Shown here: positions 1-64,000 of the stretch, one piece after another
How positions within the stretch are numbered: position 1 is the first letter of the stretch
Layout of the letters: each line of letters starts with the position of its first letter
From: Candidatus Heimdallarchaeota archaeon
GTDB lineage: Archaea > Asgardarchaeota > Heimdallarchaeia > Heimdallarchaeales > Heimdallarchaeaceae
DNA: 64,000 nucleotides
NCBI GenBank assembly: GCA_019057375.1
Contig: DXJF01000097.1
Coordinates: 1 to 64,000 of the forward strand
Direction of reading: 5' to 3'
Notes under the pieces: generated by a model
The model's input: only the letters and a program-made list of their open reading frames with translations
What the model was told of the DNA's origin: nothing
Database searches by the model: none
Program-made: the position numbers and the translations under genes

Positions 1-682
1 CAAATAGGGGTAGTTTATTGTATAATCCATAAGCAATCTTCTTTGCGAAATTTCCTTCCGTCTTTTTTTCAGGAGAATATTCAACAGATAATTCTGCCAA
101 TATTTTCTCTGTTTCCTCAAAATCATTGCTCATGTCTTCTATAAGTTTGAATTTTTCTAATATTGTTAAAAGAGACGTGTAGATTAAAGGTAAACCTGTT
201 CTAGGTGGTATTCCCTCTCGTATTTTTATGTGAGGTACACTACTCTTCTTAGAAAGTTTTTCCAAAAGTCCCCCTGAAGAGATTGTTATAATCATAGTAC
301 CTTTAGTAAGTGCGTCTTTGAAACAAGAGAGAGTTTCTTCTGTGTTCCCAGAATAACTAACACATATAATCAAGGTAGAACTGTTACTGAAAGCGGGTAG
401 GTAATAGTCTCTATTAACTAAAATTGGAATTTTGAGTTCGTTTTTTAACAAACTAGATAAATAATCACCTGCAATAGCTGAACCCCCCATTCCACAAACT
501 ACTATGTTGGACGGTTCAACATATTTTATACTCTTATCTTTCCAATGTATTTTTTCAGGAATAACTATTTTTAGACTATTTTCTCGAGCCTCTTTAAACA
601 GAGATGACCACTTCTCAAGAATTTGAAGCTGATTAGATTTATCAATTTCAATAATGCGGTTTTGTTCGTCCAAATCAATCAT
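1..682 (-). CDS. Bifunctional phosphoglucose/phosphomannose isomerase (SIS domain), 3'-truncated by window edge
   Basis: Manual translation from ATG at 682: MIDLDEQNRIIEIDKSNQ...ICGMGGSAIAGDYL...CVSYSGNTEETLS...ISSGG...GIPPR; PGI/PMI SIS motifs. Confidence 0.85.
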   Translation of the reverse strand, partial: MIDLDEQNRIIEIDKSNQLQILEKWSSLFKEARENSLKIVIPEKIHWKDKSIKYVEPSNIVVCGMGGSAIAGDYLSSLLKNELKIPILVNRDYYLPAFSNSSTLIICVSYSGNTEETLSCFKDALTKGTMIITISSGGLLEKLSKKSSVPHIKIREGIPPRTGLPLIYTSLLTILEKFKLIEDMSNDFEETEKILAELSVEYSPEKKTEGNFAKKIAYGLYNKLPLF

Positions 683-702
683 AATTTTTACTTCCAAAAA
701 GA

Positions 703-1515
703 TTATTCAAAGGAAATTTCTTTACCCTTCACCCACAAATGTTCAAAATTATTGGAAAAAATCTCAATGATTCCAGAGTTAGAGGAGAAGTGGGGACGAT
801 AAACATACTTCTCATGTTTAACTGGAGAAACCCAAATAACAAAGACAACTTGTTCTTCATCTACTAAAGTACCGCGAGCTAGAACATTTCCCTCTGTAAT
901 ACTTCTTACTTGAGCACCTAAATCAAGAAGATTTCTTGCAACATCTTTTGATTTGGAATCGTCTATACTCATTATGACTCTAACTTTAACTCCTTTATCT
1001 AGTGCATCTTTGATTTCTTTTTTGACATCATTATACCAATAGAAGACATTAGTAAAAATCGATATCTCTTTCTCTCCTTTTCTAATAATATCCTTAGTCT
1101 TTATTTGCATCTCTTCCAGAGAAGAGTATGCTTCAAGTAGTTCATCTGGTTTGATAATTAATTTTGATTGATACTCTGGATCACTTAAAAGAGACATGAT
1201 TTCCTGTGAAACTGTTGCCATCTTATCAAGTTCATCGTGATATTCTTGCTCTTTAAATCTTAGAAGGTTATCCAATCCCTTCTTTAGAGTAATTACTTCA
1301 AAACGCTTGGGTCTTCCTGATATTGTTCGAACCAATCCTTTTTTCTCTAAGCTGTCAATAGTATCATAAATTCTTGGTGTGGGGATGTCTGTCTGTTTGT
1401 GAATCTCTTCCGCAGTAGAAGATGAAAGAGCTACTAAAGTGATCAAAGTTTTAACTTCATATTGAGTCAAACCAAGAGCTTTAAGCTTTAAGGTAAGTTC
1501 CTCAGTGTCAGACAT
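703..1515 (-). CDS. TrmB-family transcriptional regulator
   Basis: LGLTQYE...IPTPRIYDTIDSLEKKGLV HTH plus C-terminal PLD-like effector domain. Confidence 0.9.
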   Translation of the reverse strand: MSDTEELTLKLKALGLTQYEVKTLITLVALSSSTAEEIHKQTDIPTPRIYDTIDSLEKKGLVRTISGRPKRFEVITLKKGLDNLLRFKEQEYHDELDKMATVSQEIMSLLSDPEYQSKLIIKPDELLEAYSSLEEMQIKTKDIIRKGEKEISIFTNVFYWYNDVKKEIKDALDKGVKVRVIMSIDDSKSKDVARNLLDLGAQVRSITEGNVLARGTLVDEEQVVFVIWVSPVKHEKYVYRPHFSSNSGIIEIFSNNFEHLWVKGKEISFE

Positions 1516-1650
1516 AGGGCTTTCTCCACTTTCAAATCTATACAGAGAAATATATAAGTAAATCGTAAGAGTAGCAGCAGAAAGTAAAATTAATTAACCA
1601 AAAGTTTAAAATGAAAACAACTAGCAGAAGAAATGTAACCAACAAAACAA

Positions 1651-1728
1651 GGGGCAATGGTCTAGCCTGGTTATGACAACTCCCTTACACGGAGTAGGCC
1701 GGCGGTTCAAATCCGCTTTGCCCCACCA
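1651..1728 (+). tRNA. tRNA-Val(TAC), CCA encoded
   Basis: GGGGCAA/TTGCCCC acceptor stem; ACTCC-CTTACAC-GGAGT anticodon arm; GGCGG-TTCAAAT-CCGCT T arm; ends ACCA. Confidence 0.97.
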
Positions 1729-3023
1729 CCTTCTATTTACTTTCAACAATGTTATTTTAGGTATTTATAGTAATTTCAAGATTATTCAATTGATGATTGA
1801 GTGTCTAAGAACTGAAAGAATTGAAGTTGGTTTTGATCCAAATCTTAGTCAACTGTGTCATCAAACTAAAAATCTCTATAATGCAGCTAATTATACAATA
1901 AGACAGTTTTTTTTCAAGCAGAAAACAATACTAACTTACTATAAACTTTGGAAGATATTCAAAACAACTCCTGAGTATAAACAATTGCCTGGACATACAG
2001 CACAACAAACATTAAGAATTTTAGCAAGGAATTGGACTTCTTTTATTAGAACAAACAGAGAATTTACTCATAATCCTAAGAAATATATGAGTAAACCGAG
2101 TATTCCAAGATTTAAGAAAAAGGATGGAGAGTTTCAAGCATTATTTACGATAAACCAAGTAAATATCGATAGAGATGGTTATCTCAATTTTCCAAAGAAA
2201 GTGAAATATAAAATTAAGACACGATTATCAGATAAAACGAAACTTCAACTTGTAAGGGTAATTCCAAAAGGTGTAGGATATAGAATAGAAATTGTGTATA
2301 AACGAAATTTTCAAACTAGAGTGCCTTCAATGAAGAGAAAAGCCGCTATTGATCTCGGAGTAGTAAACATCATAACTATGATAGACAACATTGGTAGCAG
2401 ACCAATTGTAGTTAAAGATGATGGAAAAGGATTAAAATCAAATATACAGTTCTATTTGAAAGAGCGAGCTAGGTTGCAAAGCATATACAAAAGTCAATCC
2501 ATAAAATCAGGAAAGAAACTAACAAAACTAATTGATACATTTGAACGAAAAAAACTTGAACAATTACATAAGATTAGTATAGCGATAGTTCAAGAATGCG
2601 AAAACAAGAATATCGGTGTTCTAGTGATTGGGTATAATCCAGAGTGGAAACAGAGAGTTCAACTTGGTCGAAGGATGAATCAAAATTTCGTAAGCATACC
2701 ATATTTTGAATTAATAGAGAAAATTAAGTATAAATCTGAAGAGAAGAGTATTCAAGTAGAATTGGTTGATGAAAGATATACTTCAAAATGTAGTTTTTTA
2801 GACAATGAAATGGTTAAAAAACAGCTACAATACCAAGGTAAAAGGGTTTCAAGAGGAATCTTCTGCTCATCTAAGGGTTACAAGATTAATGCAGATGTTA
2901 ATGCTGCCTATAATATACTTGCAAAAAGCGATCCAAAAGCACTTCCTAAGAGGAGTGTTGATGGGGTAGGAGGATATGTGGCATATCCGTCCAGCTGGAA
3001 ACTATAAGTTAAAAGCTGGTAAA
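1729..3023 (+). mobile_element. Non-autonomous IS200/IS605-type (IS1341-like) tnpB-only element immediately 3' of tRNA-Val; ends approximate
   Basis: tnpB without tnpA; GC-rich hairpins at the 3' end. Confidence 0.6.
1793..3007 (+). CDS. tnpB: TnpB (IS200/IS605 OrfB) RNA-guided endonuclease; likely start 1793 (ORF-track start at 1673 lies inside the tRNA)
   Basis: LCHQTKNLYNAANY N-terminus; RuvC motifs AAIDLGVVN, LVIGYNPEWKQ, VDERYTSKCS, INADVNAAYNI. Confidence 0.93.
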   Translation: MIECLRTERIEVGFDPNLSQLCHQTKNLYNAANYTIRQFFFKQKTILTYYKLWKIFKTTPEYKQLPGHTAQQTLRILARNWTSFIRTNREFTHNPKKYMSKPSIPRFKKKDGEFQALFTINQVNIDRDGYLNFPKKVKYKIKTRLSDKTKLQLVRVIPKGVGYRIEIVYKRNFQTRVPSMKRKAAIDLGVVNIITMIDNIGSRPIVVKDDGKGLKSNIQFYLKERARLQSIYKSQSIKSGKKLTKLIDTFERKKLEQLHKISIAIVQECENKNIGVLVIGYNPEWKQRVQLGRRMNQNFVSIPYFELIEKIKYKSEEKSIQVELVDERYTSKCSFLDNEMVKKQLQYQGKRVSRGIFCSSKGYKINADVNAAYNILAKSDPKALPKRSVDGVGGYVAYPSSWKL

Positions 3024-3040
3024 AATAGATACATTTTAGT
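2939..3040 (+). ncRNA. Putative omegaRNA/right-end RNA of TnpB
   Basis: Hairpins GCACTTCCT/AGGAGTGT (2939-2958), GGATATG-TGG-CATATCC (2972-2988), CCAGCT...AGCTGG (2991-3019) overlapping tnpB 3' end. Confidence 0.6.
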
Positions 3041-3058
3041 TATCTTGCCATACCTCGC

Positions 3059-3850
3059 TTACACCGATTTATCTCCACCCATCTCTCTAATGAAATTGAT
3101 CGCTGAAGAAATTATGACCTCAGATTCAGTATAAATTCCAAATTCCTTACTTGTGGAAAAAGATTCCTTTGTTAAATTCATTGAAGAAATTATACATCTG
3201 CTTTTATCTGTAATAAGAATCTTGGCATGAATATCGTCATCTTCAATTACTATGGAATTTTGCTTTTTCAAGAGATTAATCCATTTTTGTTGTTCGAGTT
3301 TTTGTTTTTCATTCCAAAAATTTATTGGATTTCTTGTAACTAAAACAAGTTTTCCTAATTTTTCAGCATTATTTTTCAAATGGTCTAATATTATATTTCC
3401 CTGCAGAAAAGGGCTTACAACAATTATACTCTCCTTAGCCTCTTCTATGAGATTCATGTATTTCCCTCTTAAACTCAGTCCAGCTAAAGCTTCTAAAGAT
3501 TCTTCTGTATTAACTACAGTTTCTGTTAAAGATAATAACTTATCTAATTTTTCTTCTTTAAAAATCTCTATTTTGTAGTTTTCATCATCTAATTGTTCTT
3601 TAGTTATCACCTCATATTTTCCTATTACATGATAAAAAAACTCTGAATCAGTCGTTTCCTTTTCAATAATTTTGTTGTTGAATAGCTTCCTCAATGCAAT
3701 TTTTAACGCATAAGGTGTCAATTTAGTTTTTTCAGATAATTCTTTCCAAGTCAAAGACTTTATGTTCAGTTGCTCTAGAATTCTATAACTCCATGAATTC
3801 TTCAGAACTTTGTATACAATACTGGACATGCTGAATAGTTTTGTGTGCAT
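3059..3850 (-). CDS. Winged-helix + phospholipase D (HKD) nuclease-like protein
   Basis: N-terminal HTH (LTWKELSEKTKLTPYALKIALRKL); C-terminal IVVSPF...IHAKILITD...ISSMNLT single HKD motif. Confidence 0.75.
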   Translation of the reverse strand: MHTKLFSMSSIVYKVLKNSWSYRILEQLNIKSLTWKELSEKTKLTPYALKIALRKLFNNKIIEKETTDSEFFYHVIGKYEVITKEQLDDENYKIEIFKEEKLDKLLSLTETVVNTEESLEALAGLSLRGKYMNLIEEAKESIIVVSPFLQGNIILDHLKNNAEKLGKLVLVTRNPINFWNEKQKLEQQKWINLLKKQNSIVIEDDDIHAKILITDKSRCIISSMNLTKESFSTSKEFGIYTESEVIISSAINFIREMGGDKSV

Positions 3851-4033
3851 GTTTTAAAATATTGTTAAAGAATTGGAAACATTATCTTTACACCTTCTTT
3901 GGTAATTCATCGAAATAATTTTTTATATCTTTCCAATAATCTTACCATAACTCCCTTACGCAATATTTCCTTTGATGTATGTGTTTCTCTGTGCAAAAAA
4001 CATATAATCAAACTTAATATTTAGATTCTAGGG

Positions 4034-5215
4034 ATGGATATGAAAGTAAAACATGTGAATTTAGAAGACTTATCGCTTGGTGAGAAACGACAATATATTT
4101 TGGTAAAGAAGCTGCTTATAGATTTGGAGGGCAATCTAAATGACTTTACTGAAATAAATCTATTGAATAATATTCTTAAAATAGGTTTAATAGAGGAACT
4201 TATTGTTAAAGCGTTTTTAACAACACTGAATGTAGATTTCGACGAAAATACGAAGTTTACAGATTTAATAGGAAAGAAATTTCTAGATGGAGTTCTTAAG
4301 GAAAATTATAACTGTCATCTCCCATACAAAGTTGAACTTAAAAAAATGTATAAACAGAGAAACCAAGCTCAGCATGGAGGAGTTTTACCTAATGCTACTG
4401 AATTGCATGGATGGTTTTCAATTCTAAAAAAATTCATTCTTAAGGTTTTTGCAATTATTTTTGATATAGATTTCATGGAAGTAAATTTAGCTTCTTTAAT
4501 AAAGAATCCGGATAGAAAGAATCTCTATAATTCATTTATTAACATGCTTGAAAATGAGAGTTGGAAAGAAGCATTATCCTATGGATCAAAACTTTATTTG
4601 AGATTAATGGAACACTATAAACAAGTTAATTATTTCTTTTTGTTTGAAGTGTATTGCAATATTAAAATGGCTGCGGATATAGAAAATGAAATGGCAACAA
4701 AAATTAGTAGGCTTTTTGAACTTCTTCCTTCAAGAGATTTTTATTCCGCCTTTAATATTAATGAGGAAATTCATAGAAAACTTGCTACTAATTCAATTAG
4801 AATTGAAACTGAAACTGATTTATCTATTGAAGAATTGAAGAAAGAAGTTTTATCGCTAAATACACGATTAGTTGACTTGTTAATAAGATTGGATTCAAAT
4901 AACGTTTCATCTGACTTTAACCAAGATATATTCATTATCAATGATTTGGAATATCCAGTCCAGTATATGAAAGGTCATTACAATGAAACAGAAGGCTTTA
5001 TTTTGCATTTTACAGGTATTATAAATAATCTAGAAAATTTCAATGTATTAAGAAATTATACCGAAGATACTGATATAAGTTTGAAATATACAAGCTATAA
5101 AATACCCGACATAGCCAATCTTAATGTCTTTGCTACTGATTATGAAATGCTTGATTTATCTGAAGAAACTGTATTCAGATATTATGTAACCATAAAATCC
5201 TCAAATAATAGTTAG
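4034..5215 (+). CDS. HEPN-domain (DUF4145/Abi-like) protein
   Basis: RNQAQH fits the HEPN RxxxxH motif in context LP...ELKKMYKQRNQAQHGGVLP...FDIDF...NLASLIKN. Confidence 0.6.
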   Translation: MDMKVKHVNLEDLSLGEKRQYILVKKLLIDLEGNLNDFTEINLLNNILKIGLIEELIVKAFLTTLNVDFDENTKFTDLIGKKFLDGVLKENYNCHLPYKVELKKMYKQRNQAQHGGVLPNATELHGWFSILKKFILKVFAIIFDIDFMEVNLASLIKNPDRKNLYNSFINMLENESWKEALSYGSKLYLRLMEHYKQVNYFFLFEVYCNIKMAADIENEMATKISRLFELLPSRDFYSAFNINEEIHRKLATNSIRIETETDLSIEELKKEVLSLNTRLVDLLIRLDSNNVSSDFNQDIFIINDLEYPVQYMKGHYNETEGFILHFTGIINNLENFNVLRNYTEDTDISLKYTSYKIPDIANLNVFATDYEMLDLSEETVFRYYVTIKSSNNS

Positions 5216-5241
5216 GAATAAATAATGTAACCATGAATAAT

Positions 5242-5267
5242 GAGTTCGAATCCACTCTTCCTCACCA
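5242..5267 (+). repeat. tRNA 3'-end fragment (att-like): T-loop, acceptor 3' strand, ACCA
   Basis: GAGTTCGAATCCACTCTTCCTCACCA; 18/23 nt identical to tRNA-Val 1706-1728. Confidence 0.75.
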
Positions 5268-5401
5268 CTTCTTAATTACTTTCTTAATATACTGAATTAA
5301 TTATTTGCTGATTTTCTACTCTTTTTTATTCTTATGGATTGAGGAATAATTTATTAGATATAAAGAATTATTTTGAATCTGTAATATATTGAAGTGATAG
5401 A

Positions 5402-5881
5402 ATGAAAAAAGTTCACATAAGGTGGTTTTACGAAATTGACTTCCAAGAAGCATTAGTTGAAGGATTAAAAGACTACTACACACTATATGCAATTCTAAAA
5501 GTTCCAAAAACAAAAGGAATTAAAACAGCAGTTAAAGCAATTTTTTCCGATCCAGAATTACTTTATATAGGTAGTTCTCTGCAGACTCCAACAAAGAGAT
5601 TATTGAGCAATCATAAAGCCCTTCTTTCAGCACTTAGAGATTTTGGTGATGATAATTATGTCCAATTTGCTTTTGGAGGATTTTCGGATGAGAAAGATAC
5701 TTCAATAGATTTGGATGAGCAAGCACTAAGGGATGTTGAGGCTGCGATAATTCAATTCTTCAAACCCAGATTAAATGCTACTGGTGTAAAAGATTATGTG
5801 GGTAGTCAAGCTCTAAGAATAAGAAGTGAATGTGAAGATATTAGTCAACTGAATTTCGAAATTGAAGCAGTTGGAATATGA
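5402..5881 (+). CDS. GIY-YIG nuclease family protein
   Basis: LYAI...LLYIGSS...RLLSNH...VEAAIIQFFKPRLN. Confidence 0.7.
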   Translation: MKKVHIRWFYEIDFQEALVEGLKDYYTLYAILKVPKTKGIKTAVKAIFSDPELLYIGSSLQTPTKRLLSNHKALLSALRDFGDDNYVQFAFGGFSDEKDTSIDLDEQALRDVEAAIIQFFKPRLNATGVKDYVGSQALRIRSECEDISQLNFEIEAVGI

Positions 5882-5938
5882 GTTAAAAAATCTTAAAAGT
5901 CAAGGTAGTCTTATGTTATAGATGAATCTAAGATAAAG

Positions 5939-5961
5939 CTCGAATCCGCTCTGCCTCACCA
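5939..5961 (+). repeat. Second tRNA 3'-end fragment (att-like)
   Basis: CTCGAATCCGCTCTGCCTCACCA; 20/23 to the 5245-5267 fragment, 19/23 to tRNA-Val 3' end. Confidence 0.75.
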
Positions 5962-6055
5962 TTTTCAGCCTATTTTTGTTACATGCTAGTCTTTAATTAA
6001 TTTCAAACATTCTTTAGTTTAGTGAGTTCTTTTCTTTATAATAATAAAAGGAGAT

Positions 6056-6613
6056 TTGGAAATGACAGACGAAATAGATATGGAAACTATTACACTAGGT
6101 GGGGGATGCTTTTGGTGTATTGAAGCTGTTTATAGTGAATTAGAAGGCGTACAAATAGCGGAATCAGGTTATTCTGGAGGTAAAATTGATTATCCTACAT
6201 ATGAACAGGTTTGCTCGGGGTCAACAGGTCATGTAGAAGTTGTTCAAATAATATTCAATCCAGAAATAGTTACATTCAAAGAAATTCTAGAACTCTTCTT
6301 TACGATACATGATCCAACTACATTGAACCGCCAAGGTAATGATGTTGGTTCTCAATATAGATCTGCAATATTTTATCATTCTGAAGAACAAAAGCAGATT
6401 ATTGAAGAGATGATCTCTGTATTGAATAGCTCAAAGAAATGGAGTAATCCCATAGTTACAGAGGTAACTTCGTTTAATAAATTCTACCAAGCAGAGGAAT
6501 ATCATCAGAATTACTTCAAGCTTAATTCATCACAACCATACTGTAGAGTCGTAATTGAACCTAAAGTTAACAAATTCAGAAAGTTGTACCTTAGTCAATT
6601 AAAAGAAGATTAA
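6056..6613 (+). CDS. msrA: Peptide methionine sulfoxide reductase A
   Basis: GGGCFWC, GYSGG, HDPTTLNRQGNDVGSQYRSAIF, AEEYHQNY. Confidence 0.97.
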   Translation: MEMTDEIDMETITLGGGCFWCIEAVYSELEGVQIAESGYSGGKIDYPTYEQVCSGSTGHVEVVQIIFNPEIVTFKEILELFFTIHDPTTLNRQGNDVGSQYRSAIFYHSEEQKQIIEEMISVLNSSKKWSNPIVTEVTSFNKFYQAEEYHQNYFKLNSSQPYCRVVIEPKVNKFRKLYLSQLKED

Positions 6614-7732
6614 TTACTTAGTTTTTGTATATTCTCTAATTTCAGAAACATCTTCAAATATCCTTAATTCCACTCCTTTTTGTTTCAGGTAAGTAACAAA
6701 TATTTTATCTAAAGATTCAACGTCATTTCTCAATTTTTCAAAATCATTCTCTGTTATACTCGAGCTTAAATCAGGAAAATTGAGCATCTTATATGATTTA
6801 CTAATTTCATCATAATTATTAAAATTTAAACTATTGACTAGTTTATTCGTTTCCATCATTTCTATTTCATCTGCAATGCATAGCTGAACCTCTGTTGCAG
6901 CATAACTCGCAGCAAGAATTTCTTTTTTTTCACATGCTGAGAGTACTTTGTTTAGATATGACTTGATACTCACATAACTATCTGTAAGATTCTTTATCTG
7001 TTCATCAGAATCAATGGAAAACTCACTTCTTTTAAAGTTAAGAATCTCTCTTAATTGTCTCAAAATCCTCTTTCCTGAAAAAATCATTTTATCGTAATTA
7101 TCAGATGTTGCTAAAGTAATGATATCGCTTTCATAATTTTCTGGCAAAATATCTAATGTGAAAGTAACATGTAAATTTGAACCCCAGTTCTTTGAATGTA
7201 TTATATTATTTACAAAAGCAAGAATACTTACTGTTCCATTAATAAAGTTCCATACAGCCCATCTTGCAGTCATGATATTATTGGTTTTCCTTGCAAATTC
7301 TAATTGCTGAATTACACTATTTAACCATCTAAAATTGGTCATAGCTATTTCAATTTGCTTTTTCTTTCCAATTTCAGCTTTCTTTTTTAACTCTTGAAAA
7401 CGAGTTCTATCTTCTTCTGACCTAGAATAAATCTCTTGATTATTGAAGAAAATTCCTGCAGCAACAGGAAAAATTATGGGATTCATGTCAGCCGTAGCTA
7501 TTTTTTCAGCCCAAAACCAACTGGTACACCAGAACTCTATTGTTTGATTGTTGAAAACAAATTCAATTGAAAATTTCTTATCTTCGTTATCAAGTATAGC
7601 ATACATATCAAGATCTGAAAACTCTGTTTGCTCTCCTACTGCAGTTGAACCATAGATAGCAATTATTGCGATTTCTGGATGATTTTTAATCACCTCGTTT
7701 TTTAAGACCTCAGCAATTTCTTCCATATTCAT
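6614..7732 (-). CDS. Nucleotidyltransferase (KNTase-like, pol-beta superfamily)
   Basis: IAIYGSTAVGEQTEFSDLDM motif with helical C-terminal domains. Confidence 0.7.
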   Translation of the reverse strand: MNMEEIAEVLKNEVIKNHPEIAIIAIYGSTAVGEQTEFSDLDMYAILDNEDKKFSIEFVFNNQTIEFWCTSWFWAEKIATADMNPIIFPVAAGIFFNNQEIYSRSEEDRTRFQELKKKAEIGKKKQIEIAMTNFRWLNSVIQQLEFARKTNNIMTARWAVWNFINGTVSILAFVNNIIHSKNWGSNLHVTFTLDILPENYESDIITLATSDNYDKMIFSGKRILRQLREILNFKRSEFSIDSDEQIKNLTDSYVSIKSYLNKVLSACEKKEILAASYAATEVQLCIADEIEMMETNKLVNSLNFNNYDEISKSYKMLNFPDLSSSITENDFEKLRNDVESLDKIFVTYLKQKGVELRIFEDVSEIREYTKTK

Positions 7733-7819
7733 AGTATCAATTTAAAATTCGAATTTTTATAGATTACCTACAGAGTGCATAAAGCTGTTTTCTTATGAAT
7801 CAAGATGGTTTTTTAATCC

Positions 7820-8611
7820 TCAGCTTTCTTGCTCTTCTTGAACTTTAGTTAATTCCTTTACCCTTTTAGGGACTTGAGCTCCAATCTTTGCTCTTCCTAG
7901 GAGATACCCTAATTCAGGGATCAAACCATCTGCTCTAGTTCCTCTTTTACAAATTAATCTATATTCAAGTAACCCTATTCTTTCTATTACTTCGATATCT
8001 TCAGCATGATTTGAACCGATAAGGGCTTGCTTTATCATTCTTCTTGTAGTTCCACAGATAATTAAAGCCTCTTTCTTTTCCTTCAATGTACTTTTCAGCC
8101 ATTTGAGTGATTCATCAGTAAGCTTGACCCAAACTTTAGATCCTATAATCTGTTTCTTTATTACTTCAAAAAACATTGGTAAATTATCTGTGAAACCATA
8201 GGCCCTAACCATATTAGTCAGAGGGACTTTTTTACCTTGAGCCAATTGATTTCTCATCTCATAAAGTGGATAAAGAGCATCTATACTTTGGGTTGTGCTT
8301 GTTATACCACAGTCTATGAACAAACCAAACTTAACTTCCCCTACTTCTCTAAATCTACCATAAATAACATCTCCCTCTTGCAAATCTCCAATGCTTTGTA
8401 TTGTTCCATAATTTTTTATTAAGATGTTTTTGGCTATTTCCTCATCTTCCCCTTCTATTGTAACCTCGGCATATCTTTCCTTAGTGAAACTTATTCCCTT
8501 GATTTCTACATCTAAATTCTCAAATTCTCTGTTTAGTATGTAAGTAAAAGCCTTTTCTGAACTATGTTTAGCAACAATGTAGGTTTTTTCAAGAGTAATT
8601 ATTTTTTGCAT
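7820..8611 (-). CDS. DUF2110-family protein
   Basis: Recognised archaeal family pattern (GEDEEIAKN, GKV-type FGLFID, ERIGLLE...CKRGT..DG). Confidence 0.75.
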   Translation of the reverse strand: MQKIITLEKTYIVAKHSSEKAFTYILNREFENLDVEIKGISFTKERYAEVTIEGEDEEIAKNILIKNYGTIQSIGDLQEGDVIYGRFREVGEVKFGLFIDCGITSTTQSIDALYPLYEMRNQLAQGKKVPLTNMVRAYGFTDNLPMFFEVIKKQIIGSKVWVKLTDESLKWLKSTLKEKKEALIICGTTRRMIKQALIGSNHAEDIEVIERIGLLEYRLICKRGTRADGLIPELGYLLGRAKIGAQVPKRVKELTKVQEEQES

Positions 8612-8623
8612 ATTTCTATCACC

Positions 8624-9178
8624 TTAAATCTTATTGGCCTGTTTTCCCCTTTCCATAGGAACAATTTCATAATTTGCATCTTGGAATTTTTGTTTTCTTG
8701 CTTCTCCTTCTGAAATCCTATCAAGAAAAACTGCAAGTGCTGCAACTTCACTATGTGGTTGATTACCAATTGCTATATTATAATCTGCGAGTTCGAAAAC
8801 TTGACCCGGAACTTTAACTCCTCCAACCACAATCAGAATCTCCTCCTTCTCCAAATTTTGGATTTCCTGTAATCTATCTGATAGCTCAATACCATACATA
8901 GTTAGATGAATCACAACTCCACCTTGTTTCTTCCAATCTTTCAAGAAATTCCAAGGTTTTCCAATATGTGTTGCGGATAAATTTCCCCCCCATTCATTCT
9001 GTATTTTCTGAATACTGTCTTCCACATGTGTATCATGATCTCCTGTGTAGAAAAATTCAGATGCTCCAAAAGCTCTAGCTGTTAATGCCAAATGTGTAGA
9101 GATTCTCTTGTCTCTTACAACTCTATGTGATAACCGGAGTACAGCTAGTTTCATATCGATAATTAATTTGAAATACAC
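8624..9178 (-). CDS. trm56: tRNA (cytidine-56-2'-O)-methyltransferase aTrm56
   Basis: LRLSHRVVRDKRISTHLALTARAFGA, HLTMYG, VGGVKVP, IGNQPHSEVAALAVFLDR. Confidence 0.95.
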   Translation of the reverse strand: MYFKLIIDMKLAVLRLSHRVVRDKRISTHLALTARAFGASEFFYTGDHDTHVEDSIQKIQNEWGGNLSATHIGKPWNFLKDWKKQGGVVIHLTMYGIELSDRLQEIQNLEKEEILIVVGGVKVPGQVFELADYNIAIGNQPHSEVAALAVFLDRISEGEARKQKFQDANYEIVPMERGKQANKI

Positions 9179-9331
9179 TTAAAGTTGCTGATTTGGTTGT
9201 TTAGTAGATTTCTCGCAGAAGATAGAATACTTAATCGAATAACTAATTAATGAATCAAAACAATAAGTAAAGTATATTATATATAGACTTTTATATTTAT
9301 TTAGTTAAGAAAATATTGAGAAATACAGAGG

Positions 9332-10534
9332 GTGCCAAGACTGTCAAAAGAAAGATCTGAACCAGATCAAAATGATCCCGCTTATTTAATTTCATACGCT
9401 CATCACTTAGAGAGACAAGCAAGACAGTTAGAAACAGAAAAACAGATGGTAGAAAGTGAAAGATTGAGACTTCAACGAGAAGTAAACAATCTGAAAGTAG
9501 AACTTGAAAGGTTAAGATCTCCTCCGCTTTTTATGGGTTATATCGTGGAAATACTTGATAACAAAACAGCTGTAGTTAGAAGTACAACTGGTCCAAATCT
9601 TGTCGTATCAATCTCACGTCAAGTTGATATAAACAATCTGAAACCTGATACTCGTGTTGCACTAAATCAAAGAACTTTTGCTATTGTAAATATCTTGCCT
9701 GCTTCGTATGATCCCATGGTTCAAAAGATGGAGCTCCTCGAAAAACCAATTGAAAGATATGTGGATATTGGTGGTCTAGATGCTCAGATACAAGAGATTA
9801 AAGAAACAGTTGAATTACCTCTGTTGAAGCCAGAGTTATTTGAGAAAATAGGTATAGATCCTCCAAAAGGAGTGCTTTTACATGGAGCTCCTGGGACTGG
9901 AAAAACTTTACTGGCTAAAGCAGTTGCTAATGAAACTCAAGCCGCTTTTATTCGATTGATAGGGAGTGAGCTTGTGCAAAAATTTATTGGTGATGGTGCA
10001 AGGTTAGTAAGAGAAATTTTCGAATTTGCTAGGGAAAATGCTCCAAGCGTTCTATTTATTGATGAATTAGATGCAATAGGAAGTAGAAGAATAGATCTTG
10101 CCACTAGTGGTGATAGAGAGGTTCAAAGAACCTTAATGCAGCTTCTTTCAGAATTAGATGGTTTCAATGCTAGGGGAGACGTTAAAATTATTGCTGCCAC
10201 TAACAGGATAGATATTTTAGATTCCGCAATGTTAAGACCTGGTAGATTTGATAGAATAATAGAAACACCTATTCCTAATGCAGAAAGTAGAACTGTGATA
10301 TTCAAAATTCACACTAAAAGGATGAATCTTAAAGGAGATATTGATATAGAATATTTGGTTCAAATGACAGAAGGTGGCAGTGGAGCTGACGTCAAAAACA
10401 TCTGTACAGAAGCAGGCATGTTTGCTATACGTGCAGAGAGAGATCACGTTGTAAATCAAGATTTCATTGATGCTATTAAGAAAATCACTGGAGATAAAGA
10501 AACAACTGCCCGAGTAACAACTGGATATATTTGA
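9332..10534 (+). CDS. pan: Proteasome-activating nucleotidase
   Basis: Coiled coil, OB domain, [38 protein letters not shown]. Confidence 0.97.
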
Positions 10535-10548
10535 GAATATCCATCTTC

Positions 10549-11079
10549 TTATATTTTATTTAATTTTACTAAACTGTCAAGCAATTTCTTTTGTCTGAAA
10601 AATCCTTGAACAACGTGAGATTCTTTTCCAAATTTTTGAATAAAGTGATCAAGCGTCTCCTTAAAAGAGCATTTATCGTTACCTGATGTAAGATTATCAG
10701 AATATGAAACAATTTCTTCTTCTAGTGTTTCAGGGATGTAATCTTCAGGGGGTAATCCTAGTTTTGTTGCTTCCTCTTTGACTATTCCTGTTCCAATGTG
10801 GTTCTTGACTATTGCAATGATTCTCGAATCAATATTCTCTTTTTCTAGAATTTCAACGCCATTTACTGCATGAAAAATAGACTGATCAATAGATCTACCG
10901 ATGTCATGTAACATAGCCCCAGCAATAGCGATTTTTCTGTTAACTTGTGGTATCTTCAAACAGAACTCTTCAACAATATTTGTAACAGTTAAACAGTGTT
11001 GAATTACAGTATTTGGAGTCTTGTATTTTTTCAGGATATACATGCACTGATTTTTTGTAGGAATACTTGAGTTTTCCAT
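10549..11079 (-). CDS. HD-domain phosphohydrolase (TIGR00295-like)
   Basis: HCLTV...GAMLHDIGRS...HIGTGI...P.TLEEEIVSYSDN. Confidence 0.85.
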   Translation of the reverse strand: MENSSIPTKNQCMYILKKYKTPNTVIQHCLTVTNIVEEFCLKIPQVNRKIAIAGAMLHDIGRSIDQSIFHAVNGVEILEKENIDSRIIAIVKNHIGTGIVKEEATKLGLPPEDYIPETLEEEIVSYSDNLTSGNDKCSFKETLDHFIQKFGKESHVVQGFFRQKKLLDSLVKLNKI

Positions 11080-11190
11080 CTTTCTCTATACTAAAGAATC
11101 TTGTTCATTTTTTATATTTTATTGAAATTCAGTAAAAACCTTATATCAAAACTTTTTTAAGAAAATTTAAGTGACACAACTCGACTGCAA

Positions 11191-11403
11191 ATGCCTAGCG
11201 AAATAACTAAAGATAGATTAGAAGAAATTATTCAGCTAACTATAGACCAGAAAGGTGAATTGAGAACAAAACGTGATAAAGGCGATATCAAGCTCAAATT
11301 CAGAACAAAGAAGAGGCTGTATACAATTAAGCTTCCTCTGAAAGAAGCAGAAGCAATAATTAATGATCTCTCATCAAAAATAGAAGTTGTTTCATTTTCA
11401 TGA
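11191..11403 (+). CDS. rpl38e: Ribosomal protein eL38
   Basis: MPSEI... KLKFRTKKRLYTIK pattern, 70 aa. Confidence 0.8.
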   Translation: MPSEITKDRLEEIIQLTIDQKGELRTKRDKGDIKLKFRTKKRLYTIKLPLKEAEAIINDLSSKIEVVSFS

Positions 11404-11418
11404 GAACTAAGGAGAGAA

Positions 11419-11946
11419 CTACTCTTCATCATCCTTCTTCTTTTTAATTACTACTATATCACCTAGGGTTTGAAAAGGTGAACTCTTTTTTTGATCTTTT
11501 GAGCCGTAAGCTTGAATTTCCTCAGTCATTTTAATGTTGTAGAACTTTTCTAACCTACCAATTAAATCATCTGATGGTCTCATCTTACCAGTTTCAATAC
11601 TTTGTAATTCAGATACAGATATTTTAGTTTGAGTTGAAACTTCTTTCTGAGTAAGTTTCATTTTTTGTCTAGCTAATCTTAGTTTTTCAGCATAATCAGT
11701 AACAAGCTCTTTTTCACTACCAAATCTCCCTCTTCTTTGAGGTTGTGATGAAGTGGATGTTCTTGGAGTATATGCTGAACGTGAAGGTGAGGCTCTAGAA
11801 CTAGAGGTTGGTTTCTTTGGTGATCTCTTAACAACTGGTTTTCCGTGTTTGGCACAAGCTGAACAAACTAATAATTCAGCTCCTTCTATCTTTATTGTAA
11901 TTGGTCTCCCAAATATCTCATTACCGCACATTTCACATGTTGACAA
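11419..11946 (-). CDS. Multiprotein bridging factor aMBF1
   Basis: CEMCG...IEGAELLVCSAC zinc ribbon plus C-terminal Cro/C1 HTH. Confidence 0.92.
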   Translation of the reverse strand: MSTCEMCGNEIFGRPITIKIEGAELLVCSACAKHGKPVVKRSPKKPTSSSRASPSRSAYTPRTSTSSQPQRRGRFGSEKELVTDYAEKLRLARQKMKLTQKEVSTQTKISVSELQSIETGKMRPSDDLIGRLEKFYNIKMTEEIQAYGSKDQKKSSPFQTLGDIVVIKKKKDDEE

Positions 11947-12067
11947 ACTTATTCACCATAGGAGATTGAATTTAAACTGATAAATAAAGACAAATTCAAA
12001 AACATTTTTCTATAAGCGTAAATAGACTTGATATAGCTAAAGATTAATGTATTTAAGAAGAATGTAG

Positions 12068-12421
12068 GTGATATTCGTGGATTTCTGTCCTAAATGTGGA
12101 AAATTACTTCATACTGAAAAAAATAATAATAATGAAACCATTCTAATTTGCCTTAAATGCGGGTTTAAACGTGGTTTAGGTGAAAATGAAGAAGTAGCCT
12201 TTACTGAAGAAGTCAAACACAACTTAGTTAAAGAGATGACAACAGTATTTGATGAAACACAAGCAGATTCAACAAAACCTACAGAAGATAAGTATTGCGA
12301 AGACTGTAAAAAGATTCAAAAAGTCAGTTTCTGGATGATACAAACAAGAAGTGCTGATGAATCTCCAACAAGATTCTTCCGTTGCACCAAATGTGATAAA
12401 ACTTGGAGAGAATACGATTAA
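12068..12421 (+). CDS. tfs: Transcription factor S (TFS/RpoM)
   Basis: Two zinc ribbons; QTRSADESPTRFFRC acidic hairpin. Confidence 0.93.
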   Translation: MIFVDFCPKCGKLLHTEKNNNNETILICLKCGFKRGLGENEEVAFTEEVKHNLVKEMTTVFDETQADSTKPTEDKYCEDCKKIQKVSFWMIQTRSADESPTRFFRCTKCDKTWREYD

Positions 12422-12784
12422 TTGGATGTAACTTCAATGAGTGAATCAGATCCTGAAATAACCTACAAAGCTAAACCGTTTGTTGATGTAAATATTGCAG
12501 AGATTCAAAAATCTGGTAAATACCGAATAGTGGGTAAGATAGCAGAAATTACAGATTCAACTATAATAATTGATGATGGATTTGAACAAATTACAATAAT
12601 CCTGCCAGAAAATATTAATGTTGAACTTAAGGAAGGTTTACAAATACGAGCTCTTGGTTATGTGGAATTGCATCCTGAGAAACAAATGAGGGGTTCATTT
12701 ATTCAGAATTTCAACGATGTAGATTTAGAAGTTTACAGGCAAATAAATGAACTTGAGCAATCCTTAAGAAGAGTTAATCCATGA
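12422..12784 (+). CDS. Replication protein A small subunit (Rpa3/RPA14-like OB fold)
   Basis: RIVGKI...IIDDG...IRALGYV...IQNFNDVDLEVYRQINELE resembles archaeal Rpa3. Confidence 0.7.
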   Translation: MDVTSMSESDPEITYKAKPFVDVNIAEIQKSGKYRIVGKIAEITDSTIIIDDGFEQITIILPENINVELKEGLQIRALGYVELHPEKQMRGSFIQNFNDVDLEVYRQINELEQSLRRVNP

Positions 12785-12875
12785 TAGGTTTTGATAGACG
12801 ATTCCCTTATATAGTGAAAAATTAAACAAAGAGAAAGAGGTAAATTAATAATTTAAGCAAAAGTATTGGGGTATA

Positions 12876-13664
12876 ATGATGGCTTTTCAAATGGTATTAG
12901 AAGACGCGAAATTGATGTCCAATATAGTGTCAATTATAAGTTCAATAGTTGCAGAAAGCAGAATAAATGTTGAAGAAGATGGTATCCGAATTAAAGCATT
13001 TGATGCAACTCGTATTTCCATGATAGATTTCTTCATGAAAAAGGAAGCTTTTCAAAAGTATGAAGCTAAGGATGCTGGTCCTATAGGATTGAGTTTGGAA
13101 ACATTAAATACAATATTAAAAACAGCAAAGGCTAACGAGCATCTCAGAATGGCTTTCGATGATACAATAAAAAGATTTATTGTAGAATTTATAGGAAAAA
13201 ATCAGCAAAGAAAATTTGCTCTATCAGTAATTGATATTCCAGAAGAAGGAAATATTCCAGATTCCATTCACATTGATTTTGATACAAATTTTGAGGTTAA
13301 AGCATCTTTTATTCAGCAAGTTCTAAAAGATGCAGAAATGGTAAGTGATTACTTAAAAATAAGAGCAAAGGAAGAAGGTATCTTCTTTGGAGCAGAAAGT
13401 GATACAAAGGAAATGGATACATTCATTGAACCTCAAAGTGAAGAAATGGAAACAGGAGCTTTTCTAGTTTCAGGAGAATCTGAAGCAATGTACTCACTTG
13501 ATTTTCTTTCAAACTTTCTAAGAAGCATACGTTCTTCTGATTATGTTCGAATGTCATTCAATCAAGAACAACCAATTAGATTGGTGTATGAAATTGAAGA
13601 TAAAGGACATCTGATTTACTTTGTTGCACCAAGAATAGAAGAAAGTGAAGAAATCGAGGATTAA
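12876..13664 (+). CDS. pcn: PCNA sliding clamp
   Basis: GIRIKAFDATRISMID, MYSLDFL, PIRLVYE...LIYFVAPRIE. Confidence 0.95.
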   Translation: MMAFQMVLEDAKLMSNIVSIISSIVAESRINVEEDGIRIKAFDATRISMIDFFMKKEAFQKYEAKDAGPIGLSLETLNTILKTAKANEHLRMAFDDTIKRFIVEFIGKNQQRKFALSVIDIPEEGNIPDSIHIDFDTNFEVKASFIQQVLKDAEMVSDYLKIRAKEEGIFFGAESDTKEMDTFIEPQSEEMETGAFLVSGESEAMYSLDFLSNFLRSIRSSDYVRMSFNQEQPIRLVYEIEDKGHLIYFVAPRIEESEEIED

Positions 13665-13729
13665 GAAGGAAGCTAAAACTAAAGAGGGAGATTATTCTTT
13701 ATTTCTTATTAATTGACTGAGGAAGCACT

Positions 13730-14308
13730 GTGTTTGATAAAATACAAAATAAATGGAAAGAGGAACGGGAAAAAGAATTACTAACTCCCATGAATGAAGC
13801 TTTCTATGGTGCTATGAGAGATTTTTTGAAAGTGAGAACAGTCCGAACTAAAGAAGAAATTAATCCTCTTATCAAGAAGATACTAGAAGAGAGATTAAAT
13901 CGATTAAAATATGTGATTAATGATTTACTAAAACTTAGAACAAGTAAAATTATCCAAATTGTTATGAGTAAACAAGAGATAAACGTGAATCTTGCAAGAG
14001 AAGAGCAAAATTTCTATGAAAGAATGAAGCAAATATATGATGTTTATCGAAAAGATGTTTTTTCACCAAAAGATATCGCATACACTGATTTGAGCTTACC
14101 CTCAGTAGGTAGTGAAGTTACAGATTTAGATGATGAGATAGATTTTGTGGCAGTTAGATTTATACAAAGTACAAAAGAGAAAATCAAAGGTTTGGATGGT
14201 AAAACATATGGGCCATTTGAACTTGAAGATGTTTGTTTACTACCGAAAGAAAACGCGATAGGTCTTGTAAGAAAAGAAATTGCTGAAAATATTGAATTAA
14301 AAGAGTGA
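13730..14308 (+). CDS. GINS subunit (Gins15/Gins51)
   Basis: LLKLRTSKII, NLAREEQNFY, B-domain GLDGKTYGPF...DVCLLPKENA. Confidence 0.85.
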   Translation: MFDKIQNKWKEEREKELLTPMNEAFYGAMRDFLKVRTVRTKEEINPLIKKILEERLNRLKYVINDLLKLRTSKIIQIVMSKQEINVNLAREEQNFYERMKQIYDVYRKDVFSPKDIAYTDLSLPSVGSEVTDLDDEIDFVAVRFIQSTKEKIKGLDGKTYGPFELEDVCLLPKENAIGLVRKEIAENIELKE

Positions 14309-14320
14309 AATTTCTTAATA

Positions 14321-14506
14321 TTATGATAGTACTTCTACTATCTCACCCAATATTTTAGCTTTACCACCAAGAGGTTGAGCTAAATCTTCTTCACATACAT
14401 TGCATTTAACCACAATTTTAGCAGAATCAAATATTACTTGCTCATTGTTACAGCTAGTGCATTTAACCTTCAGGAATTTTGTTGTTGGATAAGGTACTTT
14501 AGACAT
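14321..14506 (-). CDS. rps27e: Ribosomal protein eS27 (start at MSKVP)
   Basis: KFLKVKCTSCNNEQVIF...VKCNVC..LAQPLGGKAKI. Confidence 0.96.
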   Translation of the reverse strand: MSKVPYPTTKFLKVKCTSCNNEQVIFDSAKIVVKCNVCEEDLAQPLGGKAKILGEIVEVLS

Positions 14507-14586
14507 GATTGAGTTTTGAGAACTACTCTTTAAAAAAATGTTGTTATAAAACAAGTTTAAAAAAACATTACAAAATTAAAGAAAAA

Positions 14587-14701
14587 TGGTGCGGGGAGGG
14601 AGATTCGAACTCCCGAACCACTAAGGAACGGATGTCCCATCTAGCCAATGACTCTTGATAGATCTTGAGTCCGTCATCGTTGACCACTTGATTATCCCCG
14701 C
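14587..14701 (-). tRNA. tRNA-Leu(CAA) with 30-nt intron at 37/38
   Basis: GCGGGGA/TCCCCGC acceptor; ACGGA-CTCAAG[intron]A-TCCGT; BHB helix CTCA/TGGG; long variable arm; ACCA. Confidence 0.95.
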
Positions 14702-14747
14702 AGTTATGAGAGTCTCAACGATATTTGAGAAATTCAGCCATACTTAT

Positions 14748-16001
14748 TTAATCTTTTCTTCTTTTAGTTCGGTAGTAGAGTACAGCTAATGGTAAAAACA
14801 CAATTGCTATCAGTGAAGAAATAGAACCATATGATGCTTCTTTACTATCGCCAACATATTTCACCAAAGTAAAATTAGTATTTTCATTTCCCCAAGCATC
14901 AACAACAGCAATAGTAACATTATAATCCCGTTTCTCTTCAATTGATAAATTCAATATGTAATCCCAAGAGTTTAGCATGGTTGCTACATGACTTCCCCAT
15001 TTTTTCAAATCTTCATCTACATAGCAATAATAGTTAAAATCTGATCTATCACTTAATTCAAAAATCACATCAACAGTTGCTTCATCCGTGTAGTATATTT
15101 CATTCTGACTATTAATGATAGGTCCTTCAACATCATCTTCCCAGACATATTTCTCATGGTTTAGGATGAAATCTGTAGCGTTTAAGGTTAAATCATAATA
15201 TAAGTTATTTACGACTGTTGGCATGGGGTAATTCTCTGTGTAACCTGCTATTGCCCCTATATATTCCACTAAGTCAGGAAATGCTTCAAATGTTTCATTG
15301 TAACAATTTCTGATAAGTGGCAATGAATACAAATACATCTCATTTAAACTTATTACACCATCAAGAGACGAATCGGCAGAAATATTTGTCAATGCTTTAG
15401 CCCAGAAATGTGAGGATATGCCTCCCGCAAAAGTAGGTTCACTTAAAATCCATGTACCATTTTCGTCAGGGATAAAAGCGACAGCAAGTTCGAATGGGCT
15501 TACACTACTCATTGCATAGCATTTTCCTGAAAAAAGTCTCACAAATTCTCCACCATAGCAAGATTCCATCAAATAGACTTTATTAGCTGTTCCAATTTGA
15601 TCGAACTCTGCTTGAAACCAGTTGTTGAAATCCAATACATCTCGACAATAAGTGTGACCATGAGCCGTGATGTAAATAAAAACTAAATCATTTTCATCAA
15701 CTTCCTGTTCCAAATAATTCAGTTGCTCAAGGAAAATTGCTTTTGTGAGATTTTCATCTCCTATAAACAAAGAAATGTTGTCATCAGACCATCCTAGTTG
15801 GAGAAGAGAATCTTTCAATTCAATAGCGGATCCCATAAGTGTACCATTTACTTCAACTGCAAATTGATCAAAAAGAATTGCATAGGTTTCAATTGGATTA
15901 TCTAAATTTTCGGTATCTAATGAGTAAACCTGTGATTCACTAGAAAACAGAAAGAAGAATATTACAAGGACAATGATAGTCTTTCGGAAAGCAATCTTCA
16001 T
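14748..16001 (-). CDS. Secreted, membrane-anchored clan CD (caspase/legumain-like) cysteine peptidase
   Basis: Signal peptide; VFIYITAHG and YLMESCYGG His/Cys dyad; C-terminal TM plus RTKRRKD. Confidence 0.7.
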   Translation of the reverse strand: MKIAFRKTIIVLVIFFFLFSSESQVYSLDTENLDNPIETYAILFDQFAVEVNGTLMGSAIELKDSLLQLGWSDDNISLFIGDENLTKAIFLEQLNYLEQEVDENDLVFIYITAHGHTYCRDVLDFNNWFQAEFDQIGTANKVYLMESCYGGEFVRLFSGKCYAMSSVSPFELAVAFIPDENGTWILSEPTFAGGISSHFWAKALTNISADSSLDGVISLNEMYLYSLPLIRNCYNETFEAFPDLVEYIGAIAGYTENYPMPTVVNNLYYDLTLNATDFILNHEKYVWEDDVEGPIINSQNEIYYTDEATVDVIFELSDRSDFNYYCYVDEDLKKWGSHVATMLNSWDYILNLSIEEKRDYNVTIAVVDAWGNENTNFTLVKYVGDSKEASYGSISSLIAIVFLPLAVLYYRTKRRKD

Positions 16002-16039
16002 TATTCATTATCAATTTAAGCACTTATATTTATTCTGAA

Positions 16040-17224
16040 CTATAACTTTAGTAATGTTAATTCTAATTGTCTATCAGAGAGAAACTCACAACCTTCTTTT
16101 GTTACTATAACATCCTCTTCAACGCTACAGTAACCATGATTTTCGACATAGACATGAAGTTCTAAGGTAAATGCTTGTCCTTCCTCAACCTTGTACATTA
16201 CAGATTTACCATATTTCTCCCATCTTGGACCTAAAAGACATCCACCGTCGTGAACATTGCGACCAATTTGATGTCCAAGTGCATGCATGAATTCTTGGTA
16301 TCCTGCATCAGTAACTACTTTACGGGCAGCATAATCAACTTCCCAACCCAGAATGCCTGGTTTTAGTTTTTCAGCTCCAATATTTATGGCTTTAATTACA
16401 GTTTCGAAAGCTCTTCTTACTTCTGTTGGAGGAATATCTTCACCATCTTGTAATACATAGTTCATTCTTTGGAGGTCTGATGCATATCCCTCATAAAAGA
16501 CGCCGTAATCAACATTAATTAAATCCCCTTTCTTGATTTTAATGTCGGGAGATGCTTTTCCATGTCCTATTGATGTAGCTGGACCAACATGGACTAAAGG
16601 AGGGTAAGAAACAGTTAGATTATTTTCTTTAGTAAATTTCAAGAGCATTTCTTCTATTTCTTCTTCAGACATACCAATTCTTGCAGTCTCACTAATTTTT
16701 TTGTGTCCTAATTCACTAAAATCAACAGCTTTTCTTATTTTTTCTAGTTCTAGTTCTGTTTTTCTCCCTCTTAAAGCTGCAAGAAGACCCTCTGAAGAAA
16801 TTAGCTTTCTAAGATATTCTGTACCTTCTAGCATTTTGTTTAATCTAAGCCACATACCATGTGTTAATCCATCTGCCGCAATATTATCAAAAGAATAATT
16901 AATAGCTATATTTTTTGGTTTAAGTTCGTTTAAAACTGCAAGGAGTTCTTCTTTTATGCTTTGATCATAACTTATGACTTTATCATAAATTCCTGATGCT
17001 TCTATATTCTGAGCATCATATCTTCCACAAATGACAATTTTTTGACCACTTCTACTAATAATAATAGCTGATTGCCAAGTTAACCAAGTATCTTCTAGAA
17101 GAAAATACAAGCTTGGGTCATGAATTTCTGATGTTTTTCTAACATATGTTAACCACAAATCTATACTTAATTCGTTTAAAATCTCAACAGCTTGATTTGT
17201 TTTTTGCTTTACTATACTCATCAA
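16040..17224 (-). CDS. Xaa-Pro aminopeptidase (M24)
   Basis: DYGVFYEGYASDLQR, HALGHQIG..VHD, TLE, VEEDV. Confidence 0.9.
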   Translation of the reverse strand: MMSIVKQKTNQAVEILNELSIDLWLTYVRKTSEIHDPSLYFLLEDTWLTWQSAIIISRSGQKIVICGRYDAQNIEASGIYDKVISYDQSIKEELLAVLNELKPKNIAINYSFDNIAADGLTHGMWLRLNKMLEGTEYLRKLISSEGLLAALRGRKTELELEKIRKAVDFSELGHKKISETARIGMSEEEIEEMLLKFTKENNLTVSYPPLVHVGPATSIGHGKASPDIKIKKGDLINVDYGVFYEGYASDLQRMNYVLQDGEDIPPTEVRRAFETVIKAINIGAEKLKPGILGWEVDYAARKVVTDAGYQEFMHALGHQIGRNVHDGGCLLGPRWEKYGKSVMYKVEEGQAFTLELHVYVENHGYCSVEEDVIVTKEGCEFLSDRQLELTLLKL

Positions 17225-17395
17225 AATGCTATTTCTTCTTCCTCTTTATTTATTTTTTTACTGCATGTAAGATTACATTATATGAAGAATTCACAAGTAT
17301 TTTATTTTATGTTAAAAATAATTACCCACATAAGAGAAAATTAAAGAAGGCTTAAATACATAATATTTTGTTAAATATATTATAATTTATTATGT

Positions 17396-18022
17396 GTGAG
17401 ATTGTCTATGTCTAGGGAAGCAGTTGATAATTTTGATGAGGATACAGATGTCAATTCTGTTAAAATGGCATCAAAAATAAATATTTCAGAACGACAAAGA
17501 CAAACTCTCATAGAAGTTGTTGATGATATCGCAGGAGAAGAGGTAAGACAAGTTACATTAGTTCTGCTGAATGCTGATCAAGAAACTACTGATGAGGAAA
17601 TTTCTGAAAAACTTGATATGCGTTTAAACCAAGTGAGAAAATCTCTCTATAAATTATATGATCTCCAGCTTGCAACTTTTAGAAGGATTAGAGATAAGTC
17701 CACTGGGTGGTTTGTTTATTTCTGGACTTTGCATCCTGAAAGGATTGACATGTTTGTTGAGAAAAAGCAGCAAGAAGTTATGGAGAAACTACAAGAAAGA
17801 TTGGATTACGAAGAAGGAAATATGTTTTTTACATGCAATAATCCTGAATGCCCAAGAGTTACTTTTCAAGAAGCAATGGATAACAATTTTGAGTGTGAGC
17901 ACTGTAATGGGAGATTAGAAGCTTTTGATAATGAGCAGCTAAAACAAGTGTTAAGGGAAAAGATAACCGAGATGAAAGAGATAAGAGACAAAACTAGAAA
18001 AATAATGAAAGGAGAAAAATAA
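17396..18022 (+). CDS. tfe: Transcription factor E alpha
   Basis: TDEEISEKLDMRLNQVRKSLYKL, RDKSTGWFVYFW, zinc ribbon C..EC...C.HC. Confidence 0.95.
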   Translation: MRLSMSREAVDNFDEDTDVNSVKMASKINISERQRQTLIEVVDDIAGEEVRQVTLVLLNADQETTDEEISEKLDMRLNQVRKSLYKLYDLQLATFRRIRDKSTGWFVYFWTLHPERIDMFVEKKQQEVMEKLQERLDYEEGNMFFTCNNPECPRVTFQEAMDNNFECEHCNGRLEAFDNEQLKQVLREKITEMKEIRDKTRKIMKGEK

Positions 18023-18037
18023 TACATTTATTTCATC

Positions 18038-18721
18038 TTAGCTAAATCTCAACCGAATTGAATCACTTTCTAATTCTTTTATAGCATCTCTAGCAATCCA
18101 TTTTGCACTTTTGGAATCTTTTTTCTGAATCTCCTTTGCTAATTCAATTGCTTTTTTGTTTAGATTTAAGTTTCTCTTTCCAATTTGTCTCAAAGCCCAA
18201 TTTACTGCTTTTTTTACATTGTTTCTGTCATCAATTGATTCCTTTTCAATAAAAGGAAAGAATTGAAGCAATTTTTTATCATCTGCTTCTTTATCTTTCC
18301 AAGCAAAAACAGCGATTAATGCGAATGCTGCTCTTTTTACAAATTCTTCTTTTCTACTACTCCATTCAATTGCTTTTGTATATGCATAATCTGTAAGATA
18401 GAAAAGATTCATACAAGTCTGATCAACAATTTCCCAATATGAGAAATATGGAGAAGAAACCCATTCTTCCATTTGAGTTTGTGTTACTTGTGAAGGATTA
18501 TCAATCATTGCACCCAAAATCATGGTCTCTCTATACCCTAAATCCCATAATTGTTGAGCAAGCTTGTGATTCTTTTTAATTTTCTTTGCCATTTTACGTA
18601 GAATTGGTATTCTTACTCCAAAAACCTTATCCGGGTTTATACCAAACCTTATCATTCCTTCTACATTGGTTGGATTACCTTGAGATTTTAATTCGCTCAA
18701 TATTTCTTCAAGATTCATCAT
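18038..18721 (-). CDS. DNA alkylation repair protein (AlkD-like)
   Basis: GVRIPILRKMAK, WEIVDQTC, DDRNNVKKAVNWALRQIGKRN. Confidence 0.9.
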   Translation of the reverse strand: MMNLEEILSELKSQGNPTNVEGMIRFGINPDKVFGVRIPILRKMAKKIKKNHKLAQQLWDLGYRETMILGAMIDNPSQVTQTQMEEWVSSPYFSYWEIVDQTCMNLFYLTDYAYTKAIEWSSRKEEFVKRAAFALIAVFAWKDKEADDKKLLQFFPFIEKESIDDRNNVKKAVNWALRQIGKRNLNLNKKAIELAKEIQKKDSKSAKWIARDAIKELESDSIRLRFS

Positions 18722-18837
18722 AATCTAATACTAAACTAGTTTTGAGAATATAAAATTATAATCCATATTTTTTGAATAATCAATAAAGTTTATTTGATGC
18801 TATTTTCATTTTTACAAGAATAAAAGGTGTTTCTATT

Positions 18838-19386
18838 ATGATTCCTGATTTAAAAAGAGCACAAGAAGAGGTTAAGAATGCTGGTTTAAATGACCTAGTA
18901 ATTAAACTGGATCATGTTGCTTATCGAGTTAAAATGGGACAAAGAGAAAAAGCAATGGCAGAAATTGCAGACTTAGTCCCCTACAAGGAGTACAAAACTT
19001 TCAAAGTTATTTCAATGAAGGCAATAACAAGCACACTTAAGCTTCATGATACGTTACCTGTAATAGTTATAAGTGAAGGTATAGCAAAAGATTCTATAGT
19101 TGAAAACTATGTAAAGAAATATGGCGGAAGAATACATCATCTTGCATATTTAGTACGTAACATAGAAAAAGTAGTAGAAATTCAAAAGAACAAAGGAGTA
19201 AAATTCACTACAGATGATATAATCGGGAGCGAAGAAGAGGGAATTAAACAAATATTCACTTTACCTACTGAAACAGCTAATCATATCATTGAATACATCC
19301 AGCGTTTTGGTGATTTTGATGGCTTTTTCACACCTTCAAACATAGGTGCTCTGATGAAATCAACTGAAAAATTAGGAGAAGCATGA
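18838..19386 (+). CDS. VOC/glyoxalase superfamily protein
   Basis: LDHVAY, YVKKYGGRIHHLAY, QIFT...IIEYIQR. Confidence 0.8.
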   Translation: MIPDLKRAQEEVKNAGLNDLVIKLDHVAYRVKMGQREKAMAEIADLVPYKEYKTFKVISMKAITSTLKLHDTLPVIVISEGIAKDSIVENYVKKYGGRIHHLAYLVRNIEKVVEIQKNKGVKFTTDDIIGSEEEGIKQIFTLPTETANHIIEYIQRFGDFDGFFTPSNIGALMKSTEKLGEA

Positions 19387-19428
19387 AGATATCAAGAAAA
19401 ATTTATTTGTTGTTATTCTTTAAACAGA

Positions 19429-19950
19429 ATGAGATATATGAAAAAACTACAAGAAAGTCCAAACTCAGCTCTCTATCCCAATCCGGTAATGCTAGTATCA
19501 GTGACTCATGATGAGAAAGAATCCATTATCACTTTAGCTTGGGGAGGAACAAGTAGTTCTAATCCTCCCTATGTTTCTATAGCAATTAGAAAAGCAAGAT
19601 TTTCTTATGATTTAATAAAAAATTCTAAGGAATTTGTGCTTAATATTCCTACAGCAGAAATGCTTGCTCAGGTAGAATTCTGTGGAACAAAATCAGGTAG
19701 AGACTTTAACAAGTGGAAAGAATGCGATTTCACCAAAGGTAAAAGCGTTGAAATTAATACCCCCTACATAATTGAATGTCCAGTGAGTATGGAATGTAAG
19801 CTACATCAAGTTATTGACCTTGGTACTCATGATTTGTTCATAGGAGAAGTAGTAGCGGTTCATCTGGATGAAGAATGGAAAGAAAAAGGATACCCAGATA
19901 TGCTCACCTATACCAGAGGGAAATACAAAAAATGCATAGATATTAACTAA
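19429..19950 (+). CDS. Flavin reductase-like FMN-binding protein
   Basis: YPNPVMLVS, EFVLNIP, CGTKSGR, HDLFIGEVV. Confidence 0.9.
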   Translation: MRYMKKLQESPNSALYPNPVMLVSVTHDEKESIITLAWGGTSSSNPPYVSIAIRKARFSYDLIKNSKEFVLNIPTAEMLAQVEFCGTKSGRDFNKWKECDFTKGKSVEINTPYIIECPVSMECKLHQVIDLGTHDLFIGEVVAVHLDEEWKEKGYPDMLTYTRGKYKKCIDIN

Positions 19951-19957
19951 GAAGATA

Positions 19958-20022
19958 TGGTGGTCGTACTGGAATTTGAACCCAGAATCCTTTGCTCCCA
20001 AAGTAAAAATCTTACCAAGCTA
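19958..20022 (-). pseudogene. 5'-truncated tRNA-Pro(TGG) relic
   Basis: Reverse strand TAGCTTGGTAAGAT-TTTTAC-TTTGGGA-GCAAA-GGAT-TCTGGGTTCAAATTCCAG-TACGACC-ACCA; no complementary 5' acceptor strand; anticodon-stem mismatch. Confidence 0.75.
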
Positions 20023-20141
20023 TCCACCCTTCATACATTCCTTCTAATTTCTATCTACAAAAAACTAAGTTAAAGAAATTCTGAAAGATGAAAACTATAA
20101 GGTAAGATTCAAGTGAAAATTATATGATTAACAATTAATGG

Positions 20142-20912
20142 TTGATTCTGATGGAAATTCTAACAATAAGACCCAATTCACTTCACTTATTTGATTATGA
20201 CAAAGAAGATATTTTTCTGGTGATTGATACGTTTAGAGCTACATCAACCCTAGCAGTTTTGGTCGAATCTGGTGTAGAAAATATTTTTATTGTTAAAAAT
20301 CAAGAGGAAGCAAGAATCTTACAAAAGCAATTATGTCCAGATTGTTTATTGATAGGTGAAGAGAAAGGTCTGAAAATTAAAGGATTTGACCATGGAAATA
20401 GTCCTTCTATTTTATATGAGAAAAACTTAGAAAATAAAAGTGTAGTTTTTACTTCTAGTAATGGCGCAAAAACACTAATATTGCTTAAGAACAAAAAGAA
20501 TGTGTTTCTCGGTGCTTTGGTAAATCTCTCAAGTATTTCTGACAAAGTAAGCAAATTAGCAGCAAAGAAAAAAAAGAATGTAGTAATAATTCCTGCTGGT
20601 AATCATGGAGATCCCAAAGAATATGTTTTGGAAGACTGGATTACTAGTGTTCTGATCGCTAGAAGGGTATCTGAACTAACTGAATTTCCAATTGTTATTC
20701 AAGATGATTTCTGGGATAAAACTATAGATGTGCTAGATGAAGAGAGTACTCTTGAAAAATTACTCATAAATTCACCTAATGGTAAGTATTTAGCAGAATT
20801 AGGGTTTGAAGACGATGTGATTTTTTCTATTTCAGTTGACAAAATCAATAATTTTTTGAAAGTGAAAGAATGGCTGAAAATAAATGATTACGATTGTGTA
20901 ATGCTAGAATAA
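20142..20912 (+). CDS. comB: 2-phosphosulfolactate phosphatase family
   Basis: VIDTFRATST, IGEEKG.KIKGFDHGNSP, FTSSNG, ED. Confidence 0.88.
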   Translation: MILMEILTIRPNSLHLFDYDKEDIFLVIDTFRATSTLAVLVESGVENIFIVKNQEEARILQKQLCPDCLLIGEEKGLKIKGFDHGNSPSILYEKNLENKSVVFTSSNGAKTLILLKNKKNVFLGALVNLSSISDKVSKLAAKKKKNVVIIPAGNHGDPKEYVLEDWITSVLIARRVSELTEFPIVIQDDFWDKTIDVLDEESTLEKLLINSPNGKYLAELGFEDDVIFSISVDKINNFLKVKEWLKINDYDCVMLE

Positions 20913-20934
20913 AAGAAAGAAAAGGAAAAAAGAA

Positions 20935-22377
20935 CTATATGTTTACAGTATTGAAATCTGTTTTCTTATCCCTTTTAGTCGGATGGAATTTATCAATAAA
21001 TTCAGAAGGAATGCGCTTTAGTACTCTGTGAGGATCATCAAAAGTTCCTAATAATTCCCAACCAATATCTAACGATTCGAAAATTGATCTGTCCTCATAG
21101 TAATCTTGATTGATGAATTTTTGTTCAAAAAGCTCTGCGAATTCAAGAGTCTTCTTATCTATATCTGAAAGAGATTCATCCCCAACTACTGCAACTAGAT
21201 CTCTCAAGTCTTTACCTGTAGCATAAAGTGCGTATAACTGATCTTGAACATATTTGTGATCACTTCTTGTTGAGCCCTGTCCAATTGTATCTTTCATTAG
21301 TCTAGAAAGTGAAGGCAGTGGATTAATTGGTGGATATAATCCCTTTCTGTTTAATCCTATATCTACATACACTTGTCCTTCAGTAATATATCCTGTTAAA
21401 TCTGGTACGGGATGAGTGATATCATAGTTTGGTAATGTTAGAATTGGAATTTGGGTGATTGAACCTTTCTTACCATGTATTCTTCCCGCTCTCTCATATA
21501 TTGTTGAGAAATCTGAGTACATATAACCTGGATAACCTCTTCTGCTAGGAACTTCGCTTCGAGCAGCAGCAACTTCACGAAGAGACTCTGCATATGCTGT
21601 TATGTCAGTGAGAATAACGAGTACATGATAATCATGATCATATGCAAGATGTTCAGCTGCTGTTAAAGCAAGACGAGGTGTTAAGAGTCGTTCAATTGCA
21701 GGATCATCTGCCAAATTAAGGAAAAGAACAACTTTATCTAAAGCACCAGTTTGTTCAAAATCATCTCTGAAGAATCTAGCTTCATCTGCTGTGATTCCCA
21801 TTGCGGAAAAGATAACTGCAAAATCCTCTTCTGTGCCAAGAACCTTTGCTTGTCTAGCAATTTGAGCCGCCAACATATTATGTGGAAGACCACTCCCACT
21901 GAATAATGGTAGTTTTTGTCCTCTTACTAGTGTCAATAAAGTATCAATTGTACTAATGCCTGTTTCTATAAACTCTTTAGGATACTGTCTAGCAGAAGGA
22001 TTTATTGGTGATCCAGTTATATCTAGAATTTTGTCTGGTACTATATCTCCACCACCATCTATAGCTTCACCCCTACCATTGAATACTCTACCAAGCATCT
22101 CAGAGCTAACACCTATTTTCATGGTTTCTCCAAGAAATCTACATGTGGTGTCTTTTGTTTCAAGACCGGAAGTACCTTCAAAACATTGAATAATTGCGAG
22201 ATTCTTTGACACATCTAGAACTTGACCTCTTCTTCTTTCTCCAGTTGTGGTGATAATCTCAGCAATTTCACCATAAGATACACCACCCATTCCTTGTAGA
22301 TCTACAAACATCAAAGGTCCTGAAACTTCAATGACTGTTTTAAATTCTCTAGTTTCATATTTTTCTTGAACTGTCAT
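20935..22377 (-). CDS. atpB: A/V-type ATP synthase subunit B
   Basis: [37 protein letters not shown]. Confidence 0.97.
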
Positions 22378-22379
22378 TT

Positions 22380-24167
22380 TTAATCCTCCACACCAAAGGC
22401 TTGAATAGTCAAACCATCTATTTCCTTCATCAACTCGTTTAAGCTTGTTTCAATTTCACTTCTTTCAATGTATTTCATTCTTGCAATTCTAACAACTAAT
22501 TCGTGCTCAAAAATGTCTGACACAATCGCCCCTCGTCTGTAGAGGTCTTGAGCTTTTTCGTAAAATCGTAGAATTGTTTTCAACATAAGATATTGTTTCT
22601 CCAAGCTGCAGAAACTATCTGTTTCATGAAATGCATTTTGCTGTAAGAAGTCTTCCTTAAGCATTCTTGCTGTTTCAAGAATAATCTTTTCACTTGGAGG
22701 TAAAGCATCAGGTCCAACCAGAGCAACAATATCTTGCAACTCCTTATCCTTTTGGAGAAGTGCTAAAGCCTCCGCACGTAATTCGGGAAATTCGGGACTA
22801 ACATTATCCGAATAATACTCTTCTAAAGCTGACCAATAAAGAGTATAACTTAGTAAGTAATCAATAGCAGGAAAATGTCTGCGGCTAGCTAAATCTTTCG
22901 AAAGTGCCCAGAATACTTTAACAATTCTTAGTGTGTTCTGTGTAACTGGTTCGCTAAAATCTCCACCAGGAGGACTAATTGCGCCAACTACAGAAATACT
23001 TGCTTCTCTTGGTTTAGAACCAATTGTTAAAACACGACCTGCTCTTTCATAATATTCAGCGATTCTTGAAGCAAGATATGCTGGAAATGATTCTTCACCG
23101 GGCATTTCTTCTAAACGTCCTGAGATTTCTCTCATAGCTTCTGCCCATCTTGATGTGCTGTCAGCCATCATTGCCACATCGTAACCCATGTCACGGAAGA
23201 ACTCTGCCAGTGTGATACCTGTATAGACACTCGCTTCTCGAGCAGCTACAGGCATATTGGATGTATTAGCGATCAGTACTGTACGATCCATCAAAGGCCC
23301 TCCTGTATATGGATCCACAAGTTTTGGAAACTCTCTGAGGACATCAGTCATCTCATTTCCTCGCTCACCACAACCAACATAAACCACAATTTTAGCATCA
23401 GACCATTTTGCTAATTGGTGTTGACTGACAGTTTTACCTGTTCCAAACCCACCAGGAATCGCTCCTGTTCCACCCTTAGCTATAGGAGCTATTGTATCGA
23501 AGATTCTCTGTCCTGTTATTAAGGGAACATTAGAAGGTAATCTCTGATGATATGGTCTTGGTTTTCTTACTGGCCATCTGTGATAGAATTGTAAATCAAC
23601 TTTATCGCCTGCTGGCGTAATGACTGTTGCTGATAAATCATCTACAGTATAATCTCCTCTTTGTGCAATGAATTCTAATTTTCCCTGAATATTCGGAGGA
23701 ACCATCAACTTGAAATCTACAGTTGGAGTTTCTGGAATCTCACCCAGAATATCTCCTCCAACGACCTTATCTCCTACTTTTAGATTAGGTGCAAAATCCC
23801 ATAATTTCTTGTGATCTAAACCAGGTATTTCAATTCCTCTGGCAATAAAGTCACCAGCGACTTCTCGAATTACTGGTAATGGTCTTTGAATTCCATCAAA
23901 AATTTGTCTCATTAAACCTGGTCCAAGTTCAACAGAAAGAGGAGCATTTGTTAAATAAACTGGTTCTCCAGGAGTTAATCCCTCAGTATTTTCATAAACT
24001 TGAATCGTTGCTAAATCGCCAGTAAGTCTAATAATTTCTCCTACTAGCTTTTCCTCACCTACTCTTGCTACATCGTATAGCTTAGAGCCTAGCATATTAG
24101 AAGCTTGAACGACTGGTCCAGAGATTCTATCTATTAAACCGATTTGTTCAGTATTAGCCGTAGTCAT
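22380..24167 (-). CDS. atpA: A/V-type ATP synthase subunit A
   Basis: [31 protein letters not shown]; no intein. Confidence 0.97.
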
Positions 24168-24298
24168 TATTTATACTCTCTCTTCACTACCCAACTTAAT
24201 GATTTCTTTTTTAAGTTTTGTTAAATCTCTCTCTTTTTGCTGAATAAGTCCCCTTACTTAAAAAAAAGCGATAAAACTATAGTATACTCTTTCTAAAT

Positions 24299-25666
24299 TT
24301 ATTGTTGATATTTTTGTATTGCTTTAGCAACCAACTTTAAGCTATCTTGCAATAAAATTTCCACTTTTTCCTTGCTCTTGGCTTCCACAAAGATTCTGAA
24401 AATTGGTTCTGTTCCAGAAGGTCTTATCAGAATCCAACTGTCAGAAAATATGAGTTTGACACCATCAATTAAGATAACTTCATCAGCTTGAACATTAGTT
24501 TTGATATCTTCCATTACTAGTTCTTTCAGATTATTCGAACATTTGATTTTTTCTTTAGCTTGATAGTATTGAGGTAATTCAGATATTAAATCACTCAGTG
24601 TACTTTGGGATTCAGCTAAAATATTTCCCATCAAAGCTGCTGCCATCATTCCATCCCTAACACTTTGATGGGGTGCATAAAACAACCCTCCATTTTCCTC
24701 TCCTCCTAGAATACAATTATTTGCAATCATTTTTCGGCTTACATAGATACATCCAACAGGTGTCCAAGTAACTGATCCACCAAGATCTTCTGCGATATCA
24801 ACAACAGCTGAAGAAGAACTGACAGGGGTAACAAATTGTTTGTTATCAGAATTTTGTAATATCCATCTTTCAAAAAGAGCAATTGATTTATCCCCAAAGT
24901 AGATTTTTCCCCTTTCATCCCCAAATATTGCGCGATCTGCATCTCCATCATGTCCTACAGAAAAATCAGCTTTAACTTGATTGGCAGCATACCCCATCAC
25001 TCTAAGTTTCCTTGGATCTGGTTCCACACCTCTTCCTGGGAATTTGCCATCGAGCTGACAATTAACTGAAACAACCCTTATTCCAAGATTCCTTAATACG
25101 TAAGGTGTAACTAAGCTTCCTACAGCGTTTCCTCCATCAACAACAGCAGTAAGTTTCTTTTTTTGTATTAGATCAACATCTACAAACCCAATAATTTGGT
25201 TTATGTATTCAGGTATTAAATTCATTTTTGTTATGTTTTTGTTCGTCTCAGTTTTTCCATCTTGATAGGTTTCAGCTTCATAGGTTTCTTCTATTCCCTT
25301 CTGTTTTACTATGTCAATCTCTATTCCGTCTGAATCTATTACCTTGAGACCATTAAATTCTGGAGGATTGTGGCTAGCCGTTACCACTATACCCATTTTT
25401 GCGTGTAAATAGGGGACCGCAAACTGCACTAATGGAGTTGGTACTATTCCCAAATCTATAACTTCTATTCCTTGTGCTAAGAAACTGGAAATAACAATTT
25501 CTTTGAGAGAATGACTAGTTAACCTCGAATCGGAACCAATCACCATTGTACCCTTATTTAGCATATACGAAGCAATGGCTGAACTTATTCTGGAAACAAA
25601 ATCAGGAGTAATTAATTCACCCACTACACCTCTAATCCCGTTTGTGCCAAAATATTTTCTTTTCAT
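24299..25666 (-). CDS. Phosphoglucosamine/phosphomannomutase family phosphohexomutase
   Basis: FGTNGIRG, TASHNP, DGDADR, GGEENGG, RPSGTEP. Confidence 0.93.
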   Translation of the reverse strand: MKRKYFGTNGIRGVVGELITPDFVSRISSAIASYMLNKGTMVIGSDSRLTSHSLKEIVISSFLAQGIEVIDLGIVPTPLVQFAVPYLHAKMGIVVTASHNPPEFNGLKVIDSDGIEIDIVKQKGIEETYEAETYQDGKTETNKNITKMNLIPEYINQIIGFVDVDLIQKKKLTAVVDGGNAVGSLVTPYVLRNLGIRVVSVNCQLDGKFPGRGVEPDPRKLRVMGYAANQVKADFSVGHDGDADRAIFGDERGKIYFGDKSIALFERWILQNSDNKQFVTPVSSSSAVVDIAEDLGGSVTWTPVGCIYVSRKMIANNCILGGEENGGLFYAPHQSVRDGMMAAALMGNILAESQSTLSDLISELPQYYQAKEKIKCSNNLKELVMEDIKTNVQADEVILIDGVKLIFSDSWILIRPSGTEPIFRIFVEAKSKEKVEILLQDSLKLVAKAIQKYQQ

Positions 25667-25792
25667 TAGTCATCTATTAGTGTGTTGGAATAAATCTTTT
25701 TCGTCATATCGTCATATTATTTAAGATATCAAGGTGCAACAGAATCTTTTAAAAGAGTAATTTATGGTATTCATTTAACTGGACAATTTATC

Positions 25793-26113
25793 GTGGTAGG
25801 TACAATGAGCGTTGAATTTCTAAAAAAAATAAGAAAAACAGAAAGAGATTGTGAAGGAAAAATCAAACAAACTGAAGCATCCAAACAAAATGCTATTTTA
25901 GAAGCAGAGAAAACTTCTGTATTAAAGGTTCGAGATGCGGAAATTCAAGCTAAAGAAGAAGCTGAAAAAATTCTTTCTGGTGCTGAAGATAGAGTTGAAA
26001 AAGAATTTGCCTCAATGAATAAAAAATTTGAAGAAAATCAAAACAAATTCAATGAAAAGGCAAAACAAGTCGAGAAAAAAGCCATTGATGTAGTTCTCTC
26101 TGAAGTTTTATAA
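25793..26113 (+). CDS. A/V-type ATP synthase subunit H (G-like peripheral stalk)
   Basis: Charged coiled coil (IRKTE...AEIQAKEEAEKIL) directly upstream of subunit F. Confidence 0.7.
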   Translation: MVGTMSVEFLKKIRKTERDCEGKIKQTEASKQNAILEAEKTSVLKVRDAEIQAKEEAEKILSGAEDRVEKEFASMNKKFEENQNKFNEKAKQVEKKAIDVVLSEVL

Positions 26114-26124
26114 TTCTATAGAAA

Positions 26125-26463
26125 GTGATTTACATGAGTTCTCCAATAAGAAACAAAATAGTAAGCATTGGTGATGAAGAAACATCATTGGGTTTCAAAT
26201 TATCTGGAATATCCCAAGTATTTACAGAAGAACCCGAAAAAGCAGGATCACTTTTGAGAACGTTATCTGATGATCCTGAAATTGCTATTCTTATTATCAC
26301 CGAAGAAGTAGCAAAAGCAAATGAAGCTATTTTAAGGAGAATAAAACTCAATCCCTATCCAGTTATTGTTGAAGTCCCAGGTAAGAAAGCACAGTATGAA
26401 GGTGCTGAAGATAAGGTGCGAGCCTTAATCAAAATGGCTTTAGGTATCGATATTGAGATGTAA
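26125..26463 (+). CDS. atpF: A/V-type ATP synthase subunit F
   Basis: IGDEETSLGFKLSGI, IAILIITE, PVIVEVP, IKMALGIDI. Confidence 0.92.
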   Translation: MIYMSSPIRNKIVSIGDEETSLGFKLSGISQVFTEEPEKAGSLLRTLSDDPEIAILIITEEVAKANEAILRRIKLNPYPVIVEVPGKKAQYEGAEDKVRALIKMALGIDIEM

Positions 26464-26500
26464 TGGGAAAAGTCTTTAAGATTGTTATCTCTTCTTTCGG

Positions 26501-26782
26501 TTGGAGAATATTACAATGAATGATAAAATAATTGGTTTAGTGATGATTTTTGGTTCTCTGTCAATTGTTGGGTTTCTTTTATTTTGGACAATCTTAATGC
26601 CTATAATCTGGGAAGACCGACTTTTTGATGCTTATCTTGGATTAGCTATTACTGTTTTCATTATTATTTCAATTGCATTATTGTTCATTGCTTGGGTAGG
26701 AAGGATTTTTCTAAAAAATAGGGCACCCAAAGATGAAGTGTTTGATGAACAAATAGAAGAATATAAAAAAACAAATGATTAA
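26501..26782 (+). CDS. Two-TM small membrane protein, DPM2-like
   Basis: DKIIGLVMIFGSL...FWTILMPII...AYLGLAI...FIAWVG resembles DPM2 layout. Confidence 0.45.
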   Translation: MENITMNDKIIGLVMIFGSLSIVGFLLFWTILMPIIWEDRLFDAYLGLAITVFIIISIALLFIAWVGRIFLKNRAPKDEVFDEQIEEYKKTND

Positions 26783-27169
26783 ATGAACGTGATTAAAATG
26801 AGTGGAAGAAGACCTATGTCTCCTCGAGATGCAAAAAGAATGCAAGCAAGGATGAGACAAATTGAACTAGAAGGAGTTGAAGAGGTCATTATACGTTTCG
26901 CTGATAAGGAAACAGTGATTTACAGTCCAACAGTTATGAAAGCCTTTATTCCTGGTATGGTGGAATCAGATACATTCCAAATAGTTGGACCTGGAACAGA
27001 TAGACCTAGAGGTACTGAAGAAGGTGTAGCAGCGGGAGTTAATTTCACTGATTCAGATGTTGAATTAGTAATGGCTCAAGCAGGTGTTTCAGAAGAAAAA
27101 GCACGAAAAGCACTTGAAGAAGAAAATGGAGACTTAGCAGGAGCTATAGTCCGATTAAAAACCAAATAG
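26783..27169 (+). CDS. nac: Nascent polypeptide-associated complex aNAC (start possibly 26798)
   Basis: VEEVIIR, DVELVMAQAGVSEEKARKALEEENGDLAGAI UBA domain. Confidence 0.93.
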   Translation: MNVIKMSGRRPMSPRDAKRMQARMRQIELEGVEEVIIRFADKETVIYSPTVMKAFIPGMVESDTFQIVGPGTDRPRGTEEGVAAGVNFTDSDVELVMAQAGVSEEKARKALEEENGDLAGAIVRLKTK

Positions 27170-27176
27170 TAAGCTA

Positions 27177-27659
27177 CTACTTTTTTCCTATTCCTTTTCT
27201 GGTAGCTACCGCAACTCCAGATTTCATTTCTTTAATTAGTTTTCCAGGGATTTTTGCCGTACCAATACCTAAGAATTCTCCTTTTTGATTTGTAATAATA
27301 ACTTCATCTTTAGCAGCAATATCCTCATCAACATCTACAACATGTTTAGAGAAAACAGTTTTACCATCTCTTACAAAGGGTTCTGCATCTTCATTTACAA
27401 TAACTTTAAGACCAAATTTATTTTTGTGAAGTATTTCTCCTCCTAGAATAGAAGGAACCAAAAATCCATCACGAACACGAAAAGAACAAATTCTCTCATC
27501 ATTCCTGTAGATGTATCTTATTCTATTAGTACCTCTTGATCTTTCCACCAGTATTTCTTCAGTAAATAACTTCTCTCCTGCACCTTTTCCAAATTGATAA
27601 TCTGCAATACTCTGAATTTGTCTCAAATCAAAGGATGTAGGTTTTTCTAATTTCTGCAT
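27177..27659 (-). CDS. PUA-domain protein (archaeosine TGT C-terminal-like)
   Basis: IADYQFG.GAG, FVRDGKTVFSKHV, DEVII, GVAVATRKG. Confidence 0.85.
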   Translation of the reverse strand: MQKLEKPTSFDLRQIQSIADYQFGKGAGEKLFTEEILVERSRGTNRIRYIYRNDERICSFRVRDGFLVPSILGGEILHKNKFGLKVIVNEDAEPFVRDGKTVFSKHVVDVDEDIAAKDEVIITNQKGEFLGIGTAKIPGKLIKEMKSGVAVATRKGIGKK

Positions 27660-27719
27660 ACGTAGGAAAACTAACCTTGCACATAATAAGAATTATCATA
27701 ATTAAGAAAATCTGCTCTT

Positions 27720-28085
27720 TTAATCTTTACTTATCTCTTGAGCTTCATTAAATGAAATAGCAACTTGATCCCAATCCTTTAACATTTCTTCAAGAAACTT
27801 TTCTCCTTTTTCAGACAATTGAAAATATCTTCTAGTTCGACCATCAAAGATTTCATTTCTAACTGAGACCAAGCTTCTCTCCTTTAATCTAGTTAGAATA
27901 TTGTAAATAGTTCCATCCGCTAAAGGAGGATCAGTTTGAGGTAATAATGAGCGGATAAGTTGTAAAATATCCCAACCATATCTCTCTTTCTGTAAAAGAA
28001 CAAGGATGAGCAACTCAAGAATACCTCTTGAAAGCTGTGCTCTCCATTTTTTTAACATTTCTTGAAATTGCTCTTCAGCAGACAT
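27720..28085 (-). CDS. PadR-family transcriptional regulator
   Basis: RGILELLILVLL..ERYGWDI...GTIYNILTRL...RRYFQLSEKG. Confidence 0.92.
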   Translation of the reverse strand: MSAEEQFQEMLKKWRAQLSRGILELLILVLLQKERYGWDILQLIRSLLPQTDPPLADGTIYNILTRLKERSLVSVRNEIFDGRTRRYFQLSEKGEKFLEEMLKDWDQVAISFNEAQEISKD

Positions 28086-29921
28086 TTAAGTATGCTCCGT
28101 TGGTTCTGCTTCTTTCTTCTGAAAAAGATTTTTTTGCTTCTTTATATCCTCCGATATTGGCCACTCCAAGAACAATGAAAAGGCTGTTAGGATAATTACA
28201 AGTAAATCAGTCCAATAAGGGAACCAAGCTACTGTTGCTCTCCATTGAACATCTATTGATAAACCTGTCAGTGGGAGATTATTAGGCGTACCTTCTGGCA
28301 AAGTATCCAGAGGTACAGGTCTTTCACACGTTAAGAGTAGATAAATTGGTTCTTCTGCATTGAACTTGATTGTTCTTCCCATGAATCTAGCAAGACCATA
28401 ATTAGATGCGCACAAAAACTCCTCTTCAGAGAGAGTTCCGTTCCAATGTTCGTAAGTTTTAGTTGCAGAAAATGCATACAAATCCCAAGTACAACTTCCG
28501 TTAAGACCATAAACTTGAATGTAAACATTTCCTGCTTTTGGTATATAGAAAGTAATTTCTGAAGTAGCTAAATTATCTTCATTAAAATGTACTGATTCCC
28601 TAAAACGGATGGTGGGATGAGGACGGGAACTCAAAGTTGCAACAATAACAAGGAAGAGTAATAGAATGGCATACCACTTCTTTAGTAAACCTTTAACTCT
28701 GAATTGGGGAAGCAATTTTCTTCCGCTTCTTCTAATACTTATGTATCCGATAACAATCCAAGCAAGTAAAACGATAGAAATCATGAAATAACTAATAAGT
28801 ATCGGACCTTCTATATCAAATAGAGTTTTTCTAAAAGGTATTCCAAATATTATTTGTGTAATGTGATACCTTGGATAGAGACTCTTGTTTATCATTACAG
28901 TTGATAATTCTATAAAATTGCTTAGTTGAAGTATAAGTGATCCTAATCCTAAGAACCATATTTTTCCTGAAATTCTACCACTCAGAATTAAATATAATCC
29001 AATTACTATTATTACCATTCCAAAACCAAGTGAAGGAAGAACGAAACCTGTTAGTATTGTGAAAATTAGAACAAACGAATTTATATCTACTTTAGTAGTT
29101 TCATCAGAAAATCTTGAAGAAATACCTCTTCTGTTCTTATTTCTTAAAGTATAGTAAACAGCTGTTATAATTAGGAAGATACCAACTAAAGACCATCGGA
29201 TGATGAACTCAATGATAATACCTCCAAGTCCATTTTCCCATGCATAGCTGAACCATTGTTTTTTTATTAGAAATGAAAGCAAAAATAATACCAACCAATT
29301 TAGAACTAGAAGCCAATATTCGATCAATATAACTGGAATGATTTTTCTTCTTGGATCATGTATTGGTAATCTGTTCTTTGAGGTTTTAAGTAACAAAGTA
29401 AGATATACATTTAGCCCTATGAATAAACCGAATAGCCCATAACCACTAGAGAAAATAGCAGTCACAGGAATATACCCATCTCGATGAAACAAGTCAAAAG
29501 CATATTCAAGATAATTGTAAGTATTGTGAGATAATATTTCCCAAATGGGAGAGATAAAATATGAGGATACTATAAAAGATGGAACAATTAAAAGAGCAAA
29601 TAGTCCAAGGAACATTGCTATTTTCTGTATCTGAACACCTTGTTTTGAAGTATGCTCTCTATATTCCTCTCTAATAAATCTTGGTTCTCCAAAGTTTCTT
29701 TCTAGTTCATCACTTGAACTAATCTTATTATCCAGCAAGTACTGATCTACACTAGCTGATATTTCAGATATTATCTTATTTACTTCTTCATTAGAAAACC
29801 CTTCAGAAACCAATTCTTTTGTAAGTTTTGTTAGATATTTTATTTTAATCTCAGAGTTATTTTCTTGTTTATTTTGTTCTTTCTTTCTTATTTTCATTTT
29901 TATCCCTCTGATAAACATCAA
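28086..29921 (-). CDS. Multi-pass membrane protein with N-terminal HAAS/DUF1700-like domain
   Basis: YLTKL...EI...L...FGEPRFI N-terminus; many TM helices; adjacent to PadR. Confidence 0.6.
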   Translation of the reverse strand: MMFIRGIKMKIRKKEQNKQENNSEIKIKYLTKLTKELVSEGFSNEEVNKIISEISASVDQYLLDNKISSSDELERNFGEPRFIREEYREHTSKQGVQIQKIAMFLGLFALLIVPSFIVSSYFISPIWEILSHNTYNYLEYAFDLFHRDGYIPVTAIFSSGYGLFGLFIGLNVYLTLLLKTSKNRLPIHDPRRKIIPVILIEYWLLVLNWLVLFLLSFLIKKQWFSYAWENGLGGIIIEFIIRWSLVGIFLIITAVYYTLRNKNRRGISSRFSDETTKVDINSFVLIFTILTGFVLPSLGFGMVIIVIGLYLILSGRISGKIWFLGLGSLILQLSNFIELSTVMINKSLYPRYHITQIIFGIPFRKTLFDIEGPILISYFMISIVLLAWIVIGYISIRRSGRKLLPQFRVKGLLKKWYAILLLFLVIVATLSSRPHPTIRFRESVHFNEDNLATSEITFYIPKAGNVYIQVYGLNGSCTWDLYAFSATKTYEHWNGTLSEEEFLCASNYGLARFMGRTIKFNAEEPIYLLLTCERPVPLDTLPEGTPNNLPLTGLSIDVQWRATVAWFPYWTDLLVIILTAFSLFLEWPISEDIKKQKNLFQKKEAEPTEHT

Positions 29922-30022
29922 TGATGCTCTAAATATACATTTTAGTAAAAGGTATATATAACTTTTTCTGCAAAATCAAAGATATGACACAAAAAAACAA
30001 GCATTGATAGTTGAAAATTAAG

Positions 30023-30883
30023 TCAGTTGTTGACAAAAATATCAAAACAAACATGAATCAGACGAGGAGAGAATTTCTTTACTTTTCTTGTTTTTTTAAT
30101 CTGAATATTCAAGTTAACGTTTTTAGCCAAGCTTTCAAGTTTCTTTCTTGTATATTCTAAATTTCCTCGTTCAACTAAATCATGATAATGAATCCAACCC
30201 TTTTCTTCTATAGCTTCCTGAGCTTTGTAAAATTGAGTCTCTTCAATTCCAAAGTAACCCATTAAAACTCTTGTTGCAACTCCTTTTGGTGTTTTGTTCA
30301 TATTATCTCCAAGTATTGGAAAATATCTGTTTTTTACTCGATTTTCTTCTATATTTCTCGTCAGAAAATTGAATGCTTCTTTATTTATTTCTATTCCATA
30401 ACACTGGATACTTGGTTTATTAACTAAAACAGGAAGAGATAGGTTGCCTATACAAGCAAACATGTCAACTATTACTTCATTATCTTCAATTGTATCAATA
30501 AGAAATCCTCTTTCCCCCTTATTCCCTGGTGAAAATGTAATCCTAGAAACATCAATGTTGAATATTGTATCATACTCTTTGTGTTTAGTAATTGTTCTTT
30601 TTTCGCCAGCAAGATGAATGATTTGAGGTTTACGATAGGCTGAATCAGTGGAAAATTGTTCTACAACAACATTTACTTGAGGATCAAGATAAATAACAGT
30701 CTCTCCTATGTCTTGTTTATATTCAGTTAATTCAGGATTTATATGTCTGAAAATTGCTATATCACCTATAATTGAGTATCCTGAAGGTAATTTATCCAAT
30801 AGCTCACTATCAAGTTTATCTTCCAACAGGGTTTGCAATTGTTTCTTTAGTTTCATTAAATCTAATGAATCTTCCAACACCAA
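30023..30883 (-). CDS. Trm5/TYW2(Taw2)-family SAM-dependent tRNA methyltransferase
   Basis: IIGDIA, FSPGNKGER, VDMFACIG, RVLMGY, GWIHYH. Confidence 0.88.
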   Translation of the reverse strand: MVLEDSLDLMKLKKQLQTLLEDKLDSELLDKLPSGYSIIGDIAIFRHINPELTEYKQDIGETVIYLDPQVNVVVEQFSTDSAYRKPQIIHLAGEKRTITKHKEYDTIFNIDVSRITFSPGNKGERGFLIDTIEDNEVIVDMFACIGNLSLPVLVNKPSIQCYGIEINKEAFNFLTRNIEENRVKNRYFPILGDNMNKTPKGVATRVLMGYFGIEETQFYKAQEAIEEKGWIHYHDLVERGNLEYTRKKLESLAKNVNLNIQIKKTRKVKKFSPRLIHVCFDIFVNN

Positions 30884-30920
30884 TTTTTAATATTATCTCC
30901 CTTTCACTATTACTAGGAAA

Positions 30921-31463
30921 ATGCTTATCGTTGCTAAACTCTATGATGAATACGCTTTGATAAATGATAAAGAAGGTAATTCTATCTATAGTCAAGGTTG
31001 GTTTGGAAAACATACTAAATCCGGTAATGTTAAGCTCAGTCCATATGAGACTGTTCTATTGTTAGAAAGGAAAAAAATTGATGTAATCGACGAAAACGAA
31101 TCTTCTTTACCTTTATCAGATGTAGTAGCGTATTTTTCAAATAAATTTCCAGATTTCTTGGTTCGTTTTTTGTTATACAAAGACCTAAGGAATAGAGGTT
31201 ATGTAGTAAAAGAACACTCAGAAACTGGAAAATACTTTGAGTTATATGAGAGAGGAGCAACACCAAACAAAGCCAAACATCTGGCATTAGTTGTTACAAT
31301 GGTAGAGGGCGTGCTGTTTGATATTGATGATATTGATCAAATTGTTTCTCAAGCAAAAGAAATCAGTAAACAGTTAATCTTCGCCGTTATAGATAGTTTA
31401 GGAGATGTTTCTTACTATAGTGTAAGTGAATTAGAATTCACAAAAATAGATATAGATGGTTAA
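30921..31463 (+). CDS. endA: tRNA splicing endonuclease subunit (EndA)
   Basis: LSPYETVLLLE, YKDLRNRGYVVK, FELYERG, VIDSLGDVSYY. Confidence 0.85.
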   Translation: MLIVAKLYDEYALINDKEGNSIYSQGWFGKHTKSGNVKLSPYETVLLLERKKIDVIDENESSLPLSDVVAYFSNKFPDFLVRFLLYKDLRNRGYVVKEHSETGKYFELYERGATPNKAKHLALVVTMVEGVLFDIDDIDQIVSQAKEISKQLIFAVIDSLGDVSYYSVSELEFTKIDIDG

Positions 31464-31472
31464 GGTTTTATT

Positions 31473-33284
31473 ATGCATTACGTCCCAGATACTTCAACAA
31501 TAATCAATGGTCAGTTTCTAAAATATCTTGCTGAAAAAGAAGATATTGAATCAATCGTTCTTTCTCGTGTTGTAATAGCTGAAATTGAAAATATGGCAAA
31601 TCAGGCTAAAACAACCGGTATGACAGCTCTAGAAGAATTACAACGTATGCGCGATTTTTGTGCAAAACAAGGTATAGACATGATTATTGATGGTCAAAGA
31701 CCAACCTATAACCAAATCAGAGGAGCATCAATAGGTGAGTTGGATGCTCAAATTAGAGAATTGGCAGCTGAATATGATGCCATTCTAATAACTTCTGACC
31801 GTGTAATGGCAGAGATAGGAAAAGCTGAAGGATTAGCAGTTGCTTTCATGAAAGAGGAAACCAAAAGTTTGGGAAAGAAAGTTGAAGATTATTTTGATGA
31901 ACAAACTATGTCTATTCATCTAAGAGAAAACAACTTACCTCTAGCAAAAAAAGGACTCCCTGGTAATTTTCAATTAGTACCTCTTCATGGAGAACCCATT
32001 CTAACTCGCGAGACATTAGATGAACTAGCAAAAGACGTAATTGAAAGAGCATCTAGAGAAAAAGATAGTTTCATAGAATCTGACCGACATGGAACAACTG
32101 TAATCCAGTTGAAAAATACTAGAATTGTCATACTTCGACCACCCTTCAGTGATGCAATGGAAATTACTGCTGTTAGACCAATTGTAAAACTAACCTTAGG
32201 GGACTATAAAATTGATTCAAAGCTCCTTGAAAGGATAGAAACACAAGCTGAAGGAATAATTATTGCAGGTCCACCTGGTGCTGGAAAAAGCACCTTTGCT
32301 ACAGCAATGGCTGAATTCTATGCTGATAAAGATAAAATTGTTAAAACTTTTGAAAATCCAAGAGATCTCCAAGTGGACAACAGAATAACACAAATGTCCG
32401 GTTTTGAAGGAGATATTTCTGCATCTGCAGATTTGGTTCTTTTAATGAGACCTGACTATGTAATTTATGATGAATTGCGAAGAACTAAGGATTTCGAAAC
32501 TTATTCTGATTTACGTTTAGCAGGAGTAGGGTTGCTTGGGGTTGTTCATGCTACTCAAGCTATAGATGGTCTTCAAAGATTTATCAAGAGAGTTGATTTG
32601 GGTATTATCCCATCAATTGTCGACACAATTATCTTCATTTCTGAAGGGAAAATATCAAAAATTTATACGCTTGAGCTTACAGTAACAATGCCAAAAGGAC
32701 TTACTGAACGTGATTTAAGTCGTCCTGTAATCAAAGTTAAAGATTTCCACACAAATAAGGATGAATATGAAATTTATACATTTGGAGAACAAATTGTTGT
32801 TTCACCTCTCAAGAAACTAAGTATGAAACACTCTAAAACAGGTAAAACAATCACAGTTAGTTCAGCTCAAATACAAAAGGTTCTCAAGCAACATTCTGTT
32901 TATGATTTTACCTATGACTTTGATCCTCCTAATTCTCTTACCCTATTTGTTTCCAATAAAGATAAACCCCGTGTAATTGGTAAGGATGGGCGTAATATCG
33001 ATGAAATAGAACAGAAATTGGGCTTATCAATTACTGTAAAATCATTTAACGAGCAAGAAGAAATGGAATTTGTCATTGATTTGTATCCGTCTAAGGGTAA
33101 ACTTAATCTTGTGTTTCCTAGTGTTTGTATAGGTAAAGATGTTATTCTAACAGTAAATGGATCACCCTTGACTCAATTAACAGTTGGTAAAACTAGTGAA
33201 ATAAGTGTTGCTAAAAATACAGAAATTGGTAAAATGCTCATGGAAGCTCATCATAAGGGAGATACTATTACAGCTTTATTGTAA
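31473..33284 (+). CDS. PINc/VapC ATPase (PINA) with KH domain
   Basis: PIN (VPDTS), GPPGAGKST, ENPRDLQ, YDELR, VIGKDG KH motif. Confidence 0.93.
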   Translation: MHYVPDTSTIINGQFLKYLAEKEDIESIVLSRVVIAEIENMANQAKTTGMTALEELQRMRDFCAKQGIDMIIDGQRPTYNQIRGASIGELDAQIRELAAEYDAILITSDRVMAEIGKAEGLAVAFMKEETKSLGKKVEDYFDEQTMSIHLRENNLPLAKKGLPGNFQLVPLHGEPILTRETLDELAKDVIERASREKDSFIESDRHGTTVIQLKNTRIVILRPPFSDAMEITAVRPIVKLTLGDYKIDSKLLERIETQAEGIIIAGPPGAGKSTFATAMAEFYADKDKIVKTFENPRDLQVDNRITQMSGFEGDISASADLVLLMRPDYVIYDELRRTKDFETYSDLRLAGVGLLGVVHATQAIDGLQRFIKRVDLGIIPSIVDTIIFISEGKISKIYTLELTVTMPKGLTERDLSRPVIKVKDFHTNKDEYEIYTFGEQIVVSPLKKLSMKHSKTGKTITVSSAQIQKVLKQHSVYDFTYDFDPPNSLTLFVSNKDKPRVIGKDGRNIDEIEQKLGLSITVKSFNEQEEMEFVIDLYPSKGKLNLVFPSVCIGKDVILTVNGSPLTQLTVGKTSEISVAKNTEIGKMLMEAHHKGDTITALL

Positions 33285-33285
33285 G

Positions 33286-34005
33286 CTATGAATCCCTCTT
33301 TATCAACTTTGCATTATTTTTTTTACCAATAATGATTTTATCTGCATCAGAAGGAAATAATCCATTTTCAATGATTCCAGCAATGTTATTCAGTTTCATC
33401 TCCATGTCAAACGGATCATATTCTTCTTTGAAGGTTATGTCTCCTATTATATTACCATTGTCCGTTATAACAGGTCCCTTCTTTCCTGAACCATATCGAA
33501 GTTGAAGTTCTCCTCCTAGATTGAATATAGGTTGAAGTACTGTTATGATTGCTTGTTTTATGATTTCTACAGGAACGGGATAACTTAGCAGATCTCTTGG
33601 ATATTTTGAGCTATCTGCAATTACTAAGAATTCTTGAGAAGCTCTTGCCATTATTTTTTCCATTGTTAAAGCTCCACCGCCTCCCTTGATCATAATAAAA
33701 TCTTTAGTAATAATGTCTGCACCATCTACATAGATGTTTATCTCAGGATATTCAAGTAAAGTTGAAACAGGTAATCCCGCTTTAACCAATTCAAGATGAG
33801 TTTCTGCAGAAGATGGGATAGTGATTATTTCCAATTCGTTTTTATCAACAAGCTCTCCTAATTGTTGAATAAAGTGTTTAACTGTTGAACCTGTTCCTAC
33901 TCCTACAACAAATCCATCATAAATGAATTCTTTCGCTGCTTTTTGGGCAGCAAAAAATTTAGATTTTTCTTGTTCTGAGAGCTTCGAATCTTTTGAATTC
34001 ATCAT
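33286..34005 (-). CDS. rpiA: Ribose-5-phosphate isomerase A
   Basis: GVGTGSTV, DGAD, KGGGGAL..EK, TDNGN. Confidence 0.96.
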   Translation of the reverse strand: MMNSKDSKLSEQEKSKFFAAQKAAKEFIYDGFVVGVGTGSTVKHFIQQLGELVDKNELEIITIPSSAETHLELVKAGLPVSTLLEYPEINIYVDGADIITKDFIMIKGGGGALTMEKIMARASQEFLVIADSSKYPRDLLSYPVPVEIIKQAIITVLQPIFNLGGELQLRYGSGKKGPVITDNGNIIGDITFKEEYDPFDMEMKLNNIAGIIENGLFPSDADKIIIGKKNNAKLIKRDS

Positions 34006-34164
34006 TAAGTCACTTCAAGTTGATCAGAATTGAAAACAATTTAGTTAGACCAAATTAAAACTTTTTTACTATCATTAGTTTTGTAAAATAAAAATAAGAG
34101 GAGTAGAAAATATTTTTATTTTCATTCCTTTTCAGACGAGGATTTTACCATCATGAAGCAAATT

Positions 34165-35076
34165 TTATTGCTGTTCACTCATGAACTTCTTTAGTCTGTC
34201 TAATTCTTTTAACATCTCTTTTCGAAGAGCAGCTATTGATGTACTCTTAGCAAACAAATCCCCTTCTCCTTCTCCTCCTGCTGGAACAGCTGCTGAAGGT
34301 GCTGTTACACCTGGTGGTTTTGGAGTTGGAACAGTTGGTGCTGGAATTGAAGGTGTTGTGGCTGGTGCACCAGTTGGTATTGGTGTTGGCATTGGTGGAC
34401 TTGGAATTGCTGTAGGTGGTGGTGTTTTACCCACACTTGGAGGTGGTGGGGGTGCTGGTTTTCCAGTTACTGGAGGTGCAGCTGGTGAAGGTGGTGCTGT
34501 AGGTGTTGCAACGGCTTTACCTTTTCTCCTCTTTTTTGGAGGTTTAACGGGTTTAACGGCTACTGGAGGAGCTGGAGGTGCAGTTGCTGGGATTGCTGAA
34601 GGAACATCTATTTTCTCTTCACCCTTTATTTTACTCAAATAATCTCCCTGCATCTTCTTTAGTTCCTCTTCAAGTTGAGAAACTTCAGCTTCTCTTGCTG
34701 TCTTTTCAATCTCATCTTCAATTTTCTTAACATCAGATGAGTATCTTACTGATAGTCTACCGAATACCGATTCACTGATTTCCTTCTTTCTATGGCCATT
34801 AGACAAAGCTTGTTGTGCAGCCTCGAACTTTACTTTTTCAATTTTAAGAATAGCAATACGTTCTGAAGGAGGAATATCTGAAGGAGTAGGTAGATCTGAA
34901 TCCATATCTAAATCAAGGAGAGAAGGGGCTTCTTTCTTTCGGTATACTCTTGTTGTAATGAACACTATAAGTGCACTTAGAAATGTGAAAATAACTAAAA
35001 GGTAAATTAGCATCTTCACTCCTGGATCAGTTAAACTTGCTGGTGGTAAATTCTCAAACCAATCTATAAGCGACAT
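34165..35076 (-). CDS. Membrane-anchored proline-rich protein with C-terminal amphipathic helix
   Basis: N-terminal TM, helical region, ~95-aa Pro/Ala/Thr tract (PAPPPPP), terminal SIAALRKEMLKELDRLKK. Confidence 0.7.
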   Translation of the reverse strand: MSLIDWFENLPPASLTDPGVKMLIYLLVIFTFLSALIVFITTRVYRKKEAPSLLDLDMDSDLPTPSDIPPSERIAILKIEKVKFEAAQQALSNGHRKKEISESVFGRLSVRYSSDVKKIEDEIEKTAREAEVSQLEEELKKMQGDYLSKIKGEEKIDVPSAIPATAPPAPPVAVKPVKPPKKRRKGKAVATPTAPPSPAAPPVTGKPAPPPPPSVGKTPPPTAIPSPPMPTPIPTGAPATTPSIPAPTVPTPKPPGVTAPSAAVPAGGEGEGDLFAKSTSIAALRKEMLKELDRLKKFMSEQQ

Positions 35077-35252
35077 ATCCTTGCCTCTGAATTAATGTTG
35101 TTATAACACTTTTATTTGTTTCTCTGTCTATTAAGTTATTAGATTAAGTTAATAAACTCTATCAAAGTGTCCAATTAAAAAAGAAGATAATATCTCGAAA
35201 ATATTGTCCTTCTATGTGAACATCTCTGCATCTTTTTCCATAAACAACTGTT

Positions 35253-35903
35253 TTACTGCTTTTTAGCTTCCAGTATTGCTTTTACTCGTTTTAATCTCGA
35301 AAATGTTTCTCTTTCTTGTTCTTCAAGAGTACTTGCTATGAATTTTGCTGTTGCACGTAATTTTGGAATTAAAATATAGTTCAGAGCATTAACTCTTCTC
35401 TTAGTTTTATTAATCTCAACAGCTAGTTTTTCAAGTAAAGTCATCTTCTCGGCTATAACCATTAGTGTTTTCAATGACTTGCGAAAATAAACTATTGATC
35501 TATCTAGTTGTGCACTCGAACTAGTTAGACCATAAAATACATCTTCTCCTTCCTTCTGAATTTCATTAACAATAAACCTAGGCGATCTAACACCCATGAT
35601 ACTAACGGTTTGGGGAGTGATTTCTAAAACAGCGGGTGCATATTGAGCAAGATCTCTAATTTTGTCTGGACCTACAATCATCTCAGCTTTAGCAAGAGAT
35701 TGATACGCTATCCTTAGTTCTTTTTCTACTTTTTTTCTTGCTTCTCTTACTTCATCTTTGATGGCATATAATTCAATAACTAGTGCATCCATCTTCTCCT
35801 TGAGAAGATCATGTCCTTTTTGAGCAAGCCTAATTCGAGACCTAGTATTAAGAAGCTCCATTCTTGTTGCACTAATTGTACCAAATTCTGGTGTTGCCAT
35901 CAA
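35253..35903 (-). CDS. atpD: A/V-type ATP synthase subunit D
   Basis: ATRMELL, GHDLLKEKMDAL, KTKRRVNALNYILIP, EEQERETFSRLK. Confidence 0.96.
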   Translation of the reverse strand: MMATPEFGTISATRMELLNTRSRIRLAQKGHDLLKEKMDALVIELYAIKDEVREARKKVEKELRIAYQSLAKAEMIVGPDKIRDLAQYAPAVLEITPQTVSIMGVRSPRFIVNEIQKEGEDVFYGLTSSSAQLDRSIVYFRKSLKTLMVIAEKMTLLEKLAVEINKTKRRVNALNYILIPKLRATAKFIASTLEEQERETFSRLKRVKAILEAKKQ

Positions 35904-36061
35904 CGAAAAGAATATCAGTTAAGTTAAATAGTTTTTGTTCTGTAGACAGGCTCTAAATTTGCTTGTAAGTGCAGTTTTTAGCATAATCATAACTATGTTA
36001 AGAATGGAAAGATATTTTACTCGATACTATTTCCATTATTAAAAGACATATGTGACACTGA

Positions 36062-36664
36062 ATGACATTAGACATCTACGATAGAATAAAGGATACCGAA
36101 GAGATAGTTTTTCCAGGAACCCGTTTAGCAGTTACAGAGGAATTTATAGGTGGGCAAGGTACATATTCGGAAGGTAACCATATCTATGCTGCTGTAGCAG
36201 GAAAAGTTAACATAAATATTGAAAAACATGAAATATCAGTTATGCCAAAAGCAAAAACTGCGGTTATTCCTAAAAACGGTGACATAGTAATCGGTGGAGT
36301 TGTAAATGCTTCTCGTCAAATGATAACTGTATCTGTGAATTATGTCAATAACAAGGAAGCTTATCCAACTTATACGATGGTTATCCATGTTTCTCAAATC
36401 TCAAGAGAATATTTGGATACAGTAGATGAAGCGGTGCGTTTGGCTGATATTGTTAGAGCCAAAGTAATTGATGATAAGACCATTCCCTTGCAAGGATCTT
36501 TAATAGGTTCGCAACTTGGAGTTATATTAGCCGGTTGTTCAAGATGTGGGGGGAAATTGGAGAAGATAGGGAGAGACAAATTAAAATGTTCTGAATGCTC
36601 TTATTTTGAAAAAAGAACAACCACCATTGATTATGGAAGTGGAAAATTAGCATTCAAAACATAA
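36062..36664 (+). CDS. csl4: Exosome subunit Csl4
   Basis: VFPGTRL...GTYSEGN, S1 domain, LGVILAGCSRCG zinc ribbon, EKR. Confidence 0.92.
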   Translation: MTLDIYDRIKDTEEIVFPGTRLAVTEEFIGGQGTYSEGNHIYAAVAGKVNINIEKHEISVMPKAKTAVIPKNGDIVIGGVVNASRQMITVSVNYVNNKEAYPTYTMVIHVSQISREYLDTVDEAVRLADIVRAKVIDDKTIPLQGSLIGSQLGVILAGCSRCGGKLEKIGRDKLKCSECSYFEKRTTTIDYGSGKLAFKT

Positions 36665-36683
36665 ACTAATTTTCATTACTGGG

Positions 36684-37385
36684 TTGGTGATTAGTTTGGC
36701 AAAAACAACCAAGAAAGAGATATATGTTAGTATTGTAAAAAAAGATTTGTTAGAATATTTCCTGGAATTGCTCTCAGATTCCTTACGTTATGTGGAGTTT
36801 GTTTTTACACATAGAAAAGGAAAATCCAAAATATCTTTGTATGGAGAAAGGGCAATAGTAAATCAATCTGCTATTAAAGTTAAAGTTCTTGCGAAAATGT
36901 TTAATCAATCTGCAGTTCTCAATACTGATGGTTATTATGTTCATAATCTGAAACTTATACAACAAATTGGATCAAAAATCATCTCTTTACAAAGCATAAG
37001 TACAGTCTTAAATCATTTGGAAATTCCTTCATCAGTAAAGGATCAAAATTTGATTACAAAAGCAAGTATGCAAGAAGTACAGAAGATTTTGTCGTCAATG
37101 CATGAATTAATTCAAGAAACTCCTTTAAATGTTAGAACACAGATAATGAAGAGAATTTTAGCTACAGTTAGTTACTGTACAGATCTTTCACCCTCTTTTA
37201 TTCTTGATAAAGGGTTAGAAATGGAATATTTCAAGAAGCAGAAAAACACTATCTCAGTAAACTACAATCCTGAGAAATGCATCACGGAGCTGATAGAGAA
37301 ATTGTCTGGAGATTCCGCACAAACTGAGTATCTGGAATCTAGGGATAAAGATGCAGAGATTGAGAAGATTTTATTTAGAGAATAA
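36684..37385 (+). CDS. Conserved archaeal protein, DUF2067-like
   Basis: Position between csl4 and rpoL, and length; weak motif recognition. Confidence 0.5.
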   Translation: MVISLAKTTKKEIYVSIVKKDLLEYFLELLSDSLRYVEFVFTHRKGKSKISLYGERAIVNQSAIKVKVLAKMFNQSAVLNTDGYYVHNLKLIQQIGSKIISLQSISTVLNHLEIPSSVKDQNLITKASMQEVQKILSSMHELIQETPLNVRTQIMKRILATVSYCTDLSPSFILDKGLEMEYFKKQKNTISVNYNPEKCITELIEKLSGDSAQTEYLESRDKDAEIEKILFRE

Positions 37386-37447
37386 AAACAGTCTAGACTG
37401 GTAAAATATTTAAATCAAGTATTAAAACAAACATCAGAGGCAATGAA

Positions 37448-37732
37448 ATGCTGATTAACATTCTAAAAAAAGAACAGGGTTACATAAAATTTAGTATCAA
37501 AGCTACAGACCCCCACACTTTATTCAATCTATTACGTGAAGAGCTACTAAAAGATGCAGAAGTGGATTTTGCTGGTTATTGGCGCGATGAATCTTTCTAT
37601 GAATCAGTCGTTTTTCAAGTAAAAATGAATAAGAAAACTGCGGATCCTATTGTTTCTATAAATTCTGCATTAAGCAGATTAGAAAAACAATCGAAGGAAT
37701 TTGTCGATTTATGCAAAGCAAAAATTGAGTGA
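37448..37732 (+). CDS. rpoL: RNA polymerase subunit Rpo11 (L)
   Basis: DPHTLFNLLREELLKDAEVDFAGY. Confidence 0.88.
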   Translation: MLINILKKEQGYIKFSIKATDPHTLFNLLREELLKDAEVDFAGYWRDESFYESVVFQVKMNKKTADPIVSINSALSRLEKQSKEFVDLCKAKIE

Positions 37733-37744
37733 GGAAGTAGTCTT

Positions 37745-38164
37745 ATGGACTCACCCTTCGAATTTACTCCAAATTTAAATGAACTTCTTTTGAATAATAA
37801 ACTAGCTAAATTCGGAGATTCTATTGTGAATTTCATTTACAATGCAGCTGTATACAAAGCTACTAAAGAATTGGAAGGGGTAAAAGTTTGGGATCAATGT
37901 CTTGCACAAGCATGCAGAGATTCTCCTTTAAGGAAGTATGTGGGTTCAAGGAAAAATGCTGGGGATTTAGGTGATGCTGTAGAAGCATTTATTGCCTTTA
38001 TCTATCTAAGAAATCCAATCAATATTACTGAAATGATTTCAATTTTAACAAAAAGCATAACAATAAACAAGCATTTACTAGAACTTAATGAAAAAGAATT
38101 ATGTTCAAAAGCTTTTACAGTTTTACTAGATGAATTATGTAAAAATCTTGGAATAAGAGAGTAA
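37745..38164 (+). CDS. Archaeal minimal RNase III-like protein
   Basis: LAKFGDSIVNF and GDAVEAFIA RNase III signature segments. Confidence 0.75.
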   Translation: MDSPFEFTPNLNELLLNNKLAKFGDSIVNFIYNAAVYKATKELEGVKVWDQCLAQACRDSPLRKYVGSRKNAGDLGDAVEAFIAFIYLRNPINITEMISILTKSITINKHLLELNEKELCSKAFTVLLDELCKNLGIRE

Positions 38165-38174
38165 TTTACTGTTT

Positions 38175-38756
38175 TCATAAAAGATAATCTTTGAAACTCT
38201 GCCCTATTATGTCTGCTAATCTGAGACTTTCAGGAACACAACTTGAGTAAGTTGTTATTTGAAGCAGATTTTTCACTTCATCAATATTTCTAAACCCCAA
38301 ATATTGTACATATATTTTACACTCTCTTCCGCTTTGATTTATGAATTCAATCTTCTCTAGATTTGGGTTAGACATTAGAATTTCGAGACGCTTTTCCCAA
38401 TCAGGGAGATGAGATAGTGCCTTCTTAACTTCTGCATCATTAGGAGGATTGTGTAATATTGATATGATTGGTATAGTTGTTTTTTGGAAGATATCTTCCA
38501 TGTTAATAACATTGAATGCAGCAATAGTTGCGCTTCCTAAAACTACAGCTTTTACCTGATTTAGGAACTTGCTTTGCTTTATCATAGTAACGATTCTCTC
38601 TGTCGCATCCAAACCATCAACTGTTATTTCTGTTCTTAAAATACCTTCAACTAGATTATTTCCTCTTACTACAACACCAAAAACAAAGCATTTCAAGGAC
38701 TTTTCTCTACTAAAAGCTGCATCATCAATACCTATTGTTCTAATATATTTCTTCAC
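38175..38756 (-). CDS. DUF99 family (endonuclease V-like) protein
   Basis: IGIDDA, DGLDATE, VPESLRLA. Confidence 0.88.
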   Translation of the reverse strand: MKKYIRTIGIDDAAFSREKSLKCFVFGVVVRGNNLVEGILRTEITVDGLDATERIVTMIKQSKFLNQVKAVVLGSATIAAFNVINMEDIFQKTTIPIISILHNPPNDAEVKKALSHLPDWEKRLEILMSNPNLEKIEFINQSGRECKIYVQYLGFRNIDEVKNLLQITTYSSCVPESLRLADIIGQSFKDYLL

Positions 38757-38844
38757 AGCTTACTTTCTAATGCTATTTATTTAAATTACTACTGATTTCT
38801 GTGATAAGAAAGTAACTTTTTAAATAAAGAGTATAGAGAGATTA

Positions 38845-39651
38845 ATGGTTTATATGAGTAGAAGAAACCTTCCAGAATATGGTGATTTGGTAATTGGTAC
38901 AGTTAAGAGCATTTTCGATCATGGAGTATATGTTGATCTTGACGAGTACGAAGATTTACAAGCATATTGTCATGTTTCTGAAGTTAGTTCCACTTGGGTG
39001 AGGAACATTCGAAATGTTATGAGGTTGGGTAAGAAAGTTGTAGGAAGGGTTATGCGAGTCAAAGAAAATCAGATTGACATTAGCGTAAAAAGAGTTTCTG
39101 ATGGATTAAAAAGAAAGAAAGTTGAAGAAACTAAAAGATATAAAACTGCTCTAACACTTCTGGAGATGAGTGCTAAAAAAAGGAAGATTAGCTTCGAAAC
39201 AGCTCGAGCTGAAGTTGAAGATTTATGTACTGAATATTATGGAAGCTTCTACCAAGCATTTGAAGAATCATTATTCAGTGGAGAGAGCATTTTTACTGAT
39301 GCAAGTGTATCTGAGGAGTGGGCTCAAGTGTTAACTGATATTGCAAAAACGAATTTAACTATACCTAAAGTAGAGATTTCAAGAGATCTTGAGATAATTT
39401 GCTGGGAAGGTAATGGAGTTAATTCAATTAGAGATGCTCTTAAAAAGGCAAGCAAATCTAGAGAAGAGATTGACGCAGGAGACGAAGAGCTCAATATGAA
39501 CGTATATGTAAGAGGGGCGCCCATATATAGATTCGTTATCTCAGCAAGAGATTATGAGTTAGCAGAAGAGTTAATGTCTAAAGTAGTCGCTACAATTGAG
39601 GATTCCCTGTCTACAGTCAAGGCTTCTGTTAAGGTTGTTGAATCAAAGTAA
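38845..39651 (+). CDS. eif2a: Translation initiation factor aIF2 alpha
   Basis: LPEYGDLVIGTV, S1 domain, IDISVKRV, GAPIYR. Confidence 0.95.
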   Translation: MVYMSRRNLPEYGDLVIGTVKSIFDHGVYVDLDEYEDLQAYCHVSEVSSTWVRNIRNVMRLGKKVVGRVMRVKENQIDISVKRVSDGLKRKKVEETKRYKTALTLLEMSAKKRKISFETARAEVEDLCTEYYGSFYQAFEESLFSGESIFTDASVSEEWAQVLTDIAKTNLTIPKVEISRDLEIICWEGNGVNSIRDALKKASKSREEIDAGDEELNMNVYVRGAPIYRFVISARDYELAEELMSKVVATIEDSLSTVKASVKVVESK

Positions 39652-39663
39652 AGGGAGATTTTA

Positions 39664-39840
39664 ATGACCAAATCTATCTTTTTCTGTTCTAAATGCAAAG
39701 CCTATACCCTGAATGATAAAACATGTCCAATTTGTGAAGGTAGAGTTGTTTCTCCTCAACCTGCTCGTTTTTCCATAGAGAAAGAAAAAAAGTATTCAAT
39801 TTATAGAAGAAAATTACTAAAAGAAGAAATGGAAAATTAG
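39664..39840 (+). CDS. nop10: H/ACA RNP protein Nop10 (58 aa; not in ORF track)
   Basis: Manual translation MTKSIFFCSKCKAYTLNDKTCPICEGRVVSPQPARFSIEKEKKYSIYRRKL; follows aIF2 alpha. Confidence 0.92.
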   Translation: MTKSIFFCSKCKAYTLNDKTCPICEGRVVSPQPARFSIEKEKKYSIYRRKLLKEEMEN

Positions 39841-39847
39841 TTTTTCA

Positions 39848-40456
39848 TTATTTGCATTGTAATATTGCTACCTCTATAATATGCTGTTTTTTTGTGTGAA
39901 AGCTGTAAATTTTAGGTATTTCAAACTCTGCTTTTATCATTTCCTTTACTTCTTTGTTGTGATTTTTCACGAAACTCTTCAGGAAAATGATATTTCTTTC
40001 TTGATGAAGATGAATAGAATAAGATACCATAGAAGCTTTTAGAGCTGAATGTAAAAACTCTTGATCTTTAATCTCTCCTTGAATACCAAAAGGACTATTC
40101 ATAAAAACTGTATCAAACTTTCTCTCAGTAGTTCTTACATCTTCTTCTAAGAATTCTACATCTACTTCCAATTTAGCTGCATTTTGTCTTGCAATTTCTA
40201 AAGCTTCTTGATCAATTTCTAATCCAATAACCTTTTTTGCACCAAGTTGTTTAGCACCAATTCCAAACATACCTGTTCCGCAACAAAAGTCTCCTATAAC
40301 TTTATTTGTAATATGTCCTAGTTGATAAGCTCTCCAGAGAATCATTGCTGCTATACGTGGTGGGGTTTGATATTGCTCTAGTTTTAGATTAGGTTTTTGA
40401 AATGTTTGAACTTGTGAAAGTAGCATCTCAATGTCTTTTTGCCTCACCTTTACCAT
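39848..40456 (-). CDS. METTL5-family N6-adenine methyltransferase
   Basis: LEQYQTPP, DFCCGTG, NSPFG. Confidence 0.9.
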   Translation of the reverse strand: MVKVRQKDIEMLLSQVQTFQKPNLKLEQYQTPPRIAAMILWRAYQLGHITNKVIGDFCCGTGMFGIGAKQLGAKKVIGLEIDQEALEIARQNAAKLEVDVEFLEEDVRTTERKFDTVFMNSPFGIQGEIKDQEFLHSALKASMVSYSIHLHQERNIIFLKSFVKNHNKEVKEMIKAEFEIPKIYSFHTKKQHIIEVAILQCK

Positions 40457-41205
40457 CCCCTCCCTGATTTTTTCAACTGATGAAGAATAGTTTTGAAAAT
40501 ACCAATTAATGAATGAATCTCTTCACTCGTAGGGAAGCTTCTATTAACAACAGTTGTAAAACTATGAAAAGCAATAGGTTTTCTGTACTCTTCGTACGGT
40601 AGGAAATCAACTAAATCTTCAACTAAATCAAATAAGATTTTTCTTTCAATACTAGTTGAAATCCTCTCTTCTGAAATCCTTTTTTCAGTTTGTGATAATT
40701 CCTTCCATATTTCATATAGTATAATTGCAACAGCTTGGGAGATATTCAAAACTCTATGATCTCCAGGTATAGGAATATTTACTAAAATATCACATAATTG
40801 TAATTCCTCGTTTGACAACCCCCTATCTTCTCTTCCAAAAATTATACCCATGTTTCCTTGAGATACGTTTTGAATCTCACTTAAATTCCAAGGAAAAGAA
40901 GGCTGTCTATATACGTTGTAGTTCAATCCTGCCTTTGCTGAAGTTCCTATTAGAAGTGAATATTTTTCCTTTATTTCTTTTATAGAATTGACCACTTCAG
41001 CCTCCTCCAAGTATTTTAATGAGTGCTTAGCCCTCTTTCTAGCTTCCTCATCAAGATGATTAACTTGAGGTGCAACTAAAACCAATCTATTAATTGCAAA
41101 GTTGTTACACAATCTAGCAATTGCACCAATATTCCCCTCAATTTTGGGTTCTACCAAGATAACATCTTGCTTAATCTTTATTTCATAATTTGTCATTTCT
41201 TTCAC
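40450..41205 (-). CDS. TrmJ/TrmH-family SPOUT RNA methyltransferase
   Basis: LVEPKIEGNIGAIAR, IFGREDRGLSNEEL, LNISQAV. Confidence 0.92.
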   Translation of the reverse strand: MKEMTNYEIKIKQDVILVEPKIEGNIGAIARLCNNFAINRLVLVAPQVNHLDEEARKRAKHSLKYLEEAEVVNSIKEIKEKYSLLIGTSAKAGLNYNVYRQPSFPWNLSEIQNVSQGNMGIIFGREDRGLSNEELQLCDILVNIPIPGDHRVLNISQAVAIILYEIWKELSQTEKRISEERISTSIERKILFDLVEDLVDFLPYEEYRKPIAFHSFTTVVNRSFPTSEEIHSLIGIFKTILHQLKKSGRGW

Positions 41206-41818
41206 AAAAATTAATTTTTACTAAATATAGTTTCTCAAAGAATAAACTTAATTCACCCATAATCTCTAATTCTATTCTATTTTTCTTTAATTCTTGAATA
41301 TTATCTTCTTGCCAACTTAGAGATGAGAATATAGTATAAAAACTGGCATTAACTTTGTTTTTTCGTAAAGAATCCAACATCTCATACGTCTCTTCATAGC
41401 CCTTTTCCCCCCCCACTAACATAAGCTTGTTTAATGATGAAAGGTTTCCACTTTCCTCATTATCAGGTAGATAGGGCGGATTCCAGATAATAATTTCAGA
41501 GTCGAGATAATGAACGGCCTCAATCTTATCCATACACACAATGTCAACTTGATTCTGAATACTGTTTAATTGTAAATTGTACTTAATTGCTTTGGTGGCA
41601 CTAAATGAAATATCAGATATTAGAAACTGAATATGGGGATTTCTTTTGGCAAGAACAATAGATATAATTCCTGAACCGCTACCTATTTCCACAATTTTCT
41701 TTATGCTGCTGGGTACTTCTATTGTATCTATTAGAAAAAAAGTATCTTCTGCGGGAAAATAGACATCATCCTCTAATTCTAGTTCTATTTCATATTTGGG
41801 GAAATCATATTTAACCAA
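41183..41818 (-). CDS. HemK2/N6AMT1-like methyltransferase (aRF1 Gln methylase)
   Basis: VYFPAEDT, EIGSGSG, NPPY. Confidence 0.88.
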   Translation of the reverse strand: MVKYDFPKYEIELELEDDVYFPAEDTFFLIDTIEVPSSIKKIVEIGSGSGIISIVLAKRNPHIQFLISDISFSATKAIKYNLQLNSIQNQVDIVCMDKIEAVHYLDSEIIIWNPPYLPDNEESGNLSSLNKLMLVGGEKGYEETYEMLDSLRKNKVNASFYTIFSSLSWQEDNIQELKKNRIELEIMGELSLFFEKLYLVKINFCERNDKL

Positions 41819-42669
41819 AGTTCCTCGCCTATCCTTTCTTTAATGTGACCATATAGTTGTAGAAGTTCTTCAAATGACATTGTGAAAACTCGTCTTTCCA
41901 TAAATTGAAGCGTTTCTAAAACTTTCCTTTCAACCAATATATTTTGCTTTTCCTTTCTCTTCATTATATTGAACAAAATACTTCGAATTGTCTTTTTCTT
42001 GTTTGTAAAAAGCATTCTCACAAATGCAGAAAAATCTTCGTTATCATCTAAATGAACCTCATCTTTTTTTGTAATAGCTACTATTGAAGAATATATCTTT
42101 GGTTGTGGATAGAATGAACTTGGTTTAACAATCTTAAGATTCCTACAGATCGCCTTTAAATTAATCATCACTGAAAGTCTTGAATAATTGCTGGTTCCAG
42201 GTTTAGCAAAAAACCTCTGTGCAAACTCCCTTTGATACATGAGAATTGCTAAATCAAAAGAATATTCTAGAAGCTTAAATGTTATGGGCGAAGATATTTG
42301 ATAGGGTAGATTGGAGACACATTTAGTAAATCTTGGGAAGTCTGTTTTAACAGCATCCCCTTGTATTATCTCTACATTTGAAAAATCTTGTAGAAAATTA
42401 GTTAAAAATGAGATCATTCGTTTATCATGTTCTATAATAATCAGTTTTTTAGCTTTGCTAGCAATACATTTTGATAGGTTCCCTATTCCTCCCCCAATTT
42501 CAAGAACGATATCCTTAGGTTGTATACTTGCTTGGTTTATTTGATAGTTGATAATGTTAGAATCTACTAAAAAATTCTGTCCCCTATGTCTGGAAGGAGT
42601 GATATTCAACTCTCTTAAACTATCTAAAACATGTTTTCTTAGTTCAAAAGAGGAAGTCCAGCAATCCAT
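41785..42669 (-). CDS. rsmA: 16S rRNA dimethyladenosine transferase KsgA/Dim1
   Basis: GQNFL, EIGGGIG, SNLPYQISSP, MYQREFA, FYPQP. Confidence 0.95.
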   Translation of the reverse strand: MDCWTSSFELRKHVLDSLRELNITPSRHRGQNFLVDSNIINYQINQASIQPKDIVLEIGGGIGNLSKCIASKAKKLIIIEHDKRMISFLTNFLQDFSNVEIIQGDAVKTDFPRFTKCVSNLPYQISSPITFKLLEYSFDLAILMYQREFAQRFFAKPGTSNYSRLSVMINLKAICRNLKIVKPSSFYPQPKIYSSIVAITKKDEVHLDDNEDFSAFVRMLFTNKKKTIRSILFNIMKRKEKQNILVERKVLETLQFMERRVFTMSFEELLQLYGHIKERIGEELWLNMISPNMK

Positions 42670-42689
42670 TATTCAAACCATTTTTAGTG

Positions 42690-43355
42690 TTACCTTCTTT
42701 GTCCAGAATCTGGGTTTGCTGTAAATAATCTATGTTTCTCATCTTCTATTAATTCTTGCATAATCCTATTGAGAATCATTTTTCTTATATCAGAGATTTT
42801 TACTCTCTCTTCTATATCGCTAAAGGAGACGAAAGGCATGCTTTTTCTTGATTGTAATATTTCCCACATCAGCTTCTTTCCAATGCCAGGTATTAATTGC
42901 AGAGAGTGAATACGGTTGGTTATAGGTTGAGCTTTATTGAAAAATGAAACAAATCTTTTTTCGTTCTTGTTTATTATATTAAGAACAGCTTCTTTCAATG
43001 AACTATATCCTGTGTTTGTTAAATCATTTACAGTAATTCTGCGTTTGATTTGTCTAATTGGAGTTTTTTCACTGATTTTTGGTAATGGTAGCTCTGTGAA
43101 TTGAGGATAACTGCTCCTTTTTTCAACGACCATATCGAGTAAACTAAACCATGTTGTACCAATACCCTGAATTGTAGGTTCCCTTTGTTTGGTTTGTCCA
43201 AAACCTTTACCATCTGGTAAATAGTCGAGAACTAGAATTCGTGACTCATCTTTCTTTGTATGTTTTACACGAGTAACGGGGCTAATAATGAAATCATCAC
43301 TTTCGGTTGATTTTTCAGAACGTTTGTTTGATCTGGAATGTTTATTGTTTACCAT
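42690..43355 (-). CDS. DUF655 family RNA-binding protein
   Basis: VLDYLP, PTIQGIG, FFNKAQPIT.RIHSLQLIPGIGKK. Confidence 0.92.
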   Translation of the reverse strand: MVNNKHSRSNKRSEKSTESDDFIISPVTRVKHTKKDESRILVLDYLPDGKGFGQTKQREPTIQGIGTTWFSLLDMVVEKRSSYPQFTELPLPKISEKTPIRQIKRRITVNDLTNTGYSSLKEAVLNIINKNEKRFVSFFNKAQPITNRIHSLQLIPGIGKKLMWEILQSRKSMPFVSFSDIEERVKISDIRKMILNRIMQELIEDEKHRLFTANPDSGQRR

Positions 43356-43429
43356 GATACTCTCACCATAAATAAGTACAAATACAAAAAAAGTTTTTGC
43401 TTTCTTGGTATTAATCCTATATTGAAGTT

Positions 43430-43783
43430 TTATGCGGATTTGGGTTCTCTATCGATAAATGGCTTAATAATGTTAAAGATTTCTTTGATGTCGGGATCTG
43501 TTAGCATTTGTGGTTCTTTTGAGAGCAAATCCTTCAGTTCTTCTATAGATGGGGGAAGTATATTTGCAATAGTATATGCAGAGAGTTCAGACAATTTATA
43601 TTTTTTAATTAATTTCTCAACTATTTCTCTAGATTCTTCAGGTTCAATTCTAGCGTTTTGCATAGCATGTTCAAATGCTACTCTTTGCCAGTAAGAAAGT
43701 TCTGATTCTTCACTTCTTTCCTGTAAGATACGCATAGCTTCAGAAATTGTTAATGGTTTTTTTTCGAGACCCTCTCTAGGCAT
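43430..43783 (-). CDS. rpoF: RNA polymerase subunit Rpo4 (F)
   Basis: PLTISEA, LSYWQR, IANILP. Confidence 0.9.
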   Translation of the reverse strand: MPREGLEKKPLTISEAMRILQERSEESELSYWQRVAFEHAMQNARIEPEESREIVEKLIKKYKLSELSAYTIANILPPSIEELKDLLSKEPQMLTDPDIKEIFNIIKPFIDREPKSA

Positions 43784-43795
43784 AAACTCACTTCA

Positions 43796-44107
43796 CTAAT
43801 TTTCTACTTGAACAACAGAACGACTTAAGCGTAAATGTTCCTTTACTGCAATAATTTGCTTTGTAGCTCTTCCTTGTTTTATTGAAATAATGAAAGCTTT
43901 ACCTTGTTTTTTTGTGATTTCACCTGTTTTACCATGATATCTTCTGTGAGGCATTCCTCTATGTTCACTTGAATCAATAATAATGTCCACTATATCACCT
44001 TCGTTGAAATCACGCAATAGATAATCTAAAGGTCGAATACCTTTATCTCTTGTATGCTTCTTCATGAGATGTCTTGTTCTAGCACGATAACCTTTGGATT
44101 TACGCAT
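43796..44107 (-). CDS. rpl21e: Ribosomal protein eL21
   Basis: SKGYRARTR, GMPHRRYHGKTG, EHLR. Confidence 0.97.
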   Translation of the reverse strand: MRKSKGYRARTRHLMKKHTRDKGIRPLDYLLRDFNEGDIVDIIIDSSEHRGMPHRRYHGKTGEITKKQGKAFIISIKQGRATKQIIAVKEHLRLSRSVVQVEN

Positions 44108-44226
44108 ACTTTACACCTTTATGTCTAATTTATACAAGTGAGCAAAGTCCCTCGATGTAACTTTTAATCTTTTCGTTATCTGTTCTGGTGATTGCAAACC
44201 ATACCATCAAAACCACTACGTCTATT

Positions 44227-45567
44227 TTACGCTTTATTGGACCCATCCTGAATTTCAATGACATCCAATTCCTTGCATTTAGCTTCTATACCTATAACTT
44301 CTGCTATGCTGGGTTTTGTTCGGTTATTATCTCCTGAAATTAGTTCTTTAACATAACAACCACCATCGCAAGTTATTATGGCTTCAATATGAGTCTCATC
44401 AATTTTTGAGCATTGAACAGAAAATGCTGTTTTCTTTCTTATAATATCTGCTCTTCTATGAGAAACTCTCTGAGGTGTTCGTTGATTTATAGTGCGGTTT
44501 TGAAAGAATTCTTCGATTTCTTTGATTTTCTTTTCAGAAACTGTTTCTTTAAAAGTAATAAGAGCTTTGTACTTCTTTACAGTTCGTTCTGCACTGCTTT
44601 TTAAATCTCTCAACTCATTTTTTGAAGACCATCTGTATTCAGAAACATCGATTTTTCCTTTACCAAACTGGTTTGTGTTTTTTTCAAGCTCACGCAAATC
44701 TATGGTTCGTACCTTTGGCTCCACTATTTCGAGAACAAAAGGTCTTCCTGTACCCAACATCAAAGCATCTATATCCTCTCTTCCCGCTCCATGTAACACG
44801 CCTTTGTACCCATGTGTTAATTTAAGTGCTTCATATTCTGCAAGCTCCTCAACAGATTCCTGATGTTTTTTACCAGTATGATCGCACTCTACACATCCTT
44901 TCCCTTTACATTTTCTACAAGGCCAACGTGTCTGAGGTAGAGTTCGAATATATTTTCGATATCGGCCATAAATATACAAAGGTTTTAACTTGAGGTCTAT
45001 AGAGTAGGTTAAAGGACTTATTTCGATGACAATTTCTGGGGACTGAAAATCGGTTTCTTTTGAAAGAAACTCTCCAATTTTTCCTCCTATCAAACGATTG
45101 AATTCTTGCTTTAGATATTCAGTTTGCACAACATTGAATTCTTCTTTCAGATTTCTCTCTCTTTCAAAGAACTCCTTAGGTAGTGAAGTACCAATCAAGA
45201 ATGTTTGAAATTCATAATCTTTAACTTCTGGTAAAATCCCTTGTATAATCTCTTCTGAATTTTCAGTCAGAGTATTTTGACAGATATAACACTCTTCTGA
45301 ATCCTCTGTTTCAAAATTATTTCTCCTTAGAGTATTTTTTGCCAATTTATTGTCTGCTCTTGATAAAGTTTGAAGTATTAAGACATTATTATCAGTAATA
45401 TCAGTTGAATAAAATAGAGATAGAAAGTCCTTAATTGTTGAGCCTCTGTTCTTGTTTGTTGTTCCTGTTGACAAATTAGAGAATTGTCTTCCTAAACAAT
45501 AATCACACAAAGAATGTGATTTTAGTATGTCTATAGCTTTTTTATGCAGAGTCATCCTATCTAACAC
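44227..45567 (-). CDS. pus10: tRNA pseudouridine(54/55) synthase Pus10
   Basis: CDYCLGR, GRYRK...PQTRW, HGAGREDIDALMLGTGRPF, GGCYVKELISGD. Confidence 0.96.
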   Translation of the reverse strand: MLDRMTLHKKAIDILKSHSLCDYCLGRQFSNLSTGTTNKNRGSTIKDFLSLFYSTDITDNNVLILQTLSRADNKLAKNTLRRNNFETEDSEECYICQNTLTENSEEIIQGILPEVKDYEFQTFLIGTSLPKEFFERERNLKEEFNVVQTEYLKQEFNRLIGGKIGEFLSKETDFQSPEIVIEISPLTYSIDLKLKPLYIYGRYRKYIRTLPQTRWPCRKCKGKGCVECDHTGKKHQESVEELAEYEALKLTHGYKGVLHGAGREDIDALMLGTGRPFVLEIVEPKVRTIDLRELEKNTNQFGKGKIDVSEYRWSSKNELRDLKSSAERTVKKYKALITFKETVSEKKIKEIEEFFQNRTINQRTPQRVSHRRADIIRKKTAFSVQCSKIDETHIEAIITCDGGCYVKELISGDNNRTKPSIAEVIGIEAKCKELDVIEIQDGSNKA

Positions 45568-46126
45568 TCTCCAGAAGATAATTGGTAATGATTACTTGCT
45601 CATCAACTACTAGATGCTTTAAGAGCATCTTCTTTGAATTGATTGATAAAGGTAGTTTTTCGAAACCATAAGAAAAGACATTGCTATGTTTAACGATTTC
45701 TTGTGAAAATTCTGATTCTTTTTCACATGTTGAAACAACTTGAACTATCTTATCCTCTTTGTGCTTTTCAAAGATCCAATCGCTACTTTGCTCTAGAACT
45801 GAAATTCCTGGTGTGAGTTTTCCATCTCGAGAATTAGGATTTATTATGTGACTTTTTGCTCGTAGTATAAGGTGTGCTGATGAAAAGAAGCCAGGACCAA
45901 GATACTTTAACTTGCTACCTTCAAAAGTAATTACATATGGTATTCCTTGGTAGCTTGTACAATAATAAAGAAAAAGATTCTTTCTAAATTGATTTGACAG
46001 AAAAAAAGAATCAGCAATTGATTTGATATAGGGTGCGGATTCTTCCAACTCTGTATTTTTTTTATATAAATTGGATTTAATAAAAGATAAAGGAGGTGCG
46101 TTTAAGATGAAAAAAAGTTGAGACAT
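45557..46126 (-). CDS. Divergent TrmY-like SPOUT protein
   Basis: FFLSNQFRK, ITFEGSKLKYLGP, TPGISV; adjacent to pus10. Confidence 0.55.
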   Translation of the reverse strand: MSQLFFILNAPPLSFIKSNLYKKNTELEESAPYIKSIADSFFLSNQFRKNLFLYYCTSYQGIPYVITFEGSKLKYLGPGFFSSAHLILRAKSHIINPNSRDGKLTPGISVLEQSSDWIFEKHKEDKIVQVVSTCEKESEFSQEIVKHSNVFSYGFEKLPLSINSKKMLLKHLVVDEQVIITNYLLESVR

Positions 46127-46149
46127 ACGATTTCACATTTAGTGATTGT

Positions 46150-47493
46150 CTATTGTCCTAATAACCCAGGTGGTATTCCTGGTATTTGCATTCCTCCGCG
46201 TCTTCCTTTACGCATGCGTTTTACCAGATTGGTCATCATCTTGTGTTGGGCCATTAGTTCTCTAACTTCTGAAACAGGTCTCCCACTACCTTTAGCAATT
46301 CGTTGAACTCTAGAACTCCCCAATTTAGTTTTTCCATCTAGTTCTTCATTTGTCATAGAGGTCATAATGACTTTGAATCTTTTCATATTGTCCTTTGAAA
46401 CATCGAGCATATCTTCATCAATAGTCATTCCTAATCCTGGAATCATTGAAAGCATTCTCTTCATTGAACCAGAGGAGCTGAAAGTGTCTAACAATTCCAT
46501 CATTTGTCTATAGGAGATTTTACCACTTAGCATGCTCATTGCTTCCTCTTTTGAGGGAAGTGCCTCCATTTCTCGTACTTCTTTCAAAAGACCTTCTAAA
46601 TCCCCTACTCCAATAAGTCTTCCTACAAACGAAGTTGGGTTGAATTCCTCCAAAGAATCGATATCTTCACCATCAGCGAGGAATTTAATTGGAACCTTAA
46701 CTGCTACTGCTGCAGAGAGACTACCACCACCCTTAGCTGAACCATCCATTTTAGTAACAATAACTGATCCTACTTTGGTTACTTCTGCAAAGGCAGAAGC
46801 TTGATCATGAGCCGCTTGTCCGAGATTTCCATCTACAACAAGTATAATCTCATCTGGCTTTATTTTATCATTAAGTTCTTTCATTTCTTTAAGAAGAGCT
46901 TTTTCCTCTTTGTGACGTCCAGCTGTATCAATAATGATTGTGTTATACTTTTCATCCAAAAATTTCTTAACACCATCTGCTGCAATTTTGACAGTATGTT
47001 TATTTTCAGGGTCACCATAAACAGGTACTTTAATACTTGAGCAAAGTTGTTGCAATTGTTCATAGGCACCGGGTCTAAAATTATCGACAGTTACAACTGC
47101 AACCTTTTTACCTCTTTTTTGAATGTATTTCGCTAGTTTTGCTGTTGTGGTTGTTTTTCCTGATCCTTGAATCCCTACCAACATTATTAGTGTTGGTTTG
47201 TTTGGATGTAAAGTAAGGGGGTAAACCTTTGTTCCTAGAAACTTAGAAAGCTCATCATGTATGATTGACAAAACACTTTTTTTACGAGATAAACCATCCG
47301 GAAGTCCCTTATCCATAGATTTACGTTCAACTTCATTAACTACCTCTGCAGCTAAATCAAATTGAACATCAGCTTCTAATAAAGCTTTTAACATTGCATT
47401 CTTTAATTCACGAATTTGCTCTTTATCTGGAGGACCACCTCTAAGTATCTTAGAAATTGCGGTGTTAAGAGCAGAACCTAGTTTACCTAACAT
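46150..47493 (-). CDS. srp54: Signal recognition particle protein SRP54
   Basis: GIQGSGKTTT, DTAGR, TKMDGSAKGGG, M domain SMTNEE...SRVQRIAKGSG. Confidence 0.97.
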   Translation of the reverse strand: MLGKLGSALNTAISKILRGGPPDKEQIRELKNAMLKALLEADVQFDLAAEVVNEVERKSMDKGLPDGLSRKKSVLSIIHDELSKFLGTKVYPLTLHPNKPTLIMLVGIQGSGKTTTTAKLAKYIQKRGKKVAVVTVDNFRPGAYEQLQQLCSSIKVPVYGDPENKHTVKIAADGVKKFLDEKYNTIIIDTAGRHKEEKALLKEMKELNDKIKPDEIILVVDGNLGQAAHDQASAFAEVTKVGSVIVTKMDGSAKGGGSLSAAVAVKVPIKFLADGEDIDSLEEFNPTSFVGRLIGVGDLEGLLKEVREMEALPSKEEAMSMLSGKISYRQMMELLDTFSSSGSMKRMLSMIPGLGMTIDEDMLDVSKDNMKRFKVIMTSMTNEELDGKTKLGSSRVQRIAKGSGRPVSEVRELMAQHKMMTNLVKRMRKGRRGGMQIPGIPPGLLGQ

Positions 47494-47571
47494 GGATTAT
47501 CATTTGAAGAATGCAAAAGAGATTAAAGAATATTTTGTTTTGAGGGAAAAGAAAAAAAGAGAGGGTAGGAA

Positions 47572-48471
47572 CTAAAATTTTAATTCTTCAGGTTTGATTC
47601 GGATTGGTTCTCCAGTTAATTTTACTCTGCGTTTAACTTTGAGAGAATTAACGAAGTAAACTTTTCCGCCAACTTCTGAACGACGACCAATAAAGACATC
47701 GTGTCCTTTTACGTCACCAGTAACTGATGTGGCTCTAATATCGACGTTATTTTTTGCAAATAAGTTGCCACCAACTTTGTATGGATGTTTGACAATGCTA
47801 CCGATTCTTAGACTTAGCCATCTTTTCCATCCTTTCAAACCTAGAGTTACATTTTCTCCTACTAAGTTTCCTTTAACATTAGCTGCTCCCTCTACTGTAA
47901 CATCTTTTTGTGATAGGAGATTTCCACCTACTCCTATGGTTCCTGAAGATTTTACACCATTGTTTGTTTGTAGATTTCCACCTACTTTGAAAGAACCAGA
48001 GGATTTTGTGAAACCTTGTACAGTAGTTTCTCCTTCAATCTTTGCTGATCCAGCAAATTTGGCATCACCACTACCAATCAAATCTCCACCAACCCTGAAA
48101 GATCCAGAAGATTTGATGGGACCTAAAATATTAGCATCTTGACCAATTTTTGCAGAGCCACTAAACCTAGCAGAAGATTCGCTCACAAGTCCACCAGATA
48201 TACCAAAGGATCCAGAACTTCTAACTGTACCCAAAGAAGTTAAGTTTCCTTCACCTTTTAATGATCCTGAGGTTTTTATTCCAGCACATTTAAAATCTCC
48301 AGCAAGTCTTCCTGAACCTGAAATTTTGACAAATTTAGGAATAACTCCACCGGATATATTTGATGATCCAGAGATTTTAACTAAATCTTCTGATTCCTTT
48401 AAACTTCCAGCAGAGCTGATTGTAGCTCTCTGTTCAACATTTTCGTTTGTTTCTTTAATTGTTTTTTCCAT
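47572..48471 (-). CDS. Bactofilin-like (polymer-forming cytoskeletal) beta-helix protein
   Basis: Repeated (S/A)GS.K..G units, VKGNLVGENV, VEGTV-type C-terminus; YhbE/YhbF-like. Confidence 0.75.
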   Translation of the reverse strand: MEKTIKETNENVEQRATISSAGSLKESEDLVKISGSSNISGGVIPKFVKISGSGRLAGDFKCAGIKTSGSLKGEGNLTSLGTVRSSGSFGISGGLVSESSARFSGSAKIGQDANILGPIKSSGSFRVGGDLIGSGDAKFAGSAKIEGETTVQGFTKSSGSFKVGGNLQTNNGVKSSGTIGVGGNLLSQKDVTVEGAANVKGNLVGENVTLGLKGWKRWLSLRIGSIVKHPYKVGGNLFAKNNVDIRATSVTGDVKGHDVFIGRRSEVGGKVYFVNSLKVKRRVKLTGEPIRIKPEELKF

Positions 48472-48501
48472 TTATTTCACCTTTCTGTTTCATTATCTTA
48501 A

Positions 48502-49407
48502 TTACAATCTTAGTTTTTCATGGCTTATTTTTACTGGCTCATTAGCTAAATCTGCTCTCTTGTTAACATCTATGTAATCAACATAAAAAACAGTACCTTC
48601 TACATTGGTAAATGGTCCAATCTCGACTTTGAGACCTTTAACATCGCCGTCTACATTGGTATTAGCCAAATAAACTTCCCCAGTACCTAAAACATGCCCT
48701 TCAATTATTGATTTCTTAAGAGATCGAAATCTTAGACCAAGGAAATCCTTTCCTTTATTGATAAGAATATCATCGCCTACTAAATCACCTTCGACCATAA
48801 TTCGTCCAGCCGCTTCAACAATTCCTTGAGATAATAGGTTACCTTCAATTCTAGCAGAACCTGAAAATTTTGCTCCGCTTTCAGCTTGTAAAAGTCCTCC
48901 AGTAGTAAAACTACCAGCTGCTACAATTCTGCCTTTGAGAATAGTTTCTAAGCCTACTTTTGTAGAACCTGCGAATTTTGCATCTTGATCTCCATGTAAG
49001 AAACCAGCGCACTTAAAAGATCCAGCAGTATTGATGTCTCCATGGGCAGTAATGCTACCATTACTCTTTAGGGAACCAGCAGATTTCAAGTTGTTACATT
49101 CAACATCATTTTCAATTTTTCCAGAACCTGCGATGCGAATATCCTTTCCAACATACCCTCCTGAGATTTTAGTTGATCCAGCAACTGATAGAGATTTATC
49201 AGTTGATACCTTAACTCCTGAAGTATAAATCTGAGAAGCTTCTTTGTGTTGTTCAAAATTTTCTTTAGCATCATCAAGCTTTTGGAGATAACGTTCTTTT
49301 AATTCAACATAGTTTTGTTTATCGATTTCTCCTTTGTCAAACCTCTTTTCCAAGAGTTCTAATAATTCTTCATACATTTTGACTTCGTTTTTAGACAATT
49401 GTATCAC
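48502..49407 (-). CDS. Bactofilin-like protein with N-terminal SHOCT-like helix
   Basis: Paralog of 47572-48471; N-terminus LEKRFDKGEIDKQNYVELKERY. Confidence 0.75.
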   Translation of the reverse strand: MIQLSKNEVKMYEELLELLEKRFDKGEIDKQNYVELKERYLQKLDDAKENFEQHKEASQIYTSGVKVSTDKSLSVAGSTKISGGYVGKDIRIAGSGKIENDVECNNLKSAGSLKSNGSITAHGDINTAGSFKCAGFLHGDQDAKFAGSTKVGLETILKGRIVAAGSFTTGGLLQAESGAKFSGSARIEGNLLSQGIVEAAGRIMVEGDLVGDDILINKGKDFLGLRFRSLKKSIIEGHVLGTGEVYLANTNVDGDVKGLKVEIGPFTNVEGTVFYVDYIDVNKRADLANEPVKISHEKLRL

Positions 49408-49565
49408 TATGATACCAATAACATCGCTTTATTTAATCATTTTTTTAATTGGTTAGAACAAGTGCTTAATCGCCAGGTTAAACGTTTTTAATATCAAGGT
49501 AAAGAGGATAAACCATATAGCTTAAGGTTAAACCAACCAGTGAAAAAATCCACAAAAGGTAAGAA

Positions 49566-49607
49566 TGGTGCGGGGAGGGAGATTCGAACTCCCGAACCAC
49601 TAAGGAA
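49566..49607 (-). repeat. Copy of tRNA-Leu 3' exon, interrupted by TnpB-like element
   Basis: 42/42 identical to 14587-14628 (Leu-CAA), 40/42 to Leu-TAA; continuation CGGATG is at 51647-51652. Confidence 0.95.
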
Positions 49608-51646
49608 AGGTGTTTTTTTATCGTGTTTAAATATCAAATTACAGATATAAAAGTGATGAATTCTGTGCTTGTAAAAGATCTCGAAGAAGAAAAGGAAGTT
49701 CAAAAAACCTATTCCTTAGTTCTTAGATTTCAAAATCTAGCACAAAGAAAAGAAGCTAACCATCGAGTCAGCGATTTAGAAGATAAACAATCACTATTAC
49801 TATATGATACTTCTACTCAAAAAATTGCAAGAGATTTAGCTCGCGAAAATCCAAATGTTTCATTTCCTATTTCTAAAATCCAAAAATCTTCGAGGAGCAG
49901 TTCAAATATCTCTTTCAGTGCTTATAATTGGTTGTTTGCAGCATCAAAAGTGTCTGTTGATAAGGAAAAGAAAGTAGCTGATTTATTCCAGTTTCTGTTA
50001 CAAAATCCACAGCAAGCAATTGAATGGGTGATTCTTGGACGTTCTCCCTATACTGAAATTTCTCTTTCGAAGAAATGGAGAGTAGATTATGTATATGTTA
50101 TAAATCTCTTGACAAGTACTAGACGAAAAACTAACACTTATTGGAAAAAGAATTTTACTATGAGCTTTAAAGAAAAGCAACTAGAGTTCAATTCAAAGCT
50201 TCCAAAGACAACACAATTTGAAGTTGAACAAGCAATACAAGACTGCTATGAAGTAAAGGTAGAAGAGTATGCAAAATTGAAGAAAACTACTGAAAAACAA
50301 TATACTTTTCTTGATAAATTAGCTTTGGTAGTGAAACATAAGTATGTTATAGCTCCATATGTAACTTCTTGGATTAATCTTTCTCAAAAAGCTCGGTGGA
50401 AAAGCTTAAAGCAACTGAGTAAACAACTTGCTGAAACGATTGGTCAAATCAATGAAAAACTCCATTCTACAATAAGATTGATAGTAGTTTTTGCACTCTT
50501 CTCAAAACTGTGGGGGACTGTATCTAAATTAATTGATTCAACTAATCCAGAAGAAGTTGTAAGTTCTCCGTTTGAAAGAAAAAAAGCGAATTTACCAATT
50601 AAAATGTTAATGAAACATGAATATGACATAATTCGACCTGGTAACTCTCAAAAGATGACACAACTTGCTAAAGAACAAGGATGCTTTGAACTTGGATTTC
50701 CATGTAAAGGAAAAAAAAGAATAACAGGTAATCTTCTGTTTACAGAAAAAATTATCGAATATCTGAAAAATGGTGCTAGTGTAAGAATCTTACAAATTAA
50801 AAGTGGAAAAGCTCCTAACTACAAACCCAAGATTTCAGTTGTTCTTCATGGTACTCCTAGCATGTTTGTGAGCACCAAACTAGCACAAAAATATGCTAAC
50901 AGTATGAATCTCACTGCTGCTAATATCTTAGGGCTAGATGTCAATAGAGTAGGAAAACACATGTTGTCGTTCTCTAATGAAGTTCCATTGGATTCTAGAT
51001 TGAGATCTTTATCAAACCATTACCTCTCCTTAACAAGAAAAGAAATTCCAAGATTGAGTAACTCACTAAAAACTAAAGGTAAGCAAAAAGATAGTTATGG
51101 TTATATTAAAACAAAGGGTGAGCTAAATAGGATATATAACAAAAGAACTAATATAATTAAGGAAATTAAGAGAATAATACCACATTACATTGCGGGAGTT
51201 ATTATCAAGAGTAAGTGTAAATTTTTTTGTATAGAAGAGTTTCGTAAGAATCCAAGAGGGAAAAGAGGTGCATTAGCAAAAGCAATATACAACATGCCTT
51301 ACGAAGACAATATTTTTGAAAAAGCAGTCCAGATTGCGACTCACATTCTTAGTTATAAAGTGAAACTTGTATATGTAAGTGCTCGTAACACAAGTAAATA
51401 TCATTATAGTTGTAGAGGTGTGATTCAAAGAGATCTTAAAAATTATGATTATGCTCTCTGTAAAAAATGTGGTGAACGAGTAAATACACATATTAATGCT
51501 GCTAAAAACATTGCGAAGAAAGGAGAAACAATAATAAAGCAAATCAAGCTTCCCCTAGACGCCGCTAAGGGGACGGGGTAAATAAACCCCTCAAGTAAAC
51601 CTAAAGTTTCTACGAGAACCTAGTAAACTTCATTACGTGCGTGGAA
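49608..51646 (+). mobile_element. Transposase-less element encoding a large TnpB/Cas12f-like protein, inserted in a tRNA-Leu 3'-exon copy
   Basis: Excision restores ...CCACTAAGGAA|CGGATG; GGAA at 49604-49607 and 51643-51646; 3' GC-rich hairpins. Confidence 0.8.
49623..51581 (+). CDS. Large (641-652 aa) TnpB/Cas12f-like RuvC protein; alternative ATG start at 49656
   Basis: RuvC-I ILGLDVN, RuvC-II FFCIEEF, VSARNTSK, zinc finger HYSC...CKKC, RuvC-III VNTHINAAKNI (Asp replaced by His). Confidence 0.85.
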   Translation: MFKYQITDIKVMNSVLVKDLEEEKEVQKTYSLVLRFQNLAQRKEANHRVSDLEDKQSLLLYDTSTQKIARDLARENPNVSFPISKIQKSSRSSSNISFSAYNWLFAASKVSVDKEKKVADLFQFLLQNPQQAIEWVILGRSPYTEISLSKKWRVDYVYVINLLTSTRRKTNTYWKKNFTMSFKEKQLEFNSKLPKTTQFEVEQAIQDCYEVKVEEYAKLKKTTEKQYTFLDKLALVVKHKYVIAPYVTSWINLSQKARWKSLKQLSKQLAETIGQINEKLHSTIRLIVVFALFSKLWGTVSKLIDSTNPEEVVSSPFERKKANLPIKMLMKHEYDIIRPGNSQKMTQLAKEQGCFELGFPCKGKKRITGNLLFTEKIIEYLKNGASVRILQIKSGKAPNYKPKISVVLHGTPSMFVSTKLAQKYANSMNLTAANILGLDVNRVGKHMLSFSNEVPLDSRLRSLSNHYLSLTRKEIPRLSNSLKTKGKQKDSYGYIKTKGELNRIYNKRTNIIKEIKRIIPHYIAGVIIKSKCKFFCIEEFRKNPRGKRGALAKAIYNMPYEDNIFEKAVQIATHILSYKVKLVYVSARNTSKYHYSCRGVIQRDLKNYDYALCKKCGERVNTHINAAKNIAKKGETIIKQIKLPLDAAKGTG

Positions 51647-51666
51647 CGGATGACTTATTATTTTAA
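51549..51666 (+). ncRNA. Putative omegaRNA scaffold (to 51646) plus guide (from 51647)
   Basis: Hairpins TCCCCT/AGGGGA (51551-51573), GGGG/CCCC (51575-51590), TTCT/AGAA (51608-51618), imperfect terminal hairpin 51629-51646. Confidence 0.6.
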
Positions 51667-51710
51667 TAAATAATAGTTAGCTTAGATAAGAAAAATAGAT
51701 TTGAAAAAAT

Positions 51711-51812
51711 TGGTGCGGAGAGGGAGATTCGAACTCCCGAACTACAAAGGAACGGATTTCTTATCTATTCTCTAACCCTTATCTTAGGTTTAAAACTAAG
51801 ATCTTAAGTCCA
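51711..51812 (-). repeat. Diverged partial tRNA-Leu(TAA) copy (anticodon stem, intron, 3' exon); att-like
   Basis: Colinear with 54173-54275; BHB preserved; no D arm or 5' acceptor strand. Confidence 0.92.
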
Positions 51813-51860
51813 CCTTGAAACATAAAAGTATTAAAGGTTTAAAAGACAAAATAGGATTAA

Positions 51861-52739
51861 ATGTCTAGTAAAAATTGGGACACTGTAATAGAGTTACTAG
51901 AAACAATCACGCCCTCATATTACTTAGAAAAGGAGCTTAAAGCTACATTCAAATCTAATCTCCAATATAGAATAGGAAAATACTCTGAGAATTGTCGATA
52001 TTTCTTTCAGGAAGGTTTCGAAAAAAAATATTCAAATATTATTCCATCAGCAATAATTGTACCAAGGAAGTCAGGAACTAATATAAGCAAAATCGCAAAT
52101 GAAGCTGTTATATATTTTAAACAAAGCTTGGAATTGTTTAAAACATTGGATAACGTTGAAGAAAATGTGAGTCCATTATTGGAATATTATGGATTATTAC
52201 AATGTGTTAAGGGAGTAGTAATTTTAGAATTAGATGTGAAAAGTGACAAGATATTTAGTAAGCATGGTTTAACTCAAGAAACAAGATTTCATTCAAAAAT
52301 AGATGAACCAAAATCAACAAAAAAATATAAACTAAAAATGATTAAGAGAATTAAGCCATCAAAATATATCAACGCTAAAATTATGCCTTATGGTGTTTTA
52401 ACATCTTTAATCATTCGTTTCACAGATCATTATGATGAACTTTATTCTGACAGAGACATATACAAAATAAGTAAGCATTCTATGGATAAATACGTAACAG
52501 GATACTATAGACCTTCATTAGAAGAAATAACAACCAATCATCATGTAGATCCAATAATTGCTTTCATAGGTTCTTGGATGTTATCAACATTGGTAAGATA
52601 TAAAGCAAAAATGTGGCAAGAAATATGTTTGGGAGAAAAAGATGACATAATAAATAATATTAGAAAATTTAGGAGGGAAAAAATACCTAAAGCAGTAGAA
52701 ACTATGCTAATGGATTATGTAAGAAAGAGCTCTTGGTAA
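51861..52739 (+). CDS. YaaC-like protein
   Basis: YFKQS...VSPLLEYYGLLQCVKG...HGLT; C-terminal SWMLSTLVRYK..W. Confidence 0.6.
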   Translation: MSSKNWDTVIELLETITPSYYLEKELKATFKSNLQYRIGKYSENCRYFFQEGFEKKYSNIIPSAIIVPRKSGTNISKIANEAVIYFKQSLELFKTLDNVEENVSPLLEYYGLLQCVKGVVILELDVKSDKIFSKHGLTQETRFHSKIDEPKSTKKYKLKMIKRIKPSKYINAKIMPYGVLTSLIIRFTDHYDELYSDRDIYKISKHSMDKYVTGYYRPSLEEITTNHHVDPIIAFIGSWMLSTLVRYKAKMWQEICLGEKDDIINNIRKFRREKIPKAVETMLMDYVRKSSW

Positions 52740-52821
52740 CAGCTTAAAGAGTATTCATAAGTACTACAAAAGCTTAAAAAATAATGAATGAAAAAGGAAG
52801 GAGAGAAAGGAGGGGAGACAA

Positions 52822-54165
52822 GTGCAAGAGGATAATAGCGAAAATTTAGCTGAGCCAATAGGAATTAAAGAATTAGGAAAGAGAATAATTCTTCTCCCTT
52901 ATCACATTATAAGGCTCATAGTAAATAATGTTTTACTATTTATTTTAGGAAGTATAGAAAATGGAGTAATAATTGTAAGAGCAAAAAAAAGTATCAAGAT
53001 TGAAGAAGGAATAAAAAAACTCATACAGGAAAACGAATGTATTCTAAGAAAAAGTATCTACTTAAAGAAAAACGATAGTATAGACGAGATTAAACCAGAA
53101 GAGGAAGAAGAGCAAGAAGTAAAACGAATAAATGTTTTGAATAGAATAATGGCTATAGTAGTAATTTCAATAGTTTGGTCGTTTCAAATTGTGTTGAGAG
53201 TCATAGTTTGGATATTTATCTTGATTAATTGTTTAACCATTAGAAAGAAAGTAGGTTTAAAGGAGTGGGAAGAGAATAATTTGGGATATTACAGAGAAAC
53301 CATAAAATATCTTACAGGTATTAGTGAAGAAATACCTTTTTGGAAAGAATTAGGTGGTTGGGGCGAAGGTTTATTATTTATATTAGTATTTGATTTGGTT
53401 GTTATTAGGAATGGATTCTTAAGATTGTGTAGGATAATTCTTGGAGATACTTACAGTTATTATTTGATTATTTCGTTAGTATATATCATAATTTTCGTAA
53501 TTCTTATACCAAAATATCTGAAGTTTCCAAGTAAAAGTGGGGAAAGGAAAACTAAGCAAATAGTAAGAAGAATAGGAGTAAAAAAACCAAAAAGTATAGC
53601 AAGGACTCTCTTAATTGTGATTCTACTATTAGCAATTAAATTAGGAATTATTTATGGAATATCCTTGCTAATAGATTATAATGTAGAAAATTTTATTTTC
53701 CCAGTAAATACAGGTTATATAATTGCAGTAAGTATGAGTGCAGGTATTGCTGAAGAAATAATATACAGGGGATATGTAATAGAAGTAACAAAAAGAAAAT
53801 ATGGAACTTTAGTAACTATGATAATTTCAGGGTGTCTTTTTGGACTTGCACATTTTGCGCTTAATCCATCCATTTATAGTTTTGTTCAGATGTTGTTCGT
53901 AACCTTTATAGGAATAACATATGCGTATTTCAGAATTCTATCAGATTCATTGATAGGACCAATAGTCATGCACACAATATATGACATAATTGTACTATCA
54001 GTAGTATATACAACAGAAAAAATACCTGATTATGTCGTGTATTTGATAGCAATTACATTGAGTATTATAATAACAATAATTTCAATTAATTTGCTGAAAC
54101 TAATATACAAAGACAAAGAACTATTGATATTTAAGAAAAGAGGGAAAGAACAGAAGGAAGGATAA
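52822..54165 (+). CDS. DUF4389-like + CPBP (CAAX/Abi) intramembrane metalloprotease fusion
   Basis: AEEIIYRG, FGLAH, HTIYD motifs; N-terminal RIILLP...YLTGISEEIPF. Confidence 0.75.
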   Translation: MQEDNSENLAEPIGIKELGKRIILLPYHIIRLIVNNVLLFILGSIENGVIIVRAKKSIKIEEGIKKLIQENECILRKSIYLKKNDSIDEIKPEEEEEQEVKRINVLNRIMAIVVISIVWSFQIVLRVIVWIFILINCLTIRKKVGLKEWEENNLGYYRETIKYLTGISEEIPFWKELGGWGEGLLFILVFDLVVIRNGFLRLCRIILGDTYSYYLIISLVYIIIFVILIPKYLKFPSKSGERKTKQIVRRIGVKKPKSIARTLLIVILLLAIKLGIIYGISLLIDYNVENFIFPVNTGYIIAVSMSAGIAEEIIYRGYVIEVTKRKYGTLVTMIISGCLFGLAHFALNPSIYSFVQMLFVTFIGITYAYFRILSDSLIGPIVMHTIYDIIVLSVVYTTEKIPDYVVYLIAITLSIIITIISINLLKLIYKDKELLIFKKRGKEQKEG

Positions 54166-54172
54166 AGGAAAA

Positions 54173-54301
54173 TGGTGCGGGGAGGGAGATTCGAACTCCC
54201 GAACTACTAAAGAACGGATGGCTCATCTGACTTCTAACCCTTATCTTAGGCATAAACCAAGATCTTAAGTCCGCCGCCGTTGGCCACTTGGCTATCCCCG
54301 C
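54173..54301 (-). tRNA. tRNA-Leu(TAA) with 44-nt intron at 37/38
   Basis: GCGGGGA/TCCCCGC; GCGGA-CTTAAG[intron]A-TCCGT; BHB helix CTTA/TGAG; ACCA. Confidence 0.95.
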
Positions 54302-54385
54302 CAACAAAGTCTCAATGTTTGACTATTATAATGAATTTCATTCTTCTTTTAAGATTTTTCATCTTGATTTGAAATTGATTGAAGA

Positions 54386-55699
54386 TCATGGATGGAGTCT
54401 TGTTGGATCTCTTGGTAGTAATCTCGCTTCTCTAATATTAGGTAAATCAAGGATCTTTTGCACAAATCTTTCAATTCCTGTACCACTTCCTCCATGTGGA
54501 GGTGCTCCATTTCTAAAGAACTGCAGATAACTGTCAACCTCTTCAAGCTTGAAATCCTTTTCAACAGCTTGCTTGGCTAAAATATCTACTCTGTGTTCTC
54601 TTTGTCCTCCAGTGGTTAATTCTTGTCCTTTGAATAAGAGATCAAAAGATTTTGTCAATCTTGGATCTTCATCATCCTTCATAGTATAGAATGGTCTAAT
54701 TTTCCAAGGATATTGGTCTACGAATACAAAGTCTGAATTCCATTTCTCTTTTGCATACCTACCAATTATTCCCTCTGCTTCAGCGTCTAAATCTTCATAG
54801 AGGTCTAGTTCTTTTCCTTCACTTGCTAAAACTTCATTACATTCAGGAATTGTAATTATTGGCCATTCTTTGGGTTGATCATCAATTTGAACTCCCAATA
54901 CTTCAAGAGAATTAGCTCTAGATGTTTTTATTGTTTTGAGAGCAAAACCAATTGCGCCTTGTATTACTTTCATGACATCTTTTTGATCATTAATGTATGA
55001 AATCTCAAAATCTATAGAAGTATATTCGCATAAATGACGATTAGTGTGGTGTTTCTCAGCTCTAAAAACAGGCCCTATTTCAAAAACTCTTTCAAATCCT
55101 GCCATTAACATCATTTGTTTATAGAATTGAGGGGATTGTGCTAAGTATGCTTTTTTATCAAAATAATTTATTTCAAAAACACTAGCGCCACTTTCTGTTG
55201 CTGAACCAACAATTTTAGCTGAAAAGAACTGTAAGAAGTCGTTATCTCTAAAATATTGTTGAATTGCATAAGCAGCAGTACTCTCAATTTCGAAAATGTG
55301 AGCAATCTTTTTATCTCTTAAATCTAGAAACCTATAATCGTATCTCTTATCAGGATTTGTTTCAATCTTATCACCAACTGAAATTGGATATTCTTGAGCT
55401 CTTTTATTGATAATTTCAATCTCAGACGGAAGGATTTCCTTTCCATTTGGGGCACTTTCATTGGTTACGACATTTCCAGTAACTGCAATTATATCTCCTT
55501 CTTGAAAATCTAAAGCAAATATCTCTTCAGATACTTTCTTTTTGGGTAAAACTATTTGTACAATCCCTGTTCTATCTTGTAATTGAATGAATCGTAATCC
55601 TCCAAGATTGCGAACTTGTTGAACCCATCCTGCAATCGATATCTTTTCACCTGTTGTAGAAAAAACCTTCTCAATAGGATTTCTTTGACTAAAGTCCAT
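54386..55699 (-). CDS. aspS: Aspartyl-tRNA synthetase (archaeal type)
   Basis: LAQSPQFYKQ, GPVFRAE, GQELTTGGQR, PPHGGSGTGIER. Confidence 0.95.
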   Translation of the reverse strand: MDFSQRNPIEKVFSTTGEKISIAGWVQQVRNLGGLRFIQLQDRTGIVQIVLPKKKVSEEIFALDFQEGDIIAVTGNVVTNESAPNGKEILPSEIEIINKRAQEYPISVGDKIETNPDKRYDYRFLDLRDKKIAHIFEIESTAAYAIQQYFRDNDFLQFFSAKIVGSATESGASVFEINYFDKKAYLAQSPQFYKQMMLMAGFERVFEIGPVFRAEKHHTNRHLCEYTSIDFEISYINDQKDVMKVIQGAIGFALKTIKTSRANSLEVLGVQIDDQPKEWPIITIPECNEVLASEGKELDLYEDLDAEAEGIIGRYAKEKWNSDFVFVDQYPWKIRPFYTMKDDEDPRLTKSFDLLFKGQELTTGGQREHRVDILAKQAVEKDFKLEEVDSYLQFFRNGAPPHGGSGTGIERFVQKILDLPNIREARLLPRDPTRLHP

Positions 55700-55844
55700 G
55701 TTACAGTCCTCAGTTTATTTGTTTGCACCTTTGAAAGTTTATTAAAAAAGATTCTCTTCTTTGTTGTATAAAAATGTGAAAAAAATGACTTTCTGAGAAA
55801 AAACGTTATTTAGCTATTATCCTAATAACTTTGTAGCGATACTA

Positions 55845-56534
55845 ATGAAGAAGATTGTACTAAAGTTTGGTGGTTCTGTTTTATACAAAGAAGAAATGGT
55901 TCTAAATGTTGAGAGAATAAAGGAAATTGTTGAAACCATTAACACCCTCCATGATGCAGGGCATAAAGTTGCTGTGGTTGTTGGAGGAGGAAAATTAGCG
56001 AGAGTTATCATTCAAGCAAGCGATGTCCTTGGACATGTATCTACTTTCAAAGACATTCTTGCAGTGGAATCAACTCGAATTCATGCTTTGCTAGTAATTG
56101 CTTCACTCCAAAATAAAGCATATTTGCTTGTTCCTCGTTCATTCGAAGAAATTGGTAAAGCACTCTCGACTGGAAAGATTGTTGTTACTGGAGGTCTTCA
56201 ACCAGGGCAATCTACAAATGCTGTTGCAGCTCTTGTAGCAGAATACTGGGGCGCTGATTTACTGATAAATTTGACAAATGTAGATAAGGTCTATGATAAA
56301 GATCCCAACCTGTTTGAAGATGCTAAACCTTTAGATGAACTTTCAGCGGATGAACTGTTGGAGATTATATCAAAACAAGATGAAGAACCAGGTAAATATG
56401 CCCTCTTTGACAGAGTAGGATGTGAAATAGTGAAAAGATCCAATTTAAGACTAATATTTACAAATGGTTCTGATCCTAAGAACATTTTGAGAATTGTTGA
56501 TGGAGAAAATATTGGAACTGTAGTTAATGGATAA
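55845..56534 (+). CDS. pyrH: UMP kinase
   Basis: LKFGGS, VVGGG, GGLQPGQSTNAVA, VYDKDP. Confidence 0.96.
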   Translation: MKKIVLKFGGSVLYKEEMVLNVERIKEIVETINTLHDAGHKVAVVVGGGKLARVIIQASDVLGHVSTFKDILAVESTRIHALLVIASLQNKAYLLVPRSFEEIGKALSTGKIVVTGGLQPGQSTNAVAALVAEYWGADLLINLTNVDKVYDKDPNLFEDAKPLDELSADELLEIISKQDEEPGKYALFDRVGCEIVKRSNLRLIFTNGSDPKNILRIVDGENIGTVVNG

Positions 56535-56549
56535 GTCTTTCTTTTTTTT

Positions 56550-57821
56550 CTAATAACTATCATATGTTTTGTATCGGAGAATTGCTGCTATCCCACCAAA
56601 TGCATTGTATAACATAGCCCCATCCTCATGATCGGATGAAATGACCTCTAGTGTGGCACCAGTATTCTCGGCTTTTTCATTCAATTCAGTTATTAAATCA
56701 CTTTCACTTTCAATATACAATTTGGAATTTCCGCAATCAGGACATTTTTTATCAGATAATTTTTTTACGAAATCATTGTAATCTTTGCTTTTTACCGACT
56801 CAATGGTTGAGTAATCACACCCATCACATCTAATTTCCATATTAATTCTATCTACATCCTCACTTACTAAAACAATATCAACAGCTGCTTTTTCTAATGC
56901 TTCCAAAACTTCCTTTTCTCCATAAGTAACTAGTCCTGTGTCTTTTCCCAAATGTTCCATGAATTTTTGTGTGAGTTGGCGCTCCTTAACTAACTCAAAA
57001 TCAGACAATTTATCTGCAGCTTTATCTAGAAGTTCTCGAATCCCTACTGAGCCCAAATATCCAATATCATAGATTCCTATGACTTTTTCAAGCAATCGAT
57101 AATCAATTTCCTTACTTTCCAAAAATTCTGCTTTTGATAAAGCTGGACCACCAACAACTATTGCTTCAACAGGATAATCTTCAAGATAAACAGTATTCAT
57201 GATATCTGCAATTTTGCCATACCATCTTTGAGCCGCTTCTTCAGTTAATCTTTGAAAACGAGCTTGAGACTGACCACCCATTTTATGTTTACCAGGAACA
57301 TTAGATTCTTCTTCACGAATTATATCTAATCGGGAGCCTTGAACAGTTGCTAGTGTTGCTCCTCCTCGAGCAATTAATGCTAACCCATACCTTTGTTTGC
57401 TTTCTAACATCTCTTTAAGATGATCAATATGAAATACATAATCACAGAGATAGAGCTTAATTCCTACGGGATCTGGAGGGCTAATTAGGAAAAACTCCAC
57501 CTTATTGTTTTGAGTAATTCCACAGAAGATAACAAGACCATTTACTCCAGAATCAGGAATAGTTTTTATCCTAGACATGATAGAGGAAAGCGCAGATTGG
57601 ACAGCTTTTCCAGTGCTTTTGTCTTTAATATTTGTTGCAGTTCCGTATTCATCACGCAACTGGGCATTAACATCAGATAACCTAGTACCGGGAGGAATAT
57701 ATAGGGTAACTAAACTTGTAGACATGTTAAAACTTTTTTTGGACTCTAATTTGTCTATTTCATGTTTTAACATATAACGTTCTACTGATGTTCTTTTCTT
57801 TTCTTCCTGTTTCTTTGTCAT
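56550..57821 (-). CDS. prf1: Peptide chain release factor aRF1
   Basis: TATNIKDK (NIKS-like), YLCD, GKHKMGGQSQARF. Confidence 0.97.
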   Translation of the reverse strand: MTKKQEEKKRTSVERYMLKHEIDKLESKKSFNMSTSLVTLYIPPGTRLSDVNAQLRDEYGTATNIKDKSTGKAVQSALSSIMSRIKTIPDSGVNGLVIFCGITQNNKVEFFLISPPDPVGIKLYLCDYVFHIDHLKEMLESKQRYGLALIARGGATLATVQGSRLDIIREEESNVPGKHKMGGQSQARFQRLTEEAAQRWYGKIADIMNTVYLEDYPVEAIVVGGPALSKAEFLESKEIDYRLLEKVIGIYDIGYLGSVGIRELLDKAADKLSDFELVKERQLTQKFMEHLGKDTGLVTYGEKEVLEALEKAAVDIVLVSEDVDRINMEIRCDGCDYSTIESVKSKDYNDFVKKLSDKKCPDCGNSKLYIESESDLITELNEKAENTGATLEVISSDHEDGAMLYNAFGGIAAILRYKTYDSY

Positions 57822-57987
57822 GGTATCTCCTCGGAGTAAGGTAAACTAAAGAACTATGCTTCAGTATAGCACTTTAGACAAAATTTCAAGATTTGTTATT
57901 ATCTTTTTGGTTATGAGTCTTTAGAAATGATGAGAAATAATAGGGAAATATTTTTAGAAAGAACAAATAGTTAACATTCTGATAATA

Positions 57988-58242
57988 ATGGTAGAGAAAC
58001 AACAGATAGAAATTGATTTATTAGATATTTTTGTTTCGCTAAATAGGGGTTTGAATCTCTCAGATGTAATGTTTCAGCTAAATAATCTTTATGCTCCTAA
58101 AGGAGAAAGTGTGGAGCAAGAAGTGCTCATGGAAGTTTTAAATTCATTAACAGAAAAAGATTATTTGAAGAATTTTCAGGTGGGAGCATTAGATAGTTGG
58201 AAAATCACTGATGAAGGAGAAGATTATTTCTATAATCTCTAA
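57988..58242 (+). CDS. Small winged-helix protein, function unknown
   Basis: VLNSLTEKDYL...WKITDEG wing motif. Confidence 0.5.
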   Translation: MVEKQQIEIDLLDIFVSLNRGLNLSDVMFQLNNLYAPKGESVEQEVLMEVLNSLTEKDYLKNFQVGALDSWKITDEGEDYFYNL

Positions 58243-58268
58243 TTGTAAATAAGTAAGAGAAGAGTAGA

Positions 58269-59027
58269 ATGGAATTAAGGGAAAGTACAGGATTACCTAT
58301 TATTAGTGAAGAGACTGTACTAAAATATAGTGAAAGTGAAATTAGTGTAAAAGATGTAATAATTCACAGAACCAAGGACATTTCCAACTTCTTGTTGAAA
58401 AAAGAATGGGAAGGAAAAGATGAGGAAGAAGAAGTGTTTAGAATCTATAAAGGAATAAGGAAAGTAGTAGATAAACACCTTTGGGATGTAATGAGATTTG
58501 ATTTCTTAATTATCCAAGCTGGAAAATTAGGAGAAGAATGTTACAAGACTTCTGGTTACTATAGATCCTTTGCAGGTACAGGATACCGTTTTTCCGAGAT
58601 CTATCAAGTTGTTGAAGGATATTCGGAATTCTTAATCCAACAATTCGGGGAGACCCATGAGAAAATTAAAGATGCTGTAATGATAAGGGCACAAAAATTT
58701 GATACTGTTATTGTACCTCCTTCTTACGGAGTTTCGATAATTAATCCAAGTGACCAAAAAGTTGTTCTTGCAAGAATCCGTGCAGACGATGCTAAGGAAA
58801 TTAAGGATGACTATGAAAGAACAAAAGGGGAATGTTATATTAGGGGAGAAGAAGGGAGATGGATGTATAATGAGAACTATCATGAAATACCCAATCTGAG
58901 ATTAGAACCACCTCAAAATAAATGGAGATCTTTGAAAAGAGGTATTCCGATTTATAGTATATATGTATACAAACCAAGAATATTTGCACCTTTATTAGAA
59001 CCAGACCCAGCTGACTATGTTATTTGA
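58269..59027 (+). CDS. Cupin-type glucose-6-phosphate isomerase homolog (metal His residues absent)
   Basis: RFDFLII..GKLGEE..KTSG, EIYQVVEG, VIVPPSYG..INP. Confidence 0.7.
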   Translation: MELRESTGLPIISEETVLKYSESEISVKDVIIHRTKDISNFLLKKEWEGKDEEEEVFRIYKGIRKVVDKHLWDVMRFDFLIIQAGKLGEECYKTSGYYRSFAGTGYRFSEIYQVVEGYSEFLIQQFGETHEKIKDAVMIRAQKFDTVIVPPSYGVSIINPSDQKVVLARIRADDAKEIKDDYERTKGECYIRGEEGRWMYNENYHEIPNLRLEPPQNKWRSLKRGIPIYSIYVYKPRIFAPLLEPDPADYVI

Positions 59028-59036
59028 TTTTCTCAT

Positions 59037-59528
59037 TTAATCATCTTTTCCATAGATTTCTTCGTCAGTCCAACCTGTTGAACGTTTTAGTAACCATTGT
59101 ATTTGTCCTAAGTGTCTATGTTCATGATTAATTAGTCTAATTAAATAAATTCGTCGTTGCATTTTACCTTTCCACATGTCAATATATTCTTCTTCTTGCT
59201 CAGATGTTAAAGAGGATAGGTTTTTACTTAGTAATGGTGATATTTTGTCAAATTCCTCGATTAAATTATCTAAAGATACTTGATCATGTATTTCTTCTTC
59301 AAGATCAATTGCAAGTTGAGATGGTTTTTGTGATTCAGTGGGGAGTTTGTCTAACATCCATTGAATGTTCATTAAGAGATGCCTGAAAATTAGTTCCGGA
59401 CTCCAAGTTTTTTCAGTTTGTTTATAATGAAAGTGCTTTTTGAGAACTTTAGAAAAAAAACCAAGAAGTTTTTTCCTATCCTCTTCAACAATGCTATAGA
59501 GTTGTTGTATTGAAACCATAACTATCAA
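59037..59528 (-). CDS. DinB-family protein
   Basis: WSPELIFRHL, NHEHRHLGQI. Confidence 0.8.
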   Translation of the reverse strand: MIVMVSIQQLYSIVEEDRKKLLGFFSKVLKKHFHYKQTEKTWSPELIFRHLLMNIQWMLDKLPTESQKPSQLAIDLEEEIHDQVSLDNLIEEFDKISPLLSKNLSSLTSEQEEEYIDMWKGKMQRRIYLIRLINHEHRHLGQIQWLLKRSTGWTDEEIYGKDD

Positions 59529-59657
59529 CTAGATTTAGTATTCATACACTCTTATAATTTTTCTACAAATGAGAGCAAAAGAAGTAAGGAAAGAACAAAA
59601 TAACTAAAAAGAGAAGTGTAAAAAGATAATAGTAGAATGCGACTAGATAACAAGAAG

Positions 59658-59767
59658 TGGTGGGGCATAGCAGATTTGAACTGCCGACCCCCCGGTTTTT
59701 GAGTTAAATGCTTAACAAACAAATAACATATCAGCCGAGTGCTCTAACCAAGCTGAGCTAATGCCCC
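59658..59767 (-). tRNA. tRNA-Ile(GAT) with 32-nt intron at 37/38
   Basis: GGGGCAT/ATGCCCC; CTCGG-CTGATA[intron]A-CCGGG; GGCAG-TTCAAAT-CTGCT; ACCA. Confidence 0.95.
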
Positions 59768-59953
59768 GTTCTTACTGCATTCTTCCTAATTTATTACTTT
59801 TAAAAATGTTTTCTTATAATTCTAAAAAAGAAAAGAAAATGCATAGTAATAAATTAAAGCACCCATACTTTCACGTTACAAGCTAAAGAAAGAAGGAACA
59901 TGGTTAGTCTATTGTAAGACATTTTTTTATGCTAATCTCTCCTAAGAAGAGTT

Positions 59954-60175
59954 CTACTCACTGTCATTCTTTGAGGTGTAAAATGGAGATTTTTTTTCGT
60001 TTTTCAACATTCGAATCAATCTATCCATCCCTTCAATTTCTTCTACACTTACTCTTGGTTTTTCCTGTAATAAATCCTGAAATCTTAAAATCTTATTTCT
60101 ACTGTCCACACTAATCTCTATCTTAGGGTTTGATTCTGTTAATTTTTCAGATTCCTCTATCATTTGCATAACCAT
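59954..60175 (-). CDS. Small hypothetical protein (paralog A)
   Basis: Shares DLLxEKPRxSVxEI...LIxMLKN with 60372-60581. Confidence 0.65.
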   Translation of the reverse strand: MVMQMIEESEKLTESNPKIEISVDSRNKILRFQDLLQEKPRVSVEEIEGMDRLIRMLKNEKKSPFYTSKNDSE

Positions 60176-60371
60176 TTGTTACTTTAGTTCCCAACCCTAT
60201 TTTGCATAATGATAGGATGTATTACTTACGTATTTGCCAGATGAATATAAAGGACAATTAAAATTCTATACTGTACTTCTTTTGTAACTTTATGAGACCA
60301 TCAAATGAATTTGATGATTCCATTGAAGCTGGTGCTGATTTTTTTCTTTTTTTGGGCAGAACACTAAGTAA

Positions 60372-60581
60372 TTATTTTCCAGTACTTTTTGGAGGCTTAT
60401 ACGAGAATTTTGCAGCGTTTTTTAGCATCTTTATCAGTTTGTAGGTATCGTCTATCTCTCTTACACTAGCTCGAGGTTTTTCTGTAAGCAAATCTTCTAT
60501 TTTGAGAATAACTCTCCCTTTATCTGGTTTTGCAGACAACTTAGGAATAGATTCAAGTGTTCGTTCTATTTTTTTAACCAT
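60372..60581 (-). CDS. Small hypothetical protein (paralog B)
   Basis: Shares DLLxEKPRxSVxEI...LIxMLKN with 59954-60175. Confidence 0.65.
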   Translation of the reverse strand: MVKKIERTLESIPKLSAKPDKGRVILKIEDLLTEKPRASVREIDDTYKLIKMLKNAAKFSYKPPKSTGK

Positions 60582-60714
60582 TCAGAATCACAGTACTTAT
60601 TTCTTAGTCTTAAGAGCTTAACTATTTTCTTTTGATAGAATGTATTACTTGGATATTCATTATTTGCTTGTGAAAGACAATTAACGTTTTATAGTAACTT
60701 TTCACTGTTTTCAT

Positions 60715-61134
60715 ATGTCTCCATCAAAAGAATCAGATGCTTCTGTCGCTGCAGGAGCTGACTTACTTCTAAAGGGTTGGAAGATGATCAATAAGGCATG
60801 CCCTGTTTGTGTAGAACCTCTTTATGAAAAAGATGGAAAAGTTGTTTGTGTAAAATGTAAAAAAGAATATGTTCTGGTGGATTCAAAATCTGAAATGCCC
60901 CCAACTAAAACATCAGAAGCTCAACAACCAGCAGCAAGTTCTTCACCAAACAATTTCAGTTCATATGATTTCAGCTCTTTACCTCCTGCTTTAGCAGATA
61001 CCGCAAAGATAATGCTGGAAAAAATAACCGATCTGAATGCCAAATTAAAAGAAACATCAGATCCCAAAGAGATATCATCAATTTCTTCTTCAATTCGTTC
61101 TCTTATTGATTCTCTCCGTTCTCTGAATTCTTAG
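60715..61134 (+). CDS. SSSCA1/autoantigen p27-family zinc-ribbon protein
   Basis: GADLLLKGWKMINKACPVC..PLY...GKVVCVKC. Confidence 0.88.
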   Translation: MSPSKESDASVAAGADLLLKGWKMINKACPVCVEPLYEKDGKVVCVKCKKEYVLVDSKSEMPPTKTSEAQQPAASSSPNNFSSYDFSSLPPALADTAKIMLEKITDLNAKLKETSDPKEISSISSSIRSLIDSLRSLNS

Positions 61135-63592
61135 GTTCTTTTTTTACTTTTTCTCTTTTTAAGAACTCTAATTCATCCTTCATACCCTTTATCTCTTCTC
61201 CCGTCTCAATTTCGTTATAGTTTGTATAAATAAAATCAACTATGTCAGAAGCTATTTTCTCACCAACACCACGTACTTCAAAGAAGTCCTCTAATTTCGC
61301 ATTCATAATTTCTTTAACCGACCCAAAATGCTTCAACATTCTACTAGCTATCTTGTGGTCGACATGTGGTAACGAAGCAATAGCTTCCTCTAACTGCGAC
61401 TTAAGACCTATTCCCTTTCTCTTACCAATTGAAATACTTCTTTTTCTCTCTTCTTGTTCTCTTCTTGCCAAAGCAAATAGAATTTCTGCTGTTTCTTTCT
61501 GATTTTGAGTGTGAATAATTGGGAGTCTGAAATCTGTAGCTAAAGAAGTTAAAGCTCCAGCAAGTGCATGTGGGTGAAGTGACGAACTGAATAAATTGAA
61601 GTCTCCTTCTAAAATCATTACAGGTTTTGCACAACTCTCAACTAACACTTTTGTTTGTGAGAATAATCTCTTATCTAGAATTGATTTGATGAAATCATCA
61701 CCTGTTTTTCTCTCAACTACAACTTGGTCTGAACAAATGTAGTCACCAATATCCAATCTTTCAAATCCTAGTTCTACATCTTTGTTCATCAATTCTTTAA
61801 TAACGACTGAATTTCTTTCTCTACTATCACAAATTACTTTGATTTTTCCCTTTTCTTTAACGAATTTAACATCTTTAGTTTCTTTTTCGAGGTTTTCTGG
61901 TTCTTCTAGTTTTTCTTCTTGATATTCTTGTGTCTTGGTTGAAACTTTTTCTGCTTCTTTGAGAAAATCCATAATTCCCTTTTGTTTATCTTTCGTTGCT
62001 GTTTCTTTCTTTTTTAAGGGTCTTTCAAGCCTCTTCACGAGTTTTTTCATTTTTTGTGCTTGTCTCTTAGATGCCCACATGTATGCTTCATCTCTAGTTC
62101 CCTCAGCGATGAGCATAATTACTTTTCCTTCCTTTCTTCTTCCTGTCCGTCCCTTTCTCTGAATTAATCTGATAGCACTTGGGACAGCATCATAGAAAAT
62201 TACTAACTCACACTCACCAATGTCTAACCCTTCTTCTGCAACACTAGTTGAAACTAATGAGTTGTAAGTTCCATCTCGAAAAGATTGCATAATTTCAATT
62301 TGTTCTTTCTGGGAAAGACCTTTGTCACCTCTTGCGGAAGATTGCCCCACAAACCAATGGGATTTTATTCCATTTATTTTGTTTAGTTCTTCACTAATTA
62401 TTTTGGCAGTTACTCTGAAATGTGCAAAAATAAGTATTCTGTTGTTTGGATTATTCGATAATTCCTCAGTTACAATCTCTTTTAATCTTTCAATTTTCGG
62501 GTGAATATTTTTCTCTTCTTGAAGAATTTGAACAGATTCTACAACTTGTCGCATTTCATCTGAGAACATTAATTCTTTTAGTGCTCTACTTCCTTTCCCA
62601 AACTTAATCTCATTAATTTGTTTTTCTAAATATTTACTCAATGAAGGTATTCCTTGTGTTTCAATAAGTTCTATGGCATGAGATAATCGAATTGAATTAC
62701 CTACTAAAGACATGGCTCTGAAGAATTCTGTTCTATCTTCTTGATCTGAATTACTGTAGATTTCATTTACCCTTGCTCTTAACTGTAATAATTCCCTCCT
62801 AGGATTATTTTTTGGGGAGACCGATTTAATAATTTTAAGTTCTTTTAATCCCTCCAGGATAACCTTGAAGAGATCATTTAGCGTATCAATAATTGTTTTA
62901 AATTCGTCTGATAGTGGAATAATTTCCCAGCTTTCATCAATTTTATGTATATATTGCCTAACATCATCTGAACTTTCATCACGCATTTCGATGTTAGTGA
63001 TTCCAAGATTAGATTGAACTTCATCAATTCTTTCAATTTTTGAACCAGGACTAGCGGTTATACCAAGCAATAAAGGATTGGTTGCTCTTTTAAGATATTG
63101 TTCCGCGATGAAAACATAGCTATGGTCTCCGACAGCTTTATGTGCTTCATCTAAACACAGAAAAATAATTTCTTCCAATTTGACTCTTCTTTGAATTATG
63201 TCATTCTGTATAGTTTGAGGCGTAGTAATGAACACTTGGCCATTATCCCAAATCTCCTTGCGTTTCTTTGGATCAATTTGTCCAGAAACTTGAACAATCT
63301 TATCTTGATCAATATTTAGTGATTTACGGGTTGTACGCTCATGCTGGTCAAGTAAGGGTTTTGTTGGAGCACAAAAAACGATTTTTCCTTCTGGAAATTT
63401 CTCTAATCTCTGTGCAGTAATCATCAGATAAAGAACTGTTTTACCTAACCCTGTTGGTAAAATAACAAGGGAATTTTCCTTTATACAAGAAGCAAAAAGA
63501 GTCTGTTGGTATAATCTTGCTTCAATTGTATTTTGCTTAATCAAAGGATGATTTAGGTATTCAGTCTGGTTCATTTTAGACCACAATAACAA
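61103..63592 (-). CDS. hef: Hef helicase/nuclease (FANCM-like DEAH helicase + ERCC4 + HhH)
   Basis: LPTGLGKT, DEAH, TASPG, QRKGRTGR, DSRE, GDY, VERKT, GVGEK. Confidence 0.95.
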   Translation of the reverse strand: MLLWSKMNQTEYLNHPLIKQNTIEARLYQQTLFASCIKENSLVILPTGLGKTVLYLMITAQRLEKFPEGKIVFCAPTKPLLDQHERTTRKSLNIDQDKIVQVSGQIDPKKRKEIWDNGQVFITTPQTIQNDIIQRRVKLEEIIFLCLDEAHKAVGDHSYVFIAEQYLKRATNPLLLGITASPGSKIERIDEVQSNLGITNIEMRDESSDDVRQYIHKIDESWEIIPLSDEFKTIIDTLNDLFKVILEGLKELKIIKSVSPKNNPRRELLQLRARVNEIYSNSDQEDRTEFFRAMSLVGNSIRLSHAIELIETQGIPSLSKYLEKQINEIKFGKGSRALKELMFSDEMRQVVESVQILQEEKNIHPKIERLKEIVTEELSNNPNNRILIFAHFRVTAKIISEELNKINGIKSHWFVGQSSARGDKGLSQKEQIEIMQSFRDGTYNSLVSTSVAEEGLDIGECELVIFYDAVPSAIRLIQRKGRTGRRKEGKVIMLIAEGTRDEAYMWASKRQAQKMKKLVKRLERPLKKKETATKDKQKGIMDFLKEAEKVSTKTQEYQEEKLEEPENLEKETKDVKFVKEKGKIKVICDSRERNSVVIKELMNKDVELGFERLDIGDYICSDQVVVERKTGDDFIKSILDKRLFSQTKVLVESCAKPVMILEGDFNLFSSSLHPHALAGALTSLATDFRLPIIHTQNQKETAEILFALARREQEERKRSISIGKRKGIGLKSQLEEAIASLPHVDHKIASRMLKHFGSVKEIMNAKLEDFFEVRGVGEKIASDIVDFIYTNYNEIETGEEIKGMKDELEFLKREKVKKEPKNSENGENQ

Positions 63593-63718
63593 TTTGCATA
63601 TGATGTTTTATATTTGAATATATAAATAATAGTTCTTTTCTTATCCATTGCTCAAGTTAATGCATCTTGGATACAAAAGTCTTATAATGAAGAAATAATA
63701 GAAAGGAGGATATCCATT

Positions 63719-64000
63719 ATGAGCTCTAACAACAATGATTCTGAAATACCTTCAGGAACCCAGTTGAAAATCTTTACTCTGGTGAGCGCTGTAGGTGTAG
63801 GAGTTTTCATGTCTTCCTTAGATGCATCTATTGTAGTAGTGATTCTAGAACAGATTGGAGCAGATTTCGATGTTTCTCCACCTATATTACAATGGGTAAT
63901 ACTTTCCTATCTTCTAACTATGATGGCTTTTACAATGGTTGCAGGAGATTTAGGAGATAGATATAGCAACAAAAGAATTTTCCAATATGGGATGGTTCTT
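63719..64000 (+). CDS. MFS transporter (DHA2/EmrB-like), partial
   Basis: Manual translation FMSSLDASIVVV...QWVILSYLL...GDLGDRY..KRIF. Confidence 0.88.
   Translation, partial: MSSNNNDSEIPSGTQLKIFTLVSAVGVGVFMSSLDASIVVVILEQIGADFDVSPPILQWVILSYLLTMMAFTMVAGDLGDRYSNKRIFQYGMVL

Follow-up and report, generated by a model that had tools for sequence, protein, structure and literature searches.

Introduction

Both Cas12 and the eukaryotic Fanzor proteins descend from TnpB, whose natural role is thought to be the retention of transposons by cutting the site that has been emptied. Archaeal integrative elements commonly target tRNA genes, and tRNA introns or split tRNAs have been proposed to protect against integrative elements, an idea attributed to Randau and Soll. 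In synthetic cleave-and-rescue (ClvR) gene drives, a nuclease directed against an essential gene is combined with a linked, recoded copy of that gene that resists the guide. Among the described natural systems, the homing guides of the type V-K CAST (Cas12k) target tRNA genes (bioRxiv 10.1101/2021.02.06.429022), exapted TnpBs are known (PMC10691335), and in the aCas1-associated TnpBs of Asgard archaea (Cas1H-Asgard-1/-2) tnpB is followed by a single conserved T and then by a variable stretch (PMC10691335). The literature searched for this work contained no description of a TnpB element homing into tRNA genes beside a spare tRNA.

The subject of this work is a TnpB element of a Heimdallarchaeota genome, located in a stretch of 64,000 nucleotides, hereafter the window, to which all coordinates refer. 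We lean towards reading it as an RNA-guided, tRNA-gene-homing TnpB element, transposase-less, of an Asgard-specific lineage and accompanied by a spare tRNA mismatched to its guide. The interest of the case is that the TnpB lineage tied here to essential tRNA genes comes from the archaea closest to eukaryotes, that occupied and empty alleles are both on hand in sister genomes, and that the linked tRNA copy deviates from the candidate guide only in its intron.

The interrupted tRNA-Leu(TAA) locus

The inserted element, 2039 bp long, lies at 49608–51646 on the forward strand and is absent at the syntenic site in nine sister genomes. To its left, at 49566–49607 on the reverse strand, stands a 42-nt piece, the end of a tRNA-Leu 3′ exon with CCA included, and to the right of the element the tRNA-Leu 3′ sequence continues with CGGATG (51647–51652). 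The original prediction had taken this for an interrupted copy of the 3′ exon of tRNA-Leu(CAA), whose intron-bearing gene at 14587–14701 (reverse strand) served as the reference for the comparison. That observation stands as far as the letters go: the left piece is identical to the reverse complement of the tRNA-Leu(CAA) 3′ end at 42 of 42 positions, a match that no shuffle produced, excision of 49608–51646 in silico restores 48 of 48 nt of the match, and the GGAA/CGGAT junction is present. The identity of the gene has to be revised by synteny.

In the nine sister genomes, the ortholog of the bactofilin-like gene that lies upstream of the element is followed by an uninterrupted, intron-bearing tRNA-Leu(TAA) and then by an aaRS gene, and the window sequence without 49608–51646 is collinear with these alleles over 42 nt to the left of the junction and about 19 nt to its right. 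Because of this synteny and of the collinearity with the intact sister genes, the element is placed in the resident tRNA-Leu(TAA) locus, which by these comparisons it interrupts, and not in a stray copy of tRNA-Leu(CAA); judged from the sister genomes, the interrupted locus is the only tRNA-Leu(UAA) gene. The left piece, which agrees with the own tRNA-Leu(TAA) at 40 of 42 positions, borders on the native sequence downstream of the locus, and since the sister genomes have this flank next to their own tRNA gene, the piece is the end of the resident gene itself. The empty allele that the prediction had called for exists in these nine genomes, with the junction that it foresaw. The element is positioned 6 nt into the 3′ exon of tRNA-Leu(TAA) and is antisense to the tRNA.

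The tetranucleotide GGAA occurs at both junctions (49604–49607 and 51643–51646), so each boundary of the element can be shifted to the left by as much as 4 nt. A junction repeat of 5 nt occurs at the tRNA-Val(CAC) locus, versus 4 nt at tRNA-Leu(TAA). Insertion of IS605 or IS607 does not normally leave a 4-nt junction repeat, and such a repeat, atypical for IS605/IS607, counts against the proposal made later in this work.

Past the segment at the guide position lies an AT-rich spacer of 46 nt (51665–51710) that has no detectable relation to the tRNA gene; the idea that it is the decayed remainder of the interrupted gene was rejected, its local alignment to the rest of that gene being no better than that of shuffles (p = 0.53). 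Next comes a second partial tRNA-Leu(TAA) at 51711–51814 (reverse strand; 86% identity to the full gene over 101 nt), which comprises the 3′ exon, the intron, and the start of the anticodon stem, without the acceptor and the D arm. Two accessory genes on the forward strand (51861–54165) separate this partial copy from the full tRNA-Leu(TAA): the first encodes a YaaC-like protein of 292 aa (Pfam PF14175), for which no ortholog above 45% identity was found in the genus, and the second a CPBP-type intramembrane protease of 447 aa (Pfam PF02517). The intact, intron-bearing tRNA-Leu(TAA) at 54173–54301 (reverse strand), referred to as the spare, is matched by the Rfam tRNA model with 44.2 bits, is read by ARAGORN as having the anticodon taa and an intron, adjoins an Asp/Asn-tRNA synthetase gene, an arrangement shared with the sister genomes, and is the sole tRNA-Leu(UAA) gene found in the assembly. 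The tRNA-Leu 3′ copies in the region number three, and the two other partial tRNA-Leu pieces together with the accessory module show that this tRNA is also targeted by other integration events. Rfam at a permissive threshold returned full tRNAs only and missed the partial pieces. No CRISPR or tandem arrays were found between 40 and 64 kb, where the only repeats are the tRNA pieces, and there is neither a transposase nor an integrase gene beside the element, in line with what had been predicted.

Occupied alleles are found as well. In the genomes of two other species, here G030 and G031, proteins 60–62% identical to the element's TnpB are encoded at the same flank, with the left tRNA pieces eroded to 12–16 nt. 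In G031 and in a further genome, G038, about 20 nt of tRNA-Leu are kept after the right end, and a full tRNA-Leu(TAA) is located 20–60 nt beyond the kept stretch. The distribution of this subclade is patchy (4 of 25 genomes), and the YaaC/CPBP module is absent from G031 at the corresponding site.

The TnpB-family protein

The sole long ORF of the element spans 49623–51581 on the forward strand, and the TnpB-family gene is assigned to 49656–51581, which gives 641 aa when counted from the ATG and 652 aa with the GTG at 49623 as the start. This ATG is situated 23 nt past a TTTAAATA box (49626–49633, forward strand), which belongs to the conserved left-end motif TTTTATCGnGTTTAAATA, is kept upstream of paralogs and orthologs, and is likely an archaeal promoter.

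Regarding family membership, Pfam PF07282 (TNB) is matched with 27.6 bits, passing the cut-off of 26.3, and NCBIfam NF040570 (guided_TnpB) with 28.9 bits, below its cut-off of 100 and covering the C-terminal 235 residues only. The C-terminus of the protein is complete. The AF2 model (mean pLDDT 84) has AsCas12f as its best structural match (8dzj; Z 13.3, 364 aligned residues, Foldseek E 8e-10), and it also aligns with ISDra2 TnpB (8h1j; Z 12.1, 331 aa aligned) and ISFba1 TnpB (8iaz; Z 11.1), with alignments to TnpB/Cas12f that span about residues 24–640. As modelled, the TnpB/Cas12f fold extends over the full length of the protein, whose helical REC lobe is enlarged, and the parts are arranged as a WED strand (26–35), a helical REC (39–306), a WED part (326–410), and RuvC (433–640). 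The N-terminus, described as unrecognised when the element was first noted, corresponds to this WED strand and the enlarged REC lobe, and the description of a TnpB/Cas12f-like gene with an omega-RNA-like 3′ end is borne out by the fold match and by the conserved right end described below.

The key residues are D439, E538, and H623, together with H594/C597/C613/C616 of the Zn ribbon. In the family alignment RuvC-III reads VNTHxNAAxNI and His623 is nearly invariant; the canonical D-E-D triad is therefore altered, with D439 and E538 kept and the RuvC-III Asp changed to His. TnpB branches with this Asp-to-His change in RuvC-III have been catalogued and are considered probably active (PMC10691335), and because such branches are known, the change is taken as the mark of a variant that does not exclude membership in TnpB. 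Across four species the ORF is intact and dN/dS amounts to 0.11–0.18, by which measure the protein is under purifying selection. The suggestion that the element represents an intermediate between TnpB and Cas12 finds no support here: there is no CRISPR array, a distant homolog provides a link to an IS607-type TnpA, and Asp-to-His branches are already catalogued (PMC10691335).

The right end and its putative omega-RNA scaffold

The right end of the element (51549–51641, forward strand), conserved in 29 loci, resembles the end of an omega-RNA scaffold. Two G+C-rich hairpins span the tnpB stop codon, and the conserved terminus reads ...CTTCATTACGTGCG (ACGTGCG at 51635–51641), with the conserved scaffold terminating exactly at the start of the tRNA sequence. 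In the family, a pseudoknot of 7 bp is predicted between the loop of hairpin 1 and the last 7 nt of the right end; it is 95% paired, five of its seven pairs are changed on both sides in a compensatory manner, and on four of five whole-structure measures none of 500 shuffles reached the observed values. Within the subclade of this element, which also includes those of G031 and G038, four of the seven pairs can form and three cannot, no alternative pseudoknot register was found for the subclade loop GACGCCGC, and the single-sequence fold of this copy is no better than shuffles (z = -0.86). From this comparative evidence, the family 3′ end is a putative omega-RNA scaffold, structured and conserved.

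The segment at the guide position

At 51642–51664 (forward strand), the guide position is occupied by a T and then by GGAACGGATGACTTATTATTTT, which is the antisense of the start of tRNA-Leu(TAA) exon 2 and of the 3′ end of the intron, and which is collinear with the sister empty alleles over about 19 nt. About 20 nt of the broken gene are kept here, and the rest of that side is lost.

Taken as a candidate guide, this stretch matches the uninterrupted alleles of two sister genomes (G028 and G024) at 18 of 20 positions, versus 13/20 for the own spare tRNA-Leu(TAA) and 13/20 for tRNA-Leu(CAA), and no other site of the own genome exceeds 16/20. The guides of G031 and G038 match their own spares at 14–15 of 20 positions, the first mismatch being at position 10, and some element-free alleles at 17–18 of 20. 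The gap between the spares (13–15/20) and the putatively sensitive alleles (16–18/20) is modest. The sequence GAACGGAT is common to the candidate guide and to every tRNA-Leu(CAA/TAA) gene.

The 4 nt at the right end track the host tRNA, reading AGAA in G031 and GGAA here and in G038. The original prediction had placed a TAM near (A)GGAA; because AGAA in G031 mirrors the host tRNA, this motif is probably the start of the guide-matched target instead. In every allele the sequence 5′ of (A)GGAA is AC(C/T)ACTAA, and no TAM motif was found to be common to the left flanks of the paralogs and the 5′ contexts of the tRNA targets. A short-query BLAST search with the 32 nt past the right ends of the paralogs returned, as second genomic targets of their guides, only tRNA and chance-level matches.

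The family and its association with tRNA genes

The own genome contains ten full-length paralogous copies of the element, and the family is nearly confined to one Asgard genus. Partial tRNA pieces lie within 600 nt of family elements in 4 of 7 cases in the own genome, and in relatives the right end is adjoined by a piece of tRNA-Val(GAC), Val(CAC), Asn, Cys, or Ser, an intact tRNA of matching identity lying close by in every case. The association with tRNAs, predicted from this one element, is thus recurrent in the family. The tRNA sequence begins 0–1 nt from the conserved TnpB right terminus in six or more tRNA contexts, counts such as this one overstating independence, as the sampled loci are related to one another. 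The abutted positions differ between tRNAs, and both orientations occur, the Asn piece being in sense. In the family tree, obtained with a quick tree method, tRNA identity is monophyletic for Leu, Asn, and Cys. About two thirds of the sampled family members are not at tRNAs, and a sister clade has many copies at varied sites. The tRNA-derived right flanks were called from longer matches and manual maps; ungapped 20-mer scoring against 51 tRNAs had a background of 12–14/20, too high for counting tRNA-derived guides.

Concerning the means of transposition, a MerR-HTH plus resolvase gene, i.e., an IS607-type serine recombinase, stands before the distant homolog P0054 (24% identity), and no adjacent MerR-HTH/resolvase TnpA was found in the element or in 40 related loci. 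Because a TnpA of this type occurs only beside this distant homolog, the element is at most a TnpA-less derivative of IS607. In the 89%-complete genome, the search for Y1 TnpA (PF01797) gave no match, control genomes giving matches, and no MerR-type IS607 TnpA was found; the genome has four small serine resolvase ORFs without an N-terminal MerR domain, all of them unlinked. Pfam searches of long relatives (1,200–1,800 aa) gave no recombinase domain and weak MazE-like matches only.

Proposed mechanism

In the reading that we lean towards, the element would transcribe an omega-RNA whose guide is the 20-nt tRNA-Leu stretch, and TnpB, with its D-E-H RuvC site, would cut uninterrupted tRNA-Leu(TAA) alleles that match this guide. 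The break would then be repaired from the element-bearing copy, a process equivalent to homing, by which the element could maintain itself and reach related genomes, with the same conserved tRNA site as its point of entry. The spare tRNA would escape cutting because its mismatches to the guide begin at position 10/11 and lie in the intron, which would be the only part of the tRNA gene free to vary; the spare would also keep the cell alive. The tRNA 3′ direct repeats around the unit of element, guide, and spacer would permit its loss by recombination, and the patchy distribution of the subclade fits loss of this kind.

A broader interpretation is conceivable, and we hold it only tentatively, namely that this is a natural system that cuts an essential tRNA gene and keeps a linked resistant copy. 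Each lineage of a large Asgard TnpB would then inherit a guide directed against a single tRNA gene (Leu, Cys, Asn, Val, or Ser) and enter new genomes by homing into the gene concerned, being tolerated owing to a linked spare tRNA mismatched to the guide in its intron or stem, and the introns would act as escape sequences from such elements.

Alternative explanations

The locus might be an inert relic, i.e., an old TnpB insertion in a displaced, non-functional tRNA-Leu fragment (the remnant of an integrase att site), in which the guide-like stretch is leftover flank and there is no present-day action on tRNA genes. We consider this unlikely, since four species have an intact ORF that is under purifying selection, three diverged copies have kept about 20 nt at the guide position and lost the adjoining sequence, and the layout recurs at other tRNAs. 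The erosion of the left piece in G030 and G031 and the weakened pseudoknot of the subclade would suit a relic, as would an element without a transposase, and the three tRNA-Leu 3′ copies and the accessory module, flanked by 101-nt repeats of 86% identity, would suit a displaced fragment, yet the left piece is the end of the resident gene itself.

It is just as improbable, in our estimate, that the protein is a domesticated RNA-guided DNA binder like TldR or Cas12m, in which the His abolishes cleavage and the tRNA-derived guide binds tRNA-Leu genes or pre-tRNA, tuning expression or processing. The invariance of the RuvC-III Asp-to-His change in the family would agree with such a role, as would the seed matches of 9–10 nt to all tRNA-Leu genes, which share GAACGGAT, the antisense orientation of the guide to pre-tRNA-Leu, and the long-term retention of the protein, which several species have kept at one locus under purifying selection. 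Histidine is, however, a metal ligand in other RNase-H-fold nucleases. D439 and E538 are kept here, and the conserved Asp-to-His branches of TnpB are considered probably active (PMC10691335). Set beside TldR-like regulators, which have lost catalytic residues or part of RuvC, occupy a fixed, non-mobile locus, and carry a guide matching a promoter, the protein gives a mixed picture: one of three catalytic residues is changed, the C-terminus is complete, and the candidate guide matches the body of a tRNA gene. A presence in 4 of 25 genomes is unlike that of a fixed host function, the many copies of the sister clade at varied sites are as expected of mobile elements, and the orientation to the tRNA varies, as the sense Asn piece indicates.

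Less probable than either is an island driven by a tyrosine or serine integrase that inserts at tRNA genes in trans, with TnpB as cargo and the contact with the tRNA as a by-product. The att-like tRNA 3′ direct repeats that flank the element with its spacer, and likewise the YaaC/CPBP module, favour such an island, as do the four small serine recombinase genes elsewhere in the genome and the frequency with which archaeal integrative elements target tRNA genes; but in six or more contexts the tRNA sequence starts 0–1 nt from the TnpB right terminus, at different positions of different tRNAs and in both orientations, a pattern that the att core of one integrase would not produce. In addition, both tRNA pieces touch the ends of the element directly at the tRNA-Leu(TAA) locus, and no integrase gene was found in or beside the loci examined.

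Finally, an assembly artefact, in which the 42-nt repeat of the tRNA-Leu genes falsely joined the bactofilin flank to the TnpB element, is very improbable, because sister genomes, public contigs, and the G030 and G031 assemblies agree: the k=31 contigs of the likely source sample break inside the repeat, but they carry its last 30 nt joined to the element and its first 28 nt joined to the left flank, reads longer than 42 nt resolve the repeat, the right flank matches the same tRNA locus, and the independent assemblies of G030 and G031 have the same flank-to-element order with 12–16 nt of the repeat left. Contigs of three runs from the study of the likely source sample gave no join across the element and no variants, such contig blanks being uninformative.

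Returning to RNA-guided homing into tRNA-Leu(TAA), an active enzyme would make this locus a natural test of conserved tRNA genes as homing sites for RNA-guided elements, and of the proposal that tRNA introns shield tRNA genes from mobile DNA. It would also provide a compact archaeal nuclease (about 640 aa) with a D-E-H site and an enlarged REC, for which a candidate guide and target are already defined. Even with an inactive enzyme, the locus is a record of the breakage and replacement of tRNA genes in Asgard genomes.

Comparison with known systems

The TnpBs of IS607/IS605 (omega/reRNA; OMEGA) share with the Heimdall protein the whole-protein fold, the TNB/Zn ribbon, the RuvC-I Asp, and the RuvC-II Glu. 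They likewise have a structured RNA over the 3′ end of the gene, predicted in the present case, with a pseudoknot before the guide, and the flank of the right end at the guide position; moreover, the distant relative P0054 is linked to a MerR-resolvase TnpA. They are about 400 aa long, versus about 640 aa here, where the helical REC lobe takes up roughly 270 aa. Unlike them, the Heimdall element has a His in RuvC-III, no TnpA that could be found, and a 4-nt junction repeat, and its putative target is an essential tRNA gene with an adjacent spare. Cas12f (type V-F; AsCas12f 8dzj, Un1Cas12f 7c7l) is the best structural match and of a similar size class, whereas the Heimdall element has no CRISPR array, tracrRNA, or adaptation genes, and a single, fixed, flank-derived candidate guide.

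The type V-K CAST resembles the proposed system in having a TnpB-derived protein on a mobile element, a dedicated guide that matches a tRNA, and a conserved attachment site. The CAST inserts downstream of an unbroken tRNA and uses Tn7-type transposition proteins, a nuclease-dead Cas12k, and a CRISPR-type guide, whereas the Heimdall element interrupts the tRNA gene in the presence of a second copy. The aCas1-associated TnpBs also form Asgard-specific lineages, and most right ends of the Heimdall family are likewise followed by a T. In contrast to them, no aCas1 stands beside the family genes, the genome's one ordinary Cas1 being elsewhere, and the downstream GTTCACTCA motif of the aCas1-associated TnpBs (PMC10691335) was not seen after the Heimdall family genes.

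Archaeal integrative elements of tRNA genes similarly use a tRNA as landing site and leave partial copies behind; they rely on an integrase att core, whereas the Heimdall element, with no integrase present, would use a guide RNA. As in the idea of protection by introns, a difference in the spelling of the intron coincides with a mismatch to the recognition sequence of the invader. Lastly, the logic proposed here is the same as that of the ClvR gene drives, with the differences that the Heimdall case is a natural, candidate one, that the linkage is to a tRNA gene, and that the resistant copy differs in its intron.

The interrupted tRNA-Leu(TAA) locus

The TnpB-type element occupies positions 49608–51646 on the forward strand of the window. 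Immediately to its left, at 49566–49607, lie 42 nt that are exactly the reverse complement of the 3' end of tRNA-Leu(CAA), CCA included (the reference gene, with its intron, is at 14587–14701); no shuffle produced such a match, and near-copies of the piece occur at 51711 and 54173. Past the long ORF the tRNA sequence resumes with CGGATG at 51647, and once 49608–51646 is taken out 48 of 48 nt of tRNA are restored, with GGAA present at the left and right junctions. This arrangement had been described in the original prediction, as had the absence of a CRISPR array, transposase or integrase near the element, and both descriptions hold.

The original prediction had also regarded the site as a copy of tRNA-Leu(CAA), whereas synteny assigns it to another gene. 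The bactofilin-like gene directly upstream (48502–49407) was used as a query across the genus, and in nine sister genomes (G028, G026, G024, G017, G025, G020, G039, G035 and G022) it is followed by a conserved spacer of ~190 nt, an intact intron-bearing tRNA-Leu(TAA) and then an Asp/Asn-tRNA synthetase gene, which in the window lies at 54386–55699. With the element taken out, the window can be aligned to these loci from the left flank across the 42-nt piece and the junction for another ~19 nt (CGGATGACTTATT.TTTT), past which the sequences are unrelated. Because this alignment crosses the junction, the element breaks the resident tRNA-Leu(TAA) locus, and the sister loci supply the empty allele, with the junction anticipated for it. 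The 42-nt piece resembled the CAA copy because its CCACTAAGGAA spelling is common to the tRNA-Leu(CAA) of the same genome; the tRNA-Leu(TAA) genes of G017, G025 and G039 are spelled likewise.

The guide-length remnant gives way on its right to 46 unrelated AT-rich bases, after which come a partial tRNA-Leu(TAA) of 104 nt (51711–51814), genes for a YaaC-like protein and a CPBP intramembrane protease, and finally an intact tRNA-Leu(TAA) (54173–54301), the spare, which is the sole UAA isoacceptor among the 41 tRNAs found in the source assembly. The partial and full copies form a direct repeat of 101 nt with 86% identity. The two intervening genes have no close ortholog in the genus (for the YaaC-like gene, none above 45% identity in 24 genomes) and are absent from this site in the related genome G031; the module has the look of a remnant left by a separate integration into this tRNA.

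Over 19 nt, the tRNA/left-end junction (49599–49617) is 79% complementary, as an inverted repeat, to gene codons 16–21 (49702–49720), where the gene holds TTCCTTAGT, which is identical to the sense start of tRNA-Leu exon 2; this may be due to chance.

The encoded protein

The only long ORF of the element spans 49623–51581, and a start at ATG 49656, supported by the N-termini of homologs and by a TTTAAATA box at 49626–49633, gives a protein of 641 aa. Pfam reports just a Cas12f1-like TNB domain (27.6 bits), and the score against the NCBIfam TnpB model is far under its cut-off. An AlphaFold model (25 homologs, pLDDT 84) matches AsCas12f (Z 13.3) and ISDra2 TnpB (Z 12.1), as well as Un1Cas12f and ISFba1 TnpB, over residues ~25–640. 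In this model the N-terminus, previously described as unrecognised, is assigned as a WED strand followed by an enlarged, all-helical REC lobe of ~270 aa, which accounts for the larger size of the protein.

The homolog alignment retains RuvC-I Asp439 (GLDVNR), RuvC-II Glu538 (CIE) and an H/C3 zinc ribbon, while the RuvC-III Asp of TnpB is replaced by a nearly invariant His623 (VNTHxNAAxNI). TnpB branches with this Asp-to-His change have already been catalogued, some of them restricted to archaea, and conserved RuvC rearrangements in TnpB are held to be probably active, in a survey that makes no mention of tRNA (PMC10691335). The protein is under purifying selection, with dN/dS of 0.11–0.18 among same-site orthologs in other species.

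The 3' end and the guide position

In 29 loci of the family, the region past the stop codon consists of a CCCCT...AGGGG hairpin, one or two more stems and a conserved terminus ...TTCATAACGTGCG, after which similarity ends abruptly. The last 7 nt of the terminus can pair with the loop of the first hairpin, in a 7-bp pseudoknot that is paired in 95% of alignment cells and in which five of the seven pairs change on both sides (for example CGCACGT/ACGTGCG, CGCATAC/GTATGCG, TGCACGT/ACGTGCA and CACATGC/GCATGTG); in 500 shuffles the observed value was never reached on four of the five measures taken over the whole structure. These features give the family 3' end the architecture of a putative TnpB omega-RNA, in which the guide would start right past the terminus. 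A caveat applies to the window copy: in the tRNA-Leu subclade the hairpin loop reads GACGCCGC, only four of the seven pseudoknot pairs are possible, and the single-sequence fold of the window copy is unremarkable.

After ...ACGTGCG (51635–51641) come a T and then GGAACGGATGACTTATTATT, the antisense of the tRNA-Leu(TAA) exon-2 start and intron end. This putative guide of ~20 nt matches the uninterrupted alleles of G028 and G024 at 18 of 20 positions and that of G017 at 16, compared with 15 for the partial tRNA-Leu(TAA) copy beside it and 13 each for tRNA-Leu(CAA) and the spare, whose mismatches fall at positions 1, 11, 14 and 17–20; no other site in the source assembly exceeds 16/20. Elements also occupy this site in three other species. 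The related genomes G031 and G038, with proteins 60–62% identical, have the same arrangement, in which the right end is followed by ~20 nt of tRNA-Leu, a spacer and a full tRNA-Leu(TAA). In both, the putative guide agrees with the genome's own spare at 14–15 of 20 positions, the first mismatch being at position 10, and with some element-free alleles at 17–18.

The original prediction had placed a TAM near (A)GGAA. However, the four bases at the right end follow the spelling of the host tRNA (AGAA in G031) and are therefore part of the target rather than of the element, and probably not a TAM; 5' of them, all alleles read AC(C/T)ACTAA. Erosion has left 12–16 nt of the left tRNA piece in G030 and G031, while the guide-length stretch is retained.

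Distribution of the family

The window belongs to an Asgard archaeon, whose likely source is a metagenome of marine sediment. Homologs that carry an organism name are from MAGs of Heimdallarchaeota and Thorarchaeota, and the family profile matches just 456 of 1.84 billion representative proteins. The source assembly holds ten full copies, 43–46% identical to the window copy, together with fragments; the family is present in all 24 other genomes of the genus and in both genomes of the sister genus, and elsewhere in the phylum it is rare and divergent. A quick tree splits into two major branches: the Leu, Asn and Cys elements form one clade each on the same branch, and many similar copies at mostly non-tRNA sites make up the other.

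The family members examined have no neighbouring transposase, save for P0054: this relative, 24% identical, follows a MerR-HTH/resolvase gene, which is the hallmark of IS607. The source assembly has no Y1 TnpA, only four serine recombinases (small, unlinked and without a MerR domain) and one ordinary Cas1.

Five long relatives (P0083, P0087, P0103, P0105 and P0139; 1,200–1,800 aa) have the family region at the C-terminus, and their N-terminal 570–1,100 residues give no Pfam family, only weak MazE-like matches. The conserved right end (…GGCAAGTTTAACCAAGTTTCATAACGTGCG) also occurs away from the ten full genes, at C7:12648, C40:131, C65:8498, C81:24727 and C124:13433 (contigs of the source assembly); they could represent truncated elements, copies at contig edges or omega-RNA-like ends standing alone.

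Recurrence at other tRNAs

Outside its 41 tRNA genes the source assembly contains seven partial-tRNA pieces, four of them within 600 nt of family elements. On contig C65 the right end adjoins a 52-nt intron-less 5' part of tRNA-Val(GAC); the intron-bearing gene stands upstream, 127 nt before the left end, and the corresponding 3' piece follows after another 2 kb. On C145 the right end meets the 5' half of tRNA-Val(CAC), ending in the anticodon loop, with the full tRNA upstream and the 3' piece, overlapping by 5 nt, 1.5 kb further. In other genomes, pieces of tRNA-Asn, tRNA-Cys and tRNA-Ser follow the right end, and an intact tRNA of the same identity always lies within ~130 nt. The spare at these loci is upstream or downstream, in either orientation. 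The tRNA-associated loci are mutually related, and the counts are descriptive, not a test.

The 17 ordinary TnpB copies of the source assembly lie away from tRNAs, the sole exception being an ordinary-size ORF at 1673–3007 (likely start near 1794; PF07282, 55.7 bits), directly downstream of tRNA-Val(TAC) (1651–1728) on the same strand, with no evident tRNA piece after its 3' end.

Several single loci deserve description. At L071, from another MAG, a full tRNA-Ser(GCT) (4688–4767) stands in sense 90 nt upstream of a homolog with 48% identity, and past the homolog's right end comes the antisense of a tRNA-Ser 5' end (6828–6845); spare and broken piece are mutually inverted, a layout that single-crossover duplication cannot produce. 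L024 (G039, contig C136) has a 17-nt piece resembling a tRNA 3' end, TGGTGGCTGGACTGCAA, ~200 nt before the gene and, at the contig edge ~52 nt past the right end, what looks like a tRNA start, TGGTGGCCGGACCGTGATTTGAA, so that left piece, element and full tRNA are ordered as in the window. L010 (source contig C117, element 13445–15316) is surrounded by a direct repeat of ~20 nt, with copies ~100 nt upstream of the gene and ~25 nt past the right end, whose core GGCACCTCTGAAT is not recognisable as a tRNA piece. At L002 (C145), the stretch 1029–1315, immediately downstream of the element associated with tRNA-Val(CAC), matches the archaeal H/ACA RNA family HgcG with an E of 2.6e-8, but its 42 bits fall short of the gathering score of 77.

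Interpretation and relation to known systems

The simplest reading covering all these observations is a TnpB element lacking TnpA, with a putative omega-RNA that would take its guide from the interrupted tRNA gene and with predicted nuclease activity at the D-E-H site. Such an element would be kept and spread by cutting uninterrupted alleles, into which it would then be copied from the occupied one, and conserved tRNA genes would serve as portable homing sites. Rescue of the cell would come from a linked tRNA copy whose mismatches to the guide lie in the intron, the sole part free to vary. Recombination between the direct repeats that the tRNA 3' part forms on either side of element, guide and spacer could lead to loss, which fits same-site presence in four of 25 genomes, the closest relatives (95% flank identity) being among those without the element.

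We rate lower the possibilities that the locus is an inert relic in an att remnant, that the protein is a nuclease-dead regulator of tRNA-Leu genes, or that the element is passive cargo of an integrase-driven island, mainly because, taken together, the purifying selection on the protein, the selective retention of the guide-length stretch and the fact that at several tRNAs the junctions coincide exactly with the ends of the element itself argue against them. Misassembly is likewise rated lower, as the arrangement recurs in independent assemblies.

Full-text searches combining TnpB with Asgard, Heimdallarchaeota or tRNA genes turned up no account of TnpB elements that interrupt a tRNA gene and are accompanied by a spare tRNA. 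Among published systems, type V-K CASTs come closest, through their tRNA-directed homing guide.

Follow-up and report, generated by a model that had tools for sequence, protein, structure and literature searches.

The 3′ end of the tRNA-Leu(UAA) gene in the Asgard archaeon studied here (G000) adjoins 4.6 kb of strain-specific DNA, and we consider it probable, at roughly 60%, that this composite island (49566-54172) was built as small cassettes lacking an integrase inserted one after another at the 3′ end of the tRNA, through a recombinase acting in trans. Among prokaryotes the Asgard archaea are the closest relatives of eukaryotes, and their gene gain and loss remain little known. In genomes with flanks 92-96% identical, two tRNA genes appear to serve as docking points, at which tiny cassettes without a recombinase are added, piled up or exchanged. 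Mobilisation in trans, if that is how these cassettes move, would make them a compact cassette-capture system that is distinct from both integrons and full-size integrative elements. Positions refer to the window, the whole 64,000-nt stretch of DNA that was analysed, and the features are collected in Table 1.

Table 1. Features of the island and the tRNA-Leu genes of the window
Feature	Position	Strand	Basis or remark
Paralogous tRNA-Leu(CAA), 30-nt intron	14587..14701	-	For comparison only; outside the island
Distal displaced tRNA-Leu(UAA) 3′ fragment: CCA end, acceptor strand, T-arm, part of variable arm	49566..49607	-	Abuts native bactofilin-side flank
tnpA-less IS607-family element, 2039 bp	49606..51644	+	Inserted after variable-arm GG, own end GG; first 2 nt ambiguous with tRNA
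TnpB-like gene, 641 aa, RuvC D-E-H and C-terminal zinc ribbon	49656..51581	+	Pfam/NCBIfam: Cas12f1-like_TNB, guided_TnpB
Right-end region with invariant CCCCT...AGGGG hairpin; candidate omega-RNA scaffold	51532..51644	+	Conserved in 14 diverse copies
Continuation of distal tRNA-Leu fragment: anticodon-stem 3′ strand and intron 3′ end	51645..51664	-	Occupies the predicted TnpB guide position
AT-rich spacer, 46 nt	51665..51710	.	Sole separation of distal unit from next tRNA copy
Proximal displaced tRNA-Leu(UAA) 3′ fragment: CCA end to anticodon-stem 5′ strand, intron included	51711..51814	-	Alignment with relatives
YaaC-like protein gene, 292 aa, cargo	51861..52739	+	PF14175, E 3.9e-14
DUF4389 and CPBP (Rce1-like) intramembrane protease fusion, 447 aa, cargo	52822..54165	+	PF02517 and PF14333
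Live tRNA-Leu(UAA) gene, 44-nt intron	54173..54301	-	Rfam and ARAGORN

Anatomy of the tRNA-Leu(UAA) island

The target tRNA is still intact, as judged by an Rfam match at 54176-54301(-) of 44 bits (gathering score 29) and by ARAGORN, which with introns allowed returns tRNA-Leu(taa) at c[54173,54301] and tRNA-Leu(caa) at c[14587,14701]; default ARAGORN misses both genes. Three co-oriented copies of the Leu(UAA) 3′ end, namely the full gene and the two displaced fragments, bracket the 4.6 kb. Specifically, the direct repeats are 42-nt and 101-nt copies of the 3′ part of the target in the orientation of the tRNA itself, and the longer one (51711-51811) is 86% identical to positions 30-129 of the live gene. 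A 17-nt T-arm core occurs four times in the window (14598, 49577, 51722 and 54184), always on one strand, compared with 0.05 occurrences expected by chance, and every copy of the Leu core in G000 belongs to a tRNA or to an island fragment. The initial annotation had described co-oriented tRNA-Leu 3′ copies around an interval without an encoded recombinase, and our repeat search and inspection of ORFs agree: no recombinase ORF is present in 49566-54301. Two of its lengths needed revision. The distal copy, given as 48 nt, exists, but its tRNA portion is 42 nt and its inner edge is the insertion point of an IS; similarly, the gap of ~60 bp between the TnpB element and the 100-nt copy is not all spacer, as its first ~15-20 nt continue the distal tRNA fragment.

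With respect to the TnpB unit, which had been taken for a cassette between two att copies, the analysis identifies it as an IS607-family element whose insertion, at a GG, divided a longer tRNA-Leu fragment. Members of this family insert at or after GG and have a GG at the element end (PMC13565253). The junctions here read ...CTAAGG / element ...GCGTGG / AACGG..., the tRNA is continuous across the element, and there is no target duplication. Moreover, ...CTAAGG is continued by AACGGATGACTTAT, just as it is in the Leu(UAA) genes of G010, G006 and G013. The insertion point is 40/41 nt from the CCA end and no more than 2-4 nt from the inner edge of the 44-nt repeat of a relative, G040. There are 10 copies of the element in G000, and its right end (...TTCAT(A/T)ACGTGCG) is common to more than 30 copies in the genus. 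A serine-recombinase tnpA is absent upstream of tnpB in the island copy; many sibling copies in the genus have tnpA C-terminal coding sequence directly upstream of tnpB, and four Resolvase genes lie elsewhere in G000.

The TnpB-like protein contains a zinc ribbon and the conserved D and E of RuvC, and a family alignment places His at the third Asp position throughout the family; in an alignment with solved structures of TnpB/Cas12f, NAD-xNAA falls opposite NTH-xNAA. The right-end hairpin is without covariation across the 14 diverse copies, and neither RAGATH-18 nor any other Rfam RNA matched the right end at the gathering score or at E<=0.5. Most copies of the element in the genus lie away from tRNAs, and two further copies in G000 abut truncated tRNA-Val genes beside intact ones. 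An IS607-type TnpB element here has tRNA-gene sequence as its predicted guide, and the locus is a clean natural case of that combination.

The remaining DNA, between the live tRNA and the 101-nt copy, is a two-gene cassette of 2.36 kb with low GC (28-30% in the cargo vs 35-38% in the flanks). The YaaC-like protein has no PADLOC match, and its best relatives are 41-46% identical and encoded at other loci without tRNAs. The stop codon of the CPBP fusion is 7 nt from the CCA end of the tRNA; this protein has a single full-length relative in 400 genomes of the phylum, at 31% identity, and an 87% homologue on a 5-kb ENA/Logan contig.

Occupancy of the site in related genomes

The same site was compared across 25 genomes of the genus, and G000 is the only one with the YaaC-like and DUF4389/CPBP cassette there. 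In at least 15 of the 25 the site is empty. The bactofilin flank meets the tRNA directly, the one-copy overlap being ~49 nt, in G011, G013, G009, G018, G010, G001 and G015 and likewise in G012, G014, G016, G004, G007, G037 and G038, and G005, G008 and G002 are empty too on the bactofilin side. Left of the distal copy, the G000 flank is collinear with that of G011 and G013 at their empty sites, and the 3′ 75 nt of the live gene are identical in G000 and G011.

Occupied sites differ in content. Three genomes (G017, G039 and G003) have the TnpB element only, in the order IS, spacer, live tRNA; they too keep the tRNA continuation after the IS right end, and their live tRNA is the positional counterpart of the proximal copy in G000. 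Between G000, G017 and G003 the spacer differs both in sequence and in length (25-75 nt). The near-identical relative G040, with flanks 94-96% identical to those of G000 and one D-loop difference from its live Leu(UAA) gene in the stretch compared, carries a 44-nt tRNA repeat and a 2018-bp cassette with SBP_bac_5 (solute-binding protein) as sole gene, and G006 has a different insert of roughly 750 nt at the same spot. Presence/absence polymorphism therefore falls exactly at the repeat boundaries, with empty, IS-only, SBP-cassette and other states, and the differences sit in the displaced copies rather than in the live tRNA. This variation across relatives upholds the earlier view of the interval as inserted DNA between tRNA 3′-end repeats. 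An assembly artefact was considered and excluded, as the left part of the island recurs in the assemblies of three other species and the cassette protein is found on other contigs.

In an AspRS tree, G000 falls among empty-site genomes and G017 in a separate clade, also with empty-site genomes; taken alone, this tree may be compatible with vertical inheritance and many precise losses. The distal fragment is pristine in G000 and decayed or internally deleted in G017, G039 and G003, which fits a recent event in G000.

A second locus at tRNA-Met

The tRNA-associated cassette pattern extends to a second tRNA gene, tRNA-Met, which is adjoined by arrays of 0.45-kb single-ORF cassettes. G000 has a 441-nt one-ORF cassette with an exact 42-nt repeat (42/42), an identity that marks the insertion as recent; G009 has two cassettes in tandem, G018 has one together with additional DNA, and the site is empty in G010, G013 and G011. 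The cassette proteins of G000 and G018 are only 43% identical, and the flanks are 92-95% identical.

Proposed mechanism and alternatives

Taken together, these observations are consistent with an island assembled by at least two insertions, each of which would have left a displaced tRNA 3′ copy, and one transposition. Proceeding away from the tRNA, the units would be the 2.36-kb cassette, the 46-nt spacer and an older tRNA copy of ~60 nt split by the IS, with newer arrivals nearest the tRNA. We infer that small circular cassettes with a tRNA-derived att recombine site-specifically with the 3′ end of the tRNA gene, the crossover probably falling in the T-loop or close to it, in which case the live tRNA would retain its native sequence and the inner part of each displaced copy would come from the incoming element. 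A plasmid or virus that was not binned with the genome may, for instance, provide the recombinase in trans. In favour of this model, tyrosine integrases exist, patchily, in the genus, and one in G042 lies beside a tRNA 3′ end. The data would fit equally well if the whole stack had reached the G000 lineage as a single composite unit. Several findings count against serial cassette insertion. The search for a tyrosine recombinase beside tRNA-Leu that the initial annotation had suggested came out negative: none of the integrases of the genus is near a Leu fragment, and none is detectable in G000 (89% complete; no match to PF00589 or PF16795) or in G040. Neither an excised circle nor an attP-bearing contig was found in the G000 assembly. 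The repeats spread in length (at Leu, 42-44, about 60 and 101 nt; at Met, 31 nt, or 42 nt with 11 nt of flank), and a range of 31-101 nt is looser than that of a fixed att. The closeness of the IS insertion point to the inner edge of the G040 repeat is a coincidence for which the model does not account.

A broader proposal, which we put forward tentatively, is an integron-like platform at tRNA 3′ ends. Here att-only circles of 0.45-2.4 kb, each with one or two genes, would be captured, stacked and swapped at tRNA-Leu and tRNA-Met by a recombinase in trans, with IS607/TnpB elements riding in att fragments.

Classical gene capture, in which the units would be decayed remnants of a larger integrase-bearing plasmid or provirus after deletion of the integrase and most genes, appears unlikely, although integrase loss after integration and tandem integration are documented in archaea (PMC8371274) and in tycheposon islands (10.1101/2020.12.28.424599) and differing repeat lengths are expected of unrelated elements. 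Tyrosine integrases are present in 12 of the 25 genomes, which would suit this model. No SSV-type split int halves occur at the att copies, where the repeat-adjoining ORFs are YaaC-like, CPBP and TnpB-like and PF16795 has no match. Decay is difficult to reconcile with the cassettes themselves. At least seven, in four genomes, are compact, their ORFs being intact and separated from the repeats by 7-60 nt at one end; none at the Leu or Met loci contains an int fragment; and the recent Met insertion in G000 is nonetheless just 441 nt.

Homologous recombination alone is a still less probable source of the pattern. In this model the tRNA repeats would act as portable homology for Campbell-type or double-crossover exchange with DNA of related cells, with no site-specific recombinase. 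It would accommodate the undetectable integrase in G000 and G040 and the variable repeats, which may extend over the intron (101 nt) or, at Met, over 11 nt of downstream flank, and the 43% identical Met alleles in near-identical backgrounds fit allele replacement between conserved flanks. However, a non-homologous step would still be required for the first repeat, and homology of 31-44 nt is short for RadA-type recombination. The inner repeat edges, moreover, cluster at the variable region and T-arm, as do T-loop-class integrase sites (Williams 2002).

We consider it very improbable that the TnpB element itself drove the stacking, through a tRNA-Leu omega-RNA guide directing cleavage of tRNA-Leu and repair that copied the element and neighbouring cassettes into the locus. 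The guide position after the right end is indeed tRNA-Leu(UAA) sequence, conserved in four species, the GG at the end of the left flank is what IS607 targets and TAMs also have, and the two tRNA-Val-adjacent copies could be read in the same way. Nonetheless, the IS is absent from the G040 cassette and from all tRNA-Met cassettes, most copies in the genus do not adjoin tRNAs, the His in place of the third RuvC Asp leaves cleavage putative, and a hit on the sole Leu(UAA) gene would be lethal.

Least credible is the proposal that the distal copy came from the paralogous tRNA-Leu(CAA) through one integrase cross-using paralogs: the match on which it was based was reproduced (42/42 to Leu(CAA), and equally to the C..G-variant Leu 3′ end, vs 40/42 to the adjacent tRNA; 93.6% over 47 nt in a further comparison), but the two differing bases are a compensatory variable-arm pair, both forms of which occur in Leu(UAA) genes of the genus (the C..G form in G010, G006, G001 and G003), and the fragment beyond the IS runs into Leu(UAA)-type intron sequence, reading ACTTATT after ...GGATG where Leu(CAA) has TCCCATC, so that paralog cross-use is not needed.

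Comparison with known systems

Stacked tRNA-bracketed inserts without an integrase are already known as a kind, and the present island is a variant. As in archaeal gene capture (She et al. 2001; review, PMC8371274), in the CIMEs of bacteria and in tycheposon islands, where partial tRNAs are present (10.1101/2020.12.28.424599), direct repeats of a tRNA 3′ end surround the inserts and leave the tRNA intact, several integrase-less units are stacked per tRNA, and content varies between relatives. In contrast to those systems, the units here are 0.44-2.4 kb and tightly trimmed to one or two intact genes, there is no integrase remnant and no detectable integrase in the genome, the repeats span 31-101 nt, and the host is an Asgard archaeon.

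Like these loci, integron arrays consist of small cassettes, most of them with a single gene, and a short repeat resembling a recombination site follows each one; the recombinase lies outside the cassette, and turnover between close relatives is rapid. However, no IntI, attI or attC was found, with no tyrosine recombinase detectable in G000; the repeats are tRNA 3′-end copies, the array begins at a tRNA gene, and the cassette genes at Leu are not oriented as those at Met.

In terms of the TnpB element, insertion after GG, the GG end, the lack of target duplication, the multiple copies, the TnpB-like gene with a structured right end and the sibling copies with a serine-recombinase tnpA all match the IS607 family (PMC13565253). 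The island copy departs from it in lacking tnpA and the outer left end, in sitting within a tRNA-derived att-like fragment, and in its large protein (641 aa) with His at the RuvC-III Asp position and no RAGATH-18 match. A related arrangement is found at tRNA-Thr of Caldiarchaeum subterraneum, where in part of the natural population a multicopy insertion sequence of ~1.9 kb separates a tRNA fragment from an intact intron-bearing copy (PMC3293823). The Leu locus likewise has an insertion sequence between a tRNA fragment and an intact intron-bearing tRNA; the Caldiarchaeum case, which involves a 5′ fragment and intron gain with no cargo cassettes described, is closer to the tRNA-Val loci of G000 than to the Leu stack.

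Layout of the tRNA-Leu(UAA) locus

The window lies on contig C47 of the source genome G000, a metagenome-assembled genome (MAG) of 3.47 Mb that is 89% complete. Four tRNA genes were found in it by Rfam and by ARAGORN with introns allowed, and one only by default ARAGORN. Introns of 30-44 nt and an encoded CCA are present in three of the four genes (both tRNA-Leu genes and tRNA-Phe), which are the three overlooked by default ARAGORN; Leu(CAA) also falls below the Rfam gathering score. The Leu T-arm core occurs four times in the whole window, all on one strand, compared to an expectation of 0.05. A stack of genes delimited by tRNA copies had been described here in the initial annotation, and its copies, genes and layout were all recovered. 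The identity counts reported for the distal copy proved correct on re-alignment, and no ORF encoding a recombinase was found in the stack.

Features of the window and of the tRNA-Met arrays of the genus. Numbered features are ordered by increasing distance to the left of the tRNA-Leu(UAA) 3' end.
Feature	Position	Remark
tRNA-Val(TAC)	1651	Rfam / ARAGORN with introns
tRNA-Leu(CAA), intron of the 30-44-nt class	c[14587,14701]	Rfam / ARAGORN with introns
tRNA-Leu(UAA), 44-nt intron	c[54173,54301]	Rfam / ARAGORN with introns
tRNA-Phe(GAA)	c[59658,59767]	Rfam / ARAGORN with introns
1. DUF4389 + CPBP protease gene	52822-54165	
2. YaaC-like gene	51861-52739	
3. Copy of tRNA 3' part, 101-104 nt, intron included	51711-51814	86% identity
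4. 66 nt between proximal tRNA copy and TnpB element		
5. TnpB-like gene, 641 aa	49656-51581	
6. Copy of tRNA 3' end, 42 nt	49566-49607	
7. Core flank: two bactofilin-like genes, SRP54		Beyond distal copy
AspRS gene		Opposite side of tRNA-Leu(UAA) from island
G000 tRNA-Met array, one cassette	C72:4850-5451 (L149:1551-2152)	
G009 tRNA-Met array, two cassettes	C10:1-1500 (L161)	
G018 tRNA-Met array, one cassette plus extra DNA	C246:8700-11100 (L160)	

Site occupancy across the genus

A DNA search of related genomes revealed that in most species the site is empty, with the bactofilin flank joined straight to the tRNA through a one-copy overlap of ~49 nt; these genomes include the closest relatives (92-96% identity). 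In three genomes (G017, G039 and G003), only a short spacer separates the TnpB element from the live tRNA and the YaaC and CPBP genes are absent, and G006 has an unrelated insert of ~750 nt. In the sister genome G040 (94% flank identity over 9.6 kb), a 44-nt copy of the tRNA-Leu 3' end is followed by 2018 bp with a single SBP_bac_5 gene and then by the tRNA. This gene is a member of a large paralogous family in the genus and lacks a close orthologue. An AspRS tree places G000 within a tight clade of empty-site genomes and G017 in another clade that also contains empty-site genomes. The gain or loss of DNA at the repeats that had been predicted for related genomes was therefore found, in the form of the empty, IS-only, G006 and G040 states.

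In three other species, tRNA-Leu and AspRS are separated by inserted DNA (loci L015, G005:C102:62000-81000; L016, G008:C24; and L017, G002:C89). In each, ~120 nt of the AspRS 3' end recur at a distance from the complete gene, ~11 kb away in G005, and the AspRS gene end adjoining tRNA-Leu may therefore be a further insertion site.

An IS607-family element within a tRNA fragment

With respect to the TnpB unit, which had been interpreted as a cassette delimited by attachment-site repeats, our alignments instead reveal an IS607-family element inside a single tRNA-Leu fragment. Specifically, the DNA just past the right end of the element reads AACGGATGACTTAT, the same sequence that follows ...CTAAGG in the Leu(UAA) genes of relatives, such that the tRNA resumes there. 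The element (49606-51644, 2039 bp) is therefore preceded by GG, terminates in GG and has no target duplication; insertion after GG, an end in GG and no target duplication are the rule for IS607 (PMC13565253). Its right end, ...TTCAT(A/T)ACGTGCG, is common to all copies. As the element splits the tRNA fragment, the distal copy was originally ~60 nt. The 48-nt distal repeat of the initial annotation is thus indeed a tRNA copy, but its length and boundary require revision, with 42 nt present and the edge representing the transposon junction.

G000 encodes 10 members of the TnpB-like protein family, which also occurs in 24 of 24 other genomes of the genus, and a homologue of the window protein carries the NCBI annotation Candidatus Thorarchaeota. 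In many copies elsewhere, the TnpB-like gene is immediately preceded by a serine-recombinase tnpA 3' end, which is absent from the window copy and its same-locus counterparts. The same element-in-fragment arrangement is seen in G017, G039 and G003, where the distal fragment is decayed or internally deleted; in G000 it is undamaged, an argument for a recent event in this genome. A degenerate tRNA-Leu fragment at the left end of the IS family was considered and rejected, as the stretch in question is the 3'-terminal part of the tnpA ORF. Adjacency to tRNA genes is likewise not a family-wide property, being observed for 3 of the 10 G000 copies and hardly any in other genomes.

At two further G000 loci (C65:38335-40770, L078:2036-4470; and C145:90600-92813, L079), another copy of the IS607-like element abuts, at its right end, a truncated tRNA-Val gene of which the 5' part remains (GAC and CAC), with a complete tRNA-Val copy on the other side. 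The complete GAC copy contains an intron, while the relatives' gene is intronless, and the IS-free state of the GAC locus is found in G040. The tRNA-Thr locus of Caldiarchaeum is a similar case (PMC3293823). Close to the tRNA-Val fragment that adjoins one IS copy, Rfam matches the H/ACA-type RNA HgcG/Pab40 below threshold (L079:2264-2550, G000:C145:90263-90549; 42 bits against a gathering score of 77, E 3e-8).

With respect to the TnpB-like protein itself, the RuvC-I Asp and RuvC-II Glu are conserved in the family alignment, and alignment to solved TnpB and Cas12f structures places a His at the third catalytic Asp across the whole family. This D-E-H triad is shared by proteins of 640-656 aa from the window and nine other G000 loci. 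The multicopy state of the family, together with its partial linkage to tnpA, suggests either that the His form would be active or that copies may have spread without nuclease activity. The right end contains an invariant hairpin that showed no covariation and no Rfam match. The predicted guide would be tRNA-Leu(UAA) sequence, and in the three genomes compared (G000, G017 and G003) the live tRNA mismatches it in the intron part. Recoding of in-frame TAG codons, considered for many TnpB copies, was rejected, as TAG is a natural stop near the C-terminus.

Origin of the displaced tRNA copies

Two bases distinguish the distal copy from the adjacent tRNA, and they make up a compensatory pair of the variable arm. 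The C..G form is found in the Leu(UAA) genes of G010, G006, G001 and G003, and the T..A form in those of G000, G011, G013, G009, G017 and others. Moreover, the sequence past the element is of the Leu(UAA) intron type, unlike that of the CAA gene. Cross-use of the paralogous Leu(CAA) gene, previously suggested from its better match, is thus not needed.

The live tRNA of G000 is identical to that of G011, an empty-site genome, over the 3' 75 nt, and over the stretch compared it matches that of G040, which has a different cassette, at all but one D-loop base. Foreign-looking variants sit in the displaced copies, as expected for a crossover near the 3' end or in the T-loop. We infer from these alignments that the crossover would lie there, with the inner part of each displaced copy derived from the incoming element. 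A crossover inside the intron, considered because G011-like segments are interspersed in both the live tRNA and the 101-nt copy, was dropped since the GGCATAAACC variant is common to G000 and G040 and hence native. The layout fits a stepwise history, in which the IS-bearing unit came first and YaaC/CPBP was added later next to the tRNA; it fits equally well the arrival of the whole 4.6-kb composite at once.

Cargo genes

The cargo has a GC content of 28-30%, compared to 35-38% for the flanks, and its predicted products are a CPBP-family membrane protease and a YaaC-like protein of unassigned role. Paralogues of the YaaC-like gene are present in G000 (C117); relatives elsewhere are 41-46% identical, none of them near tRNAs. 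For the CPBP fusion, a single relative (31%) was found among 400 genomes of the phylum, and ENA/Logan contigs encode protein homologues at 87% and >90%. Apart from these, no close relative of the cassette was detected in JGI metagenomes (by protein), GTDB genomes (by YaaC protein) or the 400 phylum genomes; the two genes did not co-occur elsewhere, and a metagenome search for the flank pattern returned chance matches only. PADLOC and NCBIfam assigned no defence role or named function to the cargo.

Mini-cassettes at tRNA-Met

When G000 was scanned for self-repeats, one further locus proved to have a T-arm-containing direct repeat close by. Here, a 441-nt insert, with a single ORF for a 131-aa membrane protein, separates tRNA-Met(CAT) (C72:4850-4958) from an exact 42-nt repeat that follows. 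The tRNA-Met cassettes are single-ORF units of ~0.45 kb that each end in 31-42 nt copied from the tRNA 3' end. G009 has two in tandem between three successive copies, with a second contig ending in another variant, and G018 has one plus a 346-aa ORF. The cassette proteins of G000 and G018 are homologous and 43% identical, between flanks that are 92-95% identical; the cassette ORFs had no Pfam match. G010, G013 and G011 have no insert at this site, and each of the 13 other genus members in which the Met core was found has a single copy of it. Small recombinase-free cassettes between tRNA 3' copies thus recur in the clade. In G009, unrelated sequence takes the place of the acceptor/D-arm part ~80 nt before the first tRNA-Met core, and the intron is also different; this gene may have an extra intron or be rearranged.

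Recombinases

PF00589 and PF16795 had no match in G000, with control archaea responding, and a genome search identified no tyrosine recombinase of any kind, Xer-like included. The same was true at E<=0.01 for 11 of the 24 other genomes of the genus. Tyrosine recombinases are patchy overall (above cut-off in 12 of 25 genomes), and their loci have no Leu or Met fragment within 1.5 kb; one in G042 adjoins the 3' end of another tRNA. The four Resolvase-domain genes of G000 are all outside the island. With no matching enzyme in G000 and none beside Leu fragments, the cassette recombinase, if any, would act in trans, as initially proposed. MAGs often lack plasmids and viruses.

Relation to known systems

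Overall, the observation is confirmed and the initial interpretation is supported in part: cassette stacking and variability at tRNA-Leu hold, whereas a TnpB cassette bounded by att copies and the cross-use of paralogous tRNAs do not. Archaeal integrations at tRNAs are known to occur in tandem, to leave partial-tRNA repeats and to lose their integrase (PMC8371274), as is also the case in tycheposon islands, and Asgard elements at tRNA genes are known (PMC8813620). Relative to these, the case described here differs in having no detectable integrase, in the presence of arrays at two tRNAs, and in units that are very small and tidy.
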